From Eubacteriales bacterium (GTDB lineage Bacteria > Bacillota > Clostridia > Oscillospirales > UBA644), in assembly GCA_045603745.1 (NCBI GenBank), contig JAZUMQ010000037.1, positions 66,224 to 130,223 on the forward strand: DNA of 64,000 nucleotides, given 5' to 3'. Position numbers and translations under genes: made by a program. Positions within the stretch are counted from its first letter, which is position 1. Each line of letters starts with the position of its first letter. The notes beneath the pieces are model-generated. The model searched no databases. It saw only the letters and a list, made by a program, of their open reading frames with translations, and was not told where the DNA came from. Shown here in pieces: positions 1-64,000 of the stretch.

Positions 1-141
1 AAAATCCAGCAACGTTCCGTCGGCGTCCAAAAGAATGGTTTTGACTTTCGGCTTAATTACGGCATTTTTCAGCGATAAAATCACGCCGGCAAAAAAGACG
101 AGAATCAGCGCAACGATGGAAAGGACATAATACCAAGCCAT
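1..141 (-). CDS. HAD-superfamily hydrolase-like protein, N-terminal 47 codons only (gene runs off the left edge)
   Basis: Not in the ORF track because it is truncated. ATG at 139-141 on the minus strand with AAGGAG just upstream. Reads MAWYYVLSIVALILVFFAGVILSLKNAVIKPKVKTILLDADGTLLDF: one TM helix followed by the DxDGT motif I of HAD phosphatases. Confidence 0.5.
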   Translation of the reverse strand, partial: MAWYYVLSIVALILVFFAGVILSLKNAVIKPKVKTILLDADGTLLDF

Positions 142-186
142 AGAATCTCCTTTTTGAAAAAGGGGAGCGCGAGGCTCCCCCTAAAA

Positions 187-999
187 TCAGATTTTTTCCA
201 GCCGTTCCGATGCCCGGTCGAGGGAATCGCCTTCAAACAATTCCACAAGCCCACTGTCGCACTGACGGGCAAAATCCGGGTCGAGAGGAATCTTGGCAAG
301 GACGGGGAGGGAATAATCCTCACTGACCTTGTCGATGTGGCTTTCCCCGAACAATTCGATACGTTTTCCGCAATCGGGACATTTGAGATAACTGTAGTTT
401 TCAATCAAGCCGAGAATGGGAATATTCATTTTATTCGCCATATTCACCGCTTTTGCCACAATCATGGAAACCAAATCCTGGGGAGAAGTAACGATGACGA
501 TTCCGTCCACGGGAAGAGATTGGAACACGGTGAGAGGAACGTCGCCGGTTCCCGGAGGCATATCCACGAACATATAGTCCACGTCGCCCCAGATGGCATC
601 GGTCCAGAATTGGGTGACCGTTCCGGCGATGACGGCGCCCCGCCAGATGACCGGGGTAGTTTCGTCCGGCAAAAGAAGATTGGTAGAAACTACGGAAATG
701 CCGGTTTTGGTGCGTGCCGGATACATACCCATTTCATCGCCCTGCAATGGGCCTTTCAGACCGAACAATTTGGGAATGGACGGACCGGTAATATCTGCGT
801 CGAGAATGGCGGTTTTATATCCTTTACGGTTCATCAACACCGCAAGCATGGCGCTGACGGAAGATTTCCCGACCCCGCCTTTCCCGCTGACGACAGCAAT
901 CACTTTTTTTACGTTGCTCATTTCATGGGGCTTTGCTTTGAGGCTTTCCGCGCCTCCGCAATTCTGCCCACAGGTTTTGCAATCATGCGTGCAACCCAT
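187..999 (-). CDS. mrp: Mrp/NBP35/ApbC-family Fe-S cluster carrier ATPase
   Basis: 270 aa. Cys-rich N-terminus (CTHDCKTCGQNC), deviant Walker A VVSGKGGVGKSS, and C-terminal CPDCG. AAGGAGG SD upstream of the ATG. Confidence 0.9.
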   Translation of the reverse strand: MGCTHDCKTCGQNCGGAESLKAKPHEMSNVKKVIAVVSGKGGVGKSSVSAMLAVLMNRKGYKTAILDADITGPSIPKLFGLKGPLQGDEMGMYPARTKTGISVVSTNLLLPDETTPVIWRGAVIAGTVTQFWTDAIWGDVDYMFVDMPPGTGDVPLTVFQSLPVDGIVIVTSPQDLVSMIVAKAVNMANKMNIPILGLIENYSYLKCPDCGKRIELFGESHIDKVSEDYSLPVLAKIPLDPDFARQCDSGLVELFEGDSLDRASERLEKI

Positions 1000-1107
1000 A
1001 ATAGAACCTCCTTGAGGGTAATGATATTCTACTGATTATGATACCACACAAGAGGAAAAAAGTCAAGGGAAAATGGAAAAAAATAAAAAAGATTCGTCTT
1101 TTTTTAC

Positions 1108-1136
1108 TTGACAGACCGACTTTTTGGTGATACAAT
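1108..1136 (+). promoter_or_regulatory. sigmaA-type promoter for the DUF1273 gene
   Basis: TTGACA (1108-1113), 17-nt spacer, TACAAT (1131-1136), with TGn extended -10. Lies 28 nt upstream of the ATG at 1164. Confidence 0.55.
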
Positions 1137-1163
1137 AGAGAAAACGAAGAAAGGGGCGTACCG

Positions 1164-1763
1164 ATGGAGAAAAACATTTTATGGAAACCGGCAGGAGAAG
1201 TTTGTGCATTCTCCGGTTATCGTCCCCAAAAATTGCCCTTTACGTCGGAATCTGACCCGGCTTGCACGATTCTGAAAATGCGTTTGAAAGACGAAATATA
1301 CAATGCCATTCAACAAGGGTGTACGGATTTTCTCTGCGGCATGGCGCTGGGAACAGACACGTGGGCAGCAGAAACGGTTTTGGAGATTCAGAAAACGCTG
1401 GACGGAATCAAACCGGTGCATCTCCATGCCTATCTCCCCTTTCCCGGACAAGATGCAAAATGGAGCGCAAAAAACCGTCGCAGATACCGGGAAATTCTGT
1501 TACAATGTGAATCTGTCACCATCGTTTCGTCCCAATATTTGCCTGATTGCATGGAGAGGAGAAACCGGGCAATGATTCATCGGGCGGATCGGCTGATTGC
1601 CGTATTTGACGGACAAAACGGCGGAACGAAGAATACCATTCGCATGGCGCACGAAAAGGGAATTGAAATCCGGATCTTATCCCCCGTTCCCCCGGAATAT
1701 ACCCCCGTAAAGCCGGGCGACGAGCCGCCGGAAGAAGAGGGGCAAATCAAATTGTTTTTCTAA
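1164..1763 (+). CDS. DUF1273 / SLOG-fold (YpsA-like) protein
   Basis: 199 aa. The FSGYRPQKLPF ... FLCGMALGTDTWAAE ... DRLIAVFDG pattern is typical of the YpsA/DUF1273 family. Pro/Glu-rich C-terminal tail. Confidence 0.7.
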   Translation: MEKNILWKPAGEVCAFSGYRPQKLPFTSESDPACTILKMRLKDEIYNAIQQGCTDFLCGMALGTDTWAAETVLEIQKTLDGIKPVHLHAYLPFPGQDAKWSAKNRRRYREILLQCESVTIVSSQYLPDCMERRNRAMIHRADRLIAVFDGQNGGTKNTIRMAHEKGIEIRILSPVPPEYTPVKPGDEPPEEEGQIKLFF

Positions 1764-1768
1764 AAATT

Positions 1769-1796
1769 GAGAGAGCCATCCGGCTCTCTCTTATTC
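1769..1796. terminator. bidirectional intrinsic terminator
   Basis: Hairpin GAGAGAGCC-atcc-GGCTCTCTC, flanked by an A-run upstream and TTATT downstream. Sits between two convergent genes. Confidence 0.6.
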
Positions 1797-1804
1797 AATA
1801 AAAT

Positions 1805-2437
1805 TTAGAATGGATATTGCAACTTAATAAATCTGTAAATATGTCCTCCCGTATTATCTGCCGTACTTGAAGCAGGTGGGAAACGCTCACCCAACGGTTT
1901 ATTATAACCATACATATGAGGTCCCGTTCTCCAAGAAACACATATTGTTCCATTCGACCCAATACTTGTAACTAGTGTTGAATGCCCAAATCCAGGATAT
2001 CCATGAGCTCCTGCTGTGTTATATTTAATTTGTATCACATCCCCAATTTCTGGACGTTCATTGACGTTGGGGATTGAAGAAACAGATGTTGCGATCGTCG
2101 CATTTTTAATATAAGAACTATGAGGACCTGTCTTGTATTGTTGAGAATTATTATACACGATAAATTGATATAGCTGATTTACCCCTGCCCAAGAAGATGA
2201 TCGGTCTGACAATCCTCGAAAATACCAACTATTTCCCGAACCATTTACACCAAATTTCATAGTAAATCCCGCTCGCAGACAATGCGAAATGAAATTTGTA
2301 CAATCCCAATTGTTTTCGCTTACCTCGGACATATCAACGTAAGTATCTGTTGAATTTATAGGTATAGGATTTCTTACATATTCCTCATTTGTCAAAATTG
2401 TCTGTGCATAATGTTTTGCACGATAACCACAATCCAT
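1805..2437 (-). CDS. Amidase_6-type putative cell-wall amidase domain (papain-like Cys/His); probably the C-terminal part of an amber-interrupted gene
   Basis: 210 aa. NWDCTNFISHCLRAG (catalytic Cys context) and PGFGHSTLV (His) match the putative amidase domain family. No SD precedes ATG 2435-2437. Same reading frame as the upstream ORF. AT-rich composition. Confidence 0.6.
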   Translation of the reverse strand: MDCGYRAKHYAQTILTNEEYVRNPIPINSTDTYVDMSEVSENNWDCTNFISHCLRAGFTMKFGVNGSGNSWYFRGLSDRSSSWAGVNQLYQFIVYNNSQQYKTGPHSSYIKNATIATSVSSIPNVNERPEIGDVIQIKYNTAGAHGYPGFGHSTLVTSIGSNGTICVSWRTGPHMYGYNKPLGERFPPASSTADNTGGHIYRFIKLQYPF

Positions 2438-2482
2438 CCAGTTGTCAAAAGAAATAGACGTCGTTATCGATGAGTTTTCTAT

Positions 2483-3223
2483 CTACGACACAAAAGAAGC
2501 ATCCTCCATGGCAAAACACTCAATCTGAAATTCATCATACACATTTTGCATTGATATTTCCGTTTGAGTCAACAAACTGTCGATTGAAGCATAAACATCT
2601 TTCACTTCTAAATTAGTCATAAGATTTTGGAAATCAAATAAATCTAATTGCCCCCCTCGAACGGAGCTTTCAAAGCTTGCAGGATCCTCATTGTACCAAT
2701 CAATAATAATCGGTTCTGCGGGATTTTGAACCCCAATCTGAACACATTCTCCTAAATAAGACCTCTCCGTCAATCCGGCATATTGTAATTCCAAGTGACA
2801 AGCAACCTTACAAACAAGAATATCCCCTATTGCTTTCCAATCTAAAACCGTATATGACCCGTCTATATACTCTTCAAGCAACCCTGATGCACGATTATAT
2901 GAAGTATCATAAATAAGCTTACTTTTCAAATATCCTTTTAAGGTAGTAGACAACGGCAAATTTTCTATTTCAGAATTCACATATTTAAAGGGTGTTGAAT
3001 CTGTTTGTAAAGATTTTTTGTCATTGCCGATAACGATAGTTGAACTTCGTTCTAAGCGATTGTATAATTCTATAGTATCCGTTATTAAATTAAAATACGG
3101 AATCAATTGTTCCTCCGTTAAATCATCAAAAGAATCCGGAACTATAACATAATTCTCTGCAACGATCGGAACCGATTGCATAAGCACAACAATCGCAAAT
3201 AGCACTACTAAAACTTTTTTCAT
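2483..3223 (-). CDS. secreted protein of unknown function (likely the N-terminal part of the Amidase_6 protein)
   Basis: 246 aa. Signal peptide MKKVLVVLFAIVVLMQSVPIVA. GGGAGG SD 7 nt upstream of the ATG. Ends at TAG 2483-2485, in frame with the downstream amidase ORF. Confidence 0.65.
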   Translation of the reverse strand: MKKVLVVLFAIVVLMQSVPIVAENYVIVPDSFDDLTEEQLIPYFNLITDTIELYNRLERSSTIVIGNDKKSLQTDSTPFKYVNSEIENLPLSTTLKGYLKSKLIYDTSYNRASGLLEEYIDGSYTVLDWKAIGDILVCKVACHLELQYAGLTERSYLGECVQIGVQNPAEPIIIDWYNEDPASFESSVRGGQLDLFDFQNLMTNLEVKDVYASIDSLLTQTEISMQNVYDEFQIECFAMEDASFVS

Positions 3224-3304
3224 AATAAACCTCCCAAAAAAGAATTGAACTCACTTTAAAGCAATCATTATAAAAATCGAAAGCTCTCACACTCTCAATT
3301 TCTA

Positions 3305-3342
3305 ATAAAAAAGCACGTAAGCCAACCTCTCGACTCACGTGC
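3305..3342 (-). terminator. intrinsic terminator of the 29-codon gene
   Basis: Minus strand reads GCACGTGAG-12 nt loop-CTTACGTGC (9 bp, one G-U), followed by TTTTTTATT. The hairpin begins 3 nt after the TAG stop. Confidence 0.55.
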
Positions 3343-3344
3343 AA

Positions 3345-3434
3345 CTATTTGCTTGCTTCAACACAATCCTTCCAAAGGGAAAATTTCAAAAAAGCAATTT
3401 GCAACGAGCCGGCTATATTTAAAACGGACTTCAT
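3345..3434 (-). CDS. unannotated 29-aa amphipathic peptide MKSVLNIAGSLQIAFLKFSLWKDCVEASK
   Basis: Below the ORF-track size cutoff. ATG 3432-3434, AAAGGAG SD 8 nt upstream, its own promoter (3461-3490) and a terminator (3305-3342) directly after the stop. Hand-translated. Confidence 0.45.
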   Translation of the reverse strand: MKSVLNIAGSLQIAFLKFSLWKDCVEASK

Positions 3435-3460
3435 ACAAAACACTCCTTTTTCCTGATTCT

Positions 3461-3490
3461 ATTATATCATATTTTGCAACACAAAATCAA
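3461..3490 (-). promoter_or_regulatory. sigmaA-type promoter of the 29-codon gene
   Basis: Minus strand: TTGATT (3485-3490), 18-nt spacer, TGaTATAAT (-10 at 3461-3466). Confidence 0.45.
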
Positions 3491-3602
3491 TATGGCACAA
3501 TATACAAAATATTAAAAAAAACATGTGCAGTCTGCCTAAAACAAAATTGTTGCAAAAATAAAGATATCAGAATTTTCATCGCTAATCTACTTGAATTTTC
3601 GC

Positions 3603-3645
3603 AAAAACCACCCGAAAAAGAATTTCTTTTTCGGGTGGTTTTTTA
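3603..3645. terminator. bidirectional intrinsic terminator ending the eight-gene ABC operon
   Basis: Perfect 14-bp stem ACCACCCGAAAAAG / CTTTTTCGGGTGGT (3607-3639), flanked by an A-run and a T-run. Lies 6 nt downstream of the stop at 3651. Confidence 0.85.
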
Positions 3646-3650
3646 TCCGA

Positions 3651-4664
3651 TCATTCGACTAGACCGGAGCGTTCAATACTCTGAATGAAGTACCGTTGGG
3701 CGAAGAGGAAGACGATCAACAAAGGTAGGATAATCAAAAGACAAGCCGTATCGTTAATCGCCATCGCCTGAGCTTCGTCTTTAATGGAAGAAGCAACGTT
3801 GGCTGCCTTATTGGCAAGGATCTCCAACTTAGGCAACAGCATGCTGTTGTAGGTGGTATCGGTCCACTGCCAAGTAAAGGCGAACAGGAAGACGGTGATC
3901 ATCATGTTTGCCGCGTTGGGAAGCATGATGGAGAAGAAGGTCCGGAAGAATCCCGCACCGTCGATGTAGGCAGAATTTTCCAATTCCTTGGGAAGACCCC
4001 GGAAGAACTGACGCATCAAATAAATGTAAAGCCCGTTCTTCAGACCCAACCCCACTGCCGACAAAATGACCAAAGGCCAGTAGGTATTGATCAAACTTAC
4101 GTCCGTTCCGAGGAAATGAGAGAAGCGAACGAACAAGGGCAACTGAATGGTCTGGGCGGGGATCATCAAGGTCAACAGAACCATAACGAACAGAAGGTCT
4201 CTGCCCTTAAACTTAAACCGGGCAAAACCGTAACCCACAACGCTTGCAACAAACAACTGGAAGACGGCAACGATCAGAGAGAGCAACGCCGTATTCATGA
4301 AAGAAGTCCAGTAGTTCATATTGAGCATAGCACGTTCGATGAAGTAGGTAGAACCCTGACGGGGAATGTACATAACCGTGTTATCCACGATGTCCTCGGT
4401 GCTAGAGAAAGCAACGACAAACTTGACGAGGAAGGGATACAGGATCATATAGGCAATACCGACAATGATGATAAAGCGGAGAATGATCCAAACCAGTTTT
4501 CCCAATCCGTTCAGATTCAGGTTGCGGCGTTTCCAAGTTTCCCAGTCCACCTTTTCCTTCTGAACTTTATTACCGGAGCGCATTTCGGCAAGAAAGGATT
4601 TCTTACCGCCGGAGGGGAACAATTTTTCTTTGATTTCAAGAATGAATTCTTTGATCTTATCCAT
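3651..4664 (-). CDS. CUT1-type carbohydrate ABC transporter permease (MalG/LacG-like), pair 2
   Basis: 337 aa. Multi-TM with EAA loop ELENSAYIDGAGFFRTFFSIMLP. GGAGGG SD. About 55-aa basic N-terminal extension. Confidence 0.85.
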   Translation of the reverse strand: MDKIKEFILEIKEKLFPSGGKKSFLAEMRSGNKVQKEKVDWETWKRRNLNLNGLGKLVWIILRFIIIVGIAYMILYPFLVKFVVAFSSTEDIVDNTVMYIPRQGSTYFIERAMLNMNYWTSFMNTALLSLIVAVFQLFVASVVGYGFARFKFKGRDLLFVMVLLTLMIPAQTIQLPLFVRFSHFLGTDVSLINTYWPLVILSAVGLGLKNGLYIYLMRQFFRGLPKELENSAYIDGAGFFRTFFSIMLPNAANMMITVFLFAFTWQWTDTTYNSMLLPKLEILANKAANVASSIKDEAQAMAINDTACLLIILPLLIVFLFAQRYFIQSIERSGLVE

Positions 4665-4677
4665 ATCGTTCCCTCCT

Positions 4678-5634
4678 TTAATCCTGATAGACGATCAACT
4701 TATTGACCAACAAATAGACAACGCCCACAAATAGCAAAAGCAAGACCGTATACATCCAAGAAAATGCAGATGCTACAGAATAAGTAGAAACGTTTTCATA
4801 ATATTTGGCAATGAAGGAGATGGTACTATTGTCCATACTGGTAAACAGATCGATAACGGTGTAGAGCAGGTTTACCAAAATCAAGGGAGAGATCATGGGG
4901 AAGGAAATCTTCCAGAACACTTCCCAGCCGGTAGCACCTTCCACCTTTGCGGCTTCGTACATATTGATAGAAATCGACTGCAAGCCGGAGAGGAAGATCA
5001 ACATCTGAACACCGGAAGAGGTAATTACGGAATAAAGTCCGCCGATGGCACCGGAAACGATGGTTGCAAGACTGGAATTCCCCAGCGCGGAAAGAACCAT
5101 TGCTTCGATCTCCATAGTATTAAACCCGGCGACCCCGGCACCGACGTCCAACTTTTCCCCTTGCTGATATTGGTCTTGCAAACTGGAAAGGTTATCGAAA
5201 TAGGTGACGATACCGGTAGAAAGAACCACGGGGATAAAGAAGATAACACGGGCGACGGATCTGCCTCGGAAATTCTGATTCAGGATATTTGCCATAAAGA
5301 ACGCAAAAATCAAGATAATGAAAATCTGAGGCAACAATGCAATGGTAGAGGAATACACAGTTTTGAGGAAATCGGATTCCACAAAGAGTGCATCGTGGTA
5401 ATTTTGCCAACCAACATAGACGTTTTTCTCACCGTATCGGCCGGCGTTTTCGGAAAAGGAATACTGAATGGACTGCACCAGAGAGGGAATGTAAATAAGA
5501 GCCAAACCGAGAATGACCGGAGAGACAAAAATATAGCCGAACAGACTCTTTTTACGTTCCAAAGAAAGCCGAGGCTTTTTGAGAGGCTTCTTTGCAGGCG
5601 CAGATACTTTTACTTCTGCAATTTTTTCAGCCAT
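4678..5634 (-). CDS. CUT1-type sugar ABC transporter permease (MalF/LacF-like), pair 2
   Basis: The track starts at TTG 5640. I prefer ATG 5632-5634, which has GGAGGG 6 nt upstream. EAA loop MYEAAKVEGATGWEVFWKISFP. Confidence 0.85.
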   Translation of the reverse strand: MAEKIAEVKVSAPAKKPLKKPRLSLERKKSLFGYIFVSPVILGLALIYIPSLVQSIQYSFSENAGRYGEKNVYVGWQNYHDALFVESDFLKTVYSSTIALLPQIFIILIFAFFMANILNQNFRGRSVARVIFFIPVVLSTGIVTYFDNLSSLQDQYQQGEKLDVGAGVAGFNTMEIEAMVLSALGNSSLATIVSGAIGGLYSVITSSGVQMLIFLSGLQSISINMYEAAKVEGATGWEVFWKISFPMISPLILVNLLYTVIDLFTSMDNSTISFIAKYYENVSTYSVASAFSWMYTVLLLLFVGVVYLLVNKLIVYQD

Positions 5635-5636
5635 TT

Positions 5637-8600
5637 TCAACCCTCCTGTGTCGCGTCATTCACATCATCTGTTACCGGAGGTACGGGGGTGGGTTTCTCC
5701 TGGTAAGCAGTTCCTGTGATGGCTTTTTCGTATTCGTTCATGGTGAGAACCAAGTAAGATTTTGCTTTGATCACGGTGCGATCGTTCAATTCCACGTCAT
5801 TGGAATTGTAGTTTACAAGAACGACCTTCTTGCCGCCGTACACGGTAGCAAATACACCGTCGCAAGCAACCCGCTTCAACGCAGGTTCGTAGGTGGGCAA
5901 AGTTCCGGGTTCCGCACCTTCGGGAACGGGGATTTCCGTCCAACCGATCAGTCCTTCGTGATCCAACGCATAGAAGGCGTCGACCGTCATGTGATCGGTA
6001 ATGGATTCATTCACAACGTCATTCAGAACCTTTGCAGCCTCTTTGTAAATTTCCACCGCCCGATCAAAGGTCGAGGTATAATTCAAAGAGAAGTAATTGT
6101 AGAATTCCGTGTAGTCGAAGACCGAATCTTCGGCACCCATCCAGCGGAAGGTGAAAGCAGAACCGGTTTCCAGAGCCAACAGAAGGGCGGTTTCGTAGTC
6201 GCCGGTCTGATTGAGGGGTTCCAGAGAATAGTTCACGTAACCGTGAAGCATGATCTGAGTAAAGGGAATGCCGGAAGATTCCGTCATATATTCCGAAGAA
6301 CCGGTAGACAGGCCGAAAATGTGGGAAGCAAACTTCCAGGTATAGAAGTTACCGGTAGAAACCGCAATGTCATACCCATCAAAAGCTTGCAGAACCTTCA
6401 CGTGGTCCTTTTCTGCCCAAGCCCGAGAAACACCTTCGTTGGTCTTATAGTTGGAGTGAAGTTCTTTCCCCAAATTGCCCAATGCGATGTTTTTATTATC
6501 TCCAAGGACTTTTTCAAAGGAAGCTTTATAGGTTTCAGCCATTTCCGCAGAGACTTTGGAAGAAACCAAAATCTTTTCGGTCAAATCATTACGAAGCGAA
6601 CCGGTGGCATTCATTCGATCCACAATGGTAGCAGTGGAACGGTTCATACGCCGGGCGGCGTCTTGAGATTTACTGAATCCGTTTCCGGTAGAAGTCACGT
6701 GGAGGAACTCAACGGAGGGGAAGAATCCCATACCGTTATCGTTGCAGAACTGAACCAAAGAGGTCAATTCCCCTTTCGTTCCCATACAATCGAGCAGTTC
6801 CAGATCTTTGGCAATCACGTTGTTTTCTCCGCCGTTTGCCCAATAGGTATAGCGGGCAACCACGTTGCTGATGCCGGACTCTTTCAGTTTGGTCAGGATT
6901 TCAAGGGATTGTTTGTAAGTGGTCAAAGGCGTTTTCGTCTTAACGGGAACGCCGACGACCGTTTCGTTCATATCCACACAACCAATCAGATCCACAAAGA
7001 AGGGCAACTCGGTTTCCTCAAGTTTTTCTTTGGGGAAAAGATCTTTGGAGATGAAGTAATTTCTCAGATAGGCGGCGTATTCAGGATAGGTCATTCCGCC
7101 TTCGGTAAACAAATATTGAATCCGATACACACCGGTAACGGCGTCTTTGGAAAGCAACAATCCGGAACCGGACTGAGAGCTTCCGGTACCGACAGCGGCC
7201 AAGGAAGTGGAATAGGTGCGGTAATCCCGTTCCGAATAAACCACTTCGTAGTTAATGGAAGAAACCGGGTACGCATTCCCCTGGATAGGACGAGCGACAA
7301 CACTCGCCTGTCCCGCTCCCTCTTCCATGATGGCAATGATACCGCCTCCATTGTATCGGGTGGCGTCCGTAGAAAATTCTCCACGATCGAAAACCAGATA
7401 CGGTGCAAGAATTTGTTCGGAATAATCGGTATCGTATTTCTTATCAAAGGAACCGTCGTTTCCGTAGACTCTCCCTTTGAACACGTCCGTCTTCAAATTC
7501 CCTTTCACGGGAATCACAGCACCGGAACCGTCGGGAACGATCATATAACCGTTGGGATAGGTAGCTTTCGTCGCCCCAAGACCGCGGTACAGGTTAACGG
7601 TATACAACCGCTGTTTGGTGGGGCCCAAGATCAAGGAAGAATCCATGTTGACGGAAAGCCCGTTTTCATTCAGCACGAGATCCACGGGGATCGTGTAAAG
7701 AACGGAACGTTCCGGTCCTTGATAGTCTGCTTTTTCCATTTCCCGCTTAACGTCTTGTGCCGTAAACCCGATGGTTTCCATCAGCGTCTTGACACGACCT
7801 TTTTGCTTGGTCGAGACTTTATCGTAGGAAATGTACATACTCATAACGTCAATGTGGGGGAAGGTTTCAGCGAAACGTTCCTTATCTTCCGCACTGAGCG
7901 CCTGGCTTTTATCTTCTGGGTTGGGAGTAATGTAGCGGTAACAATCGTCAAGAACGTCAAGATATTTCAGATAATCTTTTTCACTGATGACACCGTCTAA
8001 ATACTTATCTTCCAATCCCTTCAAAATGGTATTGTCATAAGTATCTTTCGTAATGACCGGGGGGAACAATTCCTTATCCGGGTCATTCCCGATGGTATAA
8101 ATCAAGCGAAGAGATTGGTCGCCGGTTTTCAACACGTAGAACGAACCGTCCTGAAGACAATTGTCGTAGAAGTTGAAGCTATACCGCTTTCCGGAGGAAT
8201 CGTACGCCTCGACCGACAAAGGAGAAGCAATGGTAGCTTGTTGGCTTGCAGTGAGGGTGGTGTCGGGGTCACGGTCCGGGTTGGAGTGATAGGTAAACCC
8301 GGTCTTTAAATCGACGACAGCAATATCGGTGGTTTCAAAATCAATGTACAGTTCATAACCCTTATTTTTCAAAACCAAGTACATATTGGTCAAACCGGTA
8401 GTACCGCCCTTACTTTTGTTGACTTTACTGTAACCGGCAGGGGCTTTGCCGTAAAGTTGTTCGCCTTCTTCGTCAACAATCAGGGGAGCGTAGAGAATCT
8501 CCACTCCCTCTTCGTTCAAAAGGCCGTTGATAAATTCCTGACGTGCAGCATCGGAAACCTCGTTGGATTCCATAGAATTCAAACCGCAGGCAGAAAGTGC

Positions 8601-8660
8601 CAAAGCCACGAGAAGAAGACTTGTAATTAAGAGGATTAGTTTTTTCGTCATAAATTTCAT
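5637..8660 (-). CDS. ~1007-aa lipoprotein, DUF5696-like, function unknown
   Basis: The track starts at 8681. ATG 8658-8660 has AAGGAGGA 8 nt upstream. Lipoprotein signal MKFMTKKLILLITSLLLVALALSAC. No further TM. The GYMIVPDGSGA motif and a barrel-like central region resemble the family I recall as DUF5696 (needs an HMM check). Confidence 0.6.
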   Translation of the reverse strand: MKFMTKKLILLITSLLLVALALSACGLNSMESNEVSDAARQEFINGLLNEEGVEILYAPLIVDEEGEQLYGKAPAGYSKVNKSKGGTTGLTNMYLVLKNKGYELYIDFETTDIAVVDLKTGFTYHSNPDRDPDTTLTASQQATIASPLSVEAYDSSGKRYSFNFYDNCLQDGSFYVLKTGDQSLRLIYTIGNDPDKELFPPVITKDTYDNTILKGLEDKYLDGVISEKDYLKYLDVLDDCYRYITPNPEDKSQALSAEDKERFAETFPHIDVMSMYISYDKVSTKQKGRVKTLMETIGFTAQDVKREMEKADYQGPERSVLYTIPVDLVLNENGLSVNMDSSLILGPTKQRLYTVNLYRGLGATKATYPNGYMIVPDGSGAVIPVKGNLKTDVFKGRVYGNDGSFDKKYDTDYSEQILAPYLVFDRGEFSTDATRYNGGGIIAIMEEGAGQASVVARPIQGNAYPVSSINYEVVYSERDYRTYSTSLAAVGTGSSQSGSGLLLSKDAVTGVYRIQYLFTEGGMTYPEYAAYLRNYFISKDLFPKEKLEETELPFFVDLIGCVDMNETVVGVPVKTKTPLTTYKQSLEILTKLKESGISNVVARYTYWANGGENNVIAKDLELLDCMGTKGELTSLVQFCNDNGMGFFPSVEFLHVTSTGNGFSKSQDAARRMNRSTATIVDRMNATGSLRNDLTEKILVSSKVSAEMAETYKASFEKVLGDNKNIALGNLGKELHSNYKTNEGVSRAWAEKDHVKVLQAFDGYDIAVSTGNFYTWKFASHIFGLSTGSSEYMTESSGIPFTQIMLHGYVNYSLEPLNQTGDYETALLLALETGSAFTFRWMGAEDSVFDYTEFYNYFSLNYTSTFDRAVEIYKEAAKVLNDVVNESITDHMTVDAFYALDHEGLIGWTEIPVPEGAEPGTLPTYEPALKRVACDGVFATVYGGKKVVLVNYNSNDVELNDRTVIKAKSYLVLTMNEYEKAITGTAYQEKPTPVPPVTDDVNDATQEG

Positions 8661-8673
8661 ATCCTTATCCTCC

Positions 8674-9408
8674 TTACTCATTCAAGCGGAAGATAACTTC
8701 CGTTCCGATTTCAATAAAGAAGCTGGAAAGCTGTTGGAGCAGGAAGAAGATCAGAATGGCAACGAATGCAATGACCGCCATGCCAATGATGGTCAAAACT
8801 GTCGTTCCGACGCCCTTTGCAACAGAATATTGATGCACAATGATCATTGCAAGAAAGACGTACAAATATCCCCAAATCATTCCCAAGCTTCCGATGAAAT
8901 TGAAAATACTGGCTTCCGAGCTGGCAAGGAAGTGACTGAGAGGAATTTGGATCAGATTGCAAATGGTAATGGGAAGGATCGCATAAGTCGTTACCATAAA
9001 CACGTCAGACAACTTTCCGTCCCCGTCCATCAAAGACGAGAAACACCAGTTGGAGACCGCCCACAGAATAAAAGGAAGAATCGCAGTTATTAAGCGGATC
9101 GGGATATTCAATGCCAACTGAGATGCCCGATCGGCAAAAAGGTAACCAAGGGTCTGAAAGCGAACCAAATCGACAACGGCGTAGATAATAAGCCACACCA
9201 CACCACCGGCAACAGAACGGCGCTTCGGATCGTTTTTCAGATCGAAGAATCCGTCAAAGGGATGGAAGAGAATGTAGAAGGCATAACCCATGCGCTTAAT
9301 CGTGGTCTTGGTTCCCTGCCACAATTTTGGCAAGAATGCTTTTATGGCGGTCCAAAGATCTGCAAAAATCTTAGAAAAATTGATGGATCTCTTTGCAGCC
9401 TTTTCCAT
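8674..9408 (-). CDS. YIP1-family integral membrane protein
   Basis: 244 aa, about 5 TM. FHPFDGFFDLKNDPKRR and DGDGKLSDVFMVTTYAILP match the Yip1-domain pattern. The start overlaps the upstream stop (TAATG at 9406-9410). Confidence 0.7.
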   Translation of the reverse strand: MEKAAKRSINFSKIFADLWTAIKAFLPKLWQGTKTTIKRMGYAFYILFHPFDGFFDLKNDPKRRSVAGGVVWLIIYAVVDLVRFQTLGYLFADRASQLALNIPIRLITAILPFILWAVSNWCFSSLMDGDGKLSDVFMVTTYAILPITICNLIQIPLSHFLASSEASIFNFIGSLGMIWGYLYVFLAMIIVHQYSVAKGVGTTVLTIIGMAVIAFVAILIFFLLQQLSSFFIEIGTEVIFRLNE

Positions 9409-11123
9409 TAGTTCTCATCTCCTTTCGCCAGGTTGTATTTTTCGGCAGCAGCTTGTTGTCTTGCCAGAGCTATCGCCAATTCTTTTGCTTTTTGTCTTCT
9501 GCGTTTTTTCTGCTTACGGACAATGCTTAAAACAAAATATCCGACCACCAAAACGCCAATCGAACCGAAGATCAAACCGAAATATTGTTCCAATTCATGG
9601 GTACGCAAAGCGATATATGCAGTAGAATAATTTTCCTTTTCATTGGCGCGGTCATAATAGACCATTGCATTTTCGTAATGATCAAAAGAGGTCATTCCGG
9701 CAGCATCGACTTCATCGTCAATTAGCTTCAGTGCCAACTGCATTTCCGCGTTACCCAAATTGATATTGGCGATATACATATTAGAGTTATAACTCAGAAC
9801 GTCTTTCCAAAGAGGAATAGATTCTGCCCAATATCCGGCGGCAGTTGCCGCTGCGGCTTTGTTGATGGAAAGAACGTAGGGCGTAGCCTTGAATATGGTG
9901 ACGGTATTGCTCAGCGTATCCGCAATGTAGACGTAATCTCCGTTGATCTCCAACGCCGATGCCATCTGGAAGGTCCCCGCGGAAGTTCCGGCACCGCCAC
10001 AAATGTAGAGCAGATTTCCGTCCGTGTCGTAAGTAGAGAACCGTCCGGTCATCTGATCAAGAATGGTGTACCGTCCGCTTTCTTCATCTACGGCAATATC
10101 CACGATTTTGGGAGCATATCCTTTCATCATAGGCCAAGTCAGGTCGCCCATGGGAGAGGCAAGACCTTTGCGACGAAGCATATCCGTACCGTCCGCAGAC
10201 AGTTTGCGAACCGGTGCGTGAGAAGTTTCAATAGAATAACCGGAAAGCGCCTTCACAGAGGCTTCGTCCAATGCGGCAATGGTAGCATAAATAAATCCGC
10301 GTTCATCGATGGTCAAACTGCTGTATTCGGTGGGCGTATAGGTAACCATCTGTGCCAACTGTTCTTCGGTAGCAAAGTTACGCCAAATCCGTTCACCCAA
10401 ATTGACGATAACGTCGGGGGTTCCGAAGAAAGCGTTAAATTGTCCTTCGCTGGTAATCTGCACGATTCCGCGATTGATTCCGGAGCAAATGACCTGAACG
10501 TCACCGATATTATCCACAACTAACCGGGTGGGTTTGAAGAGATAATTATCGCCGAGAACGGAAATTTTAATTGCTTGCAAAACCTTCGAGACCTTACCGT
10601 TGATGTCACAAGCAAGAATGCGTTGGTTTTCCGTATCGGAGATGTAAATCGTTCCGTCTTCCGTAACGAAGATTCCCTGGGGAGCGTTCAACGAGTACTT
10701 GTTGGAAGAGATCACGACTTCCTGCTGTTCTCCGTCTTCCCCTTCTACCTTTTCCGCACTCAAGGCAAGTTCCGGAATATCGCCCGTCAAAGTACGGATC
10801 GTGGAAACCAGTTGATACTGTTCGTCCAAAATGTAAACGGAGTTTCCTTTGGAATCAAGAACATACAGAAGTCCGTTCTTGTAACAAATATCCGAAGGAA
10901 CAAAGGCAGTGGTAACCGTCGCGTTGGGGACAATATCCAAAACGGAGATCATCTTTTCTACGGTAAAGGAAAGCGGGGCTGCGGCATCTACACCGTCTAC
11001 ATTATAAAAATAAGAGTTGTTTACATTGTTAATGGGGAGAGCAGAAGCCGAAAGAACGGAGCAAAAGACCACTGCGAAGGTTAGTACCATAACAATGAGG
11101 CTTTTTATAAACTTTTGTTTCAT
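9408..11123 (-). CDS. NHL-repeat beta-propeller protein with C-terminal TM anchor and polybasic tail
   Basis: 571 aa. Signal peptide, then several NHL-like blades (e.g. PQGIFVTEDGTIYISDTENQRILACD, GDYVYIADTLSNTVTIF). A helical segment is followed by TM helix LIFGSIGVLVVGYFVLSIV, then RKQKKRRRQKAKE. Confidence 0.7.
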   Translation of the reverse strand: MKQKFIKSLIVMVLTFAVVFCSVLSASALPINNVNNSYFYNVDGVDAAAPLSFTVEKMISVLDIVPNATVTTAFVPSDICYKNGLLYVLDSKGNSVYILDEQYQLVSTIRTLTGDIPELALSAEKVEGEDGEQQEVVISSNKYSLNAPQGIFVTEDGTIYISDTENQRILACDINGKVSKVLQAIKISVLGDNYLFKPTRLVVDNIGDVQVICSGINRGIVQITSEGQFNAFFGTPDVIVNLGERIWRNFATEEQLAQMVTYTPTEYSSLTIDERGFIYATIAALDEASVKALSGYSIETSHAPVRKLSADGTDMLRRKGLASPMGDLTWPMMKGYAPKIVDIAVDEESGRYTILDQMTGRFSTYDTDGNLLYICGGAGTSAGTFQMASALEINGDYVYIADTLSNTVTIFKATPYVLSINKAAAATAAGYWAESIPLWKDVLSYNSNMYIANINLGNAEMQLALKLIDDEVDAAGMTSFDHYENAMVYYDRANEKENYSTAYIALRTHELEQYFGLIFGSIGVLVVGYFVLSIVRKQKKRRRQKAKELAIALARQQAAAEKYNLAKGDEN

Positions 11124-11142
11124 TGCAAATACTCTCCTTCCC

Positions 11143-12123
11143 TTAGTCTTTCATACCGGACGTAGCCATCGTCTCAATGATATTACTTTGAGTAATCAAG
11201 AACGTCAGAATCGGAACGATCATCATCAAAACGCTGGTGGCGGTAGCAACACCTGCACGAGCCATACCTTCCGAGTTGATCTGGCTCAAGGCGTAGTTCA
11301 GAGTCTTTAACTCTTCACGGTAAATGTAAATCGATGCACCCTGATTCCAATAATCCTTAACCGAAAAGACGATCAACGTCATCCAGGCGGGCTTCATGTT
11401 GGGCATCAAAATGCTCCAGAAGATCCGGAAGTCTCCGGCGCCGTCGATTCGAGCCGCTTCCAGAACCGAATCAGGGAACTGGTCAACGAATCCACGGATC
11501 AAATAAAGGGAGAACGACGATCCGAGCGCGGGAATAAAGTAAACAAGCCAAGTGTCAACGATTCCAAGAGCCGAGATGATCATATAGCTGGCATAACCCG
11601 CAGCAGGAGCAGAAATCATCAAGCTGATGGTAATCATTTTGTTGATCGCATGTTTCCCCTTAAACTTCCACTTAGAAAGAGGATACGCCGCCATAGAAGC
11701 CGAAACGATACGTAAAAACGTCGCCACGACAGTGATAAACAGCGTGTTGAACAAATACCGGGTAAAGGGGATCGTGGTATTGGACAAAATCGTGAACATA
11801 TCTCTGTAGTTCGTAAGCGTGGGATTTTTAACGATCAGATTCGGGGGGAATAACCACAGTTCGTGAAGGGGTTTAAACGAGTTGGAAATGGCATAGACCA
11901 TGGGGAACACCATGATCACGCCTACTGCAAGAAGGAACAAGATCATCGCAACGTCGCCGCCGGCGGACCGGTTTACGCGGGTTTTGATGAGTTTTCTCTT
12001 CTTATAATAAATAAGGTTGCCTTTTTCGTCGTATTTGGGACGTCTACGGAAGAGTTTGAAACCCTTTTTCGTATTGGCGTTGGGGAGATTTACAGTAGCT
12101 GTTTTTAATTTCATCTTCTTCAA
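11143..12123 (-). CDS. CUT1-type carbohydrate ABC transporter permease (MalG-like), pair 1
   Basis: 326 aa. EAA loop VLEAARIDGAGDFRIFWSILMP. About 55-aa Lys/Arg-rich N-terminal extension. Confidence 0.85.
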   Translation of the reverse strand: MKKMKLKTATVNLPNANTKKGFKLFRRRPKYDEKGNLIYYKKRKLIKTRVNRSAGGDVAMILFLLAVGVIMVFPMVYAISNSFKPLHELWLFPPNLIVKNPTLTNYRDMFTILSNTTIPFTRYLFNTLFITVVATFLRIVSASMAAYPLSKWKFKGKHAINKMITISLMISAPAAGYASYMIISALGIVDTWLVYFIPALGSSFSLYLIRGFVDQFPDSVLEAARIDGAGDFRIFWSILMPNMKPAWMTLIVFSVKDYWNQGASIYIYREELKTLNYALSQINSEGMARAGVATATSVLMMIVPILTFLITQSNIIETMATSGMKD

Positions 12124-12128
12124 CCTCC

Positions 12129-13034
12129 TTACTTACCGACTCTACCAATGATAAAGCGAATTGCCTGGTTTGCAACGTAGGTCATAACAAACATAACCAT
12201 AGCAATGGCGCAGGCATACCCCATCTCATAACGAGAGCCACCGAAGTCAGCCAAGTGAAGTGACAATGTGTACAACGTGTAGCCTTGGGTGGGGTTTCCG
12301 AAAATGGTGGATCCGACGCTAAAAGCACCGGTAATGGCGAGAACTGCACCGAAGAGCAGTTGTCCACGCATCTGAGGCAGAGTAATGAAGTACAATTCCT
12401 GCCAACGATTTTTGATCCCGTCCACCGCACCGGCTTCGTAAAGAGATTTATCGACCGTCTGAAGACCGGCGATAAAGGTCAAGAAAGAGGTACCGATGGA
12501 GGACCACAGAAGAATGATGATACAAACCGGCCACATGACATCGGTTTCAACCGTCCACAGGATCGGTTCATTAATCAATCCAAACTCCAGAAGCCAAGCG
12601 TTGATGTAACCGTACTTATCACTGGAGAACAAGAGAGCCCAAATAATATCCAAACCACCGGAAAGTGCGGGGGCGTAGAACAAAAGAGTCATGGCAGACC
12701 GGGGTTTGGGCGGAATTTCATTGACCAGCCATGCGAAAGCAAAGCATAGAATATATCCGCCGGGACCGGTAATCATGGCAAGAATCAACGTATTCTGAAC
12801 GGCTTTTGGGAACAACGTATCGTTCAGAAACAATCTTGCATAGTTGTCAAGACCGACAAAGTCAGGGAATTCCAACAGGTTGAAGTCGGTCAAGCTCATA
12901 ATAACGGAAACAGCGACAGGGAGAACGGTAAAAATGAAGAACGTGACAAGAAAGGGCCCAAGGAAAAAGGCCAGACTCAACCTGCGATTGCGATTGGCAT
13001 GTCTTAAAGTAGCAGATTTAACAGTTTTTTTCAT
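12129..13034 (-). CDS. CUT1-type sugar ABC transporter permease (MalF-like), pair 1
   Basis: 301 aa. EAA loop LYEAGAVDGIKNRWQELYFITLP. 6 TM. Confidence 0.85.
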   Translation of the reverse strand: MKKTVKSATLRHANRNRRLSLAFFLGPFLVTFFIFTVLPVAVSVIMSLTDFNLLEFPDFVGLDNYARLFLNDTLFPKAVQNTLILAMITGPGGYILCFAFAWLVNEIPPKPRSAMTLLFYAPALSGGLDIIWALLFSSDKYGYINAWLLEFGLINEPILWTVETDVMWPVCIIILLWSSIGTSFLTFIAGLQTVDKSLYEAGAVDGIKNRWQELYFITLPQMRGQLLFGAVLAITGAFSVGSTIFGNPTQGYTLYTLSLHLADFGGSRYEMGYACAIAMVMFVMTYVANQAIRFIIGRVGK

Positions 13035-13052
13035 GACTTTTCCTCCTCCCTA

Positions 13053-16000
13053 TCAATTTGTAGCTTCCGTTGACGAAGCTGCGTCGGAAGCGCTTTCATA
13101 AGGGAGATTCAATTGCTCTCTCTTATACTTGATTTCCTTGTTGATTTCCTGAATATACTTCAGAAGCGTAGCTCTGGCATCGGAGTATTCGTTGATAACC
13201 TCGTTATATGCAAAGCCGTAATAACGCGAGAAATAGTAACCGCCGACTTCTTCTTCATTTCCAACGGTATGATCCCATTGTTCCATAATCGCAGCCAATT
13301 CCTTCGTACTCCAAGGAATCCGTTGAGCAGCTGCAACGTTAGCGGTATTGTAACGAGCGGCAATTCCGAGGGTTGCTTCCAATTCAATACCGTATTGGTA
13401 CTGAGCATCTTCGCTGACCCACCATTGCATCCAAGCCCAGCAGGCGTTGGCATAATCTTCGCCCTGGCTAACGCCCCGGTTAAGCAATGCGATGGAAGAT
13501 ACGGTTGCAACGGTCTTACGGTTAAGAATGGGGTTTCCTTCTTCATCGGTGACCACGTTTCCGTTTTCATCGGTTACTTCCGTACCGGGAATGGTAGTAA
13601 AGGTCCAGGTTCCCTTGATTTCAGGAGCAGTGATGGCTAAGGTGCTGTAGAACGTTAAGGCCTGCATTCCGATGGGCATTTCACCGAAACGGAACCGGTT
13701 CTGGAAGTTATAAGACTTGGGGCAGTTGTAAGTAATAAAGTAGTCTGTTGCGGTAATAAAGGATTGAATGGCGATTTCGGAATCCAAATTGATCCGTTGT
13801 CCATCGTCCCGATAAAGGGTTCCGCCATTCTGATAAAGAATGGTTTGGAAATCCGGAGGAGCAAAGTCCATGTACCGCTTTTTCAAAACCGCGATCATGT
13901 CATAGACTTCCGTCCAAGTTTCCGGAACTTCCAATCCCAAATCTTTCAAAACGTCTTCGCGGTAGAAAAGAAGATCGAAAGTTTGCTTTTCGGGAAGTCC
14001 GTAAATATTGCTAACGATTCCCTGGCTGGGGTCGTCCGGATTCTTATAAACTTCCAACGTAATGGGAGAAAATGCGGAAGATTTAAACCAAGTTTTGACT
14101 TCCGAAAATCCGGGAACGTCCTGATAGCCTTCTTGGGCACCTTCCAGGGTAAAGCCATCGAAGTTATTCAATGCAACCAAGGCGTTACGAGAAGCATAGT
14201 TGATAATATCACCGGAGCCCAGACCCATAACGATGTCCGGACCTTTGCCGGCAAAAACAGAAGGCAACAGTGCGCCGCCGGGGACAAGAGCAATGTCAAT
14301 CCCGATCTGATACTGATTGATGAAAGAACGTTCGATCAATCGCTGTTTGATGTCTGCACGCTCTTTCCCGGTAGTAGCCCAGATAGAGATCGTGGTATCA
14401 AATTCCTGATCGGTAGTCGATCCGATGGCGTTGGAATCGGACGTAAAGGAAGCAGCAAACATCGAGATGTTATGCCAGATGTTTTCAAACACACCGGCAG
14501 AACCGGTGCCGGCGTCGTAAGAAGGTTCTGCAACCAAAATATAATCCAACTCCAGGGGTTGATTCCGCATGGTATTCAACCAAGATCCCAAATTTGTAAT
14601 CTGATTCTTAAAATTACTGAAATAGGAAGGTATATTGTCCGGCTCTTCCGCCATGTCGTACAAGACGTCAATGACGTTGTAAACGATGGCAGTTTGTTGA
14701 CCGTCGCCGCCCAAGATTTCGATGAGGTTATTGTAAACACTCGTCAAAATATCTCCTTGCGCTTTCAGGTCGGAAATTACGTCGGGAATGACTTCGTCCA
14801 ACTTATAATCCCGGAATTCGTCAGGAGATGCACCGGTAATCTGCATAATCTTGCGGTAACCGCTATTCAACTTGGAAATAACGGTATCCACCGCGTTGAT
14901 ATATTCACCCAATTCTCCGGTAGTCGCGGAAATACGAATGATATTTTCCCCTTCGTTGAACTTGAACAGCAATTCGTTGCCGTAATCGTCACCGGGGGTG
15001 ATCATCGCCCATTCGGTAGAATAGGGAAAACGAACCTGAGATGCTTCCAGTACGGGGGTTTCTCCGTTTACGGTGATCTGCCGGCTGGAGAAGGTCCCGG
15101 ACACGATATTCTGCCGTGCCCGAAGAACAATCTTATACAGACCTGCCTTAGGCACATTTACTTTATATTCCACCCATTGACCGGAGCCGTTCCAGTTTTC
15201 ACCGCCAATTACGTTATACTTCAGCAGTGTAGAAGACTGGGGCTGGGTTGCCGCAGACGAACGGTCATAACTGGAATAAACGGAGGTGGAGGATTTGTCA
15301 TAGGGATATTCTGCCTGAATCTTTGCGATCAGCCGATCTCCTTCGATCCGATAATCTCCGTTTTCCGCCAAAAATTCCGTATAAGAAACCGATTCCTTCA
15401 CACCGTACAAATACAGCTTGGAGAAGGCTGCAGGTTCTCTGGAAGAAGTCAAACGAATTACGTTGGTTCCCTTTTCCAGATAAAACTGCAATACACCGTC
15501 ATAGGCGCCGGTGGAATCTTTAAAGTAAGAATTCTCAATCCATCTCCGTTCTTCTTTGGAATTCAGGCGGATCTGATTTCCGTCCAGATCTTCCGGATAG
15601 TATCCGGAGAAAATTCCATCGGCATCGGGGCCGGTAACTTTATTCCAATCCACGTCGTCAACAAAGAGACGGTCCAAGGCTGCCGTCTTCGCTTCGGAAT
15701 ACGGACTTTCCCCATTGATCGTGATAGAACGTTCGATAGAGATTCCTCGCCCTTCCATAGGGAAATAATCACAACCAAGGCCGTACAACCCGGTAGAGGG
15801 AACTTCGATGGTAAATTCTACATATCCTCCTTCTTGAGTGACGAGAACATTGTCCTTTCCCTCGTAAGTTTTGACTTCGACGTTTTCCCCGGCAACATAC
15901 TTGGACACGTCAATGTTGATGACGTCATCCGAAGCCGTCGCGCGGGCGTAAGTCTGCAGATATTCACCATAAGACCCAGCCTTATAAACGGCGACGAAGG

Positions 16001-16109
16001 GGATGTTGGAATCCAACTCCGTCAACGTTTTTGCAGAAGAGGTCAAAGCAAACATCTGGACCGCCATCACAGCAATCAAGACTACTGCGATAACTCTGTT
16101 TTTGCGCAC
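13053..16109 (-). CDS. giant (1018-aa) extracellular solute-binding protein with two N-terminal CBM-like beta-sandwich modules
   Basis: GTG start 16107-16109 with GGAAGG SD. Signal/anchor MRKNRVIAVVLIAVMAVQMFALTSSA. Two paralogous modules (residues ~62-236 and ~262-398), a helical linker, then a family-1 SBP-like C-terminal half (TTISIWATTG ... GKGPDIVMG). Confidence 0.7.
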   Translation of the reverse strand: MRKNRVIAVVLIAVMAVQMFALTSSAKTLTELDSNIPFVAVYKAGSYGEYLQTYARATASDDVINIDVSKYVAGENVEVKTYEGKDNVLVTQEGGYVEFTIEVPSTGLYGLGCDYFPMEGRGISIERSITINGESPYSEAKTAALDRLFVDDVDWNKVTGPDADGIFSGYYPEDLDGNQIRLNSKEERRWIENSYFKDSTGAYDGVLQFYLEKGTNVIRLTSSREPAAFSKLYLYGVKESVSYTEFLAENGDYRIEGDRLIAKIQAEYPYDKSSTSVYSSYDRSSAATQPQSSTLLKYNVIGGENWNGSGQWVEYKVNVPKAGLYKIVLRARQNIVSGTFSSRQITVNGETPVLEASQVRFPYSTEWAMITPGDDYGNELLFKFNEGENIIRISATTGELGEYINAVDTVISKLNSGYRKIMQITGASPDEFRDYKLDEVIPDVISDLKAQGDILTSVYNNLIEILGGDGQQTAIVYNVIDVLYDMAEEPDNIPSYFSNFKNQITNLGSWLNTMRNQPLELDYILVAEPSYDAGTGSAGVFENIWHNISMFAASFTSDSNAIGSTTDQEFDTTISIWATTGKERADIKQRLIERSFINQYQIGIDIALVPGGALLPSVFAGKGPDIVMGLGSGDIINYASRNALVALNNFDGFTLEGAQEGYQDVPGFSEVKTWFKSSAFSPITLEVYKNPDDPSQGIVSNIYGLPEKQTFDLLFYREDVLKDLGLEVPETWTEVYDMIAVLKKRYMDFAPPDFQTILYQNGGTLYRDDGQRINLDSEIAIQSFITATDYFITYNCPKSYNFQNRFRFGEMPIGMQALTFYSTLAITAPEIKGTWTFTTIPGTEVTDENGNVVTDEEGNPILNRKTVATVSSIALLNRGVSQGEDYANACWAWMQWWVSEDAQYQYGIELEATLGIAARYNTANVAAAQRIPWSTKELAAIMEQWDHTVGNEEEVGGYYFSRYYGFAYNEVINEYSDARATLLKYIQEINKEIKYKREQLNLPYESASDAASSTEATN

Positions 16110-16231
16110 TGCAAAACACCTTCCTTTTGGTTCAAATATTGCCTCAGAGATGAAAAAACACCGGCGGGGGTCAGCCGCTAGCGTCCTGTCATATCCGTTG
16201 TTGCGAAAAAGATTTTCTTTTTCACGTAAAT

Positions 16232-16260
16232 ATTATAATATATTTAACGCAAAATGTCAA
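16232..16260 (-). promoter_or_regulatory. consensus sigmaA promoter of the eight-gene operon
   Basis: Minus strand: TTGACA (16255-16260), 17-nt spacer, TATAAT (16232-16237). Leaves a leader of about 115 nt to the GTG at 16109. Confidence 0.7.
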
Positions 16261-16654
16261 GTAAAATTCTTCCGTATTCGAGCATTATTTCCTCTCGGTT
16301 TATATACTTTTTACCATAAATCTCTTCCCAATGGGAAAGTTTTTATTGATTTTTCAAGCCATTTTGAGGCAATTGTTATGCAAGCATAACACCAACAACA
16401 CAATATATAGTAAATTCAATTCTTTCAAAATTTAAATTTGTCAACATATTGCGTTTCCCAAATATTTAAAAAAATGGCAAATGTGCAATTTGCACAAATT
16501 TTTCCCTCAAAAAATAGATTCAAAAAAACGATACAAAGGTTTCAAATTTAGTTAACAATCTACTTATTTCTTGAATTTTTCCCGAACTTTTAAAGTACAA
16601 AAAAAACACACAAAACAATTCCCTAAACCCCGCCTGCTTCAAATTGGAATCCCT

Positions 16655-16704
16655 CAAAAAAACAACGCATAAAAACGTTTTGATGTACGTCTTTGTGCGT
16701 TGTT
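16655..16704 (-). terminator. intrinsic terminator downstream of srtB
   Basis: Minus strand: AACAACGCA ... TGCGTTGTT (9-bp stem, large loop containing AAAACGTTTT), followed by TTTTTTTGAGGG. Confidence 0.5.
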
Positions 16705-16772
16705 CGATTAGATTCTGTCAGGTTATTTCGGCCACTGTTTCACACGTTCCACAATGAGATCGACAGTCTCTT

Positions 16773-17828
16773 TTAAGAATTGGAGACCGAACCGTTTCCG
16801 TCGGTAGTTTCCGCACCGGAATCGTCGGAAGAAGTTCCATTGGAAGCTTGAATCCCGGGGAGCGTGGAATCCGTATCCGAGACCGAAGGTACTTTATTGG
16901 CGGGACCGGGACCGAGGACGTATTCGTGCTTCACCAAAACGGCGTGCATAGCGATACGCACGTCGCTGTTACTTCCCTTACAGGTAGACAAAGTCAAAAT
17001 GCGATCATTGGGAGTAAACTGAAAGGATTCAAAGGCAGAAATGGTATTCTTGGACTGAAGGGTATTCAAAAACGTCACGTAATCCGCATCATTGGAAAAA
17101 TACGTACTGATATAATTGAACGCCGTAGTGGTTTCATACCAAGCAAATACCTGCCACACGGTACGCTCCGTGGGGGTGTTGATATAAATGAAGTGGTTGT
17201 TTCCGTCCTGTTGCCATTTGGTTTTGGAATTCAGATACCGCAATCCACCGAACATCAGATAACTGCGGGCGTGACCGTAGATGATCACGTTTCTATTGGA
17301 AAGAATATTGTTCATATTGCAACGATAATCTACATAGATCCAACCGTTACTGTTGTTGCTCTTATCAAAAGATCGGGAGAGATAGAACTCGTTGTTCGTA
17401 CTCTGCACCACCGCCCGATTAAAGGGCAATCCCTTTACGTCGGTGGTGGTAGGCCAATACAACCACGCTACAGTATCTTCGTTTTGCTCTTTCAGAGAAT
17501 CAAACCCAACGGTCTGCAAAAAGGGAAGGGTTTCGGGGTCAATATTTTCAGGCGCAATCTGTTGCCATGACGCAACCGGCGTATTTGGAGAAATCACCGT
17601 TCCGTCATCGTCTTCGTCGGAGGGTTCAAAAACGTCTCCCCCCATATGCTCTACCTCCGATTGCCCGGCAAGATCCAACAAGGATTGCTCGAACACGCCG
17701 AGAAGGCTGAAAGAAAAGACGAAAGCACAGACGGCAAGAAGCACCAAAGACAAGGGAGAATATTTAACATACCCCTTGTTCTTCGGCTTTTGCATTTCTT
17801 CTATTTCAGGTTGTTTTTTTTGCGTCAT
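16773..17828 (-). CDS. srtB: class B sortase (unusually long, 351 aa)
   Basis: N-terminal TM. DTVAWLYWP ... AVVQSTNNEFYLSRSFD, NVIIYGH, catalytic TLSTC, and an Arg near RIAMH. Extra acidic N-terminal linker and a Ser/Asp/Gly-rich C-terminal tail. Confidence 0.8.
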   Translation of the reverse strand: MTQKKQPEIEEMQKPKNKGYVKYSPLSLVLLAVCAFVFSFSLLGVFEQSLLDLAGQSEVEHMGGDVFEPSDEDDDGTVISPNTPVASWQQIAPENIDPETLPFLQTVGFDSLKEQNEDTVAWLYWPTTTDVKGLPFNRAVVQSTNNEFYLSRSFDKSNNSNGWIYVDYRCNMNNILSNRNVIIYGHARSYLMFGGLRYLNSKTKWQQDGNNHFIYINTPTERTVWQVFAWYETTTAFNYISTYFSNDADYVTFLNTLQSKNTISAFESFQFTPNDRILTLSTCKGSNSDVRIAMHAVLVKHEYVLGPGPANKVPSVSDTDSTLPGIQASNGTSSDDSGAETTDGNGSVSNS

Positions 17829-17864
17829 GAACTCCCTCCTTCGGGATTGGAGAACGGCTAAAAA

Positions 17865-18833
17865 TCACAGTTGAGACAGTTTTTCGGGAGCCTTGACCGC
17901 AAGGATCTTGCGACAGACGTTTTCTGCGGTAAATCCGTATTTTTCCATCAATTGGGCGGGGGTTCCGGACTTACCGAAAGAATCTTCCACACCGATACGG
18001 ATCACGGAAGGACCGCTAGTGGCAACGTTACAATCACACACCGCTTCACATACGGCAGAACCGAATCCGCCGTTGATGTTGTGATCTTCAAAAGTCACGA
18101 TCAAACCGGTATCTTTCAAGGCATCTTCAATGGCTTGACGGTCTACGGGTTTGACCGAAGGCATATCTACGATACGGCAAGTCAAACCGAATTTTTTCAG
18201 CATTTCTTTCACTTGCGCCGTCAATTCGTGGAAGTGTCCGCAGAACATCAGCGTCACGTCGTCCCCTTCCGCAATACGGTAGGATTGACCGGCAGTATAG
18301 GTAATACTTCCTTCCTTGTAAACCATGGGAACTGCCAAACGTCCACCCCGGATATAGACCGGTCCGTCGTGTTCGATGGCAAAGCGAAGCGCCGCTTTCA
18401 TCTGAACGGCATCGGAAGGATTGATAACCACCATGCCGGGGATCGAACGCATCAGCGCCAGATCTTCCAAACACTGATGGGTCGCACCGTCTTCCCCAAC
18501 GGTCAGCCCGGAATGGGTACCGACGACCTTTACGTTCAGGTGAGGATAGGCAACGCCGTTACGAATCTGCTCGAAAGCACGTCCGGCGGCAAACATAGAG
18601 AACGAAGAAGCAAAAACGGTATTTCCGCAGGAGGCAAGCCCGGCGGCGACTCCGATCATATTGGCTTCGGCAATGCCGCAATCAATAAAACGATCGGGAT
18701 ATTTTTTCTTGAAGGTGATGGTCTTGGTAGCTTTCGCCAAATCCGCGTCCAGAACGTAAAAATCAGGATACTGCTCTGCCAGTTCCACAAGTCCTTCGCC
18801 GTAGGCATCACGGGTCGCTTTCAAATCAGCCAT
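17865..18833 (-). CDS. transketolase, C-terminal (pyrimidine-binding) subunit
   Basis: 322 aa. Strong family pattern (FIDCGIAEANMIGVAAGLA ... GATHQCLEDLALMR). Confidence 0.9.
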   Translation of the reverse strand: MADLKATRDAYGEGLVELAEQYPDFYVLDADLAKATKTITFKKKYPDRFIDCGIAEANMIGVAAGLASCGNTVFASSFSMFAAGRAFEQIRNGVAYPHLNVKVVGTHSGLTVGEDGATHQCLEDLALMRSIPGMVVINPSDAVQMKAALRFAIEHDGPVYIRGGRLAVPMVYKEGSITYTAGQSYRIAEGDDVTLMFCGHFHELTAQVKEMLKKFGLTCRIVDMPSVKPVDRQAIEDALKDTGLIVTFEDHNINGGFGSAVCEAVCDCNVATSGPSVIRIGVEDSFGKSGTPAQLMEKYGFTAENVCRKILAVKAPEKLSQL

Positions 18834-19635
18834 GTTGTTCCAACTCCTTCATCGCAATTTCATATTCTTCCTGCTTGGGGGCAGCTCCGTGCCAATCACA
18901 GGCATCTTCCATATACGAAACGCCTTTTCCTTTGACGGTATGTGCCACGACACAGGTGGGTCTTCCCTTGGTTTCCCGAGCTTTTTTCAATGCGGCACGA
19001 ATCTCGTCATAGTTGTGTCCGTCGATCTCGATGACCTCCAGACCGAAGGCGCGCATTTTATCGGGAACCGGATCAGATCCCATAACTTCGCTGGTTCTGC
19101 CGTCGATCTGAAGTCCGTTCAGATCCACGAAGACACAGAGATTGTCCAATTTATAGTGGGCGGAAAACATCATCGCTTCCCACACCTGACCTTCTTCGAT
19201 CTCCCCATCGCCCAAAACGGCGTAGACCCGGAAATCTTTTCCGGTCAGCTTAGAGGATAAAGCCATACCGCAAGCAGCGGAAATTCCTTGACCGAGAGAG
19301 CCGGAAGAAATATCCACGCCGGGGGTGGATTTCATGCTGGGGTGTCCCTCCAGATGACTGTCGATCTTGCGCAGTGTCACCATATCTTCCTTGGAAAAAT
19401 ATCCCTTTACCGCCAGAGCGGCGTACAGAGCCGGGGCGGCGTGTCCTTTGGATAAAACAAACCGATCCCGATCCGGATTCTTCGGGTTTTCAGGGGTCAC
19501 GTTCATCTCCTCGTTATAAAGCACCGCGAGAATATCGGTGCAGGACAACGATCCGCCGGGGTGACCGCTTTTTGCGTGATAGAGAGACGTCAAGATCAAC
19601 TTGCGCATCTCCAAAGCCATGCTTTCGGTGTTCAT
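18826..19635 (-). CDS. transketolase, N-terminal (TPP-binding) subunit
   Basis: The track ORF extends to 19980. ATG 19633-19635 has AAGGAGA SD, and the conserved N-terminus starts there (MNTESMALEMRKLILTSLYHAKSGHPGG). GDGEIEEG motif present. Confidence 0.9.
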   Translation of the reverse strand: MNTESMALEMRKLILTSLYHAKSGHPGGSLSCTDILAVLYNEEMNVTPENPKNPDRDRFVLSKGHAAPALYAALAVKGYFSKEDMVTLRKIDSHLEGHPSMKSTPGVDISSGSLGQGISAACGMALSSKLTGKDFRVYAVLGDGEIEEGQVWEAMMFSAHYKLDNLCVFVDLNGLQIDGRTSEVMGSDPVPDKMRAFGLEVIEIDGHNYDEIRAALKKARETKGRPTCVVAHTVKGKGVSYMEDACDWHGAAPKQEEYEIAMKELEQHG

Positions 19636-19690
19636 GCTTCTGTTCTCCTTATCTCTTCCCCGACCGTGCGAGGACAACATTCTATGATAT

Positions 19691-19719
19691 AGTATAACAT
19701 AAAAAAGGAGAGATTGCAA
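19691..19719 (-). promoter_or_regulatory. sigmaA promoter of the tkt-srtB unit
   Basis: Minus strand: TTGCAA (19714-19719), 17-nt spacer, TGtTATACT (-10 at 19691-19696). Confidence 0.6.
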
Positions 19720-19771
19720 GGGGGTGAAAAAAGATTCCGCAATTTTGCCCATCTTTTTTTCCAAATACATC

Positions 19772-19800
19772 TTGCAATCCCCACAAAAATGTGGTATACT
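19772..19800 (+). promoter_or_regulatory. sigmaA promoter of the carboxypeptidase gene
   Basis: TTGCAA (19772-19777), 17-nt spacer, TGgTATACT (-10 at 19795-19800). Confidence 0.6.
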
Positions 19801-19843
19801 GAAACAAACACAACGACAAAAACCCATTTTTGAAAGGAATCCC

Positions 19844-20890
19844 ATGAGACGGAAAAAGAAAACTTCAGGGCTATCTCGCTTTCTTCTCTTGCTGATTTTA
19901 TTCCTTGCCGTCGTCGGCGTCGTGGTTCTGATGGCGAAATCCTTCGCCCCACAATCGCCTTCCGGAGACGAACCCTCCAATACGAATACGAATACGGCGG
20001 GAATTTCAACCGATCAGGGCGGACAGATGGCAGATTCCGAGCTGCAAGCCCTCAAAAGGCTGGCGGCGTCAACCTATGCAGACAAAACCTTTTCCGCCAG
20101 ACATATCGCGGTTTACGACATGACCGCCGGGATCATGCTCTACGAAAAGGACGCCCAAGCCAAGATCACCGCCGCTTCCACCGTAAAACTGCTTACGGCG
20201 TTGACGATGTTGGAATACGTGGGAAGCAACACGGAATTCACGGTGGGCAGTGAACTTTCTTTGGTCGGAGCGGGATCGTCTTCCGCAGATCTGGTCAAAG
20301 GACAAAAACTGACGGTAGAACAGATTCTGGACGCCCTTCTGATCCCCTCCGGCAACGACGCATCCTATGTTATCGCCGCCCACGTGGGCAGAAATCTTTC
20401 GGGAGATCCCCAGATTACTGATCGGGACGCCGTAGACGTATTTTTGGAGAAAATGAACGACAAGGCAAAATCCTTAGGCGTAAAAAATTCACTCTTTACC
20501 TGTCCTGACGGATACCCGGACAAGAAACAATACACCACCGCAGAAGATATGATGAAAATTGCCGTTGCGGCGGCAAAAAATGAAACAATTCGCAAAACTG
20601 TTGAAAAGACTTATTCCGAAATCATCTTCCCCGACGGAAGCGTCGTGGGATACGTCAATACCAATCAGTTAATGGTACCCTCTTCCTCGTATTACTATGA
20701 AGGAACGTTCGGCATGAAGACCGGCTCTACCCCCGGGGCGGGGCTGTGTCTGATCTCCGGTGCAACCGCCTACGGACACGATTTGATCGTGGCCCTGTTC
20801 AAAGCTCCGGACAACGCCGCCCGATACAATGATTCCCGTAACGCCTTCGACGCGGGATTTGAAGCGATCAAAAAAACACAGGAACAATAA
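19844..20890 (+). CDS. D-alanyl-D-alanine carboxypeptidase (peptidase S11, low-MW PBP)
   Basis: The track starts at 19724. I prefer ATG 19844 (GAAAGGA SD, then signal/anchor MRRKKKTSGLSRFLLLLILFLAVV). SxxK (ASTVK), SxN (PSGND) and KTG (MKTGST) motifs present. Confidence 0.85.
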   Translation: MRRKKKTSGLSRFLLLLILFLAVVGVVVLMAKSFAPQSPSGDEPSNTNTNTAGISTDQGGQMADSELQALKRLAASTYADKTFSARHIAVYDMTAGIMLYEKDAQAKITAASTVKLLTALTMLEYVGSNTEFTVGSELSLVGAGSSSADLVKGQKLTVEQILDALLIPSGNDASYVIAAHVGRNLSGDPQITDRDAVDVFLEKMNDKAKSLGVKNSLFTCPDGYPDKKQYTTAEDMMKIAVAAAKNETIRKTVEKTYSEIIFPDGSVVGYVNTNQLMVPSSSYYYEGTFGMKTGSTPGAGLCLISGATAYGHDLIVALFKAPDNAARYNDSRNAFDAGFEAIKKTQEQ

Positions 20891-20896
20891 AAGGAA

Positions 20897-21442
20897 ATGA
20901 AAACGATGAAGAACGAACGGGTGAAACGTCTGGTCCTCGCGGCAATGTTTCTTGCCATCGGATTGATTCTCCCCTTTTTCACCGGGCAGATCAAAGAAAT
21001 CGGAAATATGCTGTTACCTATGCACCTTCCGGTAATGTTGTGCGGACTTGTCTGCGGCTGGAATTACGGTGGGATTGTAGGGTTCCTTCTTCCTCTGTTG
21101 CGATCGGTCGTTTTCGGAATGCCTCAGATCTACCCCAACGCCGTTGCCATGGCATTTGAACTCTGTGCCTATGGATTTTTGATCGGCATTTTTTATCAAA
21201 TTTTTAAGAGGAAAAATATTCTTTCGGTCTACGGAAGTCTGCTTCTTTCCATGCTGGGCGGTCGCCTGATTTGGGGGCTTGCCCAAACGATTTTATTGGG
21301 GCTCTCCGGAAAAGGATTTTCCTTGACGGTGTTCTGGGTCAGCGGATTTGCAAAAGCCCTTCCCGGAATCGTTTTGCAGTTGATCTTAATTCCCTCACTG
21401 ATGCTTCTGATTCAAAAATTAACGATAAAAAAGAAAAAATAA
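20897..21442 (+). CDS. ECF transporter S component (substrate unknown)
   Basis: 181 aa, about 6 TM. The LLPMHLPVMLCGLVCG motif is typical of the ECF_trnsprt family. No riboswitch space upstream (6-nt gap). Confidence 0.65.
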   Translation: MKTMKNERVKRLVLAAMFLAIGLILPFFTGQIKEIGNMLLPMHLPVMLCGLVCGWNYGGIVGFLLPLLRSVVFGMPQIYPNAVAMAFELCAYGFLIGIFYQIFKRKNILSVYGSLLLSMLGGRLIWGLAQTILLGLSGKGFSLTVFWVSGFAKALPGIVLQLILIPSLMLLIQKLTIKKKK

Positions 21443-21455
21443 TATCGAAAACAGA

Positions 21456-21491
21456 CAAAAAAGCGCTGACCTTTTCGGTCGGCGCTTTTTC
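21456..21491. terminator. bidirectional intrinsic terminator
   Basis: AGCGCTGACC-ttttc-GGTCGGCGCT, flanked by an A-run and a T-run. Sits between convergent genes. Confidence 0.65.
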
Positions 21492-21509
21492 ATCATTTAA
21501 ACAAATTAA

Positions 21510-22202
21510 TCATTCAATCCCCAAGGCGTCTTTTGCAAGGCGGTCTGCCATTTCATTGTACTTGACGCCGGTGTGAGCGGCAATCTTTTCAAAGGTAACG
21601 GAGAGAACGCTCCGATAGGCTTCCGTTGCGGCCACGTACTCCTTTGCTACGAAAGACGAGGCTTTCCATTCTCCCTTGAACCAAGCGGCAATGCCGTTAT
21701 AATCATGGCAGATCCGGACGTTTTTGTACCCCATTTCTTCCGCCCGCTTCAGGGCGGTCAACGTAGCGCGCAGTTCCCCCGCAACGTTTCGGGCGGTCAC
21801 GGCCTCCGGGTGGTTTCCCCAACCGTTTTCGCAAATTTCCCGGCCGTCGTCGGTTAAAAGCACGCACCCAAAACCGTAGCGCATGGTTTTCGCATCGTAA
21901 CTGCCGTCCACAAAGGCAACCAATGTCCCTTTCGGAACTTCATATCTCTCATCGTCGACGGTTTCGTCAGACTTCATCTTTTTCTCCCGAGCCAATTCGG
22001 GCAGAAGAAAACGCTCTCCGTCTGGCAAAACCGCTACGGGTCCACCGTCGGCGTTCAAGAATTCTTCCGCCTGCTCCCGCGTAGGAAAGGATTTGTATTT
22101 CGCACCTTTGATTCCAAAAATCAGCGGCTCACATTCCGCCCAAGTACGGTAGATTCCGGGAGCGACTCCCACCCGGACGGCATAAAACTTCGCTCCTGCC
22201 AT
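21510..22202 (-). CDS. RNase H1 with N-terminal hybrid-binding (viroplasmin-like) domain
   Basis: 230 aa. KFYAVRVGVAPGIYRTWAECEPLIFGIKGAKYKSF is the HBD. RNase H core follows: FVDGSYD ... GAAWF-like ... NEMADRLAK. Confidence 0.8.
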   Translation of the reverse strand: MAGAKFYAVRVGVAPGIYRTWAECEPLIFGIKGAKYKSFPTREQAEEFLNADGGPVAVLPDGERFLLPELAREKKMKSDETVDDERYEVPKGTLVAFVDGSYDAKTMRYGFGCVLLTDDGREICENGWGNHPEAVTARNVAGELRATLTALKRAEEMGYKNVRICHDYNGIAAWFKGEWKASSFVAKEYVAATEAYRSVLSVTFEKIAAHTGVKYNEMADRLAKDALGIE

Positions 22203-22351
22203 AAATTCTCCTTAAAAAAAGGCCTTGCAAAGAAAAGCGCTTTGCAAAACCTCCAAACCTTTTTTCATTTCTACCGAAAAACAAGACAGCACAGCGGACG
22301 GAATATTCCGCACGTCTGTGCCGTTATGCTCTGTTTCGGTTGTTCACTTAA

Positions 22352-22540
22352 TCAGACCGCTCTCTGGACCTTACCGGAACGCAGGCAGGCAGTGCAAGCG
22401 TAAACGTGCTTCGTCTGACCGTTAACGACAGCCTTGACACGTCTGACATTGGGTTTCCAAGTGCGGTTGGAACGTCTGTGGGAGTGAGAAACCTTGATGC
22501 CGAAAGCGACATCCTTGCCACAGTAATCACATTTTGCCAT
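22352..22540 (-). CDS. rpmB: 50S ribosomal protein L28
   Basis: 62 aa from ATG 22538-22540 (GGAGG SD). MAKCDYCGKDVAFGIKVSHSHRRSNRTWKPNV. Confidence 0.95.
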   Translation of the reverse strand: MAKCDYCGKDVAFGIKVSHSHRRSNRTWKPNVRRVKAVVNGQTKHVYACTACLRSGKVQRAV

Positions 22541-22665
22541 TCTTTCCACCTCCAAGCGTGTGTTTGTTCATTCAGCACGCATTATTATAGCAAAAAAAAC
22601 GGCGGATTGCAATACACTTAACAAAAAATTCATAAATTTGTCGGAAGCTGCCCGGGGCAAGGGGG

Positions 22666-22694
22666 TTGAAAAAGGCGTGAAAATATGTTATTAT
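22666..22694 (+). promoter_or_regulatory. sigmaA promoter upstream of smc
   Basis: TTGAAA (22666-22671), 17-nt spacer, TGtTATTAT (-10 at 22689-22694). Confidence 0.5.
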
Positions 22695-22730
22695 ATTTAA
22701 GTATAATTTATTTAAAAAGAGGGAACTATT

Positions 22731-25700
22731 TTGCCGAACGAAACCATTGCCGGAACCGTCCTTCCCGAAAACCGTCTGCGTCGCTTGGAATTGCAGGGGT
22801 TTAAATCCTTTCCGGACAAAACCGTCATCGAATTCCGCGAAGGAATCACCGCCATCGTAGGACCCAACGGAAGCGGAAAGAGTAATATTGCCGACGCCTT
22901 GCGTTGGGTTTTGGGAGAAACCTCTACGAAAACCCTGCGGGGCGCGAAAATGGAAGACGTTATCTTTAACGGAACGAAAGAACGCAAACCCATGGGATAT
23001 GCGGAAGTTTCCATCGTGTTGGATAACGCCGACCACATGTTTGACATTGACTATACCGAAATCGTCGTTACCCGCCGCTTTTATCGGTCGGGGGACAGTG
23101 AATATCTGCTCAATCGAGCCCCGGTACGTCTGCGGGATATTCGGGAATTGTTTCGAGACACAGGGCTTGGCAGAGACGGATATTCGGTCATCGGTCAGGG
23201 CATGATCACCGAAATTATCAAGGCAAAGCCCGCCGATCGCCGTTTTTTGTTTGAAGAAGCCGCCGGCATCGCCGGTCTGAAATTCAAAAAAGAAGAAAGC
23301 GCCCGGAAATTGCACCAAGCAGAAGAAAACCTCGTCCGGGTGGGAGACATCATAACCGAACTTGCCGACCGTCTCCCCTCTTTGGAACACAAGTCCAAGA
23401 ACGCCCGCAAATTTTTAGATTACAGTGCCGAAAAGAAAGATCTGGAACTGTTTGTGTGGCAAAAACAGTCGGAAAAATACGCGGAAGATCTGGGCAAAGC
23501 AGTAGAAGTCAAAAAGACCTTTGACGACCAACTGGAAGCTTCCTCCGAATATTTCGCCCGGGCGGAAGAAAAGGAAGAAGAACAAAATCAAAAGATCCGT
23601 CAACTGAGCGAGGCAATGGACGAAGAACATCGCCTCAAATCCGAGACCGAAGCGCAAGCCGCCGGGGCGGACGCGGAAATTTTGGTTTTGCAAAACGACC
23701 TTGCCCACTTGAAGGAAGAAGACGAACGTTTGCGTCGGGAAGACGAACAATCCGACGCCATGAAAGCCGTCCTTACGGAAGAAAAGAACCGTACTCTTGC
23801 CGCAATTACCACCGGAGAAGAAATCGTCCGGGGGCTGGAGGCAAAGATTACTGAAGTTGCCGCCCGGAGAGATTCCTCGAAAAAGACCGAAGAAGATTTC
23901 GGAACCCAAGCGGGGAAACGCGCAGAAGAAACCGCCCAAAAGGTCGCAGAGCTGACGGCATTGCGAATCCGAAAAGCCTCGGCAGAGCAGTCTCTGTCCG
24001 ACGTCAAGGCAAAATTGGACGATCTTGCACTGGACGAGCAGGATTCCGAAGAAAAACTGGCGTCTTTGAAAAAGGCACAAAAAGAATCCAAAAATGAAGT
24101 GGACAAATTTTCGTCCATCATCAACGACAACAAAAACCGTCTGGAAGGCTATCGTCTTCGTTTTGAGAATCGAAAAAACCAGATGGAGAAAAAAGATGCG
24201 ATGCTACAGGAATTGCGCATTGCTCTTTCCAAAAAGCAAAGCCGTCTGCAATTGCTTTCCGACATGGAAAAGCATTTTGAAGGCTTTAATTTCGCCGTCC
24301 GTACCGTCATGCAGGAATCTCAGCGAGGAATTCTGAAAGGCGAAATGGCAACGGTGGCATCGGTCATTACCGTAGACCCCAAATACGCCGCTGCGGTGGA
24401 AATTGCCCTGGGCGCCGCCATTCAAAACATCATCACCGACGACGAACAATGCGCAAAAGCCGCCATGATGATGCTGAAAAACAAAAACGCCGGACGCGCC
24501 ACCTTCCTGCCCCGCACCACCATCAAAGGCAACCGCCTGACGGTGAAAGGATTGGAAGAGGAAGAAGGATACGTTGGTTTAGGGTGCGACCTGATCGACT
24601 ACGATAAAAAATACGATTCGGTCATGGCATTCTTATTGGGGCGCACCGCCATTGCGGAAGATATTGACTCTGCCCTTGCAATCTCCAAACGCCACGACCG
24701 AACCTTCCGCATCGTGACGCTGGACGGTCAAGTCGTCAACGCCGGCGGATCACTGACCGGGGGTAGCTTATCTAAGAACACCGGGATTCTGACCCGTCGC
24801 AATGAAATCGAGACCCTAACCGAAGAACTTGCAAAACAAGAAGAAAGCCTGAAGACCGCCGAAGGAGAATGGAAGGCACTGAAGGACGAAGTTACCGATG
24901 GAGAACGACTCATCGGAGAGATCAACGCCCAATCGGAAGCCGCCCAACAAAACCGCATCAAGGCGCAGGCAGAATACGATAATTACGCTTCCTACATTGC
25001 AGACGTCAATCGGGCAAAAGAAGAACGGAATTTGCAAAGGGAAGGATTGCATTTGCGTCAACAAGAGCTTTTGACCCAAATGGCAGACTTTGACAAACAA
25101 ACGGAGGAACTGGCGACCGCAATTGCCGCCGGAGAATCCTCGGCAAAAGCCGCGGAAGAAAAACTGGCGCAATTGAAACTGGAGCAGGAAGCCATTGCAG
25201 AAGAACTCCATCAAATTCAATTGGAGATTCTGTCCGAGCAAAAAACCATCGAACAAAACAAAACCACCGTGGCGTCCTTGGAGCAGCGGATTTTGGATTG
25301 CGGACGAAGTGGGGACGAAACCCGACTTCAACAGGAAGAAAATCGCCGTAAGACCGACGAGACCAACGCCGCCATTACCGCCGCGGAAGAAAATAAAAAT
25401 GCCCTGCTCAAGGCGGTTTCGGATTTAGCCGATAAGATCCGAACTCTTGCCGACGAGCGCAGTAAGGTCGAAGCGGAACAAATCCGTATGCGGTCCGAAC
25501 AAAAAGAGATCTACGATACCAGAGAACGGTTGACCCGGGAATCGGAACGAACTCAGGCAAGGATCGACCAATTGACCGAAGCAAACAACGCCATTCTTGC
25601 CCGGTTCTGGGACGAATACGAACTGACCCTGACCGAAGTTATCGCCATGAATCTGTCCTTTGACCTACCCACGGCACGAAAACGCGCCGGAGAATTGAAA

Positions 25701-26339
25701 GACATGATCCGCGCTCTGGGACACGTAGACGTTTCTTCCATCGAAGAATACGCCGCCGTTAAAGAACGGCACGACAATTTGGCGGAACAGTTTGAAGACA
25801 TCAGCAAAGCAAAAGCCGAATTGGAAACCATGATCGCCGGGCTGGAAGAAGAAATGGCGAAAATTTTTGAAGAACAGTTACATACTATTAACGAAGCCTT
25901 TGCGGAGACCTTCAAAGAAATGTTCAACGGTGGGGAAGCAAAACTGCGTCTCGACGAACCGGATAACATTCTCGAATCGGGGGTTGAGATCTACGCCGCT
26001 CCTCCGGGAAAGATCATCAAAAACCTGGTTTCCCTTTCCGGCGGGGAACAAGCCTTGACCGCCATTGCTCTGTATTTCGCCATTTTGAAGATCAAACCCT
26101 CCCCCTTCTGTCTTTTGGACGAAATCGAAGCGGCGTTGGACGACGTCAACGTCGTCCGGTATGCTTCTTACCTCCATCGTCTCTCGACAAAGACCCAATT
26201 CGTCACCATCACCCACCGCCGGGGAACCATGGAAGAAGCGGACAAACTCTACGGCGTTACCATGGTCAACAAGGGAATTTCCCGGGTTATCGCCATTGAC
26301 GTAGACGAAGTAAGCCGCATGAATTTAGACAAGCAATAA
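22731..26339 (+). CDS. smc: chromosome segregation protein SMC
   Basis: 1202 aa. TTG start with GAGGG SD. LELQGFKSF ... GPNGSGKSN head, long coiled coils, hinge, and C-terminal LSGGEQ ... LLDEIEAALD. Confidence 0.95.
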   Translation: MPNETIAGTVLPENRLRRLELQGFKSFPDKTVIEFREGITAIVGPNGSGKSNIADALRWVLGETSTKTLRGAKMEDVIFNGTKERKPMGYAEVSIVLDNADHMFDIDYTEIVVTRRFYRSGDSEYLLNRAPVRLRDIRELFRDTGLGRDGYSVIGQGMITEIIKAKPADRRFLFEEAAGIAGLKFKKEESARKLHQAEENLVRVGDIITELADRLPSLEHKSKNARKFLDYSAEKKDLELFVWQKQSEKYAEDLGKAVEVKKTFDDQLEASSEYFARAEEKEEEQNQKIRQLSEAMDEEHRLKSETEAQAAGADAEILVLQNDLAHLKEEDERLRREDEQSDAMKAVLTEEKNRTLAAITTGEEIVRGLEAKITEVAARRDSSKKTEEDFGTQAGKRAEETAQKVAELTALRIRKASAEQSLSDVKAKLDDLALDEQDSEEKLASLKKAQKESKNEVDKFSSIINDNKNRLEGYRLRFENRKNQMEKKDAMLQELRIALSKKQSRLQLLSDMEKHFEGFNFAVRTVMQESQRGILKGEMATVASVITVDPKYAAAVEIALGAAIQNIITDDEQCAKAAMMMLKNKNAGRATFLPRTTIKGNRLTVKGLEEEEGYVGLGCDLIDYDKKYDSVMAFLLGRTAIAEDIDSALAISKRHDRTFRIVTLDGQVVNAGGSLTGGSLSKNTGILTRRNEIETLTEELAKQEESLKTAEGEWKALKDEVTDGERLIGEINAQSEAAQQNRIKAQAEYDNYASYIADVNRAKEERNLQREGLHLRQQELLTQMADFDKQTEELATAIAAGESSAKAAEEKLAQLKLEQEAIAEELHQIQLEILSEQKTIEQNKTTVASLEQRILDCGRSGDETRLQQEENRRKTDETNAAITAAEENKNALLKAVSDLADKIRTLADERSKVEAEQIRMRSEQKEIYDTRERLTRESERTQARIDQLTEANNAILARFWDEYELTLTEVIAMNLSFDLPTARKRAGELKDMIRALGHVDVSSIEEYAAVKERHDNLAEQFEDISKAKAELETMIAGLEEEMAKIFEEQLHTINEAFAETFKEMFNGGEAKLRLDEPDNILESGVEIYAAPPGKIIKNLVSLSGGEQALTAIALYFAILKIKPSPFCLLDEIEAALDDVNVVRYASYLHRLSTKTQFVTITHRRGTMEEADKLYGVTMVNKGISRVIAIDVDEVSRMNLDKQ

Positions 26340-26351
26340 AGGATTAATTTT

Positions 26352-27263
26352 ATGGGATTTTTTGAAAAAATCAAAGCAGGGCTGAAGCGCACCAAAGATT
26401 CCATCGGCGAAGGATTGAACGGCATTTTTGCCACCTTTCGCAAAGTCGACGAAGATCTGCTGGAAGAACTGGAAGAACTGCTGATTTTAGCCGACGTTGG
26501 ATTTGAAACCACCGAAAAGATCATTGACGCGTTGCGGAATCGGGCAAAGAAAGAAAACATTGATTCTGCCGAAAAGCTCCACAAGGCGCTGGAAGAAATT
26601 TTGGTGGAATTCATGGAAGGGGATCATTCCTTCCACCTTTCCACAAAACCCTCGGTTCTTTTGGTTGTTGGAGTCAACGGAGTCGGAAAAACCACGACCA
26701 TCGGAAAATATGCAAACAAACTGAAAAACGAAGGGAAATCCGTCTTGATCGCCGCCGCTGACACCTTCCGTGCCGCCGCCATCGAACAGTTGGAAGTGTG
26801 GGCGGATCGGGCAGAAGCACAGATCGTTCGCCACGCCGAAGGATCGGATCCCGCCGCCGTGGTCTACGACGGGATCAAAGCCGCCGAAAGCCGGGGGATT
26901 GACGTCCTGATCTGCGATACGGCGGGACGTCTTCACAACAAAAAGAACCTGATGGAAGAATTAAGCAAGATCATGCGGATCATCAATCGGGAACTGCCCG
27001 ACGCCGACAAAGAAGTCCTTTTGGTTCTCGACGCCACCACCGGAACCAATGCGGTGGAACAGGCGAAATATTTCAACGACGTCGTACCTCTGACCGGAAT
27101 CGTTTTGACCAAACTGGACGGAACGGCAAAGGGCGGAGTCACCTTGGCGGTCAAAGACGTGACCGGAATTCCCATCAAACTGGTTTGCGTGGGAGAACAG
27201 ATCGACGATCTGCAATATTTTGAACCGGAAGCCTTTGCAAAAGCACTCATTGAAAGCAACTGA
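26352..27263 (+). CDS. ftsY: signal recognition particle receptor FtsY
   Basis: 303 aa. MGFFEKIKAGLKRTK, GVNGVGKTTTIGK, DTAGR, TKLDGTAKGG. Confidence 0.95.
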   Translation: MGFFEKIKAGLKRTKDSIGEGLNGIFATFRKVDEDLLEELEELLILADVGFETTEKIIDALRNRAKKENIDSAEKLHKALEEILVEFMEGDHSFHLSTKPSVLLVVGVNGVGKTTTIGKYANKLKNEGKSVLIAAADTFRAAAIEQLEVWADRAEAQIVRHAEGSDPAAVVYDGIKAAESRGIDVLICDTAGRLHNKKNLMEELSKIMRIINRELPDADKEVLLVLDATTGTNAVEQAKYFNDVVPLTGIVLTKLDGTAKGGVTLAVKDVTGIPIKLVCVGEQIDDLQYFEPEAFAKALIESN

Positions 27264-27280
27264 TTTTTAGGAGAGAACTT

Positions 27281-27595
27281 ATGCTGACAAGCAAACAACG
27301 AGCCTACCTGAGAGGACTTGCCAATTCCATGAACGATCTGTTCCAAGTGGGAAAAGGCGGAATCACCGAAAACCTCATCACTCAAACCGACGAAGCGCTG
27401 GAAGCCCGGGAATTAATCAAGCTCCGGTGTCTGGAAACCGCCGGAATCACCAGCCGGGAAGCGGCGGATATTTTAGCCGACAAGTGCCGTGCCAATCCGG
27501 TGCAGGTTATTGGCAGTAAATTTATTTTGTACCGCCCCGCGTCCGACCCGAAAAAGCGGAAGATTGAACTTCCTGCGGAGAAAAAGAGAAAATGA
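27281..27595 (+). CDS. yhbY: YhbY-family (CRM domain) RNA-binding protein
   Basis: 104 aa. LTSKQRAYLRGLANSMNDLFQVGKGGITENL. Confidence 0.85.
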   Translation: MLTSKQRAYLRGLANSMNDLFQVGKGGITENLITQTDEALEARELIKLRCLETAGITSREAADILADKCRANPVQVIGSKFILYRPASDPKKRKIELPAEKKRK

Positions 27596-28794
27596 GCCGT
27601 ATCGGCATCTTTGGGGGAACCTTTGCCCCCTTTCACAAGGGACACAAACAAGCTTTGATCGCCTTTATAGACCTTGCGCAGATCGACACTTGCCTCGTCA
27701 TTCCTTCGGGAACCCCACCTCATAAGACGAAAACCGTACTTTTTACCGACGAGCAACGGCTTGCGATGACCAAGTGTGCCTGCGAAAGCATCGAAAAAGT
27801 CGCGGTCTGCGATTGGGAAATCCGCAAAGAAGGCAGAAGTTATACCTGCGAAACCTTGCACTGGCTGAAAGAACAATACCCCAACGATACTCTGATCTTG
27901 TACGTGGGGTCGGATATGTTACTGACCCTACAGGACTGGTATCGCCCGGAAGAAATTTTCGCTTTGGCTCAGATTGCCGCTTTTTCTCGCACGGGAACGG
28001 ATTTAGAAATCCTGAACACCCACGCCGAAACCCTGAAAAAACAATTTCCCAGGGCTGTCATCACCGTTTATCGGGAACCGCCCTTTGCCGTATCTTCCAC
28101 CGAAATTCGGGAAAAATGGGAACGGGGAGAAGATTTGTCTCCCCTGCTTCCTGCAGAAGTAAATCAATATTTAACGCTGCTGCGGTACGAAAATTTCTTG
28201 CGCACCCGATTGTCAGAGCATCGGTTTCGCCATTCTCTGGGGGTTATGAAAGAAGCGGAAACTCTGGCGAAGATCCATGGGGCAGATGCAAACAAAGCTC
28301 GAATTGCGGGGCTTTTGCACGATATGACCAAGGAATATTCCAAAGAAGAGCATTTTCGCCTTTTCGAGAAATATCGGGTTGAATTAGATGAAAATCTGAA
28401 AAACAACAAAAACCTTTGGCACGCCGTCTCCGCCTCGGTGGATATTACCGAAACTTTCGGCATCACCGACCCGGAAATCGCCTCGGCAATTCGTTATCAC
28501 ACCACCGGAAAGGCAAATATGACTTTGCTGGAGACGATCCTCTATATCGCGGATCTGACCGACGAAACGAGAGATTACGACGACGTGGACTTTTATCGCG
28601 CCCTTGCCCACGAAAACGTGGAAAAAGCCGCCTTGATCGCCATGAGTTGGTGCAAAGACGACGTGGAACGGCGGGGATTGGAAGTCCATAAAGATATGAT
28701 CGAAGGCATTGCATGGCTGACCGAACGATACCCCGACATTACCGAAGAAACCGAAAAAACACGCATGAAATACCCTATGAAAGGATCATTATAA
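27592..28794 (+). CDS. nadD: fused nicotinate-nucleotide adenylyltransferase NadD / HD-domain YqeK
   Basis: 400 aa. N-terminal half has GIFGGTFAPFHKGH (NadD). C-terminal half has RFRHSLGVMKEAETLA ... AGLLHDMTKE ... IRYHTTG (YqeK HD). One continuous ORF. Confidence 0.85.
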   Translation: MSRIGIFGGTFAPFHKGHKQALIAFIDLAQIDTCLVIPSGTPPHKTKTVLFTDEQRLAMTKCACESIEKVAVCDWEIRKEGRSYTCETLHWLKEQYPNDTLILYVGSDMLLTLQDWYRPEEIFALAQIAAFSRTGTDLEILNTHAETLKKQFPRAVITVYREPPFAVSSTEIREKWERGEDLSPLLPAEVNQYLTLLRYENFLRTRLSEHRFRHSLGVMKEAETLAKIHGADANKARIAGLLHDMTKEYSKEEHFRLFEKYRVELDENLKNNKNLWHAVSASVDITETFGITDPEIASAIRYHTTGKANMTLLETILYIADLTDETRDYDDVDFYRALAHENVEKAALIAMSWCKDDVERRGLEVHKDMIEGIAWLTERYPDITEETEKTRMKYPMKGSL

Positions 28795-29144
28795 TGGAAA
28801 ACACGCTGAAAACCATCGTTAAAGCATTGGACGAGAAAAAAGCCGTAGACATCAAAGTCTTAAAGATCGACGACATCACTTCCCTGTGCGATCATTTCGT
28901 CATCTGCAACGGCACGTCCACCACCCACGTCAAGACCCTTGCCGATGAATGTGAGGTTGCCACTGACAAAATCGGATTCAAGGTTCGCAACCGGGAAGGA
29001 ATGGACTCCGGCAGTTGGATCCTATTGGATTACGGCGACGTGATCGTTCATATTTACAACAAAGACACCCGGAACTTCTACAACTTGGAAAAAGTGTGGA
29101 AAGACGGAATTGAAATTGAAATCAACGACCTTTTGGAGGATTGA
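28794..29144 (+). CDS. rsfS: ribosome silencing factor RsfS
   Basis: 116 aa from ATG 28794 (ATAATG overlap with the nadD stop). DIKVLKIDDITSLCDHFVICNGTSTTH. Confidence 0.9.
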   Translation: MENTLKTIVKALDEKKAVDIKVLKIDDITSLCDHFVICNGTSTTHVKTLADECEVATDKIGFKVRNREGMDSGSWILLDYGDVIVHIYNKDTRNFYNLEKVWKDGIEIEINDLLED

Positions 29145-29149
29145 GCAAT

Positions 29150-31555
29150 ATGGAATACAATTTTTCCGAAATTGAAGCCAAATGGCAAAAAAAATGGGAA
29201 GAAACCGGCGCGTTTCACGCCGATGATCTTTCCGACAAAAAGAAATTCTACGCCTTGGTAGAATTCCCCTATCCCAGCGGCGCCGGAATGCACGTGGGAC
29301 ACATCAAAGCCTATTCCGGGCTGGAAGTCATCTCCCGGAAGCGTAGAATGGACGGCTATAACGTCATGTTCCCCATCGGATTTGACGCCTTCGGGCTTCC
29401 CACCGAAAACTACGCCATCAAAACCGGAACCCACCCCCGCACCGTCACTGACACCAACATCAAAAACTTTACCTCGCAGTTGAAGAGAGTCGGATTTTCC
29501 TTCGACTGGTCGAGAGTCATCGATACCACCGAGGAAGATTACTACAAATGGACTCAATGGATCTTTTTGAAGATGTTTGAGAACGGTCTTGCCTTCCGGG
29601 ACAAGACCTTGGTCAACTACTGTCCTTCCTGCAAAGTAGTTCTCTCCAACGAAGACTCCCAGGGAGGCAAATGCGACATCTGTCACAGCGACGTTATCCA
29701 AAAATCCAAGGACGTTTGGTATCTGCGGATTACCGAATACGCCGATAAATTGTTGCAGGGATTGGAACAGGTGGATTACCTGCCAAACGTAAAAATGCAA
29801 CAGGTCAACTGGATCGGCAAATCCACCGGTGCTTTCGTCAATTTCTCTTTGAAAGACACCGATGAAACCTTACGGATCTACACCACCCGCCCCGACACCT
29901 TATTCGGCGTGACCTTCATGGTCATGGCGCCCGAACACCCCTTGCTGGACAAATATCGGGATCGAATCGCCAACGCCGACGCATTGGACGCTTACCGCAC
30001 CGAATGTGCCAAAAAAACCGAATTTGAACGCACCCAGTTGGTCAAAGACAAGACCGGGGTGTGCATTGAAGGGCTTTCCGCCATCAACCCGGTCAACGGC
30101 AAGGAAATTCCAATCTACGTTGCCGACTACGTTATGATGGGCTACGGCACCGGAGCGATCATGGCAGTTCCCGCCCACGACGAGAGAGACTACGCCTTTG
30201 CCAAGAAATTCGGCATTGACATCATCGAAGTTATCAAGGGCGGAAACATGGAAGAAGGGGCATACACCGGCGACGGTGAAATGGTCAATTCCGACTTCTT
30301 GAACGGTCTTACCAATAAAAAAGATTCCATCGAAAAAATGGCGGCTTGGTTGTCCGAACAGGGCATCGGCGAAAAGGGCGTTCAGTATAAGATGAAAGAC
30401 TGGGCGTTCAACCGTCAGCGATATTGGGGAGAACCTATTCCCATCGTACATTGTCCCCACTGCGGAATGGTGGGCGTTCCCTACGATCAACTCCCCCTGC
30501 GTCTGCCCAAAGTAGAAAACTTTGAACCCGGCTCCGACGGAGAATCCCCCTTGGCGAAGATCGAAGAATACGTCAACTGCAAGTGCCCCAAGTGTGGCGC
30601 CGACGCAAAGCGGGAGACCGACACCATGCCCCAATGGGCAGGGTCTTCTTGGTACTTCCTGCGTTACATCGATCCGAACAATACCGAAGCCTTGGCTGAC
30701 CCCGAAAAATTGAAATATTGGCTTCCCGTAGACTGGTACAACGGGGGAATGGAACACGTGACCCGTCACATGATCTATTCTCGTTTCTGGCATCATTTCT
30801 TGTACGATCAAGGAATCGTTCCCACGGAAGAACCCTATGCCAAGCGTACCGCCCAAGGTCTGATTTTAGGACCTGACGGAGACAAGATGAGCAAATCCAA
30901 GGGCAACGTTGTCGACCCCAACGACGTGGTCAACGTTTACGGTGCCGACGTGTTGAGATTGTACGTTCTGTTTATGGGCGATTACGAAAAGGCCGCTCCC
31001 TGGTCGGAAAGCAGCGTCCGGGGTTGCAAACGCTACATCGACCGTGTCTGGAACTTGATGGAAAATATCACCGACGATCTGGGATATTCCGCTGAATTGG
31101 AATCTGCGTTCCACAAAACAATTCGTAAAGTCACGTCCGATATTGAAAACATGAAGTTCAACACCGCCATCGCCTCTTTGATGACGCTGATGAACGATAT
31201 TTCCGCAAAAGGAAGTATCACCAAGGGCGAATTGAAAACCTATCTTGCCCTGCTCAACCCCTTTGCGCCCCATATCACCGAAGAAATGTGGGAAATGGCG
31301 GGATTTGAAGGCATGATGGTCACCGCACCCTGGCCGGAATACGACGAAGCGAAAACCGTCGATAAGGAAATTGAAATTCCCGTTCAGATTTGCGGAAAAC
31401 TTCGCTCGGTTCTGAAGATTGCCGCCGACGCGGACAAAGACACCATTCTCGCCGCCGCAAAAGCGGATCCAAAGATTCTCCCCTACACCGAAGGAAAAAC
31501 CATCGTCAAGGAAATTTTCGTTCCAGGCAAGATGGTCAACCTGATCGTAAAATAA
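29150..31555 (+). CDS. leuS: leucine--tRNA ligase
   Basis: ATG 29150 lies 9 nt after GGAGGA. MEYNFSEIEAKWQKKW, HVGH, KMSKS. Confidence 0.95.
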   Translation: MEYNFSEIEAKWQKKWEETGAFHADDLSDKKKFYALVEFPYPSGAGMHVGHIKAYSGLEVISRKRRMDGYNVMFPIGFDAFGLPTENYAIKTGTHPRTVTDTNIKNFTSQLKRVGFSFDWSRVIDTTEEDYYKWTQWIFLKMFENGLAFRDKTLVNYCPSCKVVLSNEDSQGGKCDICHSDVIQKSKDVWYLRITEYADKLLQGLEQVDYLPNVKMQQVNWIGKSTGAFVNFSLKDTDETLRIYTTRPDTLFGVTFMVMAPEHPLLDKYRDRIANADALDAYRTECAKKTEFERTQLVKDKTGVCIEGLSAINPVNGKEIPIYVADYVMMGYGTGAIMAVPAHDERDYAFAKKFGIDIIEVIKGGNMEEGAYTGDGEMVNSDFLNGLTNKKDSIEKMAAWLSEQGIGEKGVQYKMKDWAFNRQRYWGEPIPIVHCPHCGMVGVPYDQLPLRLPKVENFEPGSDGESPLAKIEEYVNCKCPKCGADAKRETDTMPQWAGSSWYFLRYIDPNNTEALADPEKLKYWLPVDWYNGGMEHVTRHMIYSRFWHHFLYDQGIVPTEEPYAKRTAQGLILGPDGDKMSKSKGNVVDPNDVVNVYGADVLRLYVLFMGDYEKAAPWSESSVRGCKRYIDRVWNLMENITDDLGYSAELESAFHKTIRKVTSDIENMKFNTAIASLMTLMNDISAKGSITKGELKTYLALLNPFAPHITEEMWEMAGFEGMMVTAPWPEYDEAKTVDKEIEIPVQICGKLRSVLKIAADADKDTILAAAKADPKILPYTEGKTIVKEIFVPGKMVNLIVK

Positions 31556-31590
31556 TTCCTGCTGAAATTTAAAGAAAGGAGGAAACGCCC

Positions 31591-33783
31591 ATGCCAACCC
31601 TCTCCGGCATCATCGACAAGGTAATTTACAAGAACGGCGATAACGGTTATACCGTAGCGGTTCTGGAAACTCCCGACGGAGAAATTACCGTGGTAGGGCT
31701 TCTGCCCTTGGTGGCAGAGGGGGAACAGATCGAGGTCGAGGGCGAATACAAACTGAACCCGAAACACGGGCAACAGTTTGAAGTTTCCTCCTTTTTAAGC
31801 AGACTTCCGGTGGAAGAAACGGCAATTTTACGGTACTTATCTTCCGGCATCGTCAAAGGCGTTCGGGCAAAGACCGCCAAATTGTTGGTGGACGCCTTTG
31901 GTCCGAACACCTTGGACATTATTGAAAACGATCCGGAGCAGTTGGTACAGATTCGGGGGATTTCTCCGGAAAAAGCGGAAAAGATCTCCCAAAGCATGAA
32001 AGAAACGGTGGGCGTAAAAACCATTTTGCTCTATTTTCAGCAATTCGGCATGACCCCCTCCGTCGCGTTTAAAATTTACAAACAATTCGGACTTCGTGCC
32101 TACGACCTGGTTCGGCAAAATCCCTATCGTATCTGCGAAATTCAAGGAGTATCCTTTGAAAAGGCAGACCGTATGGCGGAGCAGATGGGCTTCGACCGAA
32201 CCTCGGATTGCCGCCTGAAAGCGGGCATTGAATACATCTTAAATCAGAATCTTTACAACAACGGACATACCTTTATTCCCAAACAGAAGTTGATTTCTTT
32301 CGGGGCAGAGTTTCTTGATACCGACCGGGAAACCATCGCCGATTGCATCGAAGATCTGTGTGCCCCCGGCGGAGATTTGCAATACGTTCCCAAAATCGGA
32401 AATACCGACGGCGTTTATCTTCGTTGGGTCTACGACAGTGAACGGAATATCACGAACCGCGTGCTTTTAGCATCTCGGCTGGGAAGCGAATATCCGGGGA
32501 ATTTCAACAAAGATATTGGAAAGATCGAGCGCGATCTGGACATCACCTTTGACGAAAAACAACGGAAAGCCGTCAAGGAATCCTGCTGTCATCAGATGAT
32601 GATCCTCACCGGAGGCCCGGGAACGGGAAAAACCACCACCCTCAACGGCATTATCCGAATTTTGGAAGCCAAAGGGGAAAAGGTGGGGCTTGCCACTCCC
32701 ACCGGTCGGGCGGCAAAACGAATTACGGAACTGACCGGCAGAGAAGCAAAAACCATTCACCGACTGTTGGAATATACCCAAACCGGAACGGAACGGTGTT
32801 TTCAGCGAAATCACGGCAATCCGCTGGAATACGACGCCATTGTCATCGACGAATGTTCCATGGTGGATTTGTGGCTCTTTGATCATCTTTTGGACGCATT
32901 ACCCCTCGCCTCCCGGCTGATTTTGGTGGGAGACGTCAATCAGTTGCCCCCCGTCGGTCCGGGGAGCGTTTTGAAGGATATTTTATCCAGCGATTGCGTG
33001 CCGTCGGTGGAGTTGACCGAGATTTTTCGGCAAGCCCGGGAAAGTTTGATCATCACCAACGCCCACGCCGTTTTGCATGGAGAAATGCCGGTACTGAACG
33101 AAACGAAAAAAGACTTTTTCTTTTTGCGATCGGAAAATCCCCTTTCCGCGGTACAGTTAGCCGTGGAATTGGCGGCAGAACGCCTTCCTAACGCCTACGA
33201 TTTTTCTCCGGCGACGGATATTCAGATTTTGTCCCCCACCCGCAAAGGTTTGGCGGGAACGGCAAATCTGAACCGGGAATTGCGGGAAAAGATCAACCCC
33301 GCCGCCTACAACAAAAAAGAATTGACCTTCCGAGATACCGTCTTCCGGGAGGGGGACAAAGTCATGCAGATCCGCAACAATTACGACCTTGTCACCGAAC
33401 GGGACGACGGGCATTTGGACGCGGGCATCTACAACGGAGACTTAGGCATCGTAGAAGCGGTGATTCCCGCCCAAGAGAGTATGATCGTTCGTTTTGACGA
33501 CAAGCGAGTCACTTATACCGGAGAGACCTTGGAAGAATTGGAACCGGCTTACGCCATCACCGTCCACAAAAGTCAGGGCAGTGAATTTAAGGCAGTGATT
33601 CTGATGGTCTCCGAAGGAGCGGACGTGTTGTTCACCCGAAACCTGCTTTACACCGCCATGACGAGAGCAAAACAGTTGCTTATTTTGGTGGGTTCTCCCG
33701 CCCGATTATCGTACATGATCGGCAACGTCACTGCCGACAAGCGGTACAGCGGATTGAAATTTATGTTGAAAAATTTAGGATAA
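31591..33783 (+). CDS. recD2: RecD2-type SF1B ATP-dependent DNA helicase
   Basis: 730 aa. N-terminal OB/HhH region, GGPGTGKTT Walker A, VIDECSMVD, and C-terminal YAITVHKSQGSE. Confidence 0.9.
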   Translation: MPTLSGIIDKVIYKNGDNGYTVAVLETPDGEITVVGLLPLVAEGEQIEVEGEYKLNPKHGQQFEVSSFLSRLPVEETAILRYLSSGIVKGVRAKTAKLLVDAFGPNTLDIIENDPEQLVQIRGISPEKAEKISQSMKETVGVKTILLYFQQFGMTPSVAFKIYKQFGLRAYDLVRQNPYRICEIQGVSFEKADRMAEQMGFDRTSDCRLKAGIEYILNQNLYNNGHTFIPKQKLISFGAEFLDTDRETIADCIEDLCAPGGDLQYVPKIGNTDGVYLRWVYDSERNITNRVLLASRLGSEYPGNFNKDIGKIERDLDITFDEKQRKAVKESCCHQMMILTGGPGTGKTTTLNGIIRILEAKGEKVGLATPTGRAAKRITELTGREAKTIHRLLEYTQTGTERCFQRNHGNPLEYDAIVIDECSMVDLWLFDHLLDALPLASRLILVGDVNQLPPVGPGSVLKDILSSDCVPSVELTEIFRQARESLIITNAHAVLHGEMPVLNETKKDFFFLRSENPLSAVQLAVELAAERLPNAYDFSPATDIQILSPTRKGLAGTANLNRELREKINPAAYNKKELTFRDTVFREGDKVMQIRNNYDLVTERDDGHLDAGIYNGDLGIVEAVIPAQESMIVRFDDKRVTYTGETLEELEPAYAITVHKSQGSEFKAVILMVSEGADVLFTRNLLYTAMTRAKQLLILVGSPARLSYMIGNVTADKRYSGLKFMLKNLG

Positions 33784-33787
33784 CGCT

Positions 33788-34621
33788 ATGGACTTAACAA
33801 ACCCGACCCAAATCAAAAACCTGTTGGAACGGCACAATTTTCATTTTTCCAAAACCTTTGGGCAAAATTTTCTTATCACGCAACGGATTCCGGAAAGAAT
33901 CGCCGAATCGGCTCAAATTGATGAGAATACTACCGTTCTGGAAATCGGTCCGGGCATCGGTTGTCTGACCCAATGCCTTGCAAAACGGGCAAAAAAAGTG
34001 GTCACCGTAGAAATCGACGACCGCCTGATCCCCATCTTACAAGAAACCTTGGGATCCTTCGACAACGTGCAGGTGATCCACAACGATATTTTGAAAACCG
34101 ACCTGGAAACCTTGTTTGCCGGGGAAGAAAAATTGGCGGTCTGCGCCAATCTTCCTTACAACATTACAACCCCGATTTTGGTCTATCTTTTGGAAAGCGG
34201 ATTGCACTTTGAATCCATCACCGTAATGGTGCAAAAAGAAGTGGCACAACGGTTTTGTGCGGAAAAAGGAAGCAAGGATTACGGTGCCATCACACTGTTT
34301 TTAAATTATTATACCAAGCCCAAAATGTTATTTCCCGTCGCCGCCGGCAACTTTTTGCCCAAGCCTCGGGTAGACTCTGCGGTGTTGCGCCTGCAAGCCA
34401 TCGACCCACCGGTGGACACCGACCCGAAAGAATTGTTCCGCATTATCCGGGGCGCATTCTCCATGCGGCGCAAGACCCTGCAAAACACCTTGGCGTCCAT
34501 CGGGATCTCCAAAGAAACTACGGCAACTGCATTAGCAACGTTATCCCTCTCTCCTTCCGCCCGGGGGGAAGAACTGGGACTAAAAGAATACGCCGCACTG
34601 GTGGAAGAATTGAAGAAATAA
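33788..34621 (+). CDS. rsmA: 16S rRNA (adenine1518/1519-N6)-dimethyltransferase
   Basis: 277 aa. FSKTFGQNFL ... VLEIGPGIGCLT ... NLPYNITTPIL. Confidence 0.95.
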   Translation: MDLTNPTQIKNLLERHNFHFSKTFGQNFLITQRIPERIAESAQIDENTTVLEIGPGIGCLTQCLAKRAKKVVTVEIDDRLIPILQETLGSFDNVQVIHNDILKTDLETLFAGEEKLAVCANLPYNITTPILVYLLESGLHFESITVMVQKEVAQRFCAEKGSKDYGAITLFLNYYTKPKMLFPVAAGNFLPKPRVDSAVLRLQAIDPPVDTDPKELFRIIRGAFSMRRKTLQNTLASIGISKETTATALATLSLSPSARGEELGLKEYAALVEELKK

Positions 34622-34622
34622 A

Positions 34623-34665
34623 GAATCTCGCAGAAATTTTTCTGCGAGATTCGTTTCATTTATTT
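34623..34665. terminator. bidirectional intrinsic terminator
   Basis: Near-perfect inverted repeat GAATCTCGCAGAAA / TTTCTGCGAGATTC, then a T-rich tract. Sits between convergent genes. Confidence 0.75.
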
Positions 34666-35874
34666 TTCACTTTTATTGCTGGGAATTTCGGAATTCGAGG
34701 TGTCGGAGAACTTGAACAGATCCGCAAGATATTCCGGACGGTAGGCGTCGATGACATCTTCGTTATAAACGTAGTTTAACCGACTGCGCCATTCGGTATG
34801 TTTGGCGGCAAGGTCGTCAGCGTATAGGGTCTTGAACACGGAATCCTTCACGTCGGTAAAGTAGGATTCCTTTTCTTTGTGATCAAGCCGTTGAATGATC
34901 CAGACCGAATCGTCGATGGTAACGGCGGCATATTCTCCGTTTTTCAGAGAAAAGGCTTTGTCCACGATGTCTTCGTCCACGGTGATGTTATAATACGTGG
35001 CCAACGATTCGCTGAATACGCCCTGATCGTTAACGATCAACCCGTCCTCCAGCATGGTTTTGTTCTGCAACTGAAGAGATTCTTTTTCAGACGCAGTCAT
35101 TTCGTCGGTAATTTCGGTGTAATCGTCGGAATATTGGGGAATCAGATCGGTAATATCCGTACCCTTTTCCAACGCCGCAAGAACGGCGTTTTTGTTGGCC
35201 TCGATCTTCGCCAGTTTGGTTTCGTTATATTCGTTCCCATCTGTATCTTGGGTCATCATGACCACGTACTTGAAGCGTACGTAATTGTTATCGAAATAAT
35301 CCTTCATTTCCTGCTGGGTAATTTCGTTGGGGCCTCCCTCACCGTAGTAATAATCGAGGATTTTTTCGCTCTTGATGTTGCACGCCATCAAATTGCGGAA
35401 CTCGTCGTAAGACATTCCCAAGGTCTGCCGGATCGTATTGAATCCGTCGTTTCCGTAGAGGGCAACCCAGTCTTGCTGAATGATGCGATCTACCTCTTTT
35501 TCTGCCTCTGCGTCCAACTTCAATCCCAACGCGTCAAAGGTGACGTCAATGTACAGATAGGTCATATACTGATCTTTTGCACTTTCGATAATGGAATCGC
35601 TGAGGGTCTGCTTTCCTCCGGACAGAGATTTATCCGCCAACATTTCCGTCCAAGTCACCTTGGAATTGCTTTGAGAAGCAATATAACTCAGGTAGGCGTA
35701 ATAGTAATCCGTCATCCATTGAACGTAATAACGATAAGGACCGACGGGAAACTCCTTCGTCTCTCCATTCACCGTACCGGTAACGGCATAAGACAGGTCA
35801 GGCGTATTGGAACAACCGACAAACAGCGCCGCGGTCAGAACCAAAACGAGAAACATACACAAGACTTTTTTCAT
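34660..35874 (-). CDS. lipoprotein, SurA/PrsA N-terminal-like (no PPIase domain seen)
   Basis: The track ORF extends to 36033. ATG at 35872-35874 gives MKKVLCMFLVLVLTAALFVGC (lipobox). 404 aa. The family assignment is only pattern-based. Confidence 0.45.
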   Translation of the reverse strand: MKKVLCMFLVLVLTAALFVGCSNTPDLSYAVTGTVNGETKEFPVGPYRYYVQWMTDYYYAYLSYIASQSNSKVTWTEMLADKSLSGGKQTLSDSIIESAKDQYMTYLYIDVTFDALGLKLDAEAEKEVDRIIQQDWVALYGNDGFNTIRQTLGMSYDEFRNLMACNIKSEKILDYYYGEGGPNEITQQEMKDYFDNNYVRFKYVVMMTQDTDGNEYNETKLAKIEANKNAVLAALEKGTDITDLIPQYSDDYTEITDEMTASEKESLQLQNKTMLEDGLIVNDQGVFSESLATYYNITVDEDIVDKAFSLKNGEYAAVTIDDSVWIIQRLDHKEKESYFTDVKDSVFKTLYADDLAAKHTEWRSRLNYVYNEDVIDAYRPEYLADLFKFSDTSNSEIPSNKSEK

Positions 35875-35929
35875 TGAAAAATACCCTTTCAAACCGCCAA
35901 AATCCGGCGGGAATTCTACAATATACTTC

Positions 35930-35958
35930 AGTATACCAAAATTCCAAGGAAAAGTCAA
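35930..35958 (-). promoter_or_regulatory. sigmaA promoter of the lipoprotein gene
   Basis: Minus strand: TTGACT (35953-35958), 17-nt spacer, TGgTATACT (-10 at 35930-35935). Confidence 0.55.
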
Positions 35959-36190
35959 GTGAAAAAGTGTGACATTCGTGAAAGAAAAGAAAATCGTAGA
36001 ATAATGACTTTGTGAAACACCATATTTTTCCAATCTCTGTTTGAAACGTTACAAATTCAACAAGTTCTAAAAAAATTCGAAAATTTAGTGAAAAATACTT
36101 GAAATTCATACGAAAATTGTCACAAAAAGTTCAAATATATGAGATATAATATTTGCATTGATTATAATATTGTAGCTTAGCGAGTCTATT

Positions 36191-36604
36191 ATGAAAAAAA
36201 TCCTTCTTCCTCTCCTTTGCATTTTACTCCTTTCCTGCGTTGCCTGTTCGACACAGAATAACCGGAAAGATTTCAACGACCTGTACGAGGCGTTTCTTGC
36301 CCGGGGCGCAGGAGTAGAAGGATATGAAGTGACCGAAATCGAGAGCTACGATGGACTTGATTATTTCTGCGTCAGAGTTTGTTTGAATACCGATGATGCG
36401 GTTACCATAGACGACATGGTATGGTTTGAGGCTGAAGTGATGCTTTTTTCCTCCGCACAAGAAGCCGATTCCGCATACAATGAAAATCAGAAAACAGGTT
36501 TGGGAGGCACCTGCCTGCGTCAAGAAAACATCTTAATTTACTGGATGGCAAAAGATCCCTTTGCAGATCTATATAAAGAAGTATTTCATAGCGTATTCGG
36601 ATAA
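36191..36604 (+). CDS. small lipoprotein, unknown function
   Basis: 137 aa. MKKILLPLLCILLLSCVAC lipoprotein signal. Confidence 0.6.
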   Translation: MKKILLPLLCILLLSCVACSTQNNRKDFNDLYEAFLARGAGVEGYEVTEIESYDGLDYFCVRVCLNTDDAVTIDDMVWFEAEVMLFSSAQEADSAYNENQKTGLGGTCLRQENILIYWMAKDPFADLYKEVFHSVFG

Positions 36605-36627
36605 AAAACAGGAGGGACAAAATTTAC

Positions 36628-37449
36628 ATGAAGAAGGTAGAATATTCTGCCCATGCAAAAATCCCGCAAACCCATGACGTCTCTGTTTATTTCTGCGGCA
36701 GAGAACAATGCGAAAGCGGACACTCTTACGGTCCGACCATGCGGACTCAATATCTGTTCCACTACGTGGTATCAGGGAAAGGAATCTTCCGGACAAAAAA
36801 CACCGTACATCGCCTCTCCGCCGGTCAGGGATTTATGATCCTGCCCGACCAAGTGGCGTATTACGAGGCAGACAAAGAGGATCCATGGGAATATATTTGG
36901 ATCGGCTTTGACGGAACCGACGCAGCACAAATCGTTTCCAACGTAGGATTTTCGGAAAAATCCCCCATCTTCCGGGGAGAACCCGACAGCAGATTAGAAG
37001 GAATCTTAAGCAAACTGCTGGAGTACTTCAAAAACGACCAAAACGACAAATACAATATCCTTGCGATGTTCTATTCCGTCATGGCGTTTCTGCAACACAA
37101 CACCGCAAACCGGAAACAAGGGGAAAAAAGCTACGTCGAAAAAGCGTTGGATTACATACACCACAACTATACCTACCGGATTAAGATCGAAGACATTGCC
37201 CGTTACGTGGGATTGGATCGAACGTACCTGTTCAAACTTTTCGTTAAAAATATGGGAATTGCACCCCAAGAATATTTGATCCGTTATCGTCTGGAACACG
37301 CCGCCGGAATGTTGACCGAAACGAAACTTTCCACGACTCAAATTGCGTACTCCTGCGGATTCCGGGATTCTCCGTCCTTCTGCAAGCACTTCAAAGCCCG
37401 ATACGGAATCTCCCCCCTTGCCCACCGCAAAAAGAACCGGATTGTTTAA
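36628..37449 (+). CDS. AraC-family transcriptional regulator (cupin + HTH)
   Basis: 273 aa. C-terminal dual HTH (IEDIARYVGLDRTYLFKLF ... IAYSCGFRDSPSFCKHFK). Confidence 0.85.
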   Translation: MKKVEYSAHAKIPQTHDVSVYFCGREQCESGHSYGPTMRTQYLFHYVVSGKGIFRTKNTVHRLSAGQGFMILPDQVAYYEADKEDPWEYIWIGFDGTDAAQIVSNVGFSEKSPIFRGEPDSRLEGILSKLLEYFKNDQNDKYNILAMFYSVMAFLQHNTANRKQGEKSYVEKALDYIHHNYTYRIKIEDIARYVGLDRTYLFKLFVKNMGIAPQEYLIRYRLEHAAGMLTETKLSTTQIAYSCGFRDSPSFCKHFKARYGISPLAHRKKNRIV

Positions 37450-37459
37450 TAGAACCCAA

Positions 37460-37490
37460 AACTCCTCCGAACCGTCGGAGGAGTTTTTTA
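37460..37490 (+). terminator. intrinsic terminator after the AraC gene
   Basis: AACTCCTCCGA-accg-TCGGAGGAGTT followed by TTTTAT. Confidence 0.8.
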
Positions 37491-37593
37491 TATTTCTTAT
37501 TTCTTTTCCTTTTGCAGGAGATTGACTCCGGAAGCGTCAACATCGAAAAAATTCAATACTCTGACTTGACGTTTTCGAGTCGCACTTAATTTT

Positions 37594-37797
37594 TCAGATA
37601 AAATCAATCCTTCCCTCTTTGAGCCGCCTCAACGCAGTGGCACTGCGGGAAACCGATTCCTGCTCGTCAAAGGATCGACGGACGTAATCTATCACCCGAT
37701 CCTTTTGATCCTCGGAAAGTTGGGAATAAAACCGGAAGGCGGTGGTATCCTCGGAAAGTTCTGCCAAAAACGCCCGGAAAACGATTTTTTTCTTCAT
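37594..37797 (-). CDS. small YdeI/OmdA-like domain protein
   Basis: 67 aa from ATG 37795-37797 (AAAGGAG region upstream). AFLAELSEDTTAFRFYSQLSEDQKDRVIDYV ... RRLKEG resembles the OmdA C-terminal domain pattern. Confidence 0.4.
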   Translation of the reverse strand: MKKKIVFRAFLAELSEDTTAFRFYSQLSEDQKDRVIDYVRRSFDEQESVSRSATALRRLKEGRIDFI

Positions 37798-37962
37798 AAA
37801 AATACACCTTTCTTTCTCCTTTACTCTGCCCAAAAAGAAAGGGGAATTTCCTGAAAAAATTTTCTTGTGACTTTTTTCCAAACTACTTTGTGAAATCTAT
37901 ACAAAGCCGATGGAAAAGTATTATGAAAAACGCTGAAACTTGTTTCTTTTTCATAAATACTA

Positions 37963-37991
37963 TTTACATTTTTGACGGAATATAGTATAAT
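37963..37991 (+). promoter_or_regulatory. sigmaA promoter of the EF-G paralog
   Basis: TTTACA (37963-37968), 17-nt spacer, TATAAT (37986-37991). Leaves a structured leader of about 125 nt. Confidence 0.55.
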
Positions 37992-38124
37992 ATCATTATC
38001 GGATTTCTTTTTCTTTGCTGCAAAGAAACGGAAGATCCAACCGACAGAAGAAAAAATCTTCTGAGGGAACGCCGTCGGCCGCCAAGAAGCGTTCGCCGGG
38101 GCGGAAAGGAGATAAAACAGGATT

Positions 38125-40128
38125 ATGCAGTACAACACCGAAAATGTCCGCAACATTTGCCTTTTAGGTCACGGAGGAAATGGAAAAACCTCCTTTGCGG
38201 AAGCCATGCTTTATTATACGAAGGGGACAGATCGACTGGGAAAGATCGCCGACGGCACTACCGTTTGTGACTTTGACCCGGAAGAAACGAAGCGGGGTTC
38301 CGGGATTTCTGCCGCTTTGGCACCCGTGGAATGGAAAGGAAATAAGATCAATCTGATCGACACCCCGGGATACTTTGACTATGAGGGAGAAGTACTGCAG
38401 GGTCTGAAAGCCGCCGATGCCGCCGCAATCGTCGTTTCTGCGAAAAACAATTTGCACGTGGGCACCGAAAAGGCTTATAAATATTGTCAGAAAAAGAATC
38501 TTCCCAACATCTTCATCGTCACGAAGATCGATGAAGAAAACGGAGATTTCATGAAAGTATACACCGCTCTGCGCCAGCAATTCGGTATGCGTGTTTGCGC
38601 CCTGACCTATCCGGTCATCGGCAACGGCAAAGTTATGGGTATGGTGGATCTTTTGAAGATGACCTACCGCACCGTGGAAGGAACCAACGCGAAAGACAAT
38701 CCCATTCCCCCTGCCTTGGAAGATACCGTCAAACGTCTGAAGGACGAATTGAACGAAGCCTTGGCAGAAACCAACGAAGCCTTAATGGAAAAATATTTTG
38801 AGGAAGAACCCTTCACCGACGAAGAAATTCAGACCGCCCTGTCCGTAGGGATTCGCCGCCGGGCATTGCTTCCGGTGTTGTCCTGCTCCAACGTTTCTTT
38901 GAACGGTCTGGAATCCATTCTCAACGCCATGGTGGAAGTCCTTCCCGCTCCCGTTCCCGCCGCGGAATCGGGTACCGGCGTTTATATCTTTAAGACCGTC
39001 GCCGACGCCTTTGGTAAAATTTCTTATTTCAAGGTGTTGTGCGGAACGTTGAAGTCGGGCATGACCTTGACCGACACCAAGACCGGCTTGGGTGAAAAAT
39101 TCGGTCACATCTACGTGATGAAGGGCAAAAAGCAAACGGAAGTGGAAGAGCTTTGTGCCGGAGACATCGGTGCGGTAACCAAATTGTCCGCTGCCACCGA
39201 AAGCGTCCTTACCTCCGGAGTGAAACTGGAAGTAGATCCCATTGAATATCCCACCCCCAATCTGAAGATGGCAATCACCGCAAAGAAAAAGGGCGATGAA
39301 GAAAAGATCTCCCAGGGTCTTCAGAAGATGATGGAAGAAGATAAGACCTTCACTTATTCCATGGACCCCGAAACCAAAGAACAAATCCTGTGCGGTATGG
39401 GCGAAGCCCAAATCGAAGTACTTTGCTCCCGCCTGAAGACCCGCAACGGCGTGGAAGTGGAATTGAAAGCACCCCGCATCGCTTATCGGGAAACCATTCG
39501 CAAGAAGGTTAAAGTTCAGGGCAAGCACAAGAAACAATCCGGCGGTCACGGTCAATACGGTGACGTCTGGATCGAATTTGAACCCTGCACCAGCGAGGAA
39601 TTGGTCTTTGAAGAGAGTATTTTCGGAGGTGCAGTTCCCAAGAACTTCTTCCCTGCCGTAGAAAAAGGCCTGCGGGAAGCCACCGCAAAGGGCGTTTTGG
39701 CAGGATACCCCGTGGTCGGACTGAAAGCGACCTTGGTAGACGGGTCGTACCACGACGTGGACTCCTCGGAAATGGCCTTTAAGACCGCCGCCGGAATTGC
39801 CTTCCGGGAAGGATTGCCTCAGGCGGCCCCCTGTATTTTGGAACCCATCGGGGAACTGAAAGTTCAGATTCCCGACGCAATGATGGGTGACATTATCGGG
39901 GATATTAACAAACGCCGAGGCCAGATCATGGGCATGAATCCTGCCGCCGACCAAGGCTGGACGGAAGTCACCGCGGAAATTCCCATGTCGGAAACCGCCA
40001 CCTACGCCATTGACCTGCGTTCCGCCACCCGAGGCAGAGGCGTCTTTACCTTGAACTTCCTGCGGTATCAGGAAGCCCCCGCAAACATCGCAGAACAGGT
40101 CATCGCCAACGCGAAGGTTACGGAGTAA
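38125..40128 (+). CDS. elongation factor G-family GTPase (EF-G paralog, outside an str operon context)
   Basis: 667 aa. G1 GHGGNGKTS, DTPGYFDY, TKID, and EF-G domains II-V (KKQSGGHGQYGDV). Confidence 0.8.
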   Translation: MQYNTENVRNICLLGHGGNGKTSFAEAMLYYTKGTDRLGKIADGTTVCDFDPEETKRGSGISAALAPVEWKGNKINLIDTPGYFDYEGEVLQGLKAADAAAIVVSAKNNLHVGTEKAYKYCQKKNLPNIFIVTKIDEENGDFMKVYTALRQQFGMRVCALTYPVIGNGKVMGMVDLLKMTYRTVEGTNAKDNPIPPALEDTVKRLKDELNEALAETNEALMEKYFEEEPFTDEEIQTALSVGIRRRALLPVLSCSNVSLNGLESILNAMVEVLPAPVPAAESGTGVYIFKTVADAFGKISYFKVLCGTLKSGMTLTDTKTGLGEKFGHIYVMKGKKQTEVEELCAGDIGAVTKLSAATESVLTSGVKLEVDPIEYPTPNLKMAITAKKKGDEEKISQGLQKMMEEDKTFTYSMDPETKEQILCGMGEAQIEVLCSRLKTRNGVEVELKAPRIAYRETIRKKVKVQGKHKKQSGGHGQYGDVWIEFEPCTSEELVFEESIFGGAVPKNFFPAVEKGLREATAKGVLAGYPVVGLKATLVDGSYHDVDSSEMAFKTAAGIAFREGLPQAAPCILEPIGELKVQIPDAMMGDIIGDINKRRGQIMGMNPAADQGWTEVTAEIPMSETATYAIDLRSATRGRGVFTLNFLRYQEAPANIAEQVIANAKVTE

Positions 40129-40166
40129 GAAAAGCGAGGCGCACGTAGTACCAAAATAAAAAGGAA

Positions 40167-40203
40167 GGAATCCCGGTGCGATGCCGGGATTCCGTTTTTA
40201 TTT
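40167..40203. terminator. bidirectional intrinsic terminator
   Basis: GGAATCCCGG-tgcgatg-CCGGGATTCC followed by GTTTTTATTT. Confidence 0.8.
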
Positions 40204-40783
40204 ATACCAGAATCGGTTGGAGTTGTTTGCCTTGCAAGGCGGCAGTGACGGCGGCGGGAATCAATTCCATGTTTGCCACCAAAGAAGCCTCTTTTTTGAC
40301 GGGATCGTCTTGCCCAAAGGGGACGAAATAATAACCCTTAGTATTGAGAAGCGTTCCGATATTTTTGGCGTTTCCGGTCAATCCGTCGTTGGTAGAGACC
40401 GCGACCAACACCGGGCGGGCGTTGCGAAGATGGGCTTTTACCGCCAAAGTAACAGGGGTATCGGAAATACCGTTTGCCAATTTCCCCAAGGTGTTTCCCG
40501 TGCAGGGGGCAATGACCAAAAGATCCAGTAATTTTTTCGGTCCGATGGGTTCGGCACCGGCGATGGTATGGATAATGGGACGCTTGCAAATATCTTCAAT
40601 GGTCGTGCGGAATTCTTCCGCCTTACCAAATCGGGTATCGGTATCGTACGAATTAAAAGACATGATAGGCATGAGTTGATACTGCTCTGCTAATTGTTGT
40701 ATGACCGGCAGAATTCTGCGAAAGGTACAGAACGAGCCGCATAGGGCAAAGCCGACGGTTTTGCGTTCCAAAGGGCGTGCCAC
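40202..40783 (-). CDS. dpaB: dipicolinate synthase subunit B
   Basis: 193 aa flavoprotein-like. VGFALCGSFCTF ... IAPCTGNTLGKLANG. Confidence 0.9.
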   Translation of the reverse strand: MARPLERKTVGFALCGSFCTFRRILPVIQQLAEQYQLMPIMSFNSYDTDTRFGKAEEFRTTIEDICKRPIIHTIAGAEPIGPKKLLDLLVIAPCTGNTLGKLANGISDTPVTLAVKAHLRNARPVLVAVSTNDGLTGNAKNIGTLLNTKGYYFVPFGQDDPVKKEASLVANMELIPAAVTAALQGKQLQPILV

Positions 40784-40793
40784 TTCCTTTCTG

Positions 40794-41594
40794 TTAAGGT
40801 TTTTTCAAAATATCAATCACGGTTTTTGCCAAATCTTCCCCTGCCGTGACAGGAGCAACCTTTCCCGGAAGCGCAGGTCCGTCGATGACCGTATGCCCCA
40901 ACGTCGCCGCCCCTTCCCGGTCGATGCCGCCGGGAGCCGAGGCGAGTTCCAAAAGAAGCCCTCGGGAAGAGAACGTCTCCAAAACGGTTTTCGTCAAAAG
41001 GACGTAGGGTACGGTATTGAAAATTACCTGAAATTCCCCCAAATCCATTTCTCCGGTATCCATTGCCCCAAATCCATGGAGCAGAGCGTCGGTTCGGTCT
41101 TTTTGCTTTCGAGCAGCCACTGTAACCGTTGCCCCCAAAGACGAGAGAACGGCAGACAACCGCTTTCCGATGGCACCGTACCCTACCACAAGACAGGACA
41201 GACCAAACACGGCACGGTCGGTGTTGCGAATCAACAGATCCAGTGCCCCTTCTACGGTGGTGACGGCGTTGCGCAATTTCAAATCTTCCCGCAGGGACAA
41301 GTCGGTATAGTTGGAGAAGGGGTTGTCGGAAATGGGTCCGCCGATGACCGGAAGATCCAAGGGAATTCCCAATTTTTCGATCAACTCCGGCAAGGTAGGG
41401 GGATTTTCCATCAAGGGAGCGTTCAGCCGTCCGTTTTTCAGACAGGGAAAGGGCAAAACCAAGGCGGAAACCGATTCCATATCAATGGGAGTCTGATCGG
41501 TCAGGGCATAAGAAACAACGGAATATCCTTGATTTTTCATATATTCAAGGGCAGAAAGGGTGCGTCGATCCCCGCCCGCAAACAAGATCTTCAT
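40794..41594 (-). CDS. dpaA: dipicolinate synthase subunit A
   Basis: 266 aa. MKILFAGGDRR ... VVGYGAIGKRL Rossmann motif. Confidence 0.9.
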   Translation of the reverse strand: MKILFAGGDRRTLSALEYMKNQGYSVVSYALTDQTPIDMESVSALVLPFPCLKNGRLNAPLMENPPTLPELIEKLGIPLDLPVIGGPISDNPFSNYTDLSLREDLKLRNAVTTVEGALDLLIRNTDRAVFGLSCLVVGYGAIGKRLSAVLSSLGATVTVAARKQKDRTDALLHGFGAMDTGEMDLGEFQVIFNTVPYVLLTKTVLETFSSRGLLLELASAPGGIDREGAATLGHTVIDGPALPGKVAPVTAGEDLAKTVIDILKKP

Positions 41595-41640
41595 GCAGAT
41601 TCCTCCCGAAAAAGGTCTGTTCCATCTTATGAAATAACCA

Positions 41641-41649
41641 TAGTTTATG
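41641..41649 (-). promoter_or_regulatory. possible sigmaK-type -10 element upstream of dpaA
   Basis: Minus strand CATAaacTA matches the CATA---TA sigmaK -10 consensus, about 45 nt upstream of the dpaA ATG. An AC dinucleotide lies 18 nt further up. B. subtilis spoVF is sigmaK-dependent. Confidence 0.3.
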
Positions 41650-41653
41650 CCAC

Positions 41654-41681
41654 AGAAAACCCCTCTCGTTTCCGAGAGGGG
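41654..41681 (-). terminator. intrinsic terminator of the padR operon
   Basis: Minus strand: CCCCTCTCG-gaaa-CGAGAGGGG followed by TTTTCTGT. Confidence 0.75.
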
Positions 41682-41696
41682 TTGACCTTGAACTGT

Positions 41697-41867
41697 TTAT
41701 TCATCGTCTGTTGCGAAAAAAGAAAGAATAAAAAAGACAAGTGCGGCAAGGAACGGAATAGCCATTATTTGAAATATCCCGTGAATTGGTGAGGCATAAA
41801 TCTCCATAAAGAATACTCCAAATAATAATATTTCAATCGAAATAAGTAAATATTGTATCTTTTTCAT
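41697..41867 (-). CDS. possible 56-aa two-TM micro-protein (alternative 36-aa form from ATG 41805-41807)
   Basis: Below the track cutoff. Hand-translated as MKKIQYLLISIEILLFGVFFMEIYASPIHGIFQIMAIPFLAALVFFILSFFATDDE. Lies between the DUF4097 stop and the operon terminator. No good SD for the first ATG; GGAG sits 8 nt before the internal ATG. The region is AT-rich, so a chance ORF is possible. Confidence 0.3.
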   Translation of the reverse strand: MKKIQYLLISIEILLFGVFFMEIYASPIHGIFQIMAIPFLAALVFFILSFFATDDE

Positions 41868-41878
41868 ATGACACTATT

Positions 41879-42856
41879 TCAATCCTTTCTCTCGATGGTA
41901 AGATTCACGCTTCCGCTTGTGGTCTCGACTTCGCACAAGCCGCCGTAGGGAACCGATGGGGGTACGTCAACCGACCCGCTGGTTGATTTTACGTTAAACC
42001 ATTTATCACTGCAAAGAGATCCCCGCACAGAACCGCTGGTCAATTTCAGGGAAATCGTTTCGGCATCGCATTGGTCCAACCGCAACCCGCCGCTGGTTAA
42101 TTTTGCGGAAAGTTGTCCTTTGGAGATCACGTCTGCCAGGGAAATCCGTCCGCTGGTCTGCTCAAACGAGCAGGATTCTTTCACCTTTGCCTCTTTGATC
42201 CGGATCGTTCCGCTGGTTCCTTTCACGTTCAATCGATCGCAGGAGATATTTTCCATTTCCATGCGTCCGCTGGTTACCTTTCCCGAAAGTTCCAAAGTGG
42301 AAACTCCCTGCACGAACATACTTCCGGACGATACGGAAAAATTCAGTTCTGTCATCGCATTTCCAAGATACTTTATATTCCCGGAAGAAGCCGTCAACTC
42401 TGCCCGATCAAAGGTGACACCCGATGCCACCAAAACGTCCATACTATGGGATTCGACGGTTAATTTTTCATATTCCTTTTCCGGAAGGGATACCTTCACC
42501 GTCGGTGTTTTAAAGGAAAAGAAAGTAAATCGCTCGTACCATTTCCGAAGATCGGTTCGCCAAATCATCAGAACCCCCTCTTCCACCGAGGCGGTGTAAT
42601 AGACCTTTTCGGTGGCGGGGCTTGATACGGAACAAACGCCGCCAGTTGACGGCAATATTTCCAAATCCGCCCCCAATACCTCTGCATGAACCGAGGTAAA
42701 AGGTTGGGTGATGGTATCAACTTTCATACTTACCGGGGAATCCGAAGGATTTTCTTCGGGAGAAGATCGCAACAAATACAACCCAAACGCCATCAGTATC
42801 ACACCTCCAAGCATAATCGAAACAGCCGTAATCAGCGTTGAAATAAATCCTTTCAT
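41879..42856 (-). CDS. DUF4097-family beta-strand repeat protein with N-terminal TM
   Basis: 325 aa from ATG 42854-42856 (ATGA overlap with the upstream stop). Repeated (T/S)SG(S/N/R)(I/M/V) strands: TSGSV, TSGRI, SSGNI, TSGGL. Confidence 0.7.
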   Translation of the reverse strand: MKGFISTLITAVSIMLGGVILMAFGLYLLRSSPEENPSDSPVSMKVDTITQPFTSVHAEVLGADLEILPSTGGVCSVSSPATEKVYYTASVEEGVLMIWRTDLRKWYERFTFFSFKTPTVKVSLPEKEYEKLTVESHSMDVLVASGVTFDRAELTASSGNIKYLGNAMTELNFSVSSGSMFVQGVSTLELSGKVTSGRMEMENISCDRLNVKGTSGTIRIKEAKVKESCSFEQTSGRISLADVISKGQLSAKLTSGGLRLDQCDAETISLKLTSGSVRGSLCSDKWFNVKSTSGSVDVPPSVPYGGLCEVETTSGSVNLTIERKD

Positions 42857-43455
42857 GCCGCACTCTCCTTTCGCAGGATCATTGCCACAAGTCCTCGAAA
42901 CGTCCATTTCGTCGCTTGAGTCATACCAACCGCCGCGTATTTACACCCCAACGACCAAAGCACCGTAAAACCGATCAAAAATGCGCCGGCACCAAAAACC
43001 AAGACCCCTTCCCCGATGGCTCCGGAACAGAACAATGCCGTTCCCGCCACGTGCAACGCACCTCCGCTTGCCCCCAGCGCCAGATCAACGGCATACAGCG
43101 CCACAACCACAGACCAAAGGGAAACCAAAAAAGAAATTGCCACCGCCCATAAGATCAAAAGAAAGGGCGACAAAAATCCAACCACCCAAGGGTTGCGAAG
43201 AACATACCGAGACTTGGAGACGACACCCTCGTTGACCGGTTCCGGGATTTCCTCACAAGACGATACTTGTGCAATGATTTGATCTGCGATTCGAGTCAGA
43301 TCTCCCATATTTGCCACCGCTTCTCGTTCGCTCATGCCGTCTTCCATGCGATCGTCAATCATTTCACTGTAAAAATCCAAAGAACGGTCAATGTCCCCTT
43401 GGGGCAGCTCCACAAGGCGGGTGCGAAGTTCCGATAAAAATTCTGCTTTCGTCAT
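42853..43455 (-). CDS. DUF1700-family membrane protein
   Basis: 200 aa. MTKAEFLSELRTRLVELPQGDIDRSLDFYSEMIDD is the typical DUF1700 N-terminus. TM-rich C-terminus. Confidence 0.7.
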   Translation of the reverse strand: MTKAEFLSELRTRLVELPQGDIDRSLDFYSEMIDDRMEDGMSEREAVANMGDLTRIADQIIAQVSSCEEIPEPVNEGVVSKSRYVLRNPWVVGFLSPFLLILWAVAISFLVSLWSVVVALYAVDLALGASGGALHVAGTALFCSGAIGEGVLVFGAGAFLIGFTVLWSLGCKYAAVGMTQATKWTFRGLVAMILRKESAA

Positions 43456-43769
43456 TGGGGATCACGCTCCTTTACGATAAATTCATGGATTGCCTCAAGT
43501 TCTTTCCACTCCTCAGAAAACGCCGCCAACTTGGCTTTCCCGGAGGGTGTGATTCTATAATATTTCCGCAACCGACCGTTGTGTTCCTCGGCGCGGACGG
43601 TCAAAAGATCCGCCCCCTCTAACCGCCGCAAAATGGGATATAAGGTCGATTCGGAAATGGCAACGTATGGCTTCATATCTTTAATAATTTGGTATCCGTA
43701 AGAATCTCGATCCTTAATGGCGGCAAGAACGCAAAGTTCCAACAAACCGCGCTTTAATTGAATCTCCAT
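43452..43769 (-). CDS. PadR-family transcriptional regulator
   Basis: 105 aa from ATG 43767-43769. LELCVLAAIKDRDSYGYQIIKDM ... STLYPILRRLE ... RKYYRIT. Confidence 0.9.
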   Translation of the reverse strand: MEIQLKRGLLELCVLAAIKDRDSYGYQIIKDMKPYVAISESTLYPILRRLEGADLLTVRAEEHNGRLRKYYRITPSGKAKLAAFSEEWKELEAIHEFIVKERDPQ

Positions 43770-43892
43770 AACATACCTCCCTCTGCATAATACTATATCA
43801 CACATAGTATTCAATGTCAAGAGAGGAGCGATAAAATTTGCAGAAAAATCATATTTAAAAGCCTCTCGCATTCACGAGAGGCTTAATTTCCT

Positions 43893-44582
43893 TTATTCCT
43901 GATAAAAAGCAGAAGACAACAACGTATCTCCGTAGGCGAAATCATAGGAAGCGGCAGCAAAAACGCCTCCCTCTTCGGCAAAGATCACGTCACACCGGAC
44001 GATGCCACCTCCCTGAGCATTTACCGTTTCCACCGCGGAAGGAAGAGACGGCGCAATCTGTTTGAACGAGTCGAGGTCCGCAGAAACGGTGACGGTGACG
44101 GTTTTTCCGTTCAATCCCACGGTGGGTTCCGATTGAACCTGGGCGGTGATACCGTTTTGGGTCAATTCGTATTTCAATTTCACAAGAGTCAGATCTTCAC
44201 TCAAGGTCTCGACCCGAGGAGACGAAGGTTCCGGAAGAAACCCCGGTTCTTCCACCGTTCCCGATAGAATTTTTTCCTCTCCCTTGACCAAGATCCAATC
44301 GACCTGATCCGGTGTTTTTTCGCTTCGCAGAGCGTTCAACGCATCTCTGCAAGACAAAATCCCGACGGCGTCGCCCTGAAAGGTCAAGGTCAGAACGCCT
44401 TTTTTCCACTTGCATTGTTCCATTTCAACGCCGGCACGACGCAAGATTTTCCGATAGGGATTGGAAAAAGAAAGAATCCCAAAAACCAAAGCAGAGATCA
44501 ACAAAATCAGAATCCCGCCGCAAATGAACCAAAGAAAATTCTTTCGCCAAAAAGACACCCTACGGCGTCCTCGTCTTCCCAT
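43893..44582 (-). CDS. membrane-anchored hypothetical protein
   Basis: 229 aa. Arg-rich N-terminus, one TM (FLWFICGGILILLISALVFGILSF), then a soluble domain. No family recognised. Confidence 0.5.
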   Translation of the reverse strand: MGRRGRRRVSFWRKNFLWFICGGILILLISALVFGILSFSNPYRKILRRAGVEMEQCKWKKGVLTLTFQGDAVGILSCRDALNALRSEKTPDQVDWILVKGEEKILSGTVEEPGFLPEPSSPRVETLSEDLTLVKLKYELTQNGITAQVQSEPTVGLNGKTVTVTVSADLDSFKQIAPSLPSAVETVNAQGGGIVRCDVIFAEEGGVFAAASYDFAYGDTLLSSAFYQE

Positions 44583-44649
44583 AACCGTTCCCCTCCTTTC
44601 GGGATAATGTCTGAAAATGTGTCTTTATCATACCATAAAACCTACGGTT

Positions 44650-44735
44650 TGTCAAGTTTTTTGCGGACTTTGTCGAAGGGTTTTTCGGCGTCCTCCCACA
44701 ACTCGACGGTCTTCTTGTTCAATCCGTGTTAGAAT
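44650..44735 (+). promoter_or_regulatory. spoIIE control region: Spo0A-box-like sites plus an extended -10
   Basis: TGTCAAG (44650-44656) and exact TGTCGAA (44671-44677), which is the 0A box consensus. TGtTAGAAT with -10 at 44730-44735 and no good -35, as expected for an activator-dependent promoter. Confidence 0.45.
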
Positions 44736-44813
44736 GAGCATATCATTCATGGGGAGGAATGTGCCATTCGGGAACAAGTCCGGAACCTGACGGCGGAAAT
44801 CACGCCGAAAACG

Positions 44814-46574
44814 GTGATCTCACGCTTATTTGAAGCCTTTTTAGGCTGTCTTTTCTCCAATATCATCCTCGCTCGGGGCATCATGCCCTTCGGGGTCGCC
44901 TACGCAACTGCAGGTTCATTCTTCGGTTTTGTAGGGGTCTTCGCAGGGCATCTTGTCTCGGGACGGGACGCATTGCGCATTTTAACGGCGTGCTTTATGG
45001 CGCGGGTCTTCCGCATGACGCTAACCGCCTTCACCGAAGAAAACCGCCCCTTATCCTATTTTTTATTCACGCTTTGGGGTACGATGTTGGGGGGATTGGC
45101 GGGCTTCTTTTTTTCAGAGTATACCCCGGCAGAGAACATGGCATTCATGCTCAACGGGCTTTTAAGCGGGGGATTGGCATGGTTATTCTCCGTGGCAATG
45201 TCGTCCTTTTCGCCGCGCCCTTTGGGGAATACGTCGCTGCGATACGTTTGTTGTTTGCTCTCCCTGTCGGCAATTTTGCTGGGATTGATGAATTATGGGG
45301 GACTTTGGGAAACGGCAGGACGGACGGCGTTGGTCTTTTTGGTGTTATGCGTAGGATTTAAGTGCAGTTTTTTCTACACCTTATCCACGGCGGCGGTCTC
45401 GGGGTTGGTGTTGTGCCTTTTTGCCCCGGAACGGTTGTTCTTTTTTCTGATCTTGGTTTTTGGGACGTTGTTATCGGCGGCATTAAAGCCCTTTGGGAAA
45501 TACGGTCAAATCCTTTCCTATCTGCTCACGTCCTTGATCCTGTGGCTCTGCACCGAACAAGCCTTTGGGCTGGCATCGTCGCTGATTTCCATCGCCCTTG
45601 CGGGGTTATTATTCCTGATGATTCCGGGGCGAATGATGACCACGTTAACCAAGGCGAGCGTACCGGTGGGGGGAGGCTATGCACGATGGAAAAAGGCGCG
45701 GTTTCATCTGACGAAGCAAGGCAGTACCGAATTATTACGAGGGGAAGATTCGGTCTGTCGAAAGTGCCCAAAACGGATTTTATGCTTGACGAAATTCCGA
45801 ACCGAAACGGCACAAGCATTTGATGAGATTCGGGCGGGGGTGCGAAATCATGATCTGCGGCCGCCCCGAGAATTTCTGGATCGTTGCGTGCGCTTCCCGG
45901 AAGTGATCTCGGCATTACGGGCAGACGAAGAAACGGTATTCGGGCTTCGTTATGCAAAGGCATTTGCCCAAAAAGAAGGGGAACTGTTCTGCGGAGACAC
46001 GGCAGGGGGATTTCGCACCGCCGACGACCGATACGTATTCACCATTACCGACGGCATGGGAAGTGGAACGAAGGCGGCACGGCAGAGCGTAAAGGCTGTA
46101 AGGGTGATGGAAAATTTAGCAAAAAACGGGTTAGAACAGGAAGATATTCTGAAGGTACTGAACCGAAACTTGCTGGAATCCGCGGAAGAATCGGTCTTAG
46201 GGGTGGACGTGGCTTCCGTGGATCTGAAAAGCGGGGTTTGTGACTTATTCAAAGCCGGAGCGGCTCCGACCTACGTATTGCGAAATGGAATCGTATACGA
46301 AATCGGGAGCGAAACGTTACCGGTGGGAATGCTGGACGAAGCGGACGTGAAACACGAGCGTTGCACGTTGACCGACAAGGATTATCTGATTCTGATCTCC
46401 GACGGAGTTTTGGGAAAAGACAAAAAGTGGCTCTCCGAGTACCTGAACCGAATCCCGATGCCCCGAGATTGCGTCTCTTTAGCCGACGGCATTCTCCGGG
46501 AAGCCAAAAAGTCGGGACGAAACCGCATCGACGACGTAACCGTCCTTGCCGTGCAGATCAACAAAGTAGCGTAG
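44814..46574 (+). CDS. spoIIE: stage II sporulation protein E (multi-TM PP2C phosphatase)
   Basis: 586 aa from GTG 44814 (start uncertain, see finding). Polytopic N-terminal half. C-terminal PP2C: FTITDGMGSG ... LILISDGV ... DDVTVLAV. TAG stop. Confidence 0.85.
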   Translation: MISRLFEAFLGCLFSNIILARGIMPFGVAYATAGSFFGFVGVFAGHLVSGRDALRILTACFMARVFRMTLTAFTEENRPLSYFLFTLWGTMLGGLAGFFFSEYTPAENMAFMLNGLLSGGLAWLFSVAMSSFSPRPLGNTSLRYVCCLLSLSAILLGLMNYGGLWETAGRTALVFLVLCVGFKCSFFYTLSTAAVSGLVLCLFAPERLFFFLILVFGTLLSAALKPFGKYGQILSYLLTSLILWLCTEQAFGLASSLISIALAGLLFLMIPGRMMTTLTKASVPVGGGYARWKKARFHLTKQGSTELLRGEDSVCRKCPKRILCLTKFRTETAQAFDEIRAGVRNHDLRPPREFLDRCVRFPEVISALRADEETVFGLRYAKAFAQKEGELFCGDTAGGFRTADDRYVFTITDGMGSGTKAARQSVKAVRVMENLAKNGLEQEDILKVLNRNLLESAEESVLGVDVASVDLKSGVCDLFKAGAAPTYVLRNGIVYEIGSETLPVGMLDEADVKHERCTLTDKDYLILISDGVLGKDKKWLSEYLNRIPMPRDCVSLADGILREAKKSGRNRIDDVTVLAVQINKVA

Positions 46575-46589
46575 CTTGGTTTGAGGAGT

Positions 46590-46628
46590 GTACTTTTCTT
46601 TCTTTTCACGGGAAAAGAAAAAAAGTAC
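46590..46628 (+). terminator. long AU-rich hairpin after spoIIE (atypical terminator)
   Basis: GTACTTTTCTTTCTTTTC-acgg-GAAAAGAAAAAAAGTAC, imperfect, with no distal T-run. Confidence 0.3.
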
Positions 46629-46744
46629 CAGCCTCTGCATAAGTGTCGACCATCAAAAAACACTTCGCCTTTGGCTTGAATTTTTTGGGTCTCACTTAGA
46701 GATTATTGAATGTATGAAAAAATAATTTGAACCTACAAAAAGCA

Positions 46745-46778
46745 GGGTGTCGGTTCCGTAAAACCGACACCCATTTTT
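46745..46778. terminator. bidirectional intrinsic terminator downstream of the Cys-repeat lipoprotein gene
   Basis: GGGTGTCGGTT-ccgtaa-AACCGACACCC followed by ATTTTTTA. An A/T-run on the other side gives GCTTTTT on the minus strand. Confidence 0.75.
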
Positions 46779-46789
46779 TATTCTCTTTT

Positions 46790-48088
46790 TTATCGCTTTA
46801 ATTCATAATTGACTACCGTTTGATTTCCGGCTTCGTCTTTGATCGTGACTCTTAAAATATAGTCGTCCAACTGAGATTCGGTTCCGATGTAGCGGATCCA
46901 GTAGGTATTATTTCCGGAGAAGTCTGCGGTAAATTTCGCGTCCGGCGTTGTTGCGGAGGCGTTGGCAAAACATTCATATTTATATTGATATTTTCCATAT
47001 CCACCGCTGACGGAAACTTTGTATTGGCTGCTGAAGCTTCCGACCTTATCCGATGCCGCAGAAACTGCATTCACCAGTTGAACCGATGCAACGAGGGGTT
47101 TTACAACTTCATCGTAGGTATCGGAGCAAGCAGTACATTTATAGATCAGTTTGCTACCGACGATTCCGCTGTTTTCCATGCGATCCAACTTATGATCGTG
47201 ACCGAGGGCGTCGATAACTTGAGTTCCGGTATTCGCATTACATACAACACAAACTTTATGTCCACTTCCCGCGGTAGTGCAGGTAGCTTCCTTGTCGACG
47301 CTCAAGTCACTATCCGTATGAGCAAGCAACGCCACCGTTTCTGCAACGGTTCCCTTACAGACGGAACATACCCGATGTCCGGTTCCGGTCTTGGTGCAGG
47401 TAGCAGGGTTGTCGATGATCAAGTCGCCGAACTTATGACCGAGGGCGTCCAGGGTTTCGGTAATCGTAGTAGTGCCACAAACCGTGCATTCCTTATGTCT
47501 GCTTCCGGCTTCGGTACAAGTGGCTTGTTTATCTACGATCCATGCGCCCTCCGTATGAAATTCCGCGTTACCGAGGGTTTTTCCGCACTTATCACATTCT
47601 CTCGAATCCGTACAGGAGGCATCATTCCAATTATGTACCAATACGCCACCAACCATCATCCCACAACCGGCACAGGTTTTGGGAGTAGAGCAGGTTGCCT
47701 CATTCCACTTATGACCCAACGCGTTTCCGGAGGTAATTCCACAACCGGAGCATTCTTTGGGCTCGGTGCAGGTTGCGTCCTTCCAAGTGTGATCCGCAAC
47801 GCTTCCGGTAGTTTTTCCGCAAACCGTACACGTCTTGGGGGTCGTGCAGGTTGCGGCACTCCAAACGTGTTCTGCAACGTCACCGGAAGTTTCTCCGCAC
47901 TTTTTACAAGTTTTGGGAGTCGTACAAGTAGCGGCAGAAAATTCATGTTCACATTCGTCTTGATCTGAGGTTTGGGTACCGGTGTTTATTCCGGAGACCT
48001 GATCGTCCGGATTATCCGAAGTTGTGCCGCAAGCAACCAACGAAATTGACAGCACAATTCCTAATAGAAAAAATAACAGTTTTTTCAT
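46790..48088 (-). CDS. Cys-rich tandem-repeat lipoprotein, unknown function
   Basis: 432 aa from ATG 48086-48088 (AAGGAGG SD). MKKLLFFLLGIVLSISLVAC lipobox. Five 26-aa and three ~40-aa Cys/His repeats, then a C-terminal beta-rich domain. Confidence 0.75.
   Translation of the reverse strand: MKKLLFFLLGIVLSISLVACGTTSDNPDDQVSGINTGTQTSDQDECEHEFSAATCTTPKTCKKCGETSGDVAEHVWSAATCTTPKTCTVCGKTTGSVADHTWKDATCTEPKECSGCGITSGNALGHKWNEATCSTPKTCAGCGMMVGGVLVHNWNDASCTDSRECDKCGKTLGNAEFHTEGAWIVDKQATCTEAGSRHKECTVCGTTTITETLDALGHKFGDLIIDNPATCTKTGTGHRVCSVCKGTVAETVALLAHTDSDLSVDKEATCTTAGSGHKVCVVCNANTGTQVIDALGHDHKLDRMENSGIVGSKLIYKCTACSDTYDEVVKPLVASVQLVNAVSAASDKVGSFSSQYKVSVSGGYGKYQYKYECFANASATTPDAKFTADFSGNNTYWIRYIGTESQLDDYILRVTIKDEAGNQTVVNYELKR
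47120..47953 (-). repeat. in-frame tandem coding repeats (5 x 78 nt, then 3 x ~117-120 nt)
   Basis: His residues recur at protein positions 48, 74, 100, 126, 152, 178 (exact 26-aa period), then 218, 257, 297. Unit: H-x-W-x3-ATC-T-x-PK-x-C-x2-CG-x3-G. Confidence 0.8.
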
Positions 48089-48110
48089 AACAAAAAACCT
48101 CCTTTTTGAT

Positions 48111-48139
48111 ATTATAACACGAAACTTTTCATTTGTCAA
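48111..48139 (-). promoter_or_regulatory. consensus sigmaA promoter of the Cys-repeat lipoprotein gene
   Basis: Minus strand: TTGACA (48134-48139), 17-nt spacer, TGtTATAAT (-10 at 48111-48116). Confidence 0.7.
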
Positions 48140-48195
48140 GTTAAAATACTATTTTATAATAAATTTTTACAATAATGTTCGTTTCGCATAAATAT

Positions 48196-48232
48196 CGGGT
48201 GCCGGTTTCGTGGATACCGACACCCGGTTTTG
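48196..48232 (-). terminator. hairpin downstream of argF
   Basis: CGGGTGCCGGT ... ACCGACACCCG (one mismatch). T-run on the plus side, weaker on the minus side. Confidence 0.45.
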
Positions 48233-48269
48233 CATTTCAAGATCTTTTTCCGGTGACAAGAATTATGCC

Positions 48270-49253
48270 TTACAACGTCTCACACATAACGGCTTTGATG
48301 GTGTGCATGCGGTTTTCCGCCTCGTCAAAGACGATGGATTGGGCAGATTCAAAGACTTCGTCGGTAACTTCCATAGCGTCTCTACCGAATTTTTCGCCCA
48401 TTTCCTTACCCACGGCGGTATTTAAGTCGTGGTAGGCAGGAAGGCAATGCATAAAACGGCATTGTGCTCCGGCATGATCCATCAGCGCCTTATTGACCTG
48501 GTACGCTCCAAGGTCGTTGATCCGTTGTTCCCAAACTTCCAAGGGTTCGCCCATGGAGACCCAAACGTCGGTGTAGATCACGTCGGCGTTTTTCGTGGCT
48601 TTCATGGGGTCGGTCTCAAAGGTAAGGGTTGCCCCGGTTTCCGCAGCGATGGATTTGCAGGTTTCGATAAGTTCCGAGTCGGGGAAATAAGATGCGGGGG
48701 CGCAGGCGGTGAAATTCAAACCCATTTTGGCACACCCGACCATCAAGGAATTCCCCATATTAAACCGAGCATCTCCCATATAGACGAAATTAATTCCCTT
48801 AAGCTTGCCGAAATGCTCCCGAATGGTCAAAAAGTCCGCCAAAATTTGGGTGGGGTGAAATTCGTCGGTCAAGCCGTTCCAAACCGGAACGGGAGAATAT
48901 TTTGCCAAATCTTCCACGATCGTCTGACCGAATCCCCGATATTCGATGCCGTCGTACATTCTTCCGATCACGCGGGCGGTATCGGCGATGGATTCTTTTT
49001 TCCCGATTTGAGATCCGGTAGGGTCGAGGTACGTCACTCCCATACCCAGATCTCTTGCGGCGACTTCAAAAGCGCACCGAGTGCGGGTGGAAGTTTTTTC
49101 AAAAATCAGAGCGACGTTTTTGCCCTTATGAATTTCGTGGGAAATTCCGGCTTTTTTTTGGGCCTTAAGTTCTGCGGCACGGTCGATCAGATACCCGATC
49201 TCTTCCGGAGTAAAATCAAGAAGTTTGAGGAAATCTCTGCCTTTCAGATTCAT
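48270..49253 (-). CDS. argF: ornithine carbamoyltransferase
   Basis: 327 aa from ATG 49251-49253 (AAGGAGA SD). [18 protein letters not shown] motifs. Confidence 0.95.
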
Positions 49254-49254
49254 G

Positions 49255-50433
49255 TCATTCTCCTTTTTCGCACTCTGCAAATGCGTCTTTCAGTACGGCG
49301 ATTGCCTGTTCCAGCAAGTTCATGGGAATATTCAAGGGAGGCAATAACCGAACTTTGTTTTTGGCGGTCAGGGCAATCACACCCTTTTCCCGACATTTTG
49401 CAAGGATCTGCTTTGCATCACCCACAGGTTCAATGCCGATCATCAAACCCAAACCGGAAACGGATTTTACACCCTTTGCACCGGAAAGGGAATCAAAAAT
49501 ATACTGAGATTTTGCCCGAACGCCAGCCAGCAAATCTTCGTCAATACGGTTGATTACGTTCAGCGCCCCGGCACAAACTGCGGGATTTCCTCCAAAAGTC
49601 GAACCGTGACTTCCCGGCTGATACACGTCCTGAACCGATTCCCCCAACAAGGTGGCTCCGATGGGAAGTCCGCCCCCCAGACCTTTTGCGGTAGTGACAA
49701 TATCGGGGAGAATATGGTAATTCATATAGCCGTACAACCGTCCGGTTCTGCCGTTTCCGGTCTGAACTTCATCGGCGATGAGCAGAATTCCGAATTCTTC
49801 CCGGAGTTGGGCAAGCCCTTGGACGAAAGACTTTTCCAGCGGCAAAACGCCCCCTTCTCCCTGAACCGTTTCAAACATGACGGCGATGGCATTATATTCC
49901 AAAATAGCACTGCGAACCGCTTCCAGATCGTTGGCGGGAACGCTGACGAATCCGGGGGTCAAGGGAGTAAAATCTTTATGAAACACTTCCTGTCCGGTGG
50001 CGGCCAAAGTCGTAATGGTGCGACCGTGAAAAGAATTGTTTAAGGTAATAATCGTATAGCGATCTTTCCCCCATTTTTGAGCGGCGTACCCTCTCGCGGC
50101 TTTGATGGCACACTCGTTGGCTTCTGCCCCGGAATTGGAGAAAAAGACTTTTTTCATGCCGGTGCGACGGCACAAAACCTCGGCGAGATCGGCACAGGGA
50201 GAAGAATAAAACAGATTGGACGTATGGGAAAATTTACCCAATTGACCGGTGACGGCTTTGATCCATTCTTCATCGGCGGTTCCGAAGGTATTGACGGCAA
50301 TGCCGGTGCCTAAATCAATATATTCCTTTCCTTGTGAATCGGTCAGAATACTCCCTTTTCCGGAGACGATCTGCAAAGGAAACCGAGCGTAAGTATGGGC
50401 GATATACTGCCCGTCCTTTTCAAAGGTATTCAT
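49255..50433 (-). CDS. argD: acetylornithine aminotransferase
   Basis: 392 aa class-III aminotransferase. [14 protein letters not shown] ... TTAKGLGGG. Confidence 0.9.
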
Positions 50434-51305
50434 TTCGTTTTCCGCTCCTTCATCACCATAGTTCCGGCGCCCTCGTCGGTGAGGGTTTCAATGAGCAGAG
50501 AGTGGGGCACTCTGCCGTCCATAATAAAGACCTTTTCCACACCCCGATGAATGGCGTCAATGCAGCATTCCACTTTGGGAATCATACCGCCGGAAATGAT
50601 TCCTTCGGCAAACAATTGCTCCGCTTCTTTCAGGTCGATGGAACTGATGAGGGAAGAAGGATCGTCTTTATCCCGAAGAATTCCGTTGATGTCGGTCATG
50701 GAGATCAGACGGTACGCCCCCATAGCCCCGGCAATGTACGCGGCGGCGGTATCGGCGTTGATGTTATAAACGTTCCCTTCCATATCACACCCCACGGTTG
50801 AGATAACGGGAATATAATTTTTCTCCAACAAATCTTCCAAAGGAGAAACGTTAACCTTGACGATCTCCCCAACGTATCCCAGGCGTTCGTCTTTGACCTT
50901 CGCTTCGATCAGATGACCGTCCATGCCGGACAGTCCCATGGCTTTGCCGCCTTTGATCTGAAGGAGATTGACCAAACTCTTGTTGATCTTACCCGCAAGA
51001 ACCATCTGAACGATTTCTGCCGTTTCTTTGTCTGTTACCCGAAGTCCGTCCACGAAAACCGCTTCTTTTCCGACCCGTTTGAGCATTTCGGAAATTTCCG
51101 GGCCGCCTCCGTGTACCAAGATTACTTTTACGCCTACCAGATGAAGCAAAACGATGTCTTCCATCACCTGCTGCTTCAATTCTTCGTTGATCATGGCGTT
51201 TCCGCCGTATTTGACGACCACCACTTTGCCGTTGTATTTCTGAATATAGGGCAGGGCTTGGGTCAAGATCTCTGCCCGCTGGGCGTTGGTTATTTCAAGA
51301 GACAT
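50430..51305 (-). CDS. argB: acetylglutamate kinase
   Basis: 291 aa. VVVKYGGNAM ... LVHGGGP. Confidence 0.95.
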   Translation of the reverse strand: MSLEITNAQRAEILTQALPYIQKYNGKVVVVKYGGNAMINEELKQQVMEDIVLLHLVGVKVILVHGGGPEISEMLKRVGKEAVFVDGLRVTDKETAEIVQMVLAGKINKSLVNLLQIKGGKAMGLSGMDGHLIEAKVKDERLGYVGEIVKVNVSPLEDLLEKNYIPVISTVGCDMEGNVYNINADTAAAYIAGAMGAYRLISMTDINGILRDKDDPSSLISSIDLKEAEQLFAEGIISGGMIPKVECCIDAIHRGVEKVFIMDGRVPHSLLIETLTDEGAGTMVMKERKTK

Positions 51306-51319
51306 GATAAAAAACTCCT

Positions 51320-52531
51320 TTACGTCCGATAGTCGCCGTTGATCTTTACGTATTCATAGGTCAGATCGCACCCCCAAGCGGTGGCGTTTGCGTCACCGTC
51401 ACCGAGGGAGACGAGAATATCAATTTCGGATTCCAACAGAATTTCTTTTGCGATTTCTTCGGAAAATTCAATCCCTGCACCGTTCTTACAGACCGAGATC
51501 GTCCCCTTGGCAGAACGGAACGCCACGTCTACTTTCGTCACGTCCACCTCGGCACCGCTGTACCCAATGGCACACAAGATCCGACCCCAGTTCGCGTCGG
51601 CGCCGAACATGGCGGCCTTTGTAAGAGATGAACAGATGACGCTTTTGGCGACCGTCCGGGCAGTCTTTTGATCCTTTGCACCGGTAACGACGCATTCCAA
51701 AAGTTTCGTCGCTCCTTCCCCGTCTCCCGCGATCTGACGACAGAGCCACACCGTAACCGTTTTCAACGCTTTACGAAAGGCGTCAAAATCCGAACCGGTT
51801 GCAGTGATTTCATCATTCCCCGCAAGTCCGTTGGCAAGAACCACGACCATATCGTTGGTGGAAGTATCTCCGTCTACGCTGGTCATGTTAAAGGTATCCA
51901 CAACGTCGTTGGACAGAGCTTTTTGAAGCATTTCGGAAGAAATGGCACAGTCGGTGGTAATGAACACCAGCATCGTGGCAAGGTTGGGGTGGATCATTCC
52001 CGACCCTTTGGCAATTCCACCGATGTGACACTCTTTTCCGCCGACGGAGAAAGAATAAGAAATCTCCTTGGGTCTGGTATCGGTGGTCATGATGGCTTCC
52101 GCGGCCAAGTCTCCTTTATCCCCCAACCCGGAAACAAGTTCGGGCAGAGCGTTGATGATGGGAGTGGGATCCAGACGCTGACCGATGACTCCGGTAGAAG
52201 CAACCACAACGTCGTCGGAAGAAATATTTAATACTTGCGCCAAGGCGTTGCAGGTTGTTTCCGCAACCTCAATGCCGTCAGCGTTGCAGGTGTTGGCGTT
52301 TCCGCTGTTACAGATAATCGCCCGGGCAATGCCGTTTTTCAGATGCATCTTTGTAACGGTATTCGGCGCGCCGGTAACCAGATTTTGGGTGTATACGGCG
52401 GCGGCACTTGCAGGAACGTCACTGACGATCAGGGCAAGATCCCGCTTGGTTTTGTTTTTTCGGATTCCGCAGTGAACCCCATTGGCTTGAAATCCTTTCG
52501 CGGCACAAACGCCGCCTTTGATCTGTTCCAT
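51320..52531 (-). CDS. argJ: bifunctional glutamate N-acetyltransferase / amino-acid acetyltransferase
   Basis: 403 aa. KGSGMIHPNLATML autoprocessing-site context. Confidence 0.95.
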   Translation of the reverse strand: MEQIKGGVCAAKGFQANGVHCGIRKNKTKRDLALIVSDVPASAAAVYTQNLVTGAPNTVTKMHLKNGIARAIICNSGNANTCNADGIEVAETTCNALAQVLNISSDDVVVASTGVIGQRLDPTPIINALPELVSGLGDKGDLAAEAIMTTDTRPKEISYSFSVGGKECHIGGIAKGSGMIHPNLATMLVFITTDCAISSEMLQKALSNDVVDTFNMTSVDGDTSTNDMVVVLANGLAGNDEITATGSDFDAFRKALKTVTVWLCRQIAGDGEGATKLLECVVTGAKDQKTARTVAKSVICSSLTKAAMFGADANWGRILCAIGYSGAEVDVTKVDVAFRSAKGTISVCKNGAGIEFSEEIAKEILLESEIDILVSLGDGDANATAWGCDLTYEYVKINGDYRT

Positions 52532-52547
52532 ATCCTAAAAAAACTCC

Positions 52548-53477
52548 TTATTCTACCTTCAATCCCTCGGTGGCAGGAAGCCCAAACCGAAGGTTCATAC
52601 ATTCAATGGCTGCCCCGCTGGCACCTTTCCCTAAATTATCGTATCGGGCGGTGAGCAAGATCCGGTCGGCGTTGCCGTCCACGGAGATCTCCATACAATC
52701 CAGTCCGGACAGTTTCGCCGCGGACAAAAATCCTTCTTCCGCAGGTTGCTCGACAAATTTTACCATAGGGCTATTGTATTTTGCGGCGTAAATGGCCCTG
52801 ATCTGCTCAGGCGTAGCGTTGACTTGAGAAGCAAACAGAGGAACGGTCACTTCCATTCCGCTGTAAAAATCCGCCACGATGGGAGAAAAGAGAGGAAAAT
52901 TCTTCAGCCCGGTTACTGCCGCCATCTCTTTCAGATGTTTGTGGGTCTGCCCCAAGGCGTACTGCCGGGGAGCGTTCAGCAAAGGATCTCGATTTTCGTC
53001 CTGATATTCGGCGATCATCTTTTTTCCGCCGCCGCTGTATCCGGTAAGGGAAAAAAACGCCAACTTTTCGTCTTCCGAAAGAACCCCTTCCTCAATCAAC
53101 GGATAGATTAAAGCAATAAAACCGCTGGCGTGACAGCCGGGAACGGCGATGCGGGAAGAAGAGACAACCGCCTCTCGATGTTTTTCGGAAAGTTCGGGAA
53201 AACCGTAGGCAAAGCGGGGGTCGGTACGATGAGCGGTGGAGGTGTCCAGAATCGTTACATTAGGATTTTCCACCATGCCAACGGCTTCGATCGCCGCCGG
53301 GTCGGGCAGACAAAGGAACGCCGCATCACAGGAATTCAGCGCCTCTTTTCGGGCGGCTGGGTCTTTTCTCAATTCTTCAGGCAAAACGATAAGAGAAATT
53401 TCCTCCCTTGCCGCCAAGCGCTCCCGAATCCGAAGTCCGGTGGTTCCTGCACTTCCGTCAATAAATACCCGTTTCAT
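52548..53477 (-). CDS. argC: N-acetyl-gamma-glutamyl-phosphate reductase (short form)
   Basis: 309 aa. FIDGSAGTTGLRI ... AVPGCHASG. Confidence 0.9.
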   Translation of the reverse strand: MKRVFIDGSAGTTGLRIRERLAAREEISLIVLPEELRKDPAARKEALNSCDAAFLCLPDPAAIEAVGMVENPNVTILDTSTAHRTDPRFAYGFPELSEKHREAVVSSSRIAVPGCHASGFIALIYPLIEEGVLSEDEKLAFFSLTGYSGGGKKMIAEYQDENRDPLLNAPRQYALGQTHKHLKEMAAVTGLKNFPLFSPIVADFYSGMEVTVPLFASQVNATPEQIRAIYAAKYNSPMVKFVEQPAEEGFLSAAKLSGLDCMEISVDGNADRILLTARYDNLGKGASGAAIECMNLRFGLPATEGLKVE

Positions 53478-53514
53478 AAAATGGGTCCCGCCTTTCCGGT
53501 GAATTTCAAAAAAT

Positions 53515-53550
53515 ATGAATAATTATACCACAACTTTGAATATTTTGCAA
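53515..53550 (-). promoter_or_regulatory. arg operon promoter overlapped by ARG-box-like operators
   Basis: Minus strand: TTGCAA (53545-53550), 17-nt spacer, TGgTATAAT (-10 at 53522-53527). ATGAATAATTATA (53515-53527) and TGAATATTTTGCAA (53537-53550) resemble ArgR/AhrC ARG boxes. Confidence 0.55.
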
Positions 53551-53698
53551 GCATATTTTTAATGATTTCACATAAAATTCATAGTTATTTCCATTAAAAA
53601 GTTAATTTTGCATAAATACTATTAAATCCCCTTAAAATATGCACAAATATTCAATTTTTTGCATAAGTTTACCCTTCCGCAAAAGGAAGGGTAAAAAA

Positions 53699-54271
53699 TC
53701 AAAGAACAATCGTTTTTTGGGTCAAAAATTCACCGTCTTCCGGATCGTGGGAGACCAAAAACAGAGTTTTGTCCTTGCACGTCTCGGCAACCAGATTGCG
53801 CACGGAATCTTTCAACTCCGGATCCAAAGCAGTAAAGGGTTCGTCCAGAAATAAAATCGGGCGATCCACCGACAACGCCCGCGCCAACGCCACCCGTTGT
53901 TTCATGCCGCCGGACAACTCGTGAGGATATTGATCCAGCGCATCGGAGAGCCCCAATTTTTCCAGCAAATTCAATGCGTTTTTCGTTGCAGCTTGAGGGT
54001 CGGGGTGGATACAAGTAACGTTTTCCAACGTCGTCAGTTGCGGAAATAAGCGGGGCTCTTGAAACAGATACGAAATTTTTTCGGGAGAAAGCCCCTCGAT
54101 GATACCTGTTTCTGCCGATTCCAAACCACACAGAATCCGCAATAACGTAGTCTTCCCTACCCCGGAAGGGGCAGAAATCAAGACCTTTTCTCCGGGAGCG
54201 ACGTCAAAGGAAAGATTTTGAAACAGAGTATTTTTTCCAAAGGATTTGGAAAGATTTTTCACCGAGATCAT
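53699..54271 (-). CDS. ABC transporter ATP-binding protein (compact, 190 aa)
   Basis: Walker A APSGVGKTT, Q-loop, LSGGMKQR, Walker B ILFLDEPF, and H-loop LVSHD close to the C-terminus. Confidence 0.85.
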   Translation of the reverse strand: MISVKNLSKSFGKNTLFQNLSFDVAPGEKVLISAPSGVGKTTLLRILCGLESAETGIIEGLSPEKISYLFQEPRLFPQLTTLENVTCIHPDPQAATKNALNLLEKLGLSDALDQYPHELSGGMKQRVALARALSVDRPILFLDEPFTALDPELKDSVRNLVAETCKDKTLFLVSHDPEDGEFLTQKTIVL

Positions 54272-55059
54272 TTTCCTTTCCCCCTCCTTTCCAAAACGGT
54301 TCCCAACAATTTTTCAAGAAGCAGGCTGAGCAGGACCACGACCAGTGTCCATGCAAAAACTTCCGCCGATTCCAGATAAACCTTCGCATCGTACACCATT
54401 TTTCCGATGGAAGCTTTGGGCGTACAAAGAACTTCGGCGGCAATTCCCGCTTTCCACGCAAGTCCGAGGGAAGTCATGGCACCGGCAGAAAAATAAGGCA
54501 TTGCATGGGGCAGATACAAAATTTTCATACGACGGAAAAAGGGGAGTTGATAGACGGTACAAACTTCTTTCAACCCCACGTCCACCGTTTTGATCCCTTC
54601 GCAAACGCTCGCCCAAACGATGGGCAATACCATGAGAAATACGATAAAAGACGGCACGGTATCCCGTCCGAGGAATACCAGGGTCAGCATGATAAACGAT
54701 GCCACCGGCGTTGCCCGAACCACCGTCAAAAGCGGAGAAAACAAAAGGTCCAAAACTTTGATTTTCGCCGTTAAAATCCCCCCGACAACGCCCAATAAAA
54801 CACCGGGCAGATAGCCAATCAACACCCGCAATAGAGACAACCCCACCGTTTTCCAGAATTCCGGAGTGGGAATCAGGGCAAACAAAGTTCTTACAACTAC
54901 TTGGGGAGAAGGCAAAAACAGCTCTTTGTTTACCAAAAAAGCCAAAAGAGCCCATACCGCCACCCAAAAGGCGGCGGAGATGAGCCCCAGTCCTATTTTT
55001 TTTCCGACAGAACGTAATTTATGCACCATAATAGAAATCATCTGCAGGCAGTTTTCCAC
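54268..55059 (-). CDS. ABC transporter permease (NitT/TauT/SsuC-like)
   Basis: Up to 263 aa. The start is ambiguous (ATGs at 55059, 55041, 55029). BPD_transp_1-type TM pattern. Confidence 0.8.
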   Translation of the reverse strand: MENCLQMISIMVHKLRSVGKKIGLGLISAAFWVAVWALLAFLVNKELFLPSPQVVVRTLFALIPTPEFWKTVGLSLLRVLIGYLPGVLLGVVGGILTAKIKVLDLLFSPLLTVVRATPVASFIMLTLVFLGRDTVPSFIVFLMVLPIVWASVCEGIKTVDVGLKEVCTVYQLPFFRRMKILYLPHAMPYFSAGAMTSLGLAWKAGIAAEVLCTPKASIGKMVYDAKVYLESAEVFAWTLVVVLLSLLLEKLLGTVLERRGKGK

Positions 55060-56056
55060 CGACGGAAGACGGCTCCGCGTTGAACAAAACGGTATAGAAA
55101 GGAACCAAACTGTCTTTCATATCTTTTCCTGCAAGGTAGGTCAGGTTGGAATTGGGAATGGCTTTTGCCGCAAGAGGAGCTTTGGGAATGATTTTGAATT
55201 TCGCTACCATTTGAGATGCCTCTTCCACGTTACCTTTCACGAAGTTAATGGAATCTTCGTATTCTTTCAAGAACTGAGCCACCGCTTCGGGATTTGCTTG
55301 AGCGAAGGCTTTGGTCACGATAACACACCCTTGTGCCATGGGAGTGTCGCAGACTTTATTCCATTCCGCAGTCATATCAAGGGCGACGGTGACGTTTTCC
55401 ACCTGCCCCTTGACGGCGGTGACTTTCGGTTCGGGGAGCATCAAAATCGCCCCCTCTGCTGCGTGGGAGACAACCAGATCGGCGGTGGTCTCAAAAACGA
55501 TATTACAATCGGTCACGCCGTTCTTTTCCAAAATATATTTCAACGCATATTCGGGGGTAGAGCCCTGACCGGTGGTATAAACGGTCTTCCCGCTGAGGTC
55601 CGCAACGGATTTGATGTTTTGCGTGCCGATCTCCAGCATATAAAGAACGCCCAAGGTATTGACCGCCAAGATCTGCAACTCGCCGTTGTTCTTATTGTAA
55701 AGTTTCGCGGCAACGTTGGTGGGAAGAGCGGCAATGTCGTATTTCTTCGCCGTAATTTCGGGGAGCAACGTTTCCGGAGCATCGTAAACGTCAAAGGTAT
55801 AGCGATTCACGGTGGTTTTTGCCTCGGCGTCGTTCATCAACTTTGCCATACCAAGTCCGGTAGAACCGCTGAGGGCGGCAACCCGAATATCGGCACCGTC
55901 AAACGTATCTTGGGGATTGCTATCGGTATTCGTATCAGAATTCTGAATTCCGGCATCACTGCTTCCTGTAGGCTTTTGATGAGCCGGAGCGCAAGCAAAC
56001 AAAGACGCGGACAAAACCAAAACCAAGAAAAGAGCTAAAAACGTTTTGAATTTCAT
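55019..56056 (-). CDS. ABC transporter substrate-binding lipoprotein (NMT1/THI5-like)
   Basis: 345 aa from ATG 56054-56056 (AAAGGAGAAA SD). MKFKTFLALFLVLVLSASLFAC lipobox. Confidence 0.75.
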   Translation of the reverse strand: MKFKTFLALFLVLVLSASLFACAPAHQKPTGSSDAGIQNSDTNTDSNPQDTFDGADIRVAALSGSTGLGMAKLMNDAEAKTTVNRYTFDVYDAPETLLPEITAKKYDIAALPTNVAAKLYNKNNGELQILAVNTLGVLYMLEIGTQNIKSVADLSGKTVYTTGQGSTPEYALKYILEKNGVTDCNIVFETTADLVVSHAAEGAILMLPEPKVTAVKGQVENVTVALDMTAEWNKVCDTPMAQGCVIVTKAFAQANPEAVAQFLKEYEDSINFVKGNVEEASQMVAKFKIIPKAPLAAKAIPNSNLTYLAGKDMKDSLVPFYTVLFNAEPSSVGGKLPADDFYYGA

Positions 56057-56118
56057 AATTGTTTCTCCTTTATGACTTATCTTTATCATAATTATACGGT
56101 ATAATATCCTTAAAATCG

Positions 56119-56132
56119 GTTGCCATGGCAAC
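56119..56132. promoter_or_regulatory. perfect 14-bp palindrome in the divergent control region
   Basis: GTTGCCATGGCAAC lies between the ABC operon (minus strand) and the crp/fnr-family gene (plus strand). Confidence 0.35.
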
Positions 56133-56158
56133 AAAAATAAAGAAATGAGAAAAAAAAC

Positions 56159-56791
56159 ATGACGGAATTAACGTCTCTCCCCCTCTTTGTCGGCATGAGC
56201 GAAAAAGCCATTGCAGAACAACTGACCGCCCTGCGAGGACAAAAGGCCACAGTTTTTAAAGGAAGCGTATTGATCCGAGAAGGGGAACGAACCGAGCGTT
56301 GCGGGATCTTGCTCTCCGGACATTTGCAGGGACAACAAATCAACGAAGACGGAGGTCTTTCGGTCGTTACCACCCTCTCCCCCGGCATGATGTTCGGGGA
56401 AATTTTGATTTTCTCCGACCGCCCCGCCCCCGTCACCCTGACCGCCATTTCCGATTGCCGGGTTCTTTGGCTGGGACCGGTGGATCTTTCCCGGATCGAC
56501 CCAAAACTCATGGGGAATTTACTTTCCATCATCGGAAAAGAATATTGGGCGTTGCACCAAAAAATCCGATACTGCGGCATCGTTTCTCTGAGAAAGCGAA
56601 TTTTCTCTTATCTGTCCGACCGAGAAAAGACACCTCAAAAAGAATTTACAATCCCCTTCGACCGCAACGGCATGGCAGCATACCTGAATGCCGACCGTTC
56701 CGCCCTATCCCGGGAATTGTCCCGCATGAAAGCCGAAGGGATTTTGGAATACCGCAAAAATCGCTTTCGGCTGACCGGAAAAGGAGTATGA
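56159..56791 (+). CDS. Crp/Fnr-family transcriptional regulator
   Basis: 210 aa. cNMP-binding-like N-terminal domain and C-terminal HTH (RNGMAAYLNADRSALSRELSRM). Confidence 0.85.
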   Translation: MTELTSLPLFVGMSEKAIAEQLTALRGQKATVFKGSVLIREGERTERCGILLSGHLQGQQINEDGGLSVVTTLSPGMMFGEILIFSDRPAPVTLTAISDCRVLWLGPVDLSRIDPKLMGNLLSIIGKEYWALHQKIRYCGIVSLRKRIFSYLSDREKTPQKEFTIPFDRNGMAAYLNADRSALSRELSRMKAEGILEYRKNRFRLTGKGV

Positions 56792-56819
56792 CGATTCCCC
56801 AAAATTCGGATAGGATTCC

Positions 56820-56848
56820 TTGCAATTTTCCTAAAAGCATAATATAAT
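56820..56848 (+). promoter_or_regulatory. sigmaA promoter of the beta-galactosidase gene
   Basis: TTGCAA (56820-56825), 17-nt spacer, TATAAT (56843-56848). AAAGGAG SD before the ATG at 56902. Confidence 0.6.
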
Positions 56849-56850
56849 AA

Positions 56851-60000
<3,150 letters not shown>

Positions 60001-60104
60001 GGAAATTGAACGTGTACTTCTTCTTTTGCAAAAAGAAAAAGTATCGGCGACAAGTCTCCTTTGTATTCGATTTAGCCATCAAAAAATTTTAAGAAAAAAT
60101 AAAT

Positions 60105-60139
60105 ATACCGGTGGAAGAATTTCCGTCGGTATATTTTTC
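60105..60139 (+). terminator. intrinsic terminator after lacZ
   Basis: ATACCGGTGG-aagaattt-CCGTCGGTAT (two wobble pairs) followed by ATTTTTC. Confidence 0.5.
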
Positions 60140-60178
60140 GCATAATGGGAAAGATCTCAATTCATTTGATTAACGAAA

Positions 60179-60210
60179 GCGGCGTGCAGAGATGCACGCC
60201 GCTTTTTATT
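60179..60210. terminator. GC-rich hairpin terminator between convergent genes
   Basis: GCGGCGTGCA-gaga-TGCACGCCGC followed by TTTTTATTT. Confidence 0.75.
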
Positions 60211-60231
60211 TGTGATTCAATTCAAATCGAA

Positions 60232-63200
60232 TCAGTTTGCCTTGGACTTTTTCTTCCGAATCACAGTCACGGCAACCGCAACAACAATCGTAAGAGCAGT
60301 AACCGAGATTACAGTGGTAAGTATCATATCGGAAGTATTGGGGTTACGCATATCACCCTTCATCATAACGTAACCGTACTTCTGGTAGTCCCGCTTCAAC
60401 GAATCAAGCTTAGTCGCAGCAGATTCCTCCTTGGTTGCACCGGCTTCCATTTCAGAAGCAGCGAATACTATGGATCCGGTCTTCAGACTAATCGCAGGAG
60501 CACCGGTAGTATACATGTGTCCGCAATCCTTCACAGTGACGGTAGCCTTGGTAGTACTGTTAAGACATCTCATACCAATGCGTTCTTCGCCGCCGTCAAA
60601 GTAAGCAGCACCATACTTTTCAACAGTCAAGTTGGAGGTATTTGCAAAGAGGAGAGCGGCAGAAGATTTTTCGGTAGCAGTAGCTTTCAACGTTGCGTTA
60701 TCGGTAACAACAACATTCGCGTTCTGGAGAAGCATCGCGGCTCCGTCCCCGATCATGGAATCACCGGACGCAGTACAGTTAACTTTCGCTCTGTCCTGAA
60801 TGGTCAAAGTCAAAACATCAGGAGTTACTGAATACAGGTACATAGCATATGCTTTGTTCCCGTACGTCTTACCGCTACGTTCCGCATGAATGTTCACAAC
60901 CGCCTTGCCTCCGATGACAATATCGGATTCCTGTTGGATCAGCACTGCGATGGAACGATCACCATCGGCGACACCGAGTTTTTTCGTTGATTGGACATTC
61001 GTAATATTAACCGTAGCATCTTTGATCAGAACGTTGTTCTTACCGCCGGTGGGGTGCCAGATTTTTACTGCCCCATGTCCAGAGGGAACCTTACCGGTGA
61101 TATTAACCGTTCCGGTCGTCGTAAAGATCATATTGGTGGTCATACCGTTGATCTGAATAACGGGGTAGCCCGTATCGCTGGGATTGGAAGCGTTCAGGTT
61201 TGCCTTATCGGTAACGCTCAGGGTCGCAGAAGCACCTTCGGGAGTTGCCGTCAGCATAATCGTCTGACCGCTAGAAGAAATCTCAGCAAAAGCCTCGTCG
61301 GAAACATTGAAGGCCGCTTCTCCGGCACCTGCAGAAACGCTGATACGCGCTGCACAGTTTCTGACATTGTTGGCAATCAGGGTTGCCTTGTCGGAGATGT
61401 TGACAGCAGCTTGCTTATTCATACCTTCCATCGCAGTCACACTGCTTGCAAGGTTAAACAGGTCATTCGCGCCGTCAGCAACGTTGACTTTGGAATTTCC
61501 GCCAATATTCACAGATACATCTGCACCGGCAAGTTGGAAGGCATGACCGGTAGCGGTAATATCAACAACTGCATTTCCGTCAATATTGGTAGCCGCAATA
61601 TGTCCAGTGGCACGGATACCCGTACTCACATTCATAACAACCTTGGCATTTTCGCCAATGTTGACATTCGCACTATGACCTCCCGAAGTAGCTCCATAAA
61701 TCTCAATACCATAGCTGCTCTTGGAGTTAAAGTCTACTTGGGCATTTCTAAGAATATTGACAGACGTGTCATTTCCGCGGAGATAAATACTCTGTTTAGC
61801 TGTATTAGTTTTTACCTTCGCATCATCAGTAATGGTGATCGAGGTGGCAGGGGTCTCGCCATGATTGATGTGGAGGGCACAACCGGTAGTTGCCGTAACA
61901 TTGACCTGTGCCTTCTCGCCAATCAAAATCTCTTCCCCGCGGTAAGAGTAAACGACGTAAGTCGTACCGGTGATGTCCAACAAACCGTCGCCACCGATGA
62001 CAATTCCGTTGGTAGAATAGAGTAGGTGTTGATCGTTTGCGGAAATCATATTGACACCGTTCAAATCGAGCTTCAGGTTACCGTTAGCACGAATCCGTTG
62101 AGCCGTCAAGTTGTTCAGCGTAAGGGTTCCGTCGGGAGTGAAGTATGCCTGAGCATTTGCGGGATCGACATTTGCAGGATAGGAAGGATTATATACGTCC
62201 AGAACGAACCTCTTGGCAACGCCATCTCTTATCTTCACCGTCAGTTCAACCTGAGTCGTTACGCCTTCTACATCTCCGGTCGTAACGTAGTAACTGTTGT
62301 CTGCCAGAGCACAACTACGCAGGTATTCAACACCTTGATCTTCGTACCAGTTGGGCGTAGTTTCGTTATAAGGATTGACTTTGCCCAAATTGAGAGAACG
62401 TCCACTGGAGCAGAAGAAGCTAATCTTGGCACCCGGCTTCACAGTCATGACCTGGTTGATTCCTTCTGCATACCAGAAGTTATCTGCAACACCGGAAATC
62501 AAGCCGCCGGTAATATTGATCTTCATCTCATTGCAGTTAGTGTAGAACATGGCCTGAACATCGCCAGAGCCGTTGCTCCTCAGATGACCGTCAGAAACGT
62601 TGATAACCGTGGGAATCGAACCGTTAACGTTCATAAATCCACTGGTTTTGTAGTTATCCAACAGAGTGTTGCAGTTAACTACAACATTCGTACCGGCGAA
62701 ATCAATGGTTTCCATGTTGTAAGATTGAATTCCGATAGTACGGTTGGTACTAATGTCACCCTTCTTATTGTTGTAGACATACTCGGGATCGTTGTAGTTA
62801 TTGTTGACGGTAACTGTCAGATTTCCGCCTTCCAACCGAGCCGTTCCGGGTCTATGGACAGGAGCAAACAGAGACAGACCGCTAAGTTGACGCAACTGAC
62901 CTTTCTGGAATTCCATGGGATTCAAGATGATGTTGACCTGAGGTCCGTTATCACCCTTTTCTCCAAGCATGTAGAGGTCGTAGGTAGCAACGGCACTTAT
63001 ACCGGACTTAGCGTTGTTTAAAGTTGCAGTAACCTTGGCGTTATCCTTAACCGTAAACGTACCATCTACAACGATTGCATTTTGAGTATTCATAGTAACC
63101 GTAAATTCGCCGCCGCAGATTTCGAGGCTGGAGGACGCATGAACGGCTTGGCTCGTATTTGCTTCAGCGTTCACAACGCTATCCTTAACCAGAATATTCA

Positions 63201-64000
63201 CAGCTTCGATCGCAATGTCTCTGACAGCTTTCACAGCAACAGTACTGTTCGTAATCGTAACAGTTCCGGAACACTGAAGCGCTCTACCTTGCGTTGCAAC
63301 AATGTTCGCGGTTACATCGGAGATTTCAATAATATTAGAGTAAACACTATAGACCTTTGCCTGAGAATTAACCGTGGTGGGAACGTTCTCATCTTTCTGA
63401 TAAAGTTTTACCTTGCCACCATTGATACCGTAATTTTCGGTAATCTTAACATCAACCGTACCGCCGGAGATGTCTACTTCTTTTGCACCCTGAATACCAA
63501 CGGTCGATGTAATCGTATCGTTATAGGTCTTGAGAGTACCGTCCGTAATCTTCAGGTTTTGGGCGTAAATCGCTTTAGCGCCAGAACCGGTAGATGCAAT
63601 CGCGGTAACATTACCGCCGGACTGGGTATAGGTGTTCGTGGCATAAATCGTACCGTTACCACTGGAAACAATAGAAATTGCGTTTACCGTACCTCCGGAA
63701 ATCTTAACGTCGCCATTTCGTGCAACAATACCGCTGTGATTTGCCACGACATTAATCTTTGCATCGCCGGAAACTTCAACGTTTCCAGCGTCGTAAGTAT
63801 AGATTGCATTGTTGTTCGAAATGTCAGCAGTTACTGTACCGCCGGAAATCTTAACGCTGCCTCCTCTTGTATAAATACCGTTGTAGGACGCCTTAATATC
63901 GATCGTTGCATCGCCGGAAATCTCAATGTTGCCTTCTCTTACAGCAATACCCCCGGACTTCGACTCAATATCAATCTTTGCATCGCCGGAAATTTCAACG
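60232..64000 (-). CDS. giant cell-surface beta-helix repeat protein with C-terminal sortase-B-type sorting signal (5' end outside the window)
   Basis: The track ORF starts at an internal GTG (63747). I hand-translated 63748-63999 in frame and found no stop, so at least 1255 codons lie in the window. There are ~24-aa coils such as VEISGDAKIDIESKSGGIAVREGN. The protein ends NPNTS + TM + RKKKSKAN. Confidence 0.75.
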   Translation of the reverse strand, partial: VEISGDAKIDIESKSGGIAVREGNIEISGDATIDIKASYNGIYTRGGSVKISGGTVTADISNNNAIYTYDAGNVEVSGDAKINVVANHSGIVARNGDVKISGGTVNAISIVSSGNGTIYATNTYTQSGGNVTAIASTGSGAKAIYAQNLKITDGTLKTYNDTITSTVGIQGAKEVDISGGTVDVKITENYGINGGKVKLYQKDENVPTTVNSQAKVYSVYSNIIEISDVTANIVATQGRALQCSGTVTITNSTVAVKAVRDIAIEAVNILVKDSVVNAEANTSQAVHASSSLEICGGEFTVTMNTQNAIVVDGTFTVKDNAKVTATLNNAKSGISAVATYDLYMLGEKGDNGPQVNIILNPMEFQKGQLRQLSGLSLFAPVHRPGTARLEGGNLTVTVNNNYNDPEYVYNNKKGDISTNRTIGIQSYNMETIDFAGTNVVVNCNTLLDNYKTSGFMNVNGSIPTVINVSDGHLRSNGSGDVQAMFYTNCNEMKINITGGLISGVADNFWYAEGINQVMTVKPGAKISFFCSSGRSLNLGKVNPYNETTPNWYEDQGVEYLRSCALADNSYYVTTGDVEGVTTQVELTVKIRDGVAKRFVLDVYNPSYPANVDPANAQAYFTPDGTLTLNNLTAQRIRANGNLKLDLNGVNMISANDQHLLYSTNGIVIGGDGLLDITGTTYVVYSYRGEEILIGEKAQVNVTATTGCALHINHGETPATSITITDDAKVKTNTAKQSIYLRGNDTSVNILRNAQVDFNSKSSYGIEIYGATSGGHSANVNIGENAKVVMNVSTGIRATGHIAATNIDGNAVVDITATGHAFQLAGADVSVNIGGNSKVNVADGANDLFNLASSVTAMEGMNKQAAVNISDKATLIANNVRNCAARISVSAGAGEAAFNVSDEAFAEISSSGQTIMLTATPEGASATLSVTDKANLNASNPSDTGYPVIQINGMTTNMIFTTTGTVNITGKVPSGHGAVKIWHPTGGKNNVLIKDATVNITNVQSTKKLGVADGDRSIAVLIQQESDIVIGGKAVVNIHAERSGKTYGNKAYAMYLYSVTPDVLTLTIQDRAKVNCTASGDSMIGDGAAMLLQNANVVVTDNATLKATATEKSSAALLFANTSNLTVEKYGAAYFDGGEERIGMRCLNSTTKATVTVKDCGHMYTTGAPAISLKTGSIVFAASEMEAGATKEESAATKLDSLKRDYQKYGYVMMKGDMRNPNTSDMILTTVISVTALTIVVAVAVTVIRKKKSKAN

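Follow-up and report, generated by a model that had tools for sequence, protein, structure and literature searches.

The locus described here raises the question of why two pairs of carbohydrate-type ABC permeases, with no ATPase gene beside them, should be encoded together with an NHL propeller, a Yip1-family protein and a DUF5696 lipoprotein. The earlier note had remarked that these three non-ABC parts have no assigned role in any known ABC importer, and the literature we searched indeed assigns none to the NHL, Yip1 or DUF5696 components. It offers no paper on this gene set either. From the analysis below we consider it probable, at roughly 0.6, that the g1-g8 operon encodes a conserved two-module carbohydrate ABC-import apparatus with an obligatory accessory set.

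The eight genes lie on the minus strand (3651-16109) of the window, the whole 64,000-nucleotide stretch of DNA that was analysed, and are bounded by a 12/12 consensus promoter and a terminator with an 18-bp stem (Table 1). They form one operon, as had been claimed before and as the ORF, promoter and folding data now confirm. The promoter (16260-16232) is the sole perfect TTGACA-17-TATAAT match within 2500-18000; it is also kept in related loci (L007, L008, L001), and equivalent 12/12 promoters stand upstream of the operon in two others (L005, L073). The 5' leader has a fold energy of -37.3 kcal/mol (z = -2.8) and found no match in Rfam, and both its hairpins are present in L007, L008 and L001 despite differing sequence. 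The terminator folds at -28.4 kcal/mol (z = -7.0), and 0 of 200 shuffles fold equally well. Intergenic distances from g1 to g8 are 18, 5, 19, -1, 13, 2 and 13 nt, so that the previously stated limit of 19 nt or overlap stands, but the 3 nt given for g6/g7 are in fact 2 nt between stop and ATG. The g4 stop and g5 start overlap as TAATG (9410-9406), the g7 ATG at 5634 is preceded by an AGGAGGG ribosome-binding site, and the true start of g6 is the ATG at 8660 after the ribosome-binding site TAAGGAGGA, which gives 1007 aa. Gene order, formerly described as mirrored, is actually receptor-F-G repeated in tandem, with NHL/Yip1 in between.

Table 1. Features of the operon and its transcription signals, with positions in the window.
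Feature	Coordinates	Strand	Basis
Sigma-70-type promoter, TTGACA-17-TATAAT	16232..16260	-	12/12 match
5' leader, two hairpins, U-run after the second	16110..16231	-	folding
g1, giant extracytoplasmic SBP, 1018 aa	13053..16109	-	AF2, Foldseek, phmmer
g2, MalF/UgpA-like permease F1	12129..13034	-	BPD_transp_1 1.5e-7; UgpA/PotB-like
g3, MalG/UgpE-like permease G1	11143..12123	-	BPD_transp_1 5.6e-9; UgpE 1.6e-21
g4, NHL beta-propeller protein	9408..11123	-	Pfam NHL 7e-10
g5, Yip1-family polytopic membrane protein	8674..9408	-	Pfam Yip1 8.9e-14
g6, DUF5696 lipoprotein, 1007 aa, lipobox LSAC	5637..8660	-	Pfam DUF5696 1.3e-118
g7, MalF-like permease F2	4678..5634	-	BPD_transp_1 1.8e-7
g8, MalG/UgpE-like permease G2	3651..4664	-	BPD_transp_1 2.4e-17; UgpE 8.7e-21; MalG 1.3e-18
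Bidirectional intrinsic terminator	3603..3645	.	perfect 18-bp stem, A-run and U-run either side

A Pfam scan, proposed in the earlier note, found four BPD_transp_1 domains together with NHL, Yip1 and DUF5696. The receptor g1 begins with a signal/TM helix. Two beta-sandwiches of CBM6/35-like type (aa 60-235 and aa 260-396) come next, then four long helices that form a stalk (398-515), and after them a MalE-like oligosaccharide SBP (519-1000); the sequence has no lipobox. Its description as a giant SBP with two CBM-like modules is borne out by the AF2 model (pLDDT 86, pTM 0.82), by Foldseek matches to oligosaccharide SBPs (E about 1e-17) and by homologues bearing SBP_bac_1/8 and CBM_35/CBM_6 domains; phmmer against the PDB gave Lin1841 at 2e-8 and weak CBM35 matches. 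The canonical EAA loops reported for all four permeases are visible directly in the translations (LYEAGAVDG...ITLP in F1, LEAARIDGAGDFRIFWSILMP in G1 and MYEAAKVEGATGWEVFWKISFP in F2). The two pairs are far apart in sequence, with the similarity of F2 to F1 confined to the EAA region and G2 28% identical to G1. G1 has a family-specific NRSxGGD motif and C-terminal QSNIIETMATSGMKD, and G2 a conserved IERSG tail. Both MalG-like subunits had been credited with unusual N-terminal extensions; that of G1 is specific to the clade of the window protein, whereas in G2 about 30 residues, weakly conserved in sequence, are common to most orthologues at a column occupancy of at least 70%.

With the CUT1 importers (MalEFGK2, UgpBAEC and the Firmicute MsmEFG with its shared MsmK) the cassette shares heterodimeric BPD_transp_1 pairs with EAA loops, a MalE-like cluster-B SBP and, as in many Firmicute CUT1 operons, the lack of an ATPase gene. 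Unlike them, it locks two anciently diverged permease pairs into one operon, its SBP, about 1000 aa long and without a lipobox, has two CBM-like modules and a helical stalk, three non-ABC partners are obligatory, and the ATPases linked to it in relatives are of LolD/MacB type and not of MalK/MsmK type.

Firmicute CUT1 loci are commonly without an ATPase gene and use a shared MsmK/MsmX. The absence of both ATPase and regulator noted for the unit holds within the operon and in its neighbourhood, and the one ATPase that the window does encode, at 53.7-56.1 kb, is part of an NMT1/Ssu-type system. A shared MsmK-type subunit, suggested before, is one option; the alternative comes from a Ruminococcus-like clade, where the operon opens with two LolD/MacB-type ATPase genes. 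Eight loci show this arrangement and, as two are near-identical, represent seven distinct relatives; the pair lies inside the same promoter-defined operon, and its products are short NBDs of LolD/MacB type, one of which carries an AbrB/MazE-like tail. ATPases of this type normally partner FtsX-type permeases and not CUT1 ones, an observation which counts against the import reading.

The question whether these genes belong together is answered by their conservation. Eighty genome loci were selected solely by the DUF5696 motif, which has matches in at least 543 species-level genomes, and the order S-F1-G1-N-(Y)-D-F2-G2 was found in every one of the 80 with enough contig. Over about 90 DUF5696 loci, metagenome and isolate ones included, it is kept in essentially all, with DUF5696 identity down to 23-27% among the metagenome and isolate loci, and among the anaerobic hosts are Clostridia, Treponema, Haloplasma and Halanaerobiales; the neighbourhood test that the earlier note proposed thus came out strongly in favour of one co-conserved unit. 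The unit is modular, with g1-g3 as module A and g4-g8 as module B: L046 is permuted, and in L025 and L054 module B stands with a conventional SBP-like gene while no module A lies nearby, so the NHL/Yip1-DUF5696-second permease pair unit can exist without the first module. What stays invariant across the family is module B, its core. It could still be argued that two ordinary CUT1 importers lie by chance near unrelated NHL, Yip1 and DUF5696 genes, as either permease pair alone resembles a standard CUT1 pair and a missing ATPase gene is common in Firmicute CUT1 loci. We find this hardly credible, as the neighbourhood analysis already contradicts it: the order is strict in about 90 loci of several phyla with DUF5696 identity down to 21%, the genes follow one another closely or with overlap, many loci have NHL and Yip1 as a fusion, and module B moves as a block when apart from module A.

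In about 40% of loci NHL and Yip1 form a single polypeptide, and the split between the two states is clean: either a separate Yip1 gene accompanies an NHL protein of 480-635 aa or there is a fused NHL-Yip1 ORF of 656-809 aa, and wherever a separate Yip1 gene could not be located the NHL ORF is long. The C-terminal Yip1 domain was confirmed with Pfam in four fusions and taken from precomputed Pfam annotation in L092. In the window, g4 adds to its propeller a signal peptide, a helical region (TPR-like in relatives, and called as TPR in orthologues), a single C-terminal TM helix and a tail that is basic and cytoplasmic, and its PDB matches are PknD-derived NHL propellers at 5e-16. A Yip1-family protein, YknW, modulates assembly of the ABC complex YknWXYZ (PMC4887032). 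This Bacillus system combines YknW with the MFP YknX and MacB-type YknYZ, and resembles the cassette in that a Yip1-family membrane protein is encoded alongside an ABC transporter and in that the ATPases linked in one subclade are, like YknY, of LolD/MacB type. It differs in its context of peptide-toxin efflux, as opposed to carbohydrate uptake; moreover, the cassette has neither an FtsX/MacB-type permease nor a membrane-fusion protein, its permeases are type-I importer subunits, and its Yip1 protein comes with an extracellular NHL/TPR propeller, either as a fusion or otherwise coupled.

The lipoprotein g6 had been proposed as partner of an SBP-less second permease pair. That reading is weakened, because in 19 of the 68 loci that are informative (28%) a conventional SBP gene of about 470-500 aa stands directly after G2 with DUF5696 retained, and because the loci having only module B carry a conventional SBP-like gene of their own. 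The unit had also been said to contain no recognisable CAZyme, and this must be revised: AlphaFold with Foldseek, as had been proposed, and hhalign reveal a GH129/GH101-type fold. The AF2 model (pLDDT 79) has a GH129/GH101/GH31-type architecture in which a (beta/alpha)8 barrel stands between N- and C-terminal beta-sandwiches, its Foldseek matches are ZgGH129 (2e-24) and NagBb (4.5e-18), then GH101 and GH31, and DUF5696 aligns with GH129 at a probability of 98.2% (E = 2e-13, 340 columns).

DUF5696 is therefore a distant homologue of GH129 (the NagBb alpha-N-acetylgalactosaminidase and the ZgGH129 3,6-anhydro-D-galactosidase) and GH101, like them in its three domains, but it lacks the GH129 acid/base Glu and sits at the surface as a lipoprotein linked with ABC permeases, whereas GH129 is a free enzyme. 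The acid/base column (E478, at the W...S.IF anchor) is Gly, Ala or Pro in 81 of 81 cassette proteins, so a non-catalytic binding role is possible. The nucleophile position is variable, with the D435 column acidic in 32% by hhalign or 54% by a manual alternative, and the window protein has Glu at the former position and Asn at the latter. In the alignment, which is of low confidence, the stacking Trp398 of NagBb has no conserved counterpart. No D/E column reaches 80% between residues 402 and 821, a stretch that takes in the N-terminal three-quarters of the barrel with strands beta4-beta6, on which the GH129 catalytic residues lie.

The acid/base, nucleophile and D/E columns argue against DUF5696 being a working extracellular glycosidase or glycan-cleaving enzyme with catalytic residues other than those of GH129, the rest of the apparatus being unchanged. 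Such an enzyme would trim the glycan after its capture by the large g1 receptor, and each permease pair would take up a different product. The fold and profile homology favour it, as do the matches of the Pfam DUF5696 model to true NagBb-like GH129 fragments and the location of a surface lipoprotein beside transporters and variable glycoside hydrolases. Its catalytic candidates would be D377/D402 in an N-domain loop, or D821. Of these, D377 is invariant and D402 almost so (79/81), the PDGSG motif is invariant, YGxD occurs in 79/81, and the barrel residues R746, N771, Y773, H806, N817 and D821 (D or N) are kept in at least about 90%. These residues resemble a functional pocket and could form a non-canonical active site, and we treat such an enzyme as a tentative, rather unlikely alternative.

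A link to carbohydrates, claimed earlier, is supported by the MalE-like SBP with its CBM6/35-like modules, the UgpAE/MalG-like permeases and the variable flanks, in which GH95, GH38, GH10, GH3, GH26, GH36, GH2, GH130, GH43, AraC and LacI genes occur at various loci. In Butyrivibrio sp. AC2005 the cassette lies within a GH10/GH43/AraC xylan-type locus, and elsewhere it adjoins GH38, GH95, GH130 or GH2 genes; because these flanking hydrolases differ from locus to locus, they indicate no consistent substrate. In having GH and AraC/LacI genes beside the importer such loci, as in AC2005 with GH10 and GH43, are similar to Gram-positive polysaccharide utilisation loci (gpPULs), but the eight-gene core is invariant and without a canonical hydrolase, and the CAZymes and regulators around it change from case to case or are missing.

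One may also suggest a constitutive envelope or surface-glycan system for turnover or recycling of the cell's own glycoconjugates or for surface sensing, with NHL sensing like the PknD ectodomain. Many loci, that of the window among them, pair a perfect consensus promoter with the lack of a neighbouring regulator, an uncommon combination for a sugar operon induced by its substrate. Housekeeping neighbours are frequent (transketolase, sortase and SMC/FtsY in the window; Mur ligase, purine genes, ribosomal proteins and PheRS elsewhere), a sortase-like gene lies upstream in the clade of the window protein, and the NHL domain is closest to PknD-type sensor propellers. We nevertheless judge it improbable, given the xylan-type Butyrivibrio locus and the hydrolase neighbours elsewhere, the MalE-like receptor with its CBMs, the EAA-loop type-I importer permeases, and the presence of the cassette in Haloplasma (L064, L082), which has no cell wall.

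For the import apparatus that we favour, it would be logical to suggest the following division of labour, with carbohydrate as the probable substrate class and uptake as the probable direction. In module A the giant SBP, which is not a lipoprotein, would grab surface glycan and pass oligosaccharide to F1/G1. Module B would provide the second, anciently diverged pair F2/G2, always accompanied by the membrane-anchored NHL(+TPR) propeller, tied physically or genetically to the Yip1 protein, and by the DUF5696 lipoprotein, which may bind or non-canonically process the captured glycan beside them. By analogy with YknW in YknWXYZ, NHL-Yip1 may act as an assembly or scaffolding subunit. ATP hydrolysis would here be supplied in trans, by a shared MsmK-type ATPase or by orthologues of the two LolD-type ATPases.

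The eight-gene operon proposed in the earlier note is real: eight minus-strand ORFs (g1 to g8), with junctions of 18, 5, 19, -1 (TAATG), 13, 2 and 13 nt, lie between a consensus promoter and a hairpin that was folded equally well by 0 of 200 shuffled sequences. Promoter-like and terminator-like matches inside the operon are no more frequent than the shuffled expectation. The genes encode, in order, a giant sugar-binding protein (SBP; S), a MalF-like and a MalG-like permease (F1, G1), an NHL protein (N), a Yip1 protein (Y), a DUF5696 lipoprotein (D) and a second permease pair (F2, G2); we refer to g1-g3 as module A and to g4-g8 as module B. This arrangement is tandem, and the mirrored order that had been read from the sequence is rejected. 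The g6 product has 1007 aa and is identical to the database protein P0001.

Coordinates of the operon and of other features in the window
Feature	Position	Strand	Details
Eight ORFs, g1-g8	3651-16109	-	
Operon promoter	16260-16232	-	TTGACA-17-TATAAT; sole perfect sigma-70 consensus within 2500-18000
Operon terminator	3603-3645		perfect 18-bp stem, A-run and U-run at sides; -28.4 kcal/mol, z = -7
Leader, promoter to g1	16105-16228	-	about 120 nt; two hairpins by folding, U-run after the second
g6 start, ATG	8660	-	TAAGGAGGA RBS upstream
g7 start, ATG	5634	-	AGGAGGG upstream
Small unit	3313-3490	-	immediately downstream of operon terminator
Small unit, extended -10 promoter	3490-3461	-	TTGATT-18-TGnTATAAT
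Small unit, 29-codon ORF	3434-3345	-	MKSVLNIAGSLQIAFLKFSLWKDCVEASK; AAGGAG RBS
Small unit, terminator	3342-3313	-	13-bp stem
Stop-free ORF antisense to g6	5592-8000	+	802 aa
Stop-free ORF antisense to g1	13764-16181	+	805 aa
Sortase-domain protein	16773-17828	-	351 aa; directly upstream of operon
NMT1/Ssu-type system	53.7-56.1 kb		sole ABC ATPase of the window
GH2 beta-galactosidase	56902-60000	+	1032 aa
ORF without any Pfam match	60232-63747	-	1171 aa

A scan for the DUF5696 motif over one genome per GTDB species gave at least 599 matches, 543 of them confirmed, and the eight window proteins were searched against every ORF of the best 80 loci, so that the loci examined are the top-scoring part of a larger family. 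In each of these 80 loci with enough contig the order S-F1-G1-N-(Y)-D-F2-G2 is kept on one strand, the sole exception being L046, a block permutation in which module B precedes module A. The same order was recovered in isolate and metagenome loci that were reached through other proteins, at DUF5696 identities as low as about 23%, and the gene-neighbourhood comparison thus bears out the co-conservation of the genes. Two loci (L025, L054), surrounded by ricin-lectin, GH2 and GH130 genes, carry N(Y)-D-F2-G2 together with a conventional SBP-like gene and no module A within 5-7 kb; taken with the permutation in L046, they point to NHL/Yip1-DUF5696-F2-G2 as the invariant core. The hosts include Clostridia (Oscillospiraceae, Lachnospiraceae, Ruminococcus, Herbinix, Mahella), Halanaerobiales, Treponema and Haloplasma. 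The last of these is wall-less, and the presence of the cassette in it makes a cell-wall role of the system unlikely.

According to Pfam, g2, g3, g7 and g8 are BPD_transp_1 permeases (1.5e-7 to 2.4e-17), nearest to UgpA, UgpE and MalG in NCBIfam, far under the equivalog cut-offs. EAA loops are legible in all four translations, so that the two BPD_transp_1 subunits with an EAA coupling loop that characterise a CUT1 importer are present twice over. Since G1 and G2 are 28% identical and F1 and F2 can be aligned only around the EAA loop, the two pairs are ancient paralogues rather than products of a recent duplication.

No Pfam match was found for g1, and its assignment comes from a predicted model (pLDDT 86, pTM 0.82) with an N-terminal helix, beta-sandwiches at 60-235 and 260-396, four long helices that form a stalk at 398-515 and an SBP fold at 519-1000. 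By Foldseek the SBP part of the model resembles oligosaccharide SBPs with E about 1e-17 and target-normalised TM-scores of 0.69-0.79, among them a cycloisomaltooligosaccharide SBP, a sophorooligosaccharide SBP, GacH, MalE and CbpB, and in a phmmer search of PDB sequences the C-terminal half matches Lin1841 at 2e-8. Homologues of g1 are annotated as SBP_bac_1/8 plus CBM_35 or CBM_6. The protein can be therefore taken as the cluster-B (MalE-like) extracytoplasmic sugar-binding protein of a CUT1 system. Unlike g6, whose lipobox is LSAC (family consensus LSSC), it carries no lipobox. In 19 of the 68 informative loci G2 is followed by a conventional SBP (about 470-500 aa), and GH38 often comes next.

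The earlier statement that the unit holds no recognisable CAZyme fails, as g6 is a GH129-fold protein, though without the GH129 acid/base residue. It belongs to Pfam DUF5696 (PF18952; 1.3e-118, 397.6 bits against a gathering cut-off of 25.6). Its AF2 model (pLDDT 79, pTM 0.77) has the architecture of the GH129/GH101 clan, an N-terminal beta-sandwich, a (beta/alpha)8 barrel and a C-terminal beta-sandwich, and was matched by Foldseek to ZgGH129 (8rzk/5opq, E 2e-24), to the GH129 enzyme NagBb (5wzq, 4.5e-18), to GH101 (about 1e-13) and to GH31 (about 1e-8). Direct search of the g6 sequence against PDB gave no match, and a profile search of PDB sequences matched GH129 alone, weakly; DUF5696 and GH101 appear among the precomputed Pfam matches of close relatives of a NagBb fragment. 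Because the search with this fragment yielded short fragments only, two GH129 sequences were stitched by hand from the frameshifted contigs L089 and L090. A local HMM search aligned the barrel edges and missed the catalytic strands, so a global hhalign was needed; with 81 cassette DUF5696 proteins against GH129 it gave a probability of 98.2% over 340 columns, with E = 2e-13. This sequence comparison with GH129 is based on the two stitched sequences, in which small errors may remain.

Counted from the numbering of the NagBb PDB match, D435 lies in AYLDVF and E478 in SSSEEVSDW. We take E478 to be the acid/base Glu and D435 the nucleophile Asp of NagBb, as reportedly assigned in the structural work of Sato and colleagues of 2017, which agrees with this numbering. 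In the alignment E478 falls on G770 of g6, a pairing anchored by W775 and S779-I781-F782, and this column holds G46, A21, P5, V4, S2 and T2 among the 81 proteins, an acidic residue in none. By hhalign D435 corresponds to E733, in a column that is 32% acidic; a manual alternative places it at N737 (D41, N27, S7 of 81). The alignment is gapped around this position, and under either pairing the column is unconserved. Between residues 402 and 821 there is no D/E column at 80% or more in the 81 proteins. E831 was set aside as a catalytic residue because in the model it lies where helix alpha7 ends, at the N-terminal side of strand beta8 and off the usual active-site face. A review (PMC8106489) confirms the NagBb enzyme and the fold relation; the catalytic residues are absent from its text.

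Conserved residues are found elsewhere in the protein. In the N-domain PDGSG(A), with D377, is invariant, which in the 81-sequence set follows by construction since PDGSGA was the scan pattern, and it is invariant also in an independent set of 20 sequences; YGxD402, in the same domain, is kept in 79 of 81. R533, R746, N771, Y773, H806 and N817 are each kept in at least 90%, 98% have D or N at D821, and the H890 column is His in 90% and otherwise another aromatic. Judging from these alignments, g6 is a GH129 homologue unable to use the GH129 acid/base, and would serve as a pseudo-enzyme for binding or else as a non-canonical catalyst. The family comprises 5,518 clusters at 50% identity (E <= 1e-3), and many of its members reach 1300-2500 aa, with an N-terminal DUF5696 and long extra C-terminal regions (P0235, P0288, P0296, P0300, P0336). 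The one such long protein that was examined, P0067 (1313 aa), sits in a cassette, as does P0074 (1079 aa), which has a FIVAR domain.

The two other accessory proteins are closely connected to each other. Pfam identifies g4 as NHL (7e-10), and in a phmmer search of PDB it matches PknD-derived six-bladed propellers at 5e-16, six blades being a feature of the matches; g4 is thus an NHL-repeat propeller, and it ends with a single TM helix followed by a basic tail, while its orthologues have a TPR between propeller and TM helix. The g5 protein is Yip1 (8.9e-14), and Yip1 was found in every locus, as a separate gene or fused: where the gene is separate the NHL protein has 480-635 aa, and where it is absent the NHL ORF has 656-809 aa and carries a C-terminal Yip1 domain by Pfam. 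This fusion argues that NHL and Yip1 work together as a single membrane protein. It may organise or stabilise the transporter complex, much as YknW, which also belongs to the Yip1 family, modulates the assembly of YknXYZ (PMC4887032). With YknWXYZ the unit shares just the Yip1 component encoded alongside a transporter, plus the ATPase type in one clade; no FtsX/MacB-type permease or HlyD-type membrane-fusion protein was found among the eight proteins by Pfam or in the flanking-gene tallies.

As the earlier note had said, the unit has no ATPase, and the search covered the whole 64-kb window, where no MalK/MsmK/UgpC-type protein is encoded. ATPases of this type have about 370 aa and a C-terminal regulatory domain. 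An MsmK-type gene adjoins none of about 90 related loci, among which the operonic ATPases are of LolD/MacB type only. In L005/L006, L069, L070, L073, L076, L086 and L091 the SBP gene is immediately preceded by two genes for short ABC ATPases, with LolD, MacB, DevA and FtsE as the best NCBIfam matches; in L005 and L073 a 12/12 promoter is upstream of the first ATPase gene and no terminator precedes the SBP gene. The second ATPase has an AbrB/MazE-like (SpoVT/AbrB) C-terminal domain in two of the loci examined (L005:1779-2675, L091:803-1762), an unusual addition to an ABC nucleotide-binding subunit that might have a regulatory function. Downstream of the cassette, L038, L077 and L041 have ABC ATPases of DrrA/ABC-2 or ECF-like type, which were judged unrelated. 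Fused exporters of the ABC_membrane type occur upstream or downstream in L014, L024, L027, L033, L035 and L039, in part on the opposite strand, and were likewise left out as partners.

Promoters with a 12/12 sigma-70 consensus precede the cassette in distant hosts (here and at L005:786-814 and L073:284-312, the latter two with a TG extension as well), which suggests strong, possibly constitutive, transcription. Both leader hairpins are conserved in the related loci L007, L008 and L001 with differing sequences, and the second one with its U-run looks like an attenuator; an Rfam scan of 3000-17000 gave no match. The flanks of the cassette are variable, with GH95, GH38, GH10, GH3, GH26, GH36, BNR, AraC and LacI/GntR genes at some loci and purely housekeeping genes at others. 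A sortase-domain gene is the upstream neighbour in 4 of 67 loci, all of this clade, and its product has 539 aa in L001 (281-1900). The small unit next to the terminator could encode a small protein or an sRNA, and the long antisense ORFs are most likely a by-product of sense-strand codon composition. The table also lists two long ORFs found elsewhere in the window.

From our analysis, the unit is most likely a two-module glycan-uptake system. Its permeases are those of type-I importers, its SBP is of the oligosaccharide type with CBM-like modules, CAZyme and regulator neighbours are frequent, though not universal, and the co-occurrence of its accessory parts is obligatory and extends to fusion. 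The giant SBP would capture a polymer or oligomer and then feed F1/G1, F2/G2 would form another importer, one that in many relatives comes with a small SBP of its own, and the DUF5696 protein may hold or modify the glycan beside F2/G2, with the ATPase, MsmK-like or LolD-like, presumably supplied in trans. Such a unit would work like a CUT1 importer yet lacks the ATPase locally, and its lipoprotein shares the fold of GH129 but not the acid/base Glu. A simple inducible sugar operon is argued against by the perfect consensus promoters, the lack of a regulator in most loci, the housekeeping neighbours and the structured leader that the clade has conserved. We may even suggest, as a speculative and rather improbable extension, that module B is an unrecognised ABC-importer supercomplex of F2/G2, a Yip1-NHL/TPR scaffold, an inactive GH129-derived lipoprotein and a dedicated LolD-type NBD heterodimer. 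The pseudo-glycosidase lipoprotein would then be a receptor or feeder of glycan chains, alongside or replacing a classical SBP, F2/G2 would be permanently associated with both partners, and the LolD-type heterodimer, not MsmK, would be the power source.

We rate the two-module unit as an ABC sugar importer whose accessory set is new and conserved; its novelty could be greater if the model of a pseudo-glycosidase receptor and a Yip1 scaffold holds, in which case it would be the first importer known to have a receptor derived from an enzyme together with a Yip1 subunit. Our literature searches found no paper on DUF5696/PF18952 or on the cassette. DUF5696, a large domain of unknown function, is now tied to the GH129/GH101 lineage and, with the canonical catalytic Glu gone, is a candidate pseudo-enzyme or new catalytic variant. 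The NHL-propeller fusion points to another role that bacterial Yip1 proteins might play in ABC transport, and CUT1-type permeases may be powered by LolD-type ATPases. A DUF5696 relative is present in at least 543 species-level genomes, in rumen and gut Clostridia, Butyrivibrio, termite-gut Treponema and others, and cultured carriers (Aristaeella hokkaidonensis CP068393.1, Butyrivibrio sp. AC2005) make the cassette testable now. Should the uptake of large plant or host glycans depend on the accessory proteins, the system would be, in its logic, a Gram-positive counterpart of the capture-and-import at the surface of Bacteroidota.
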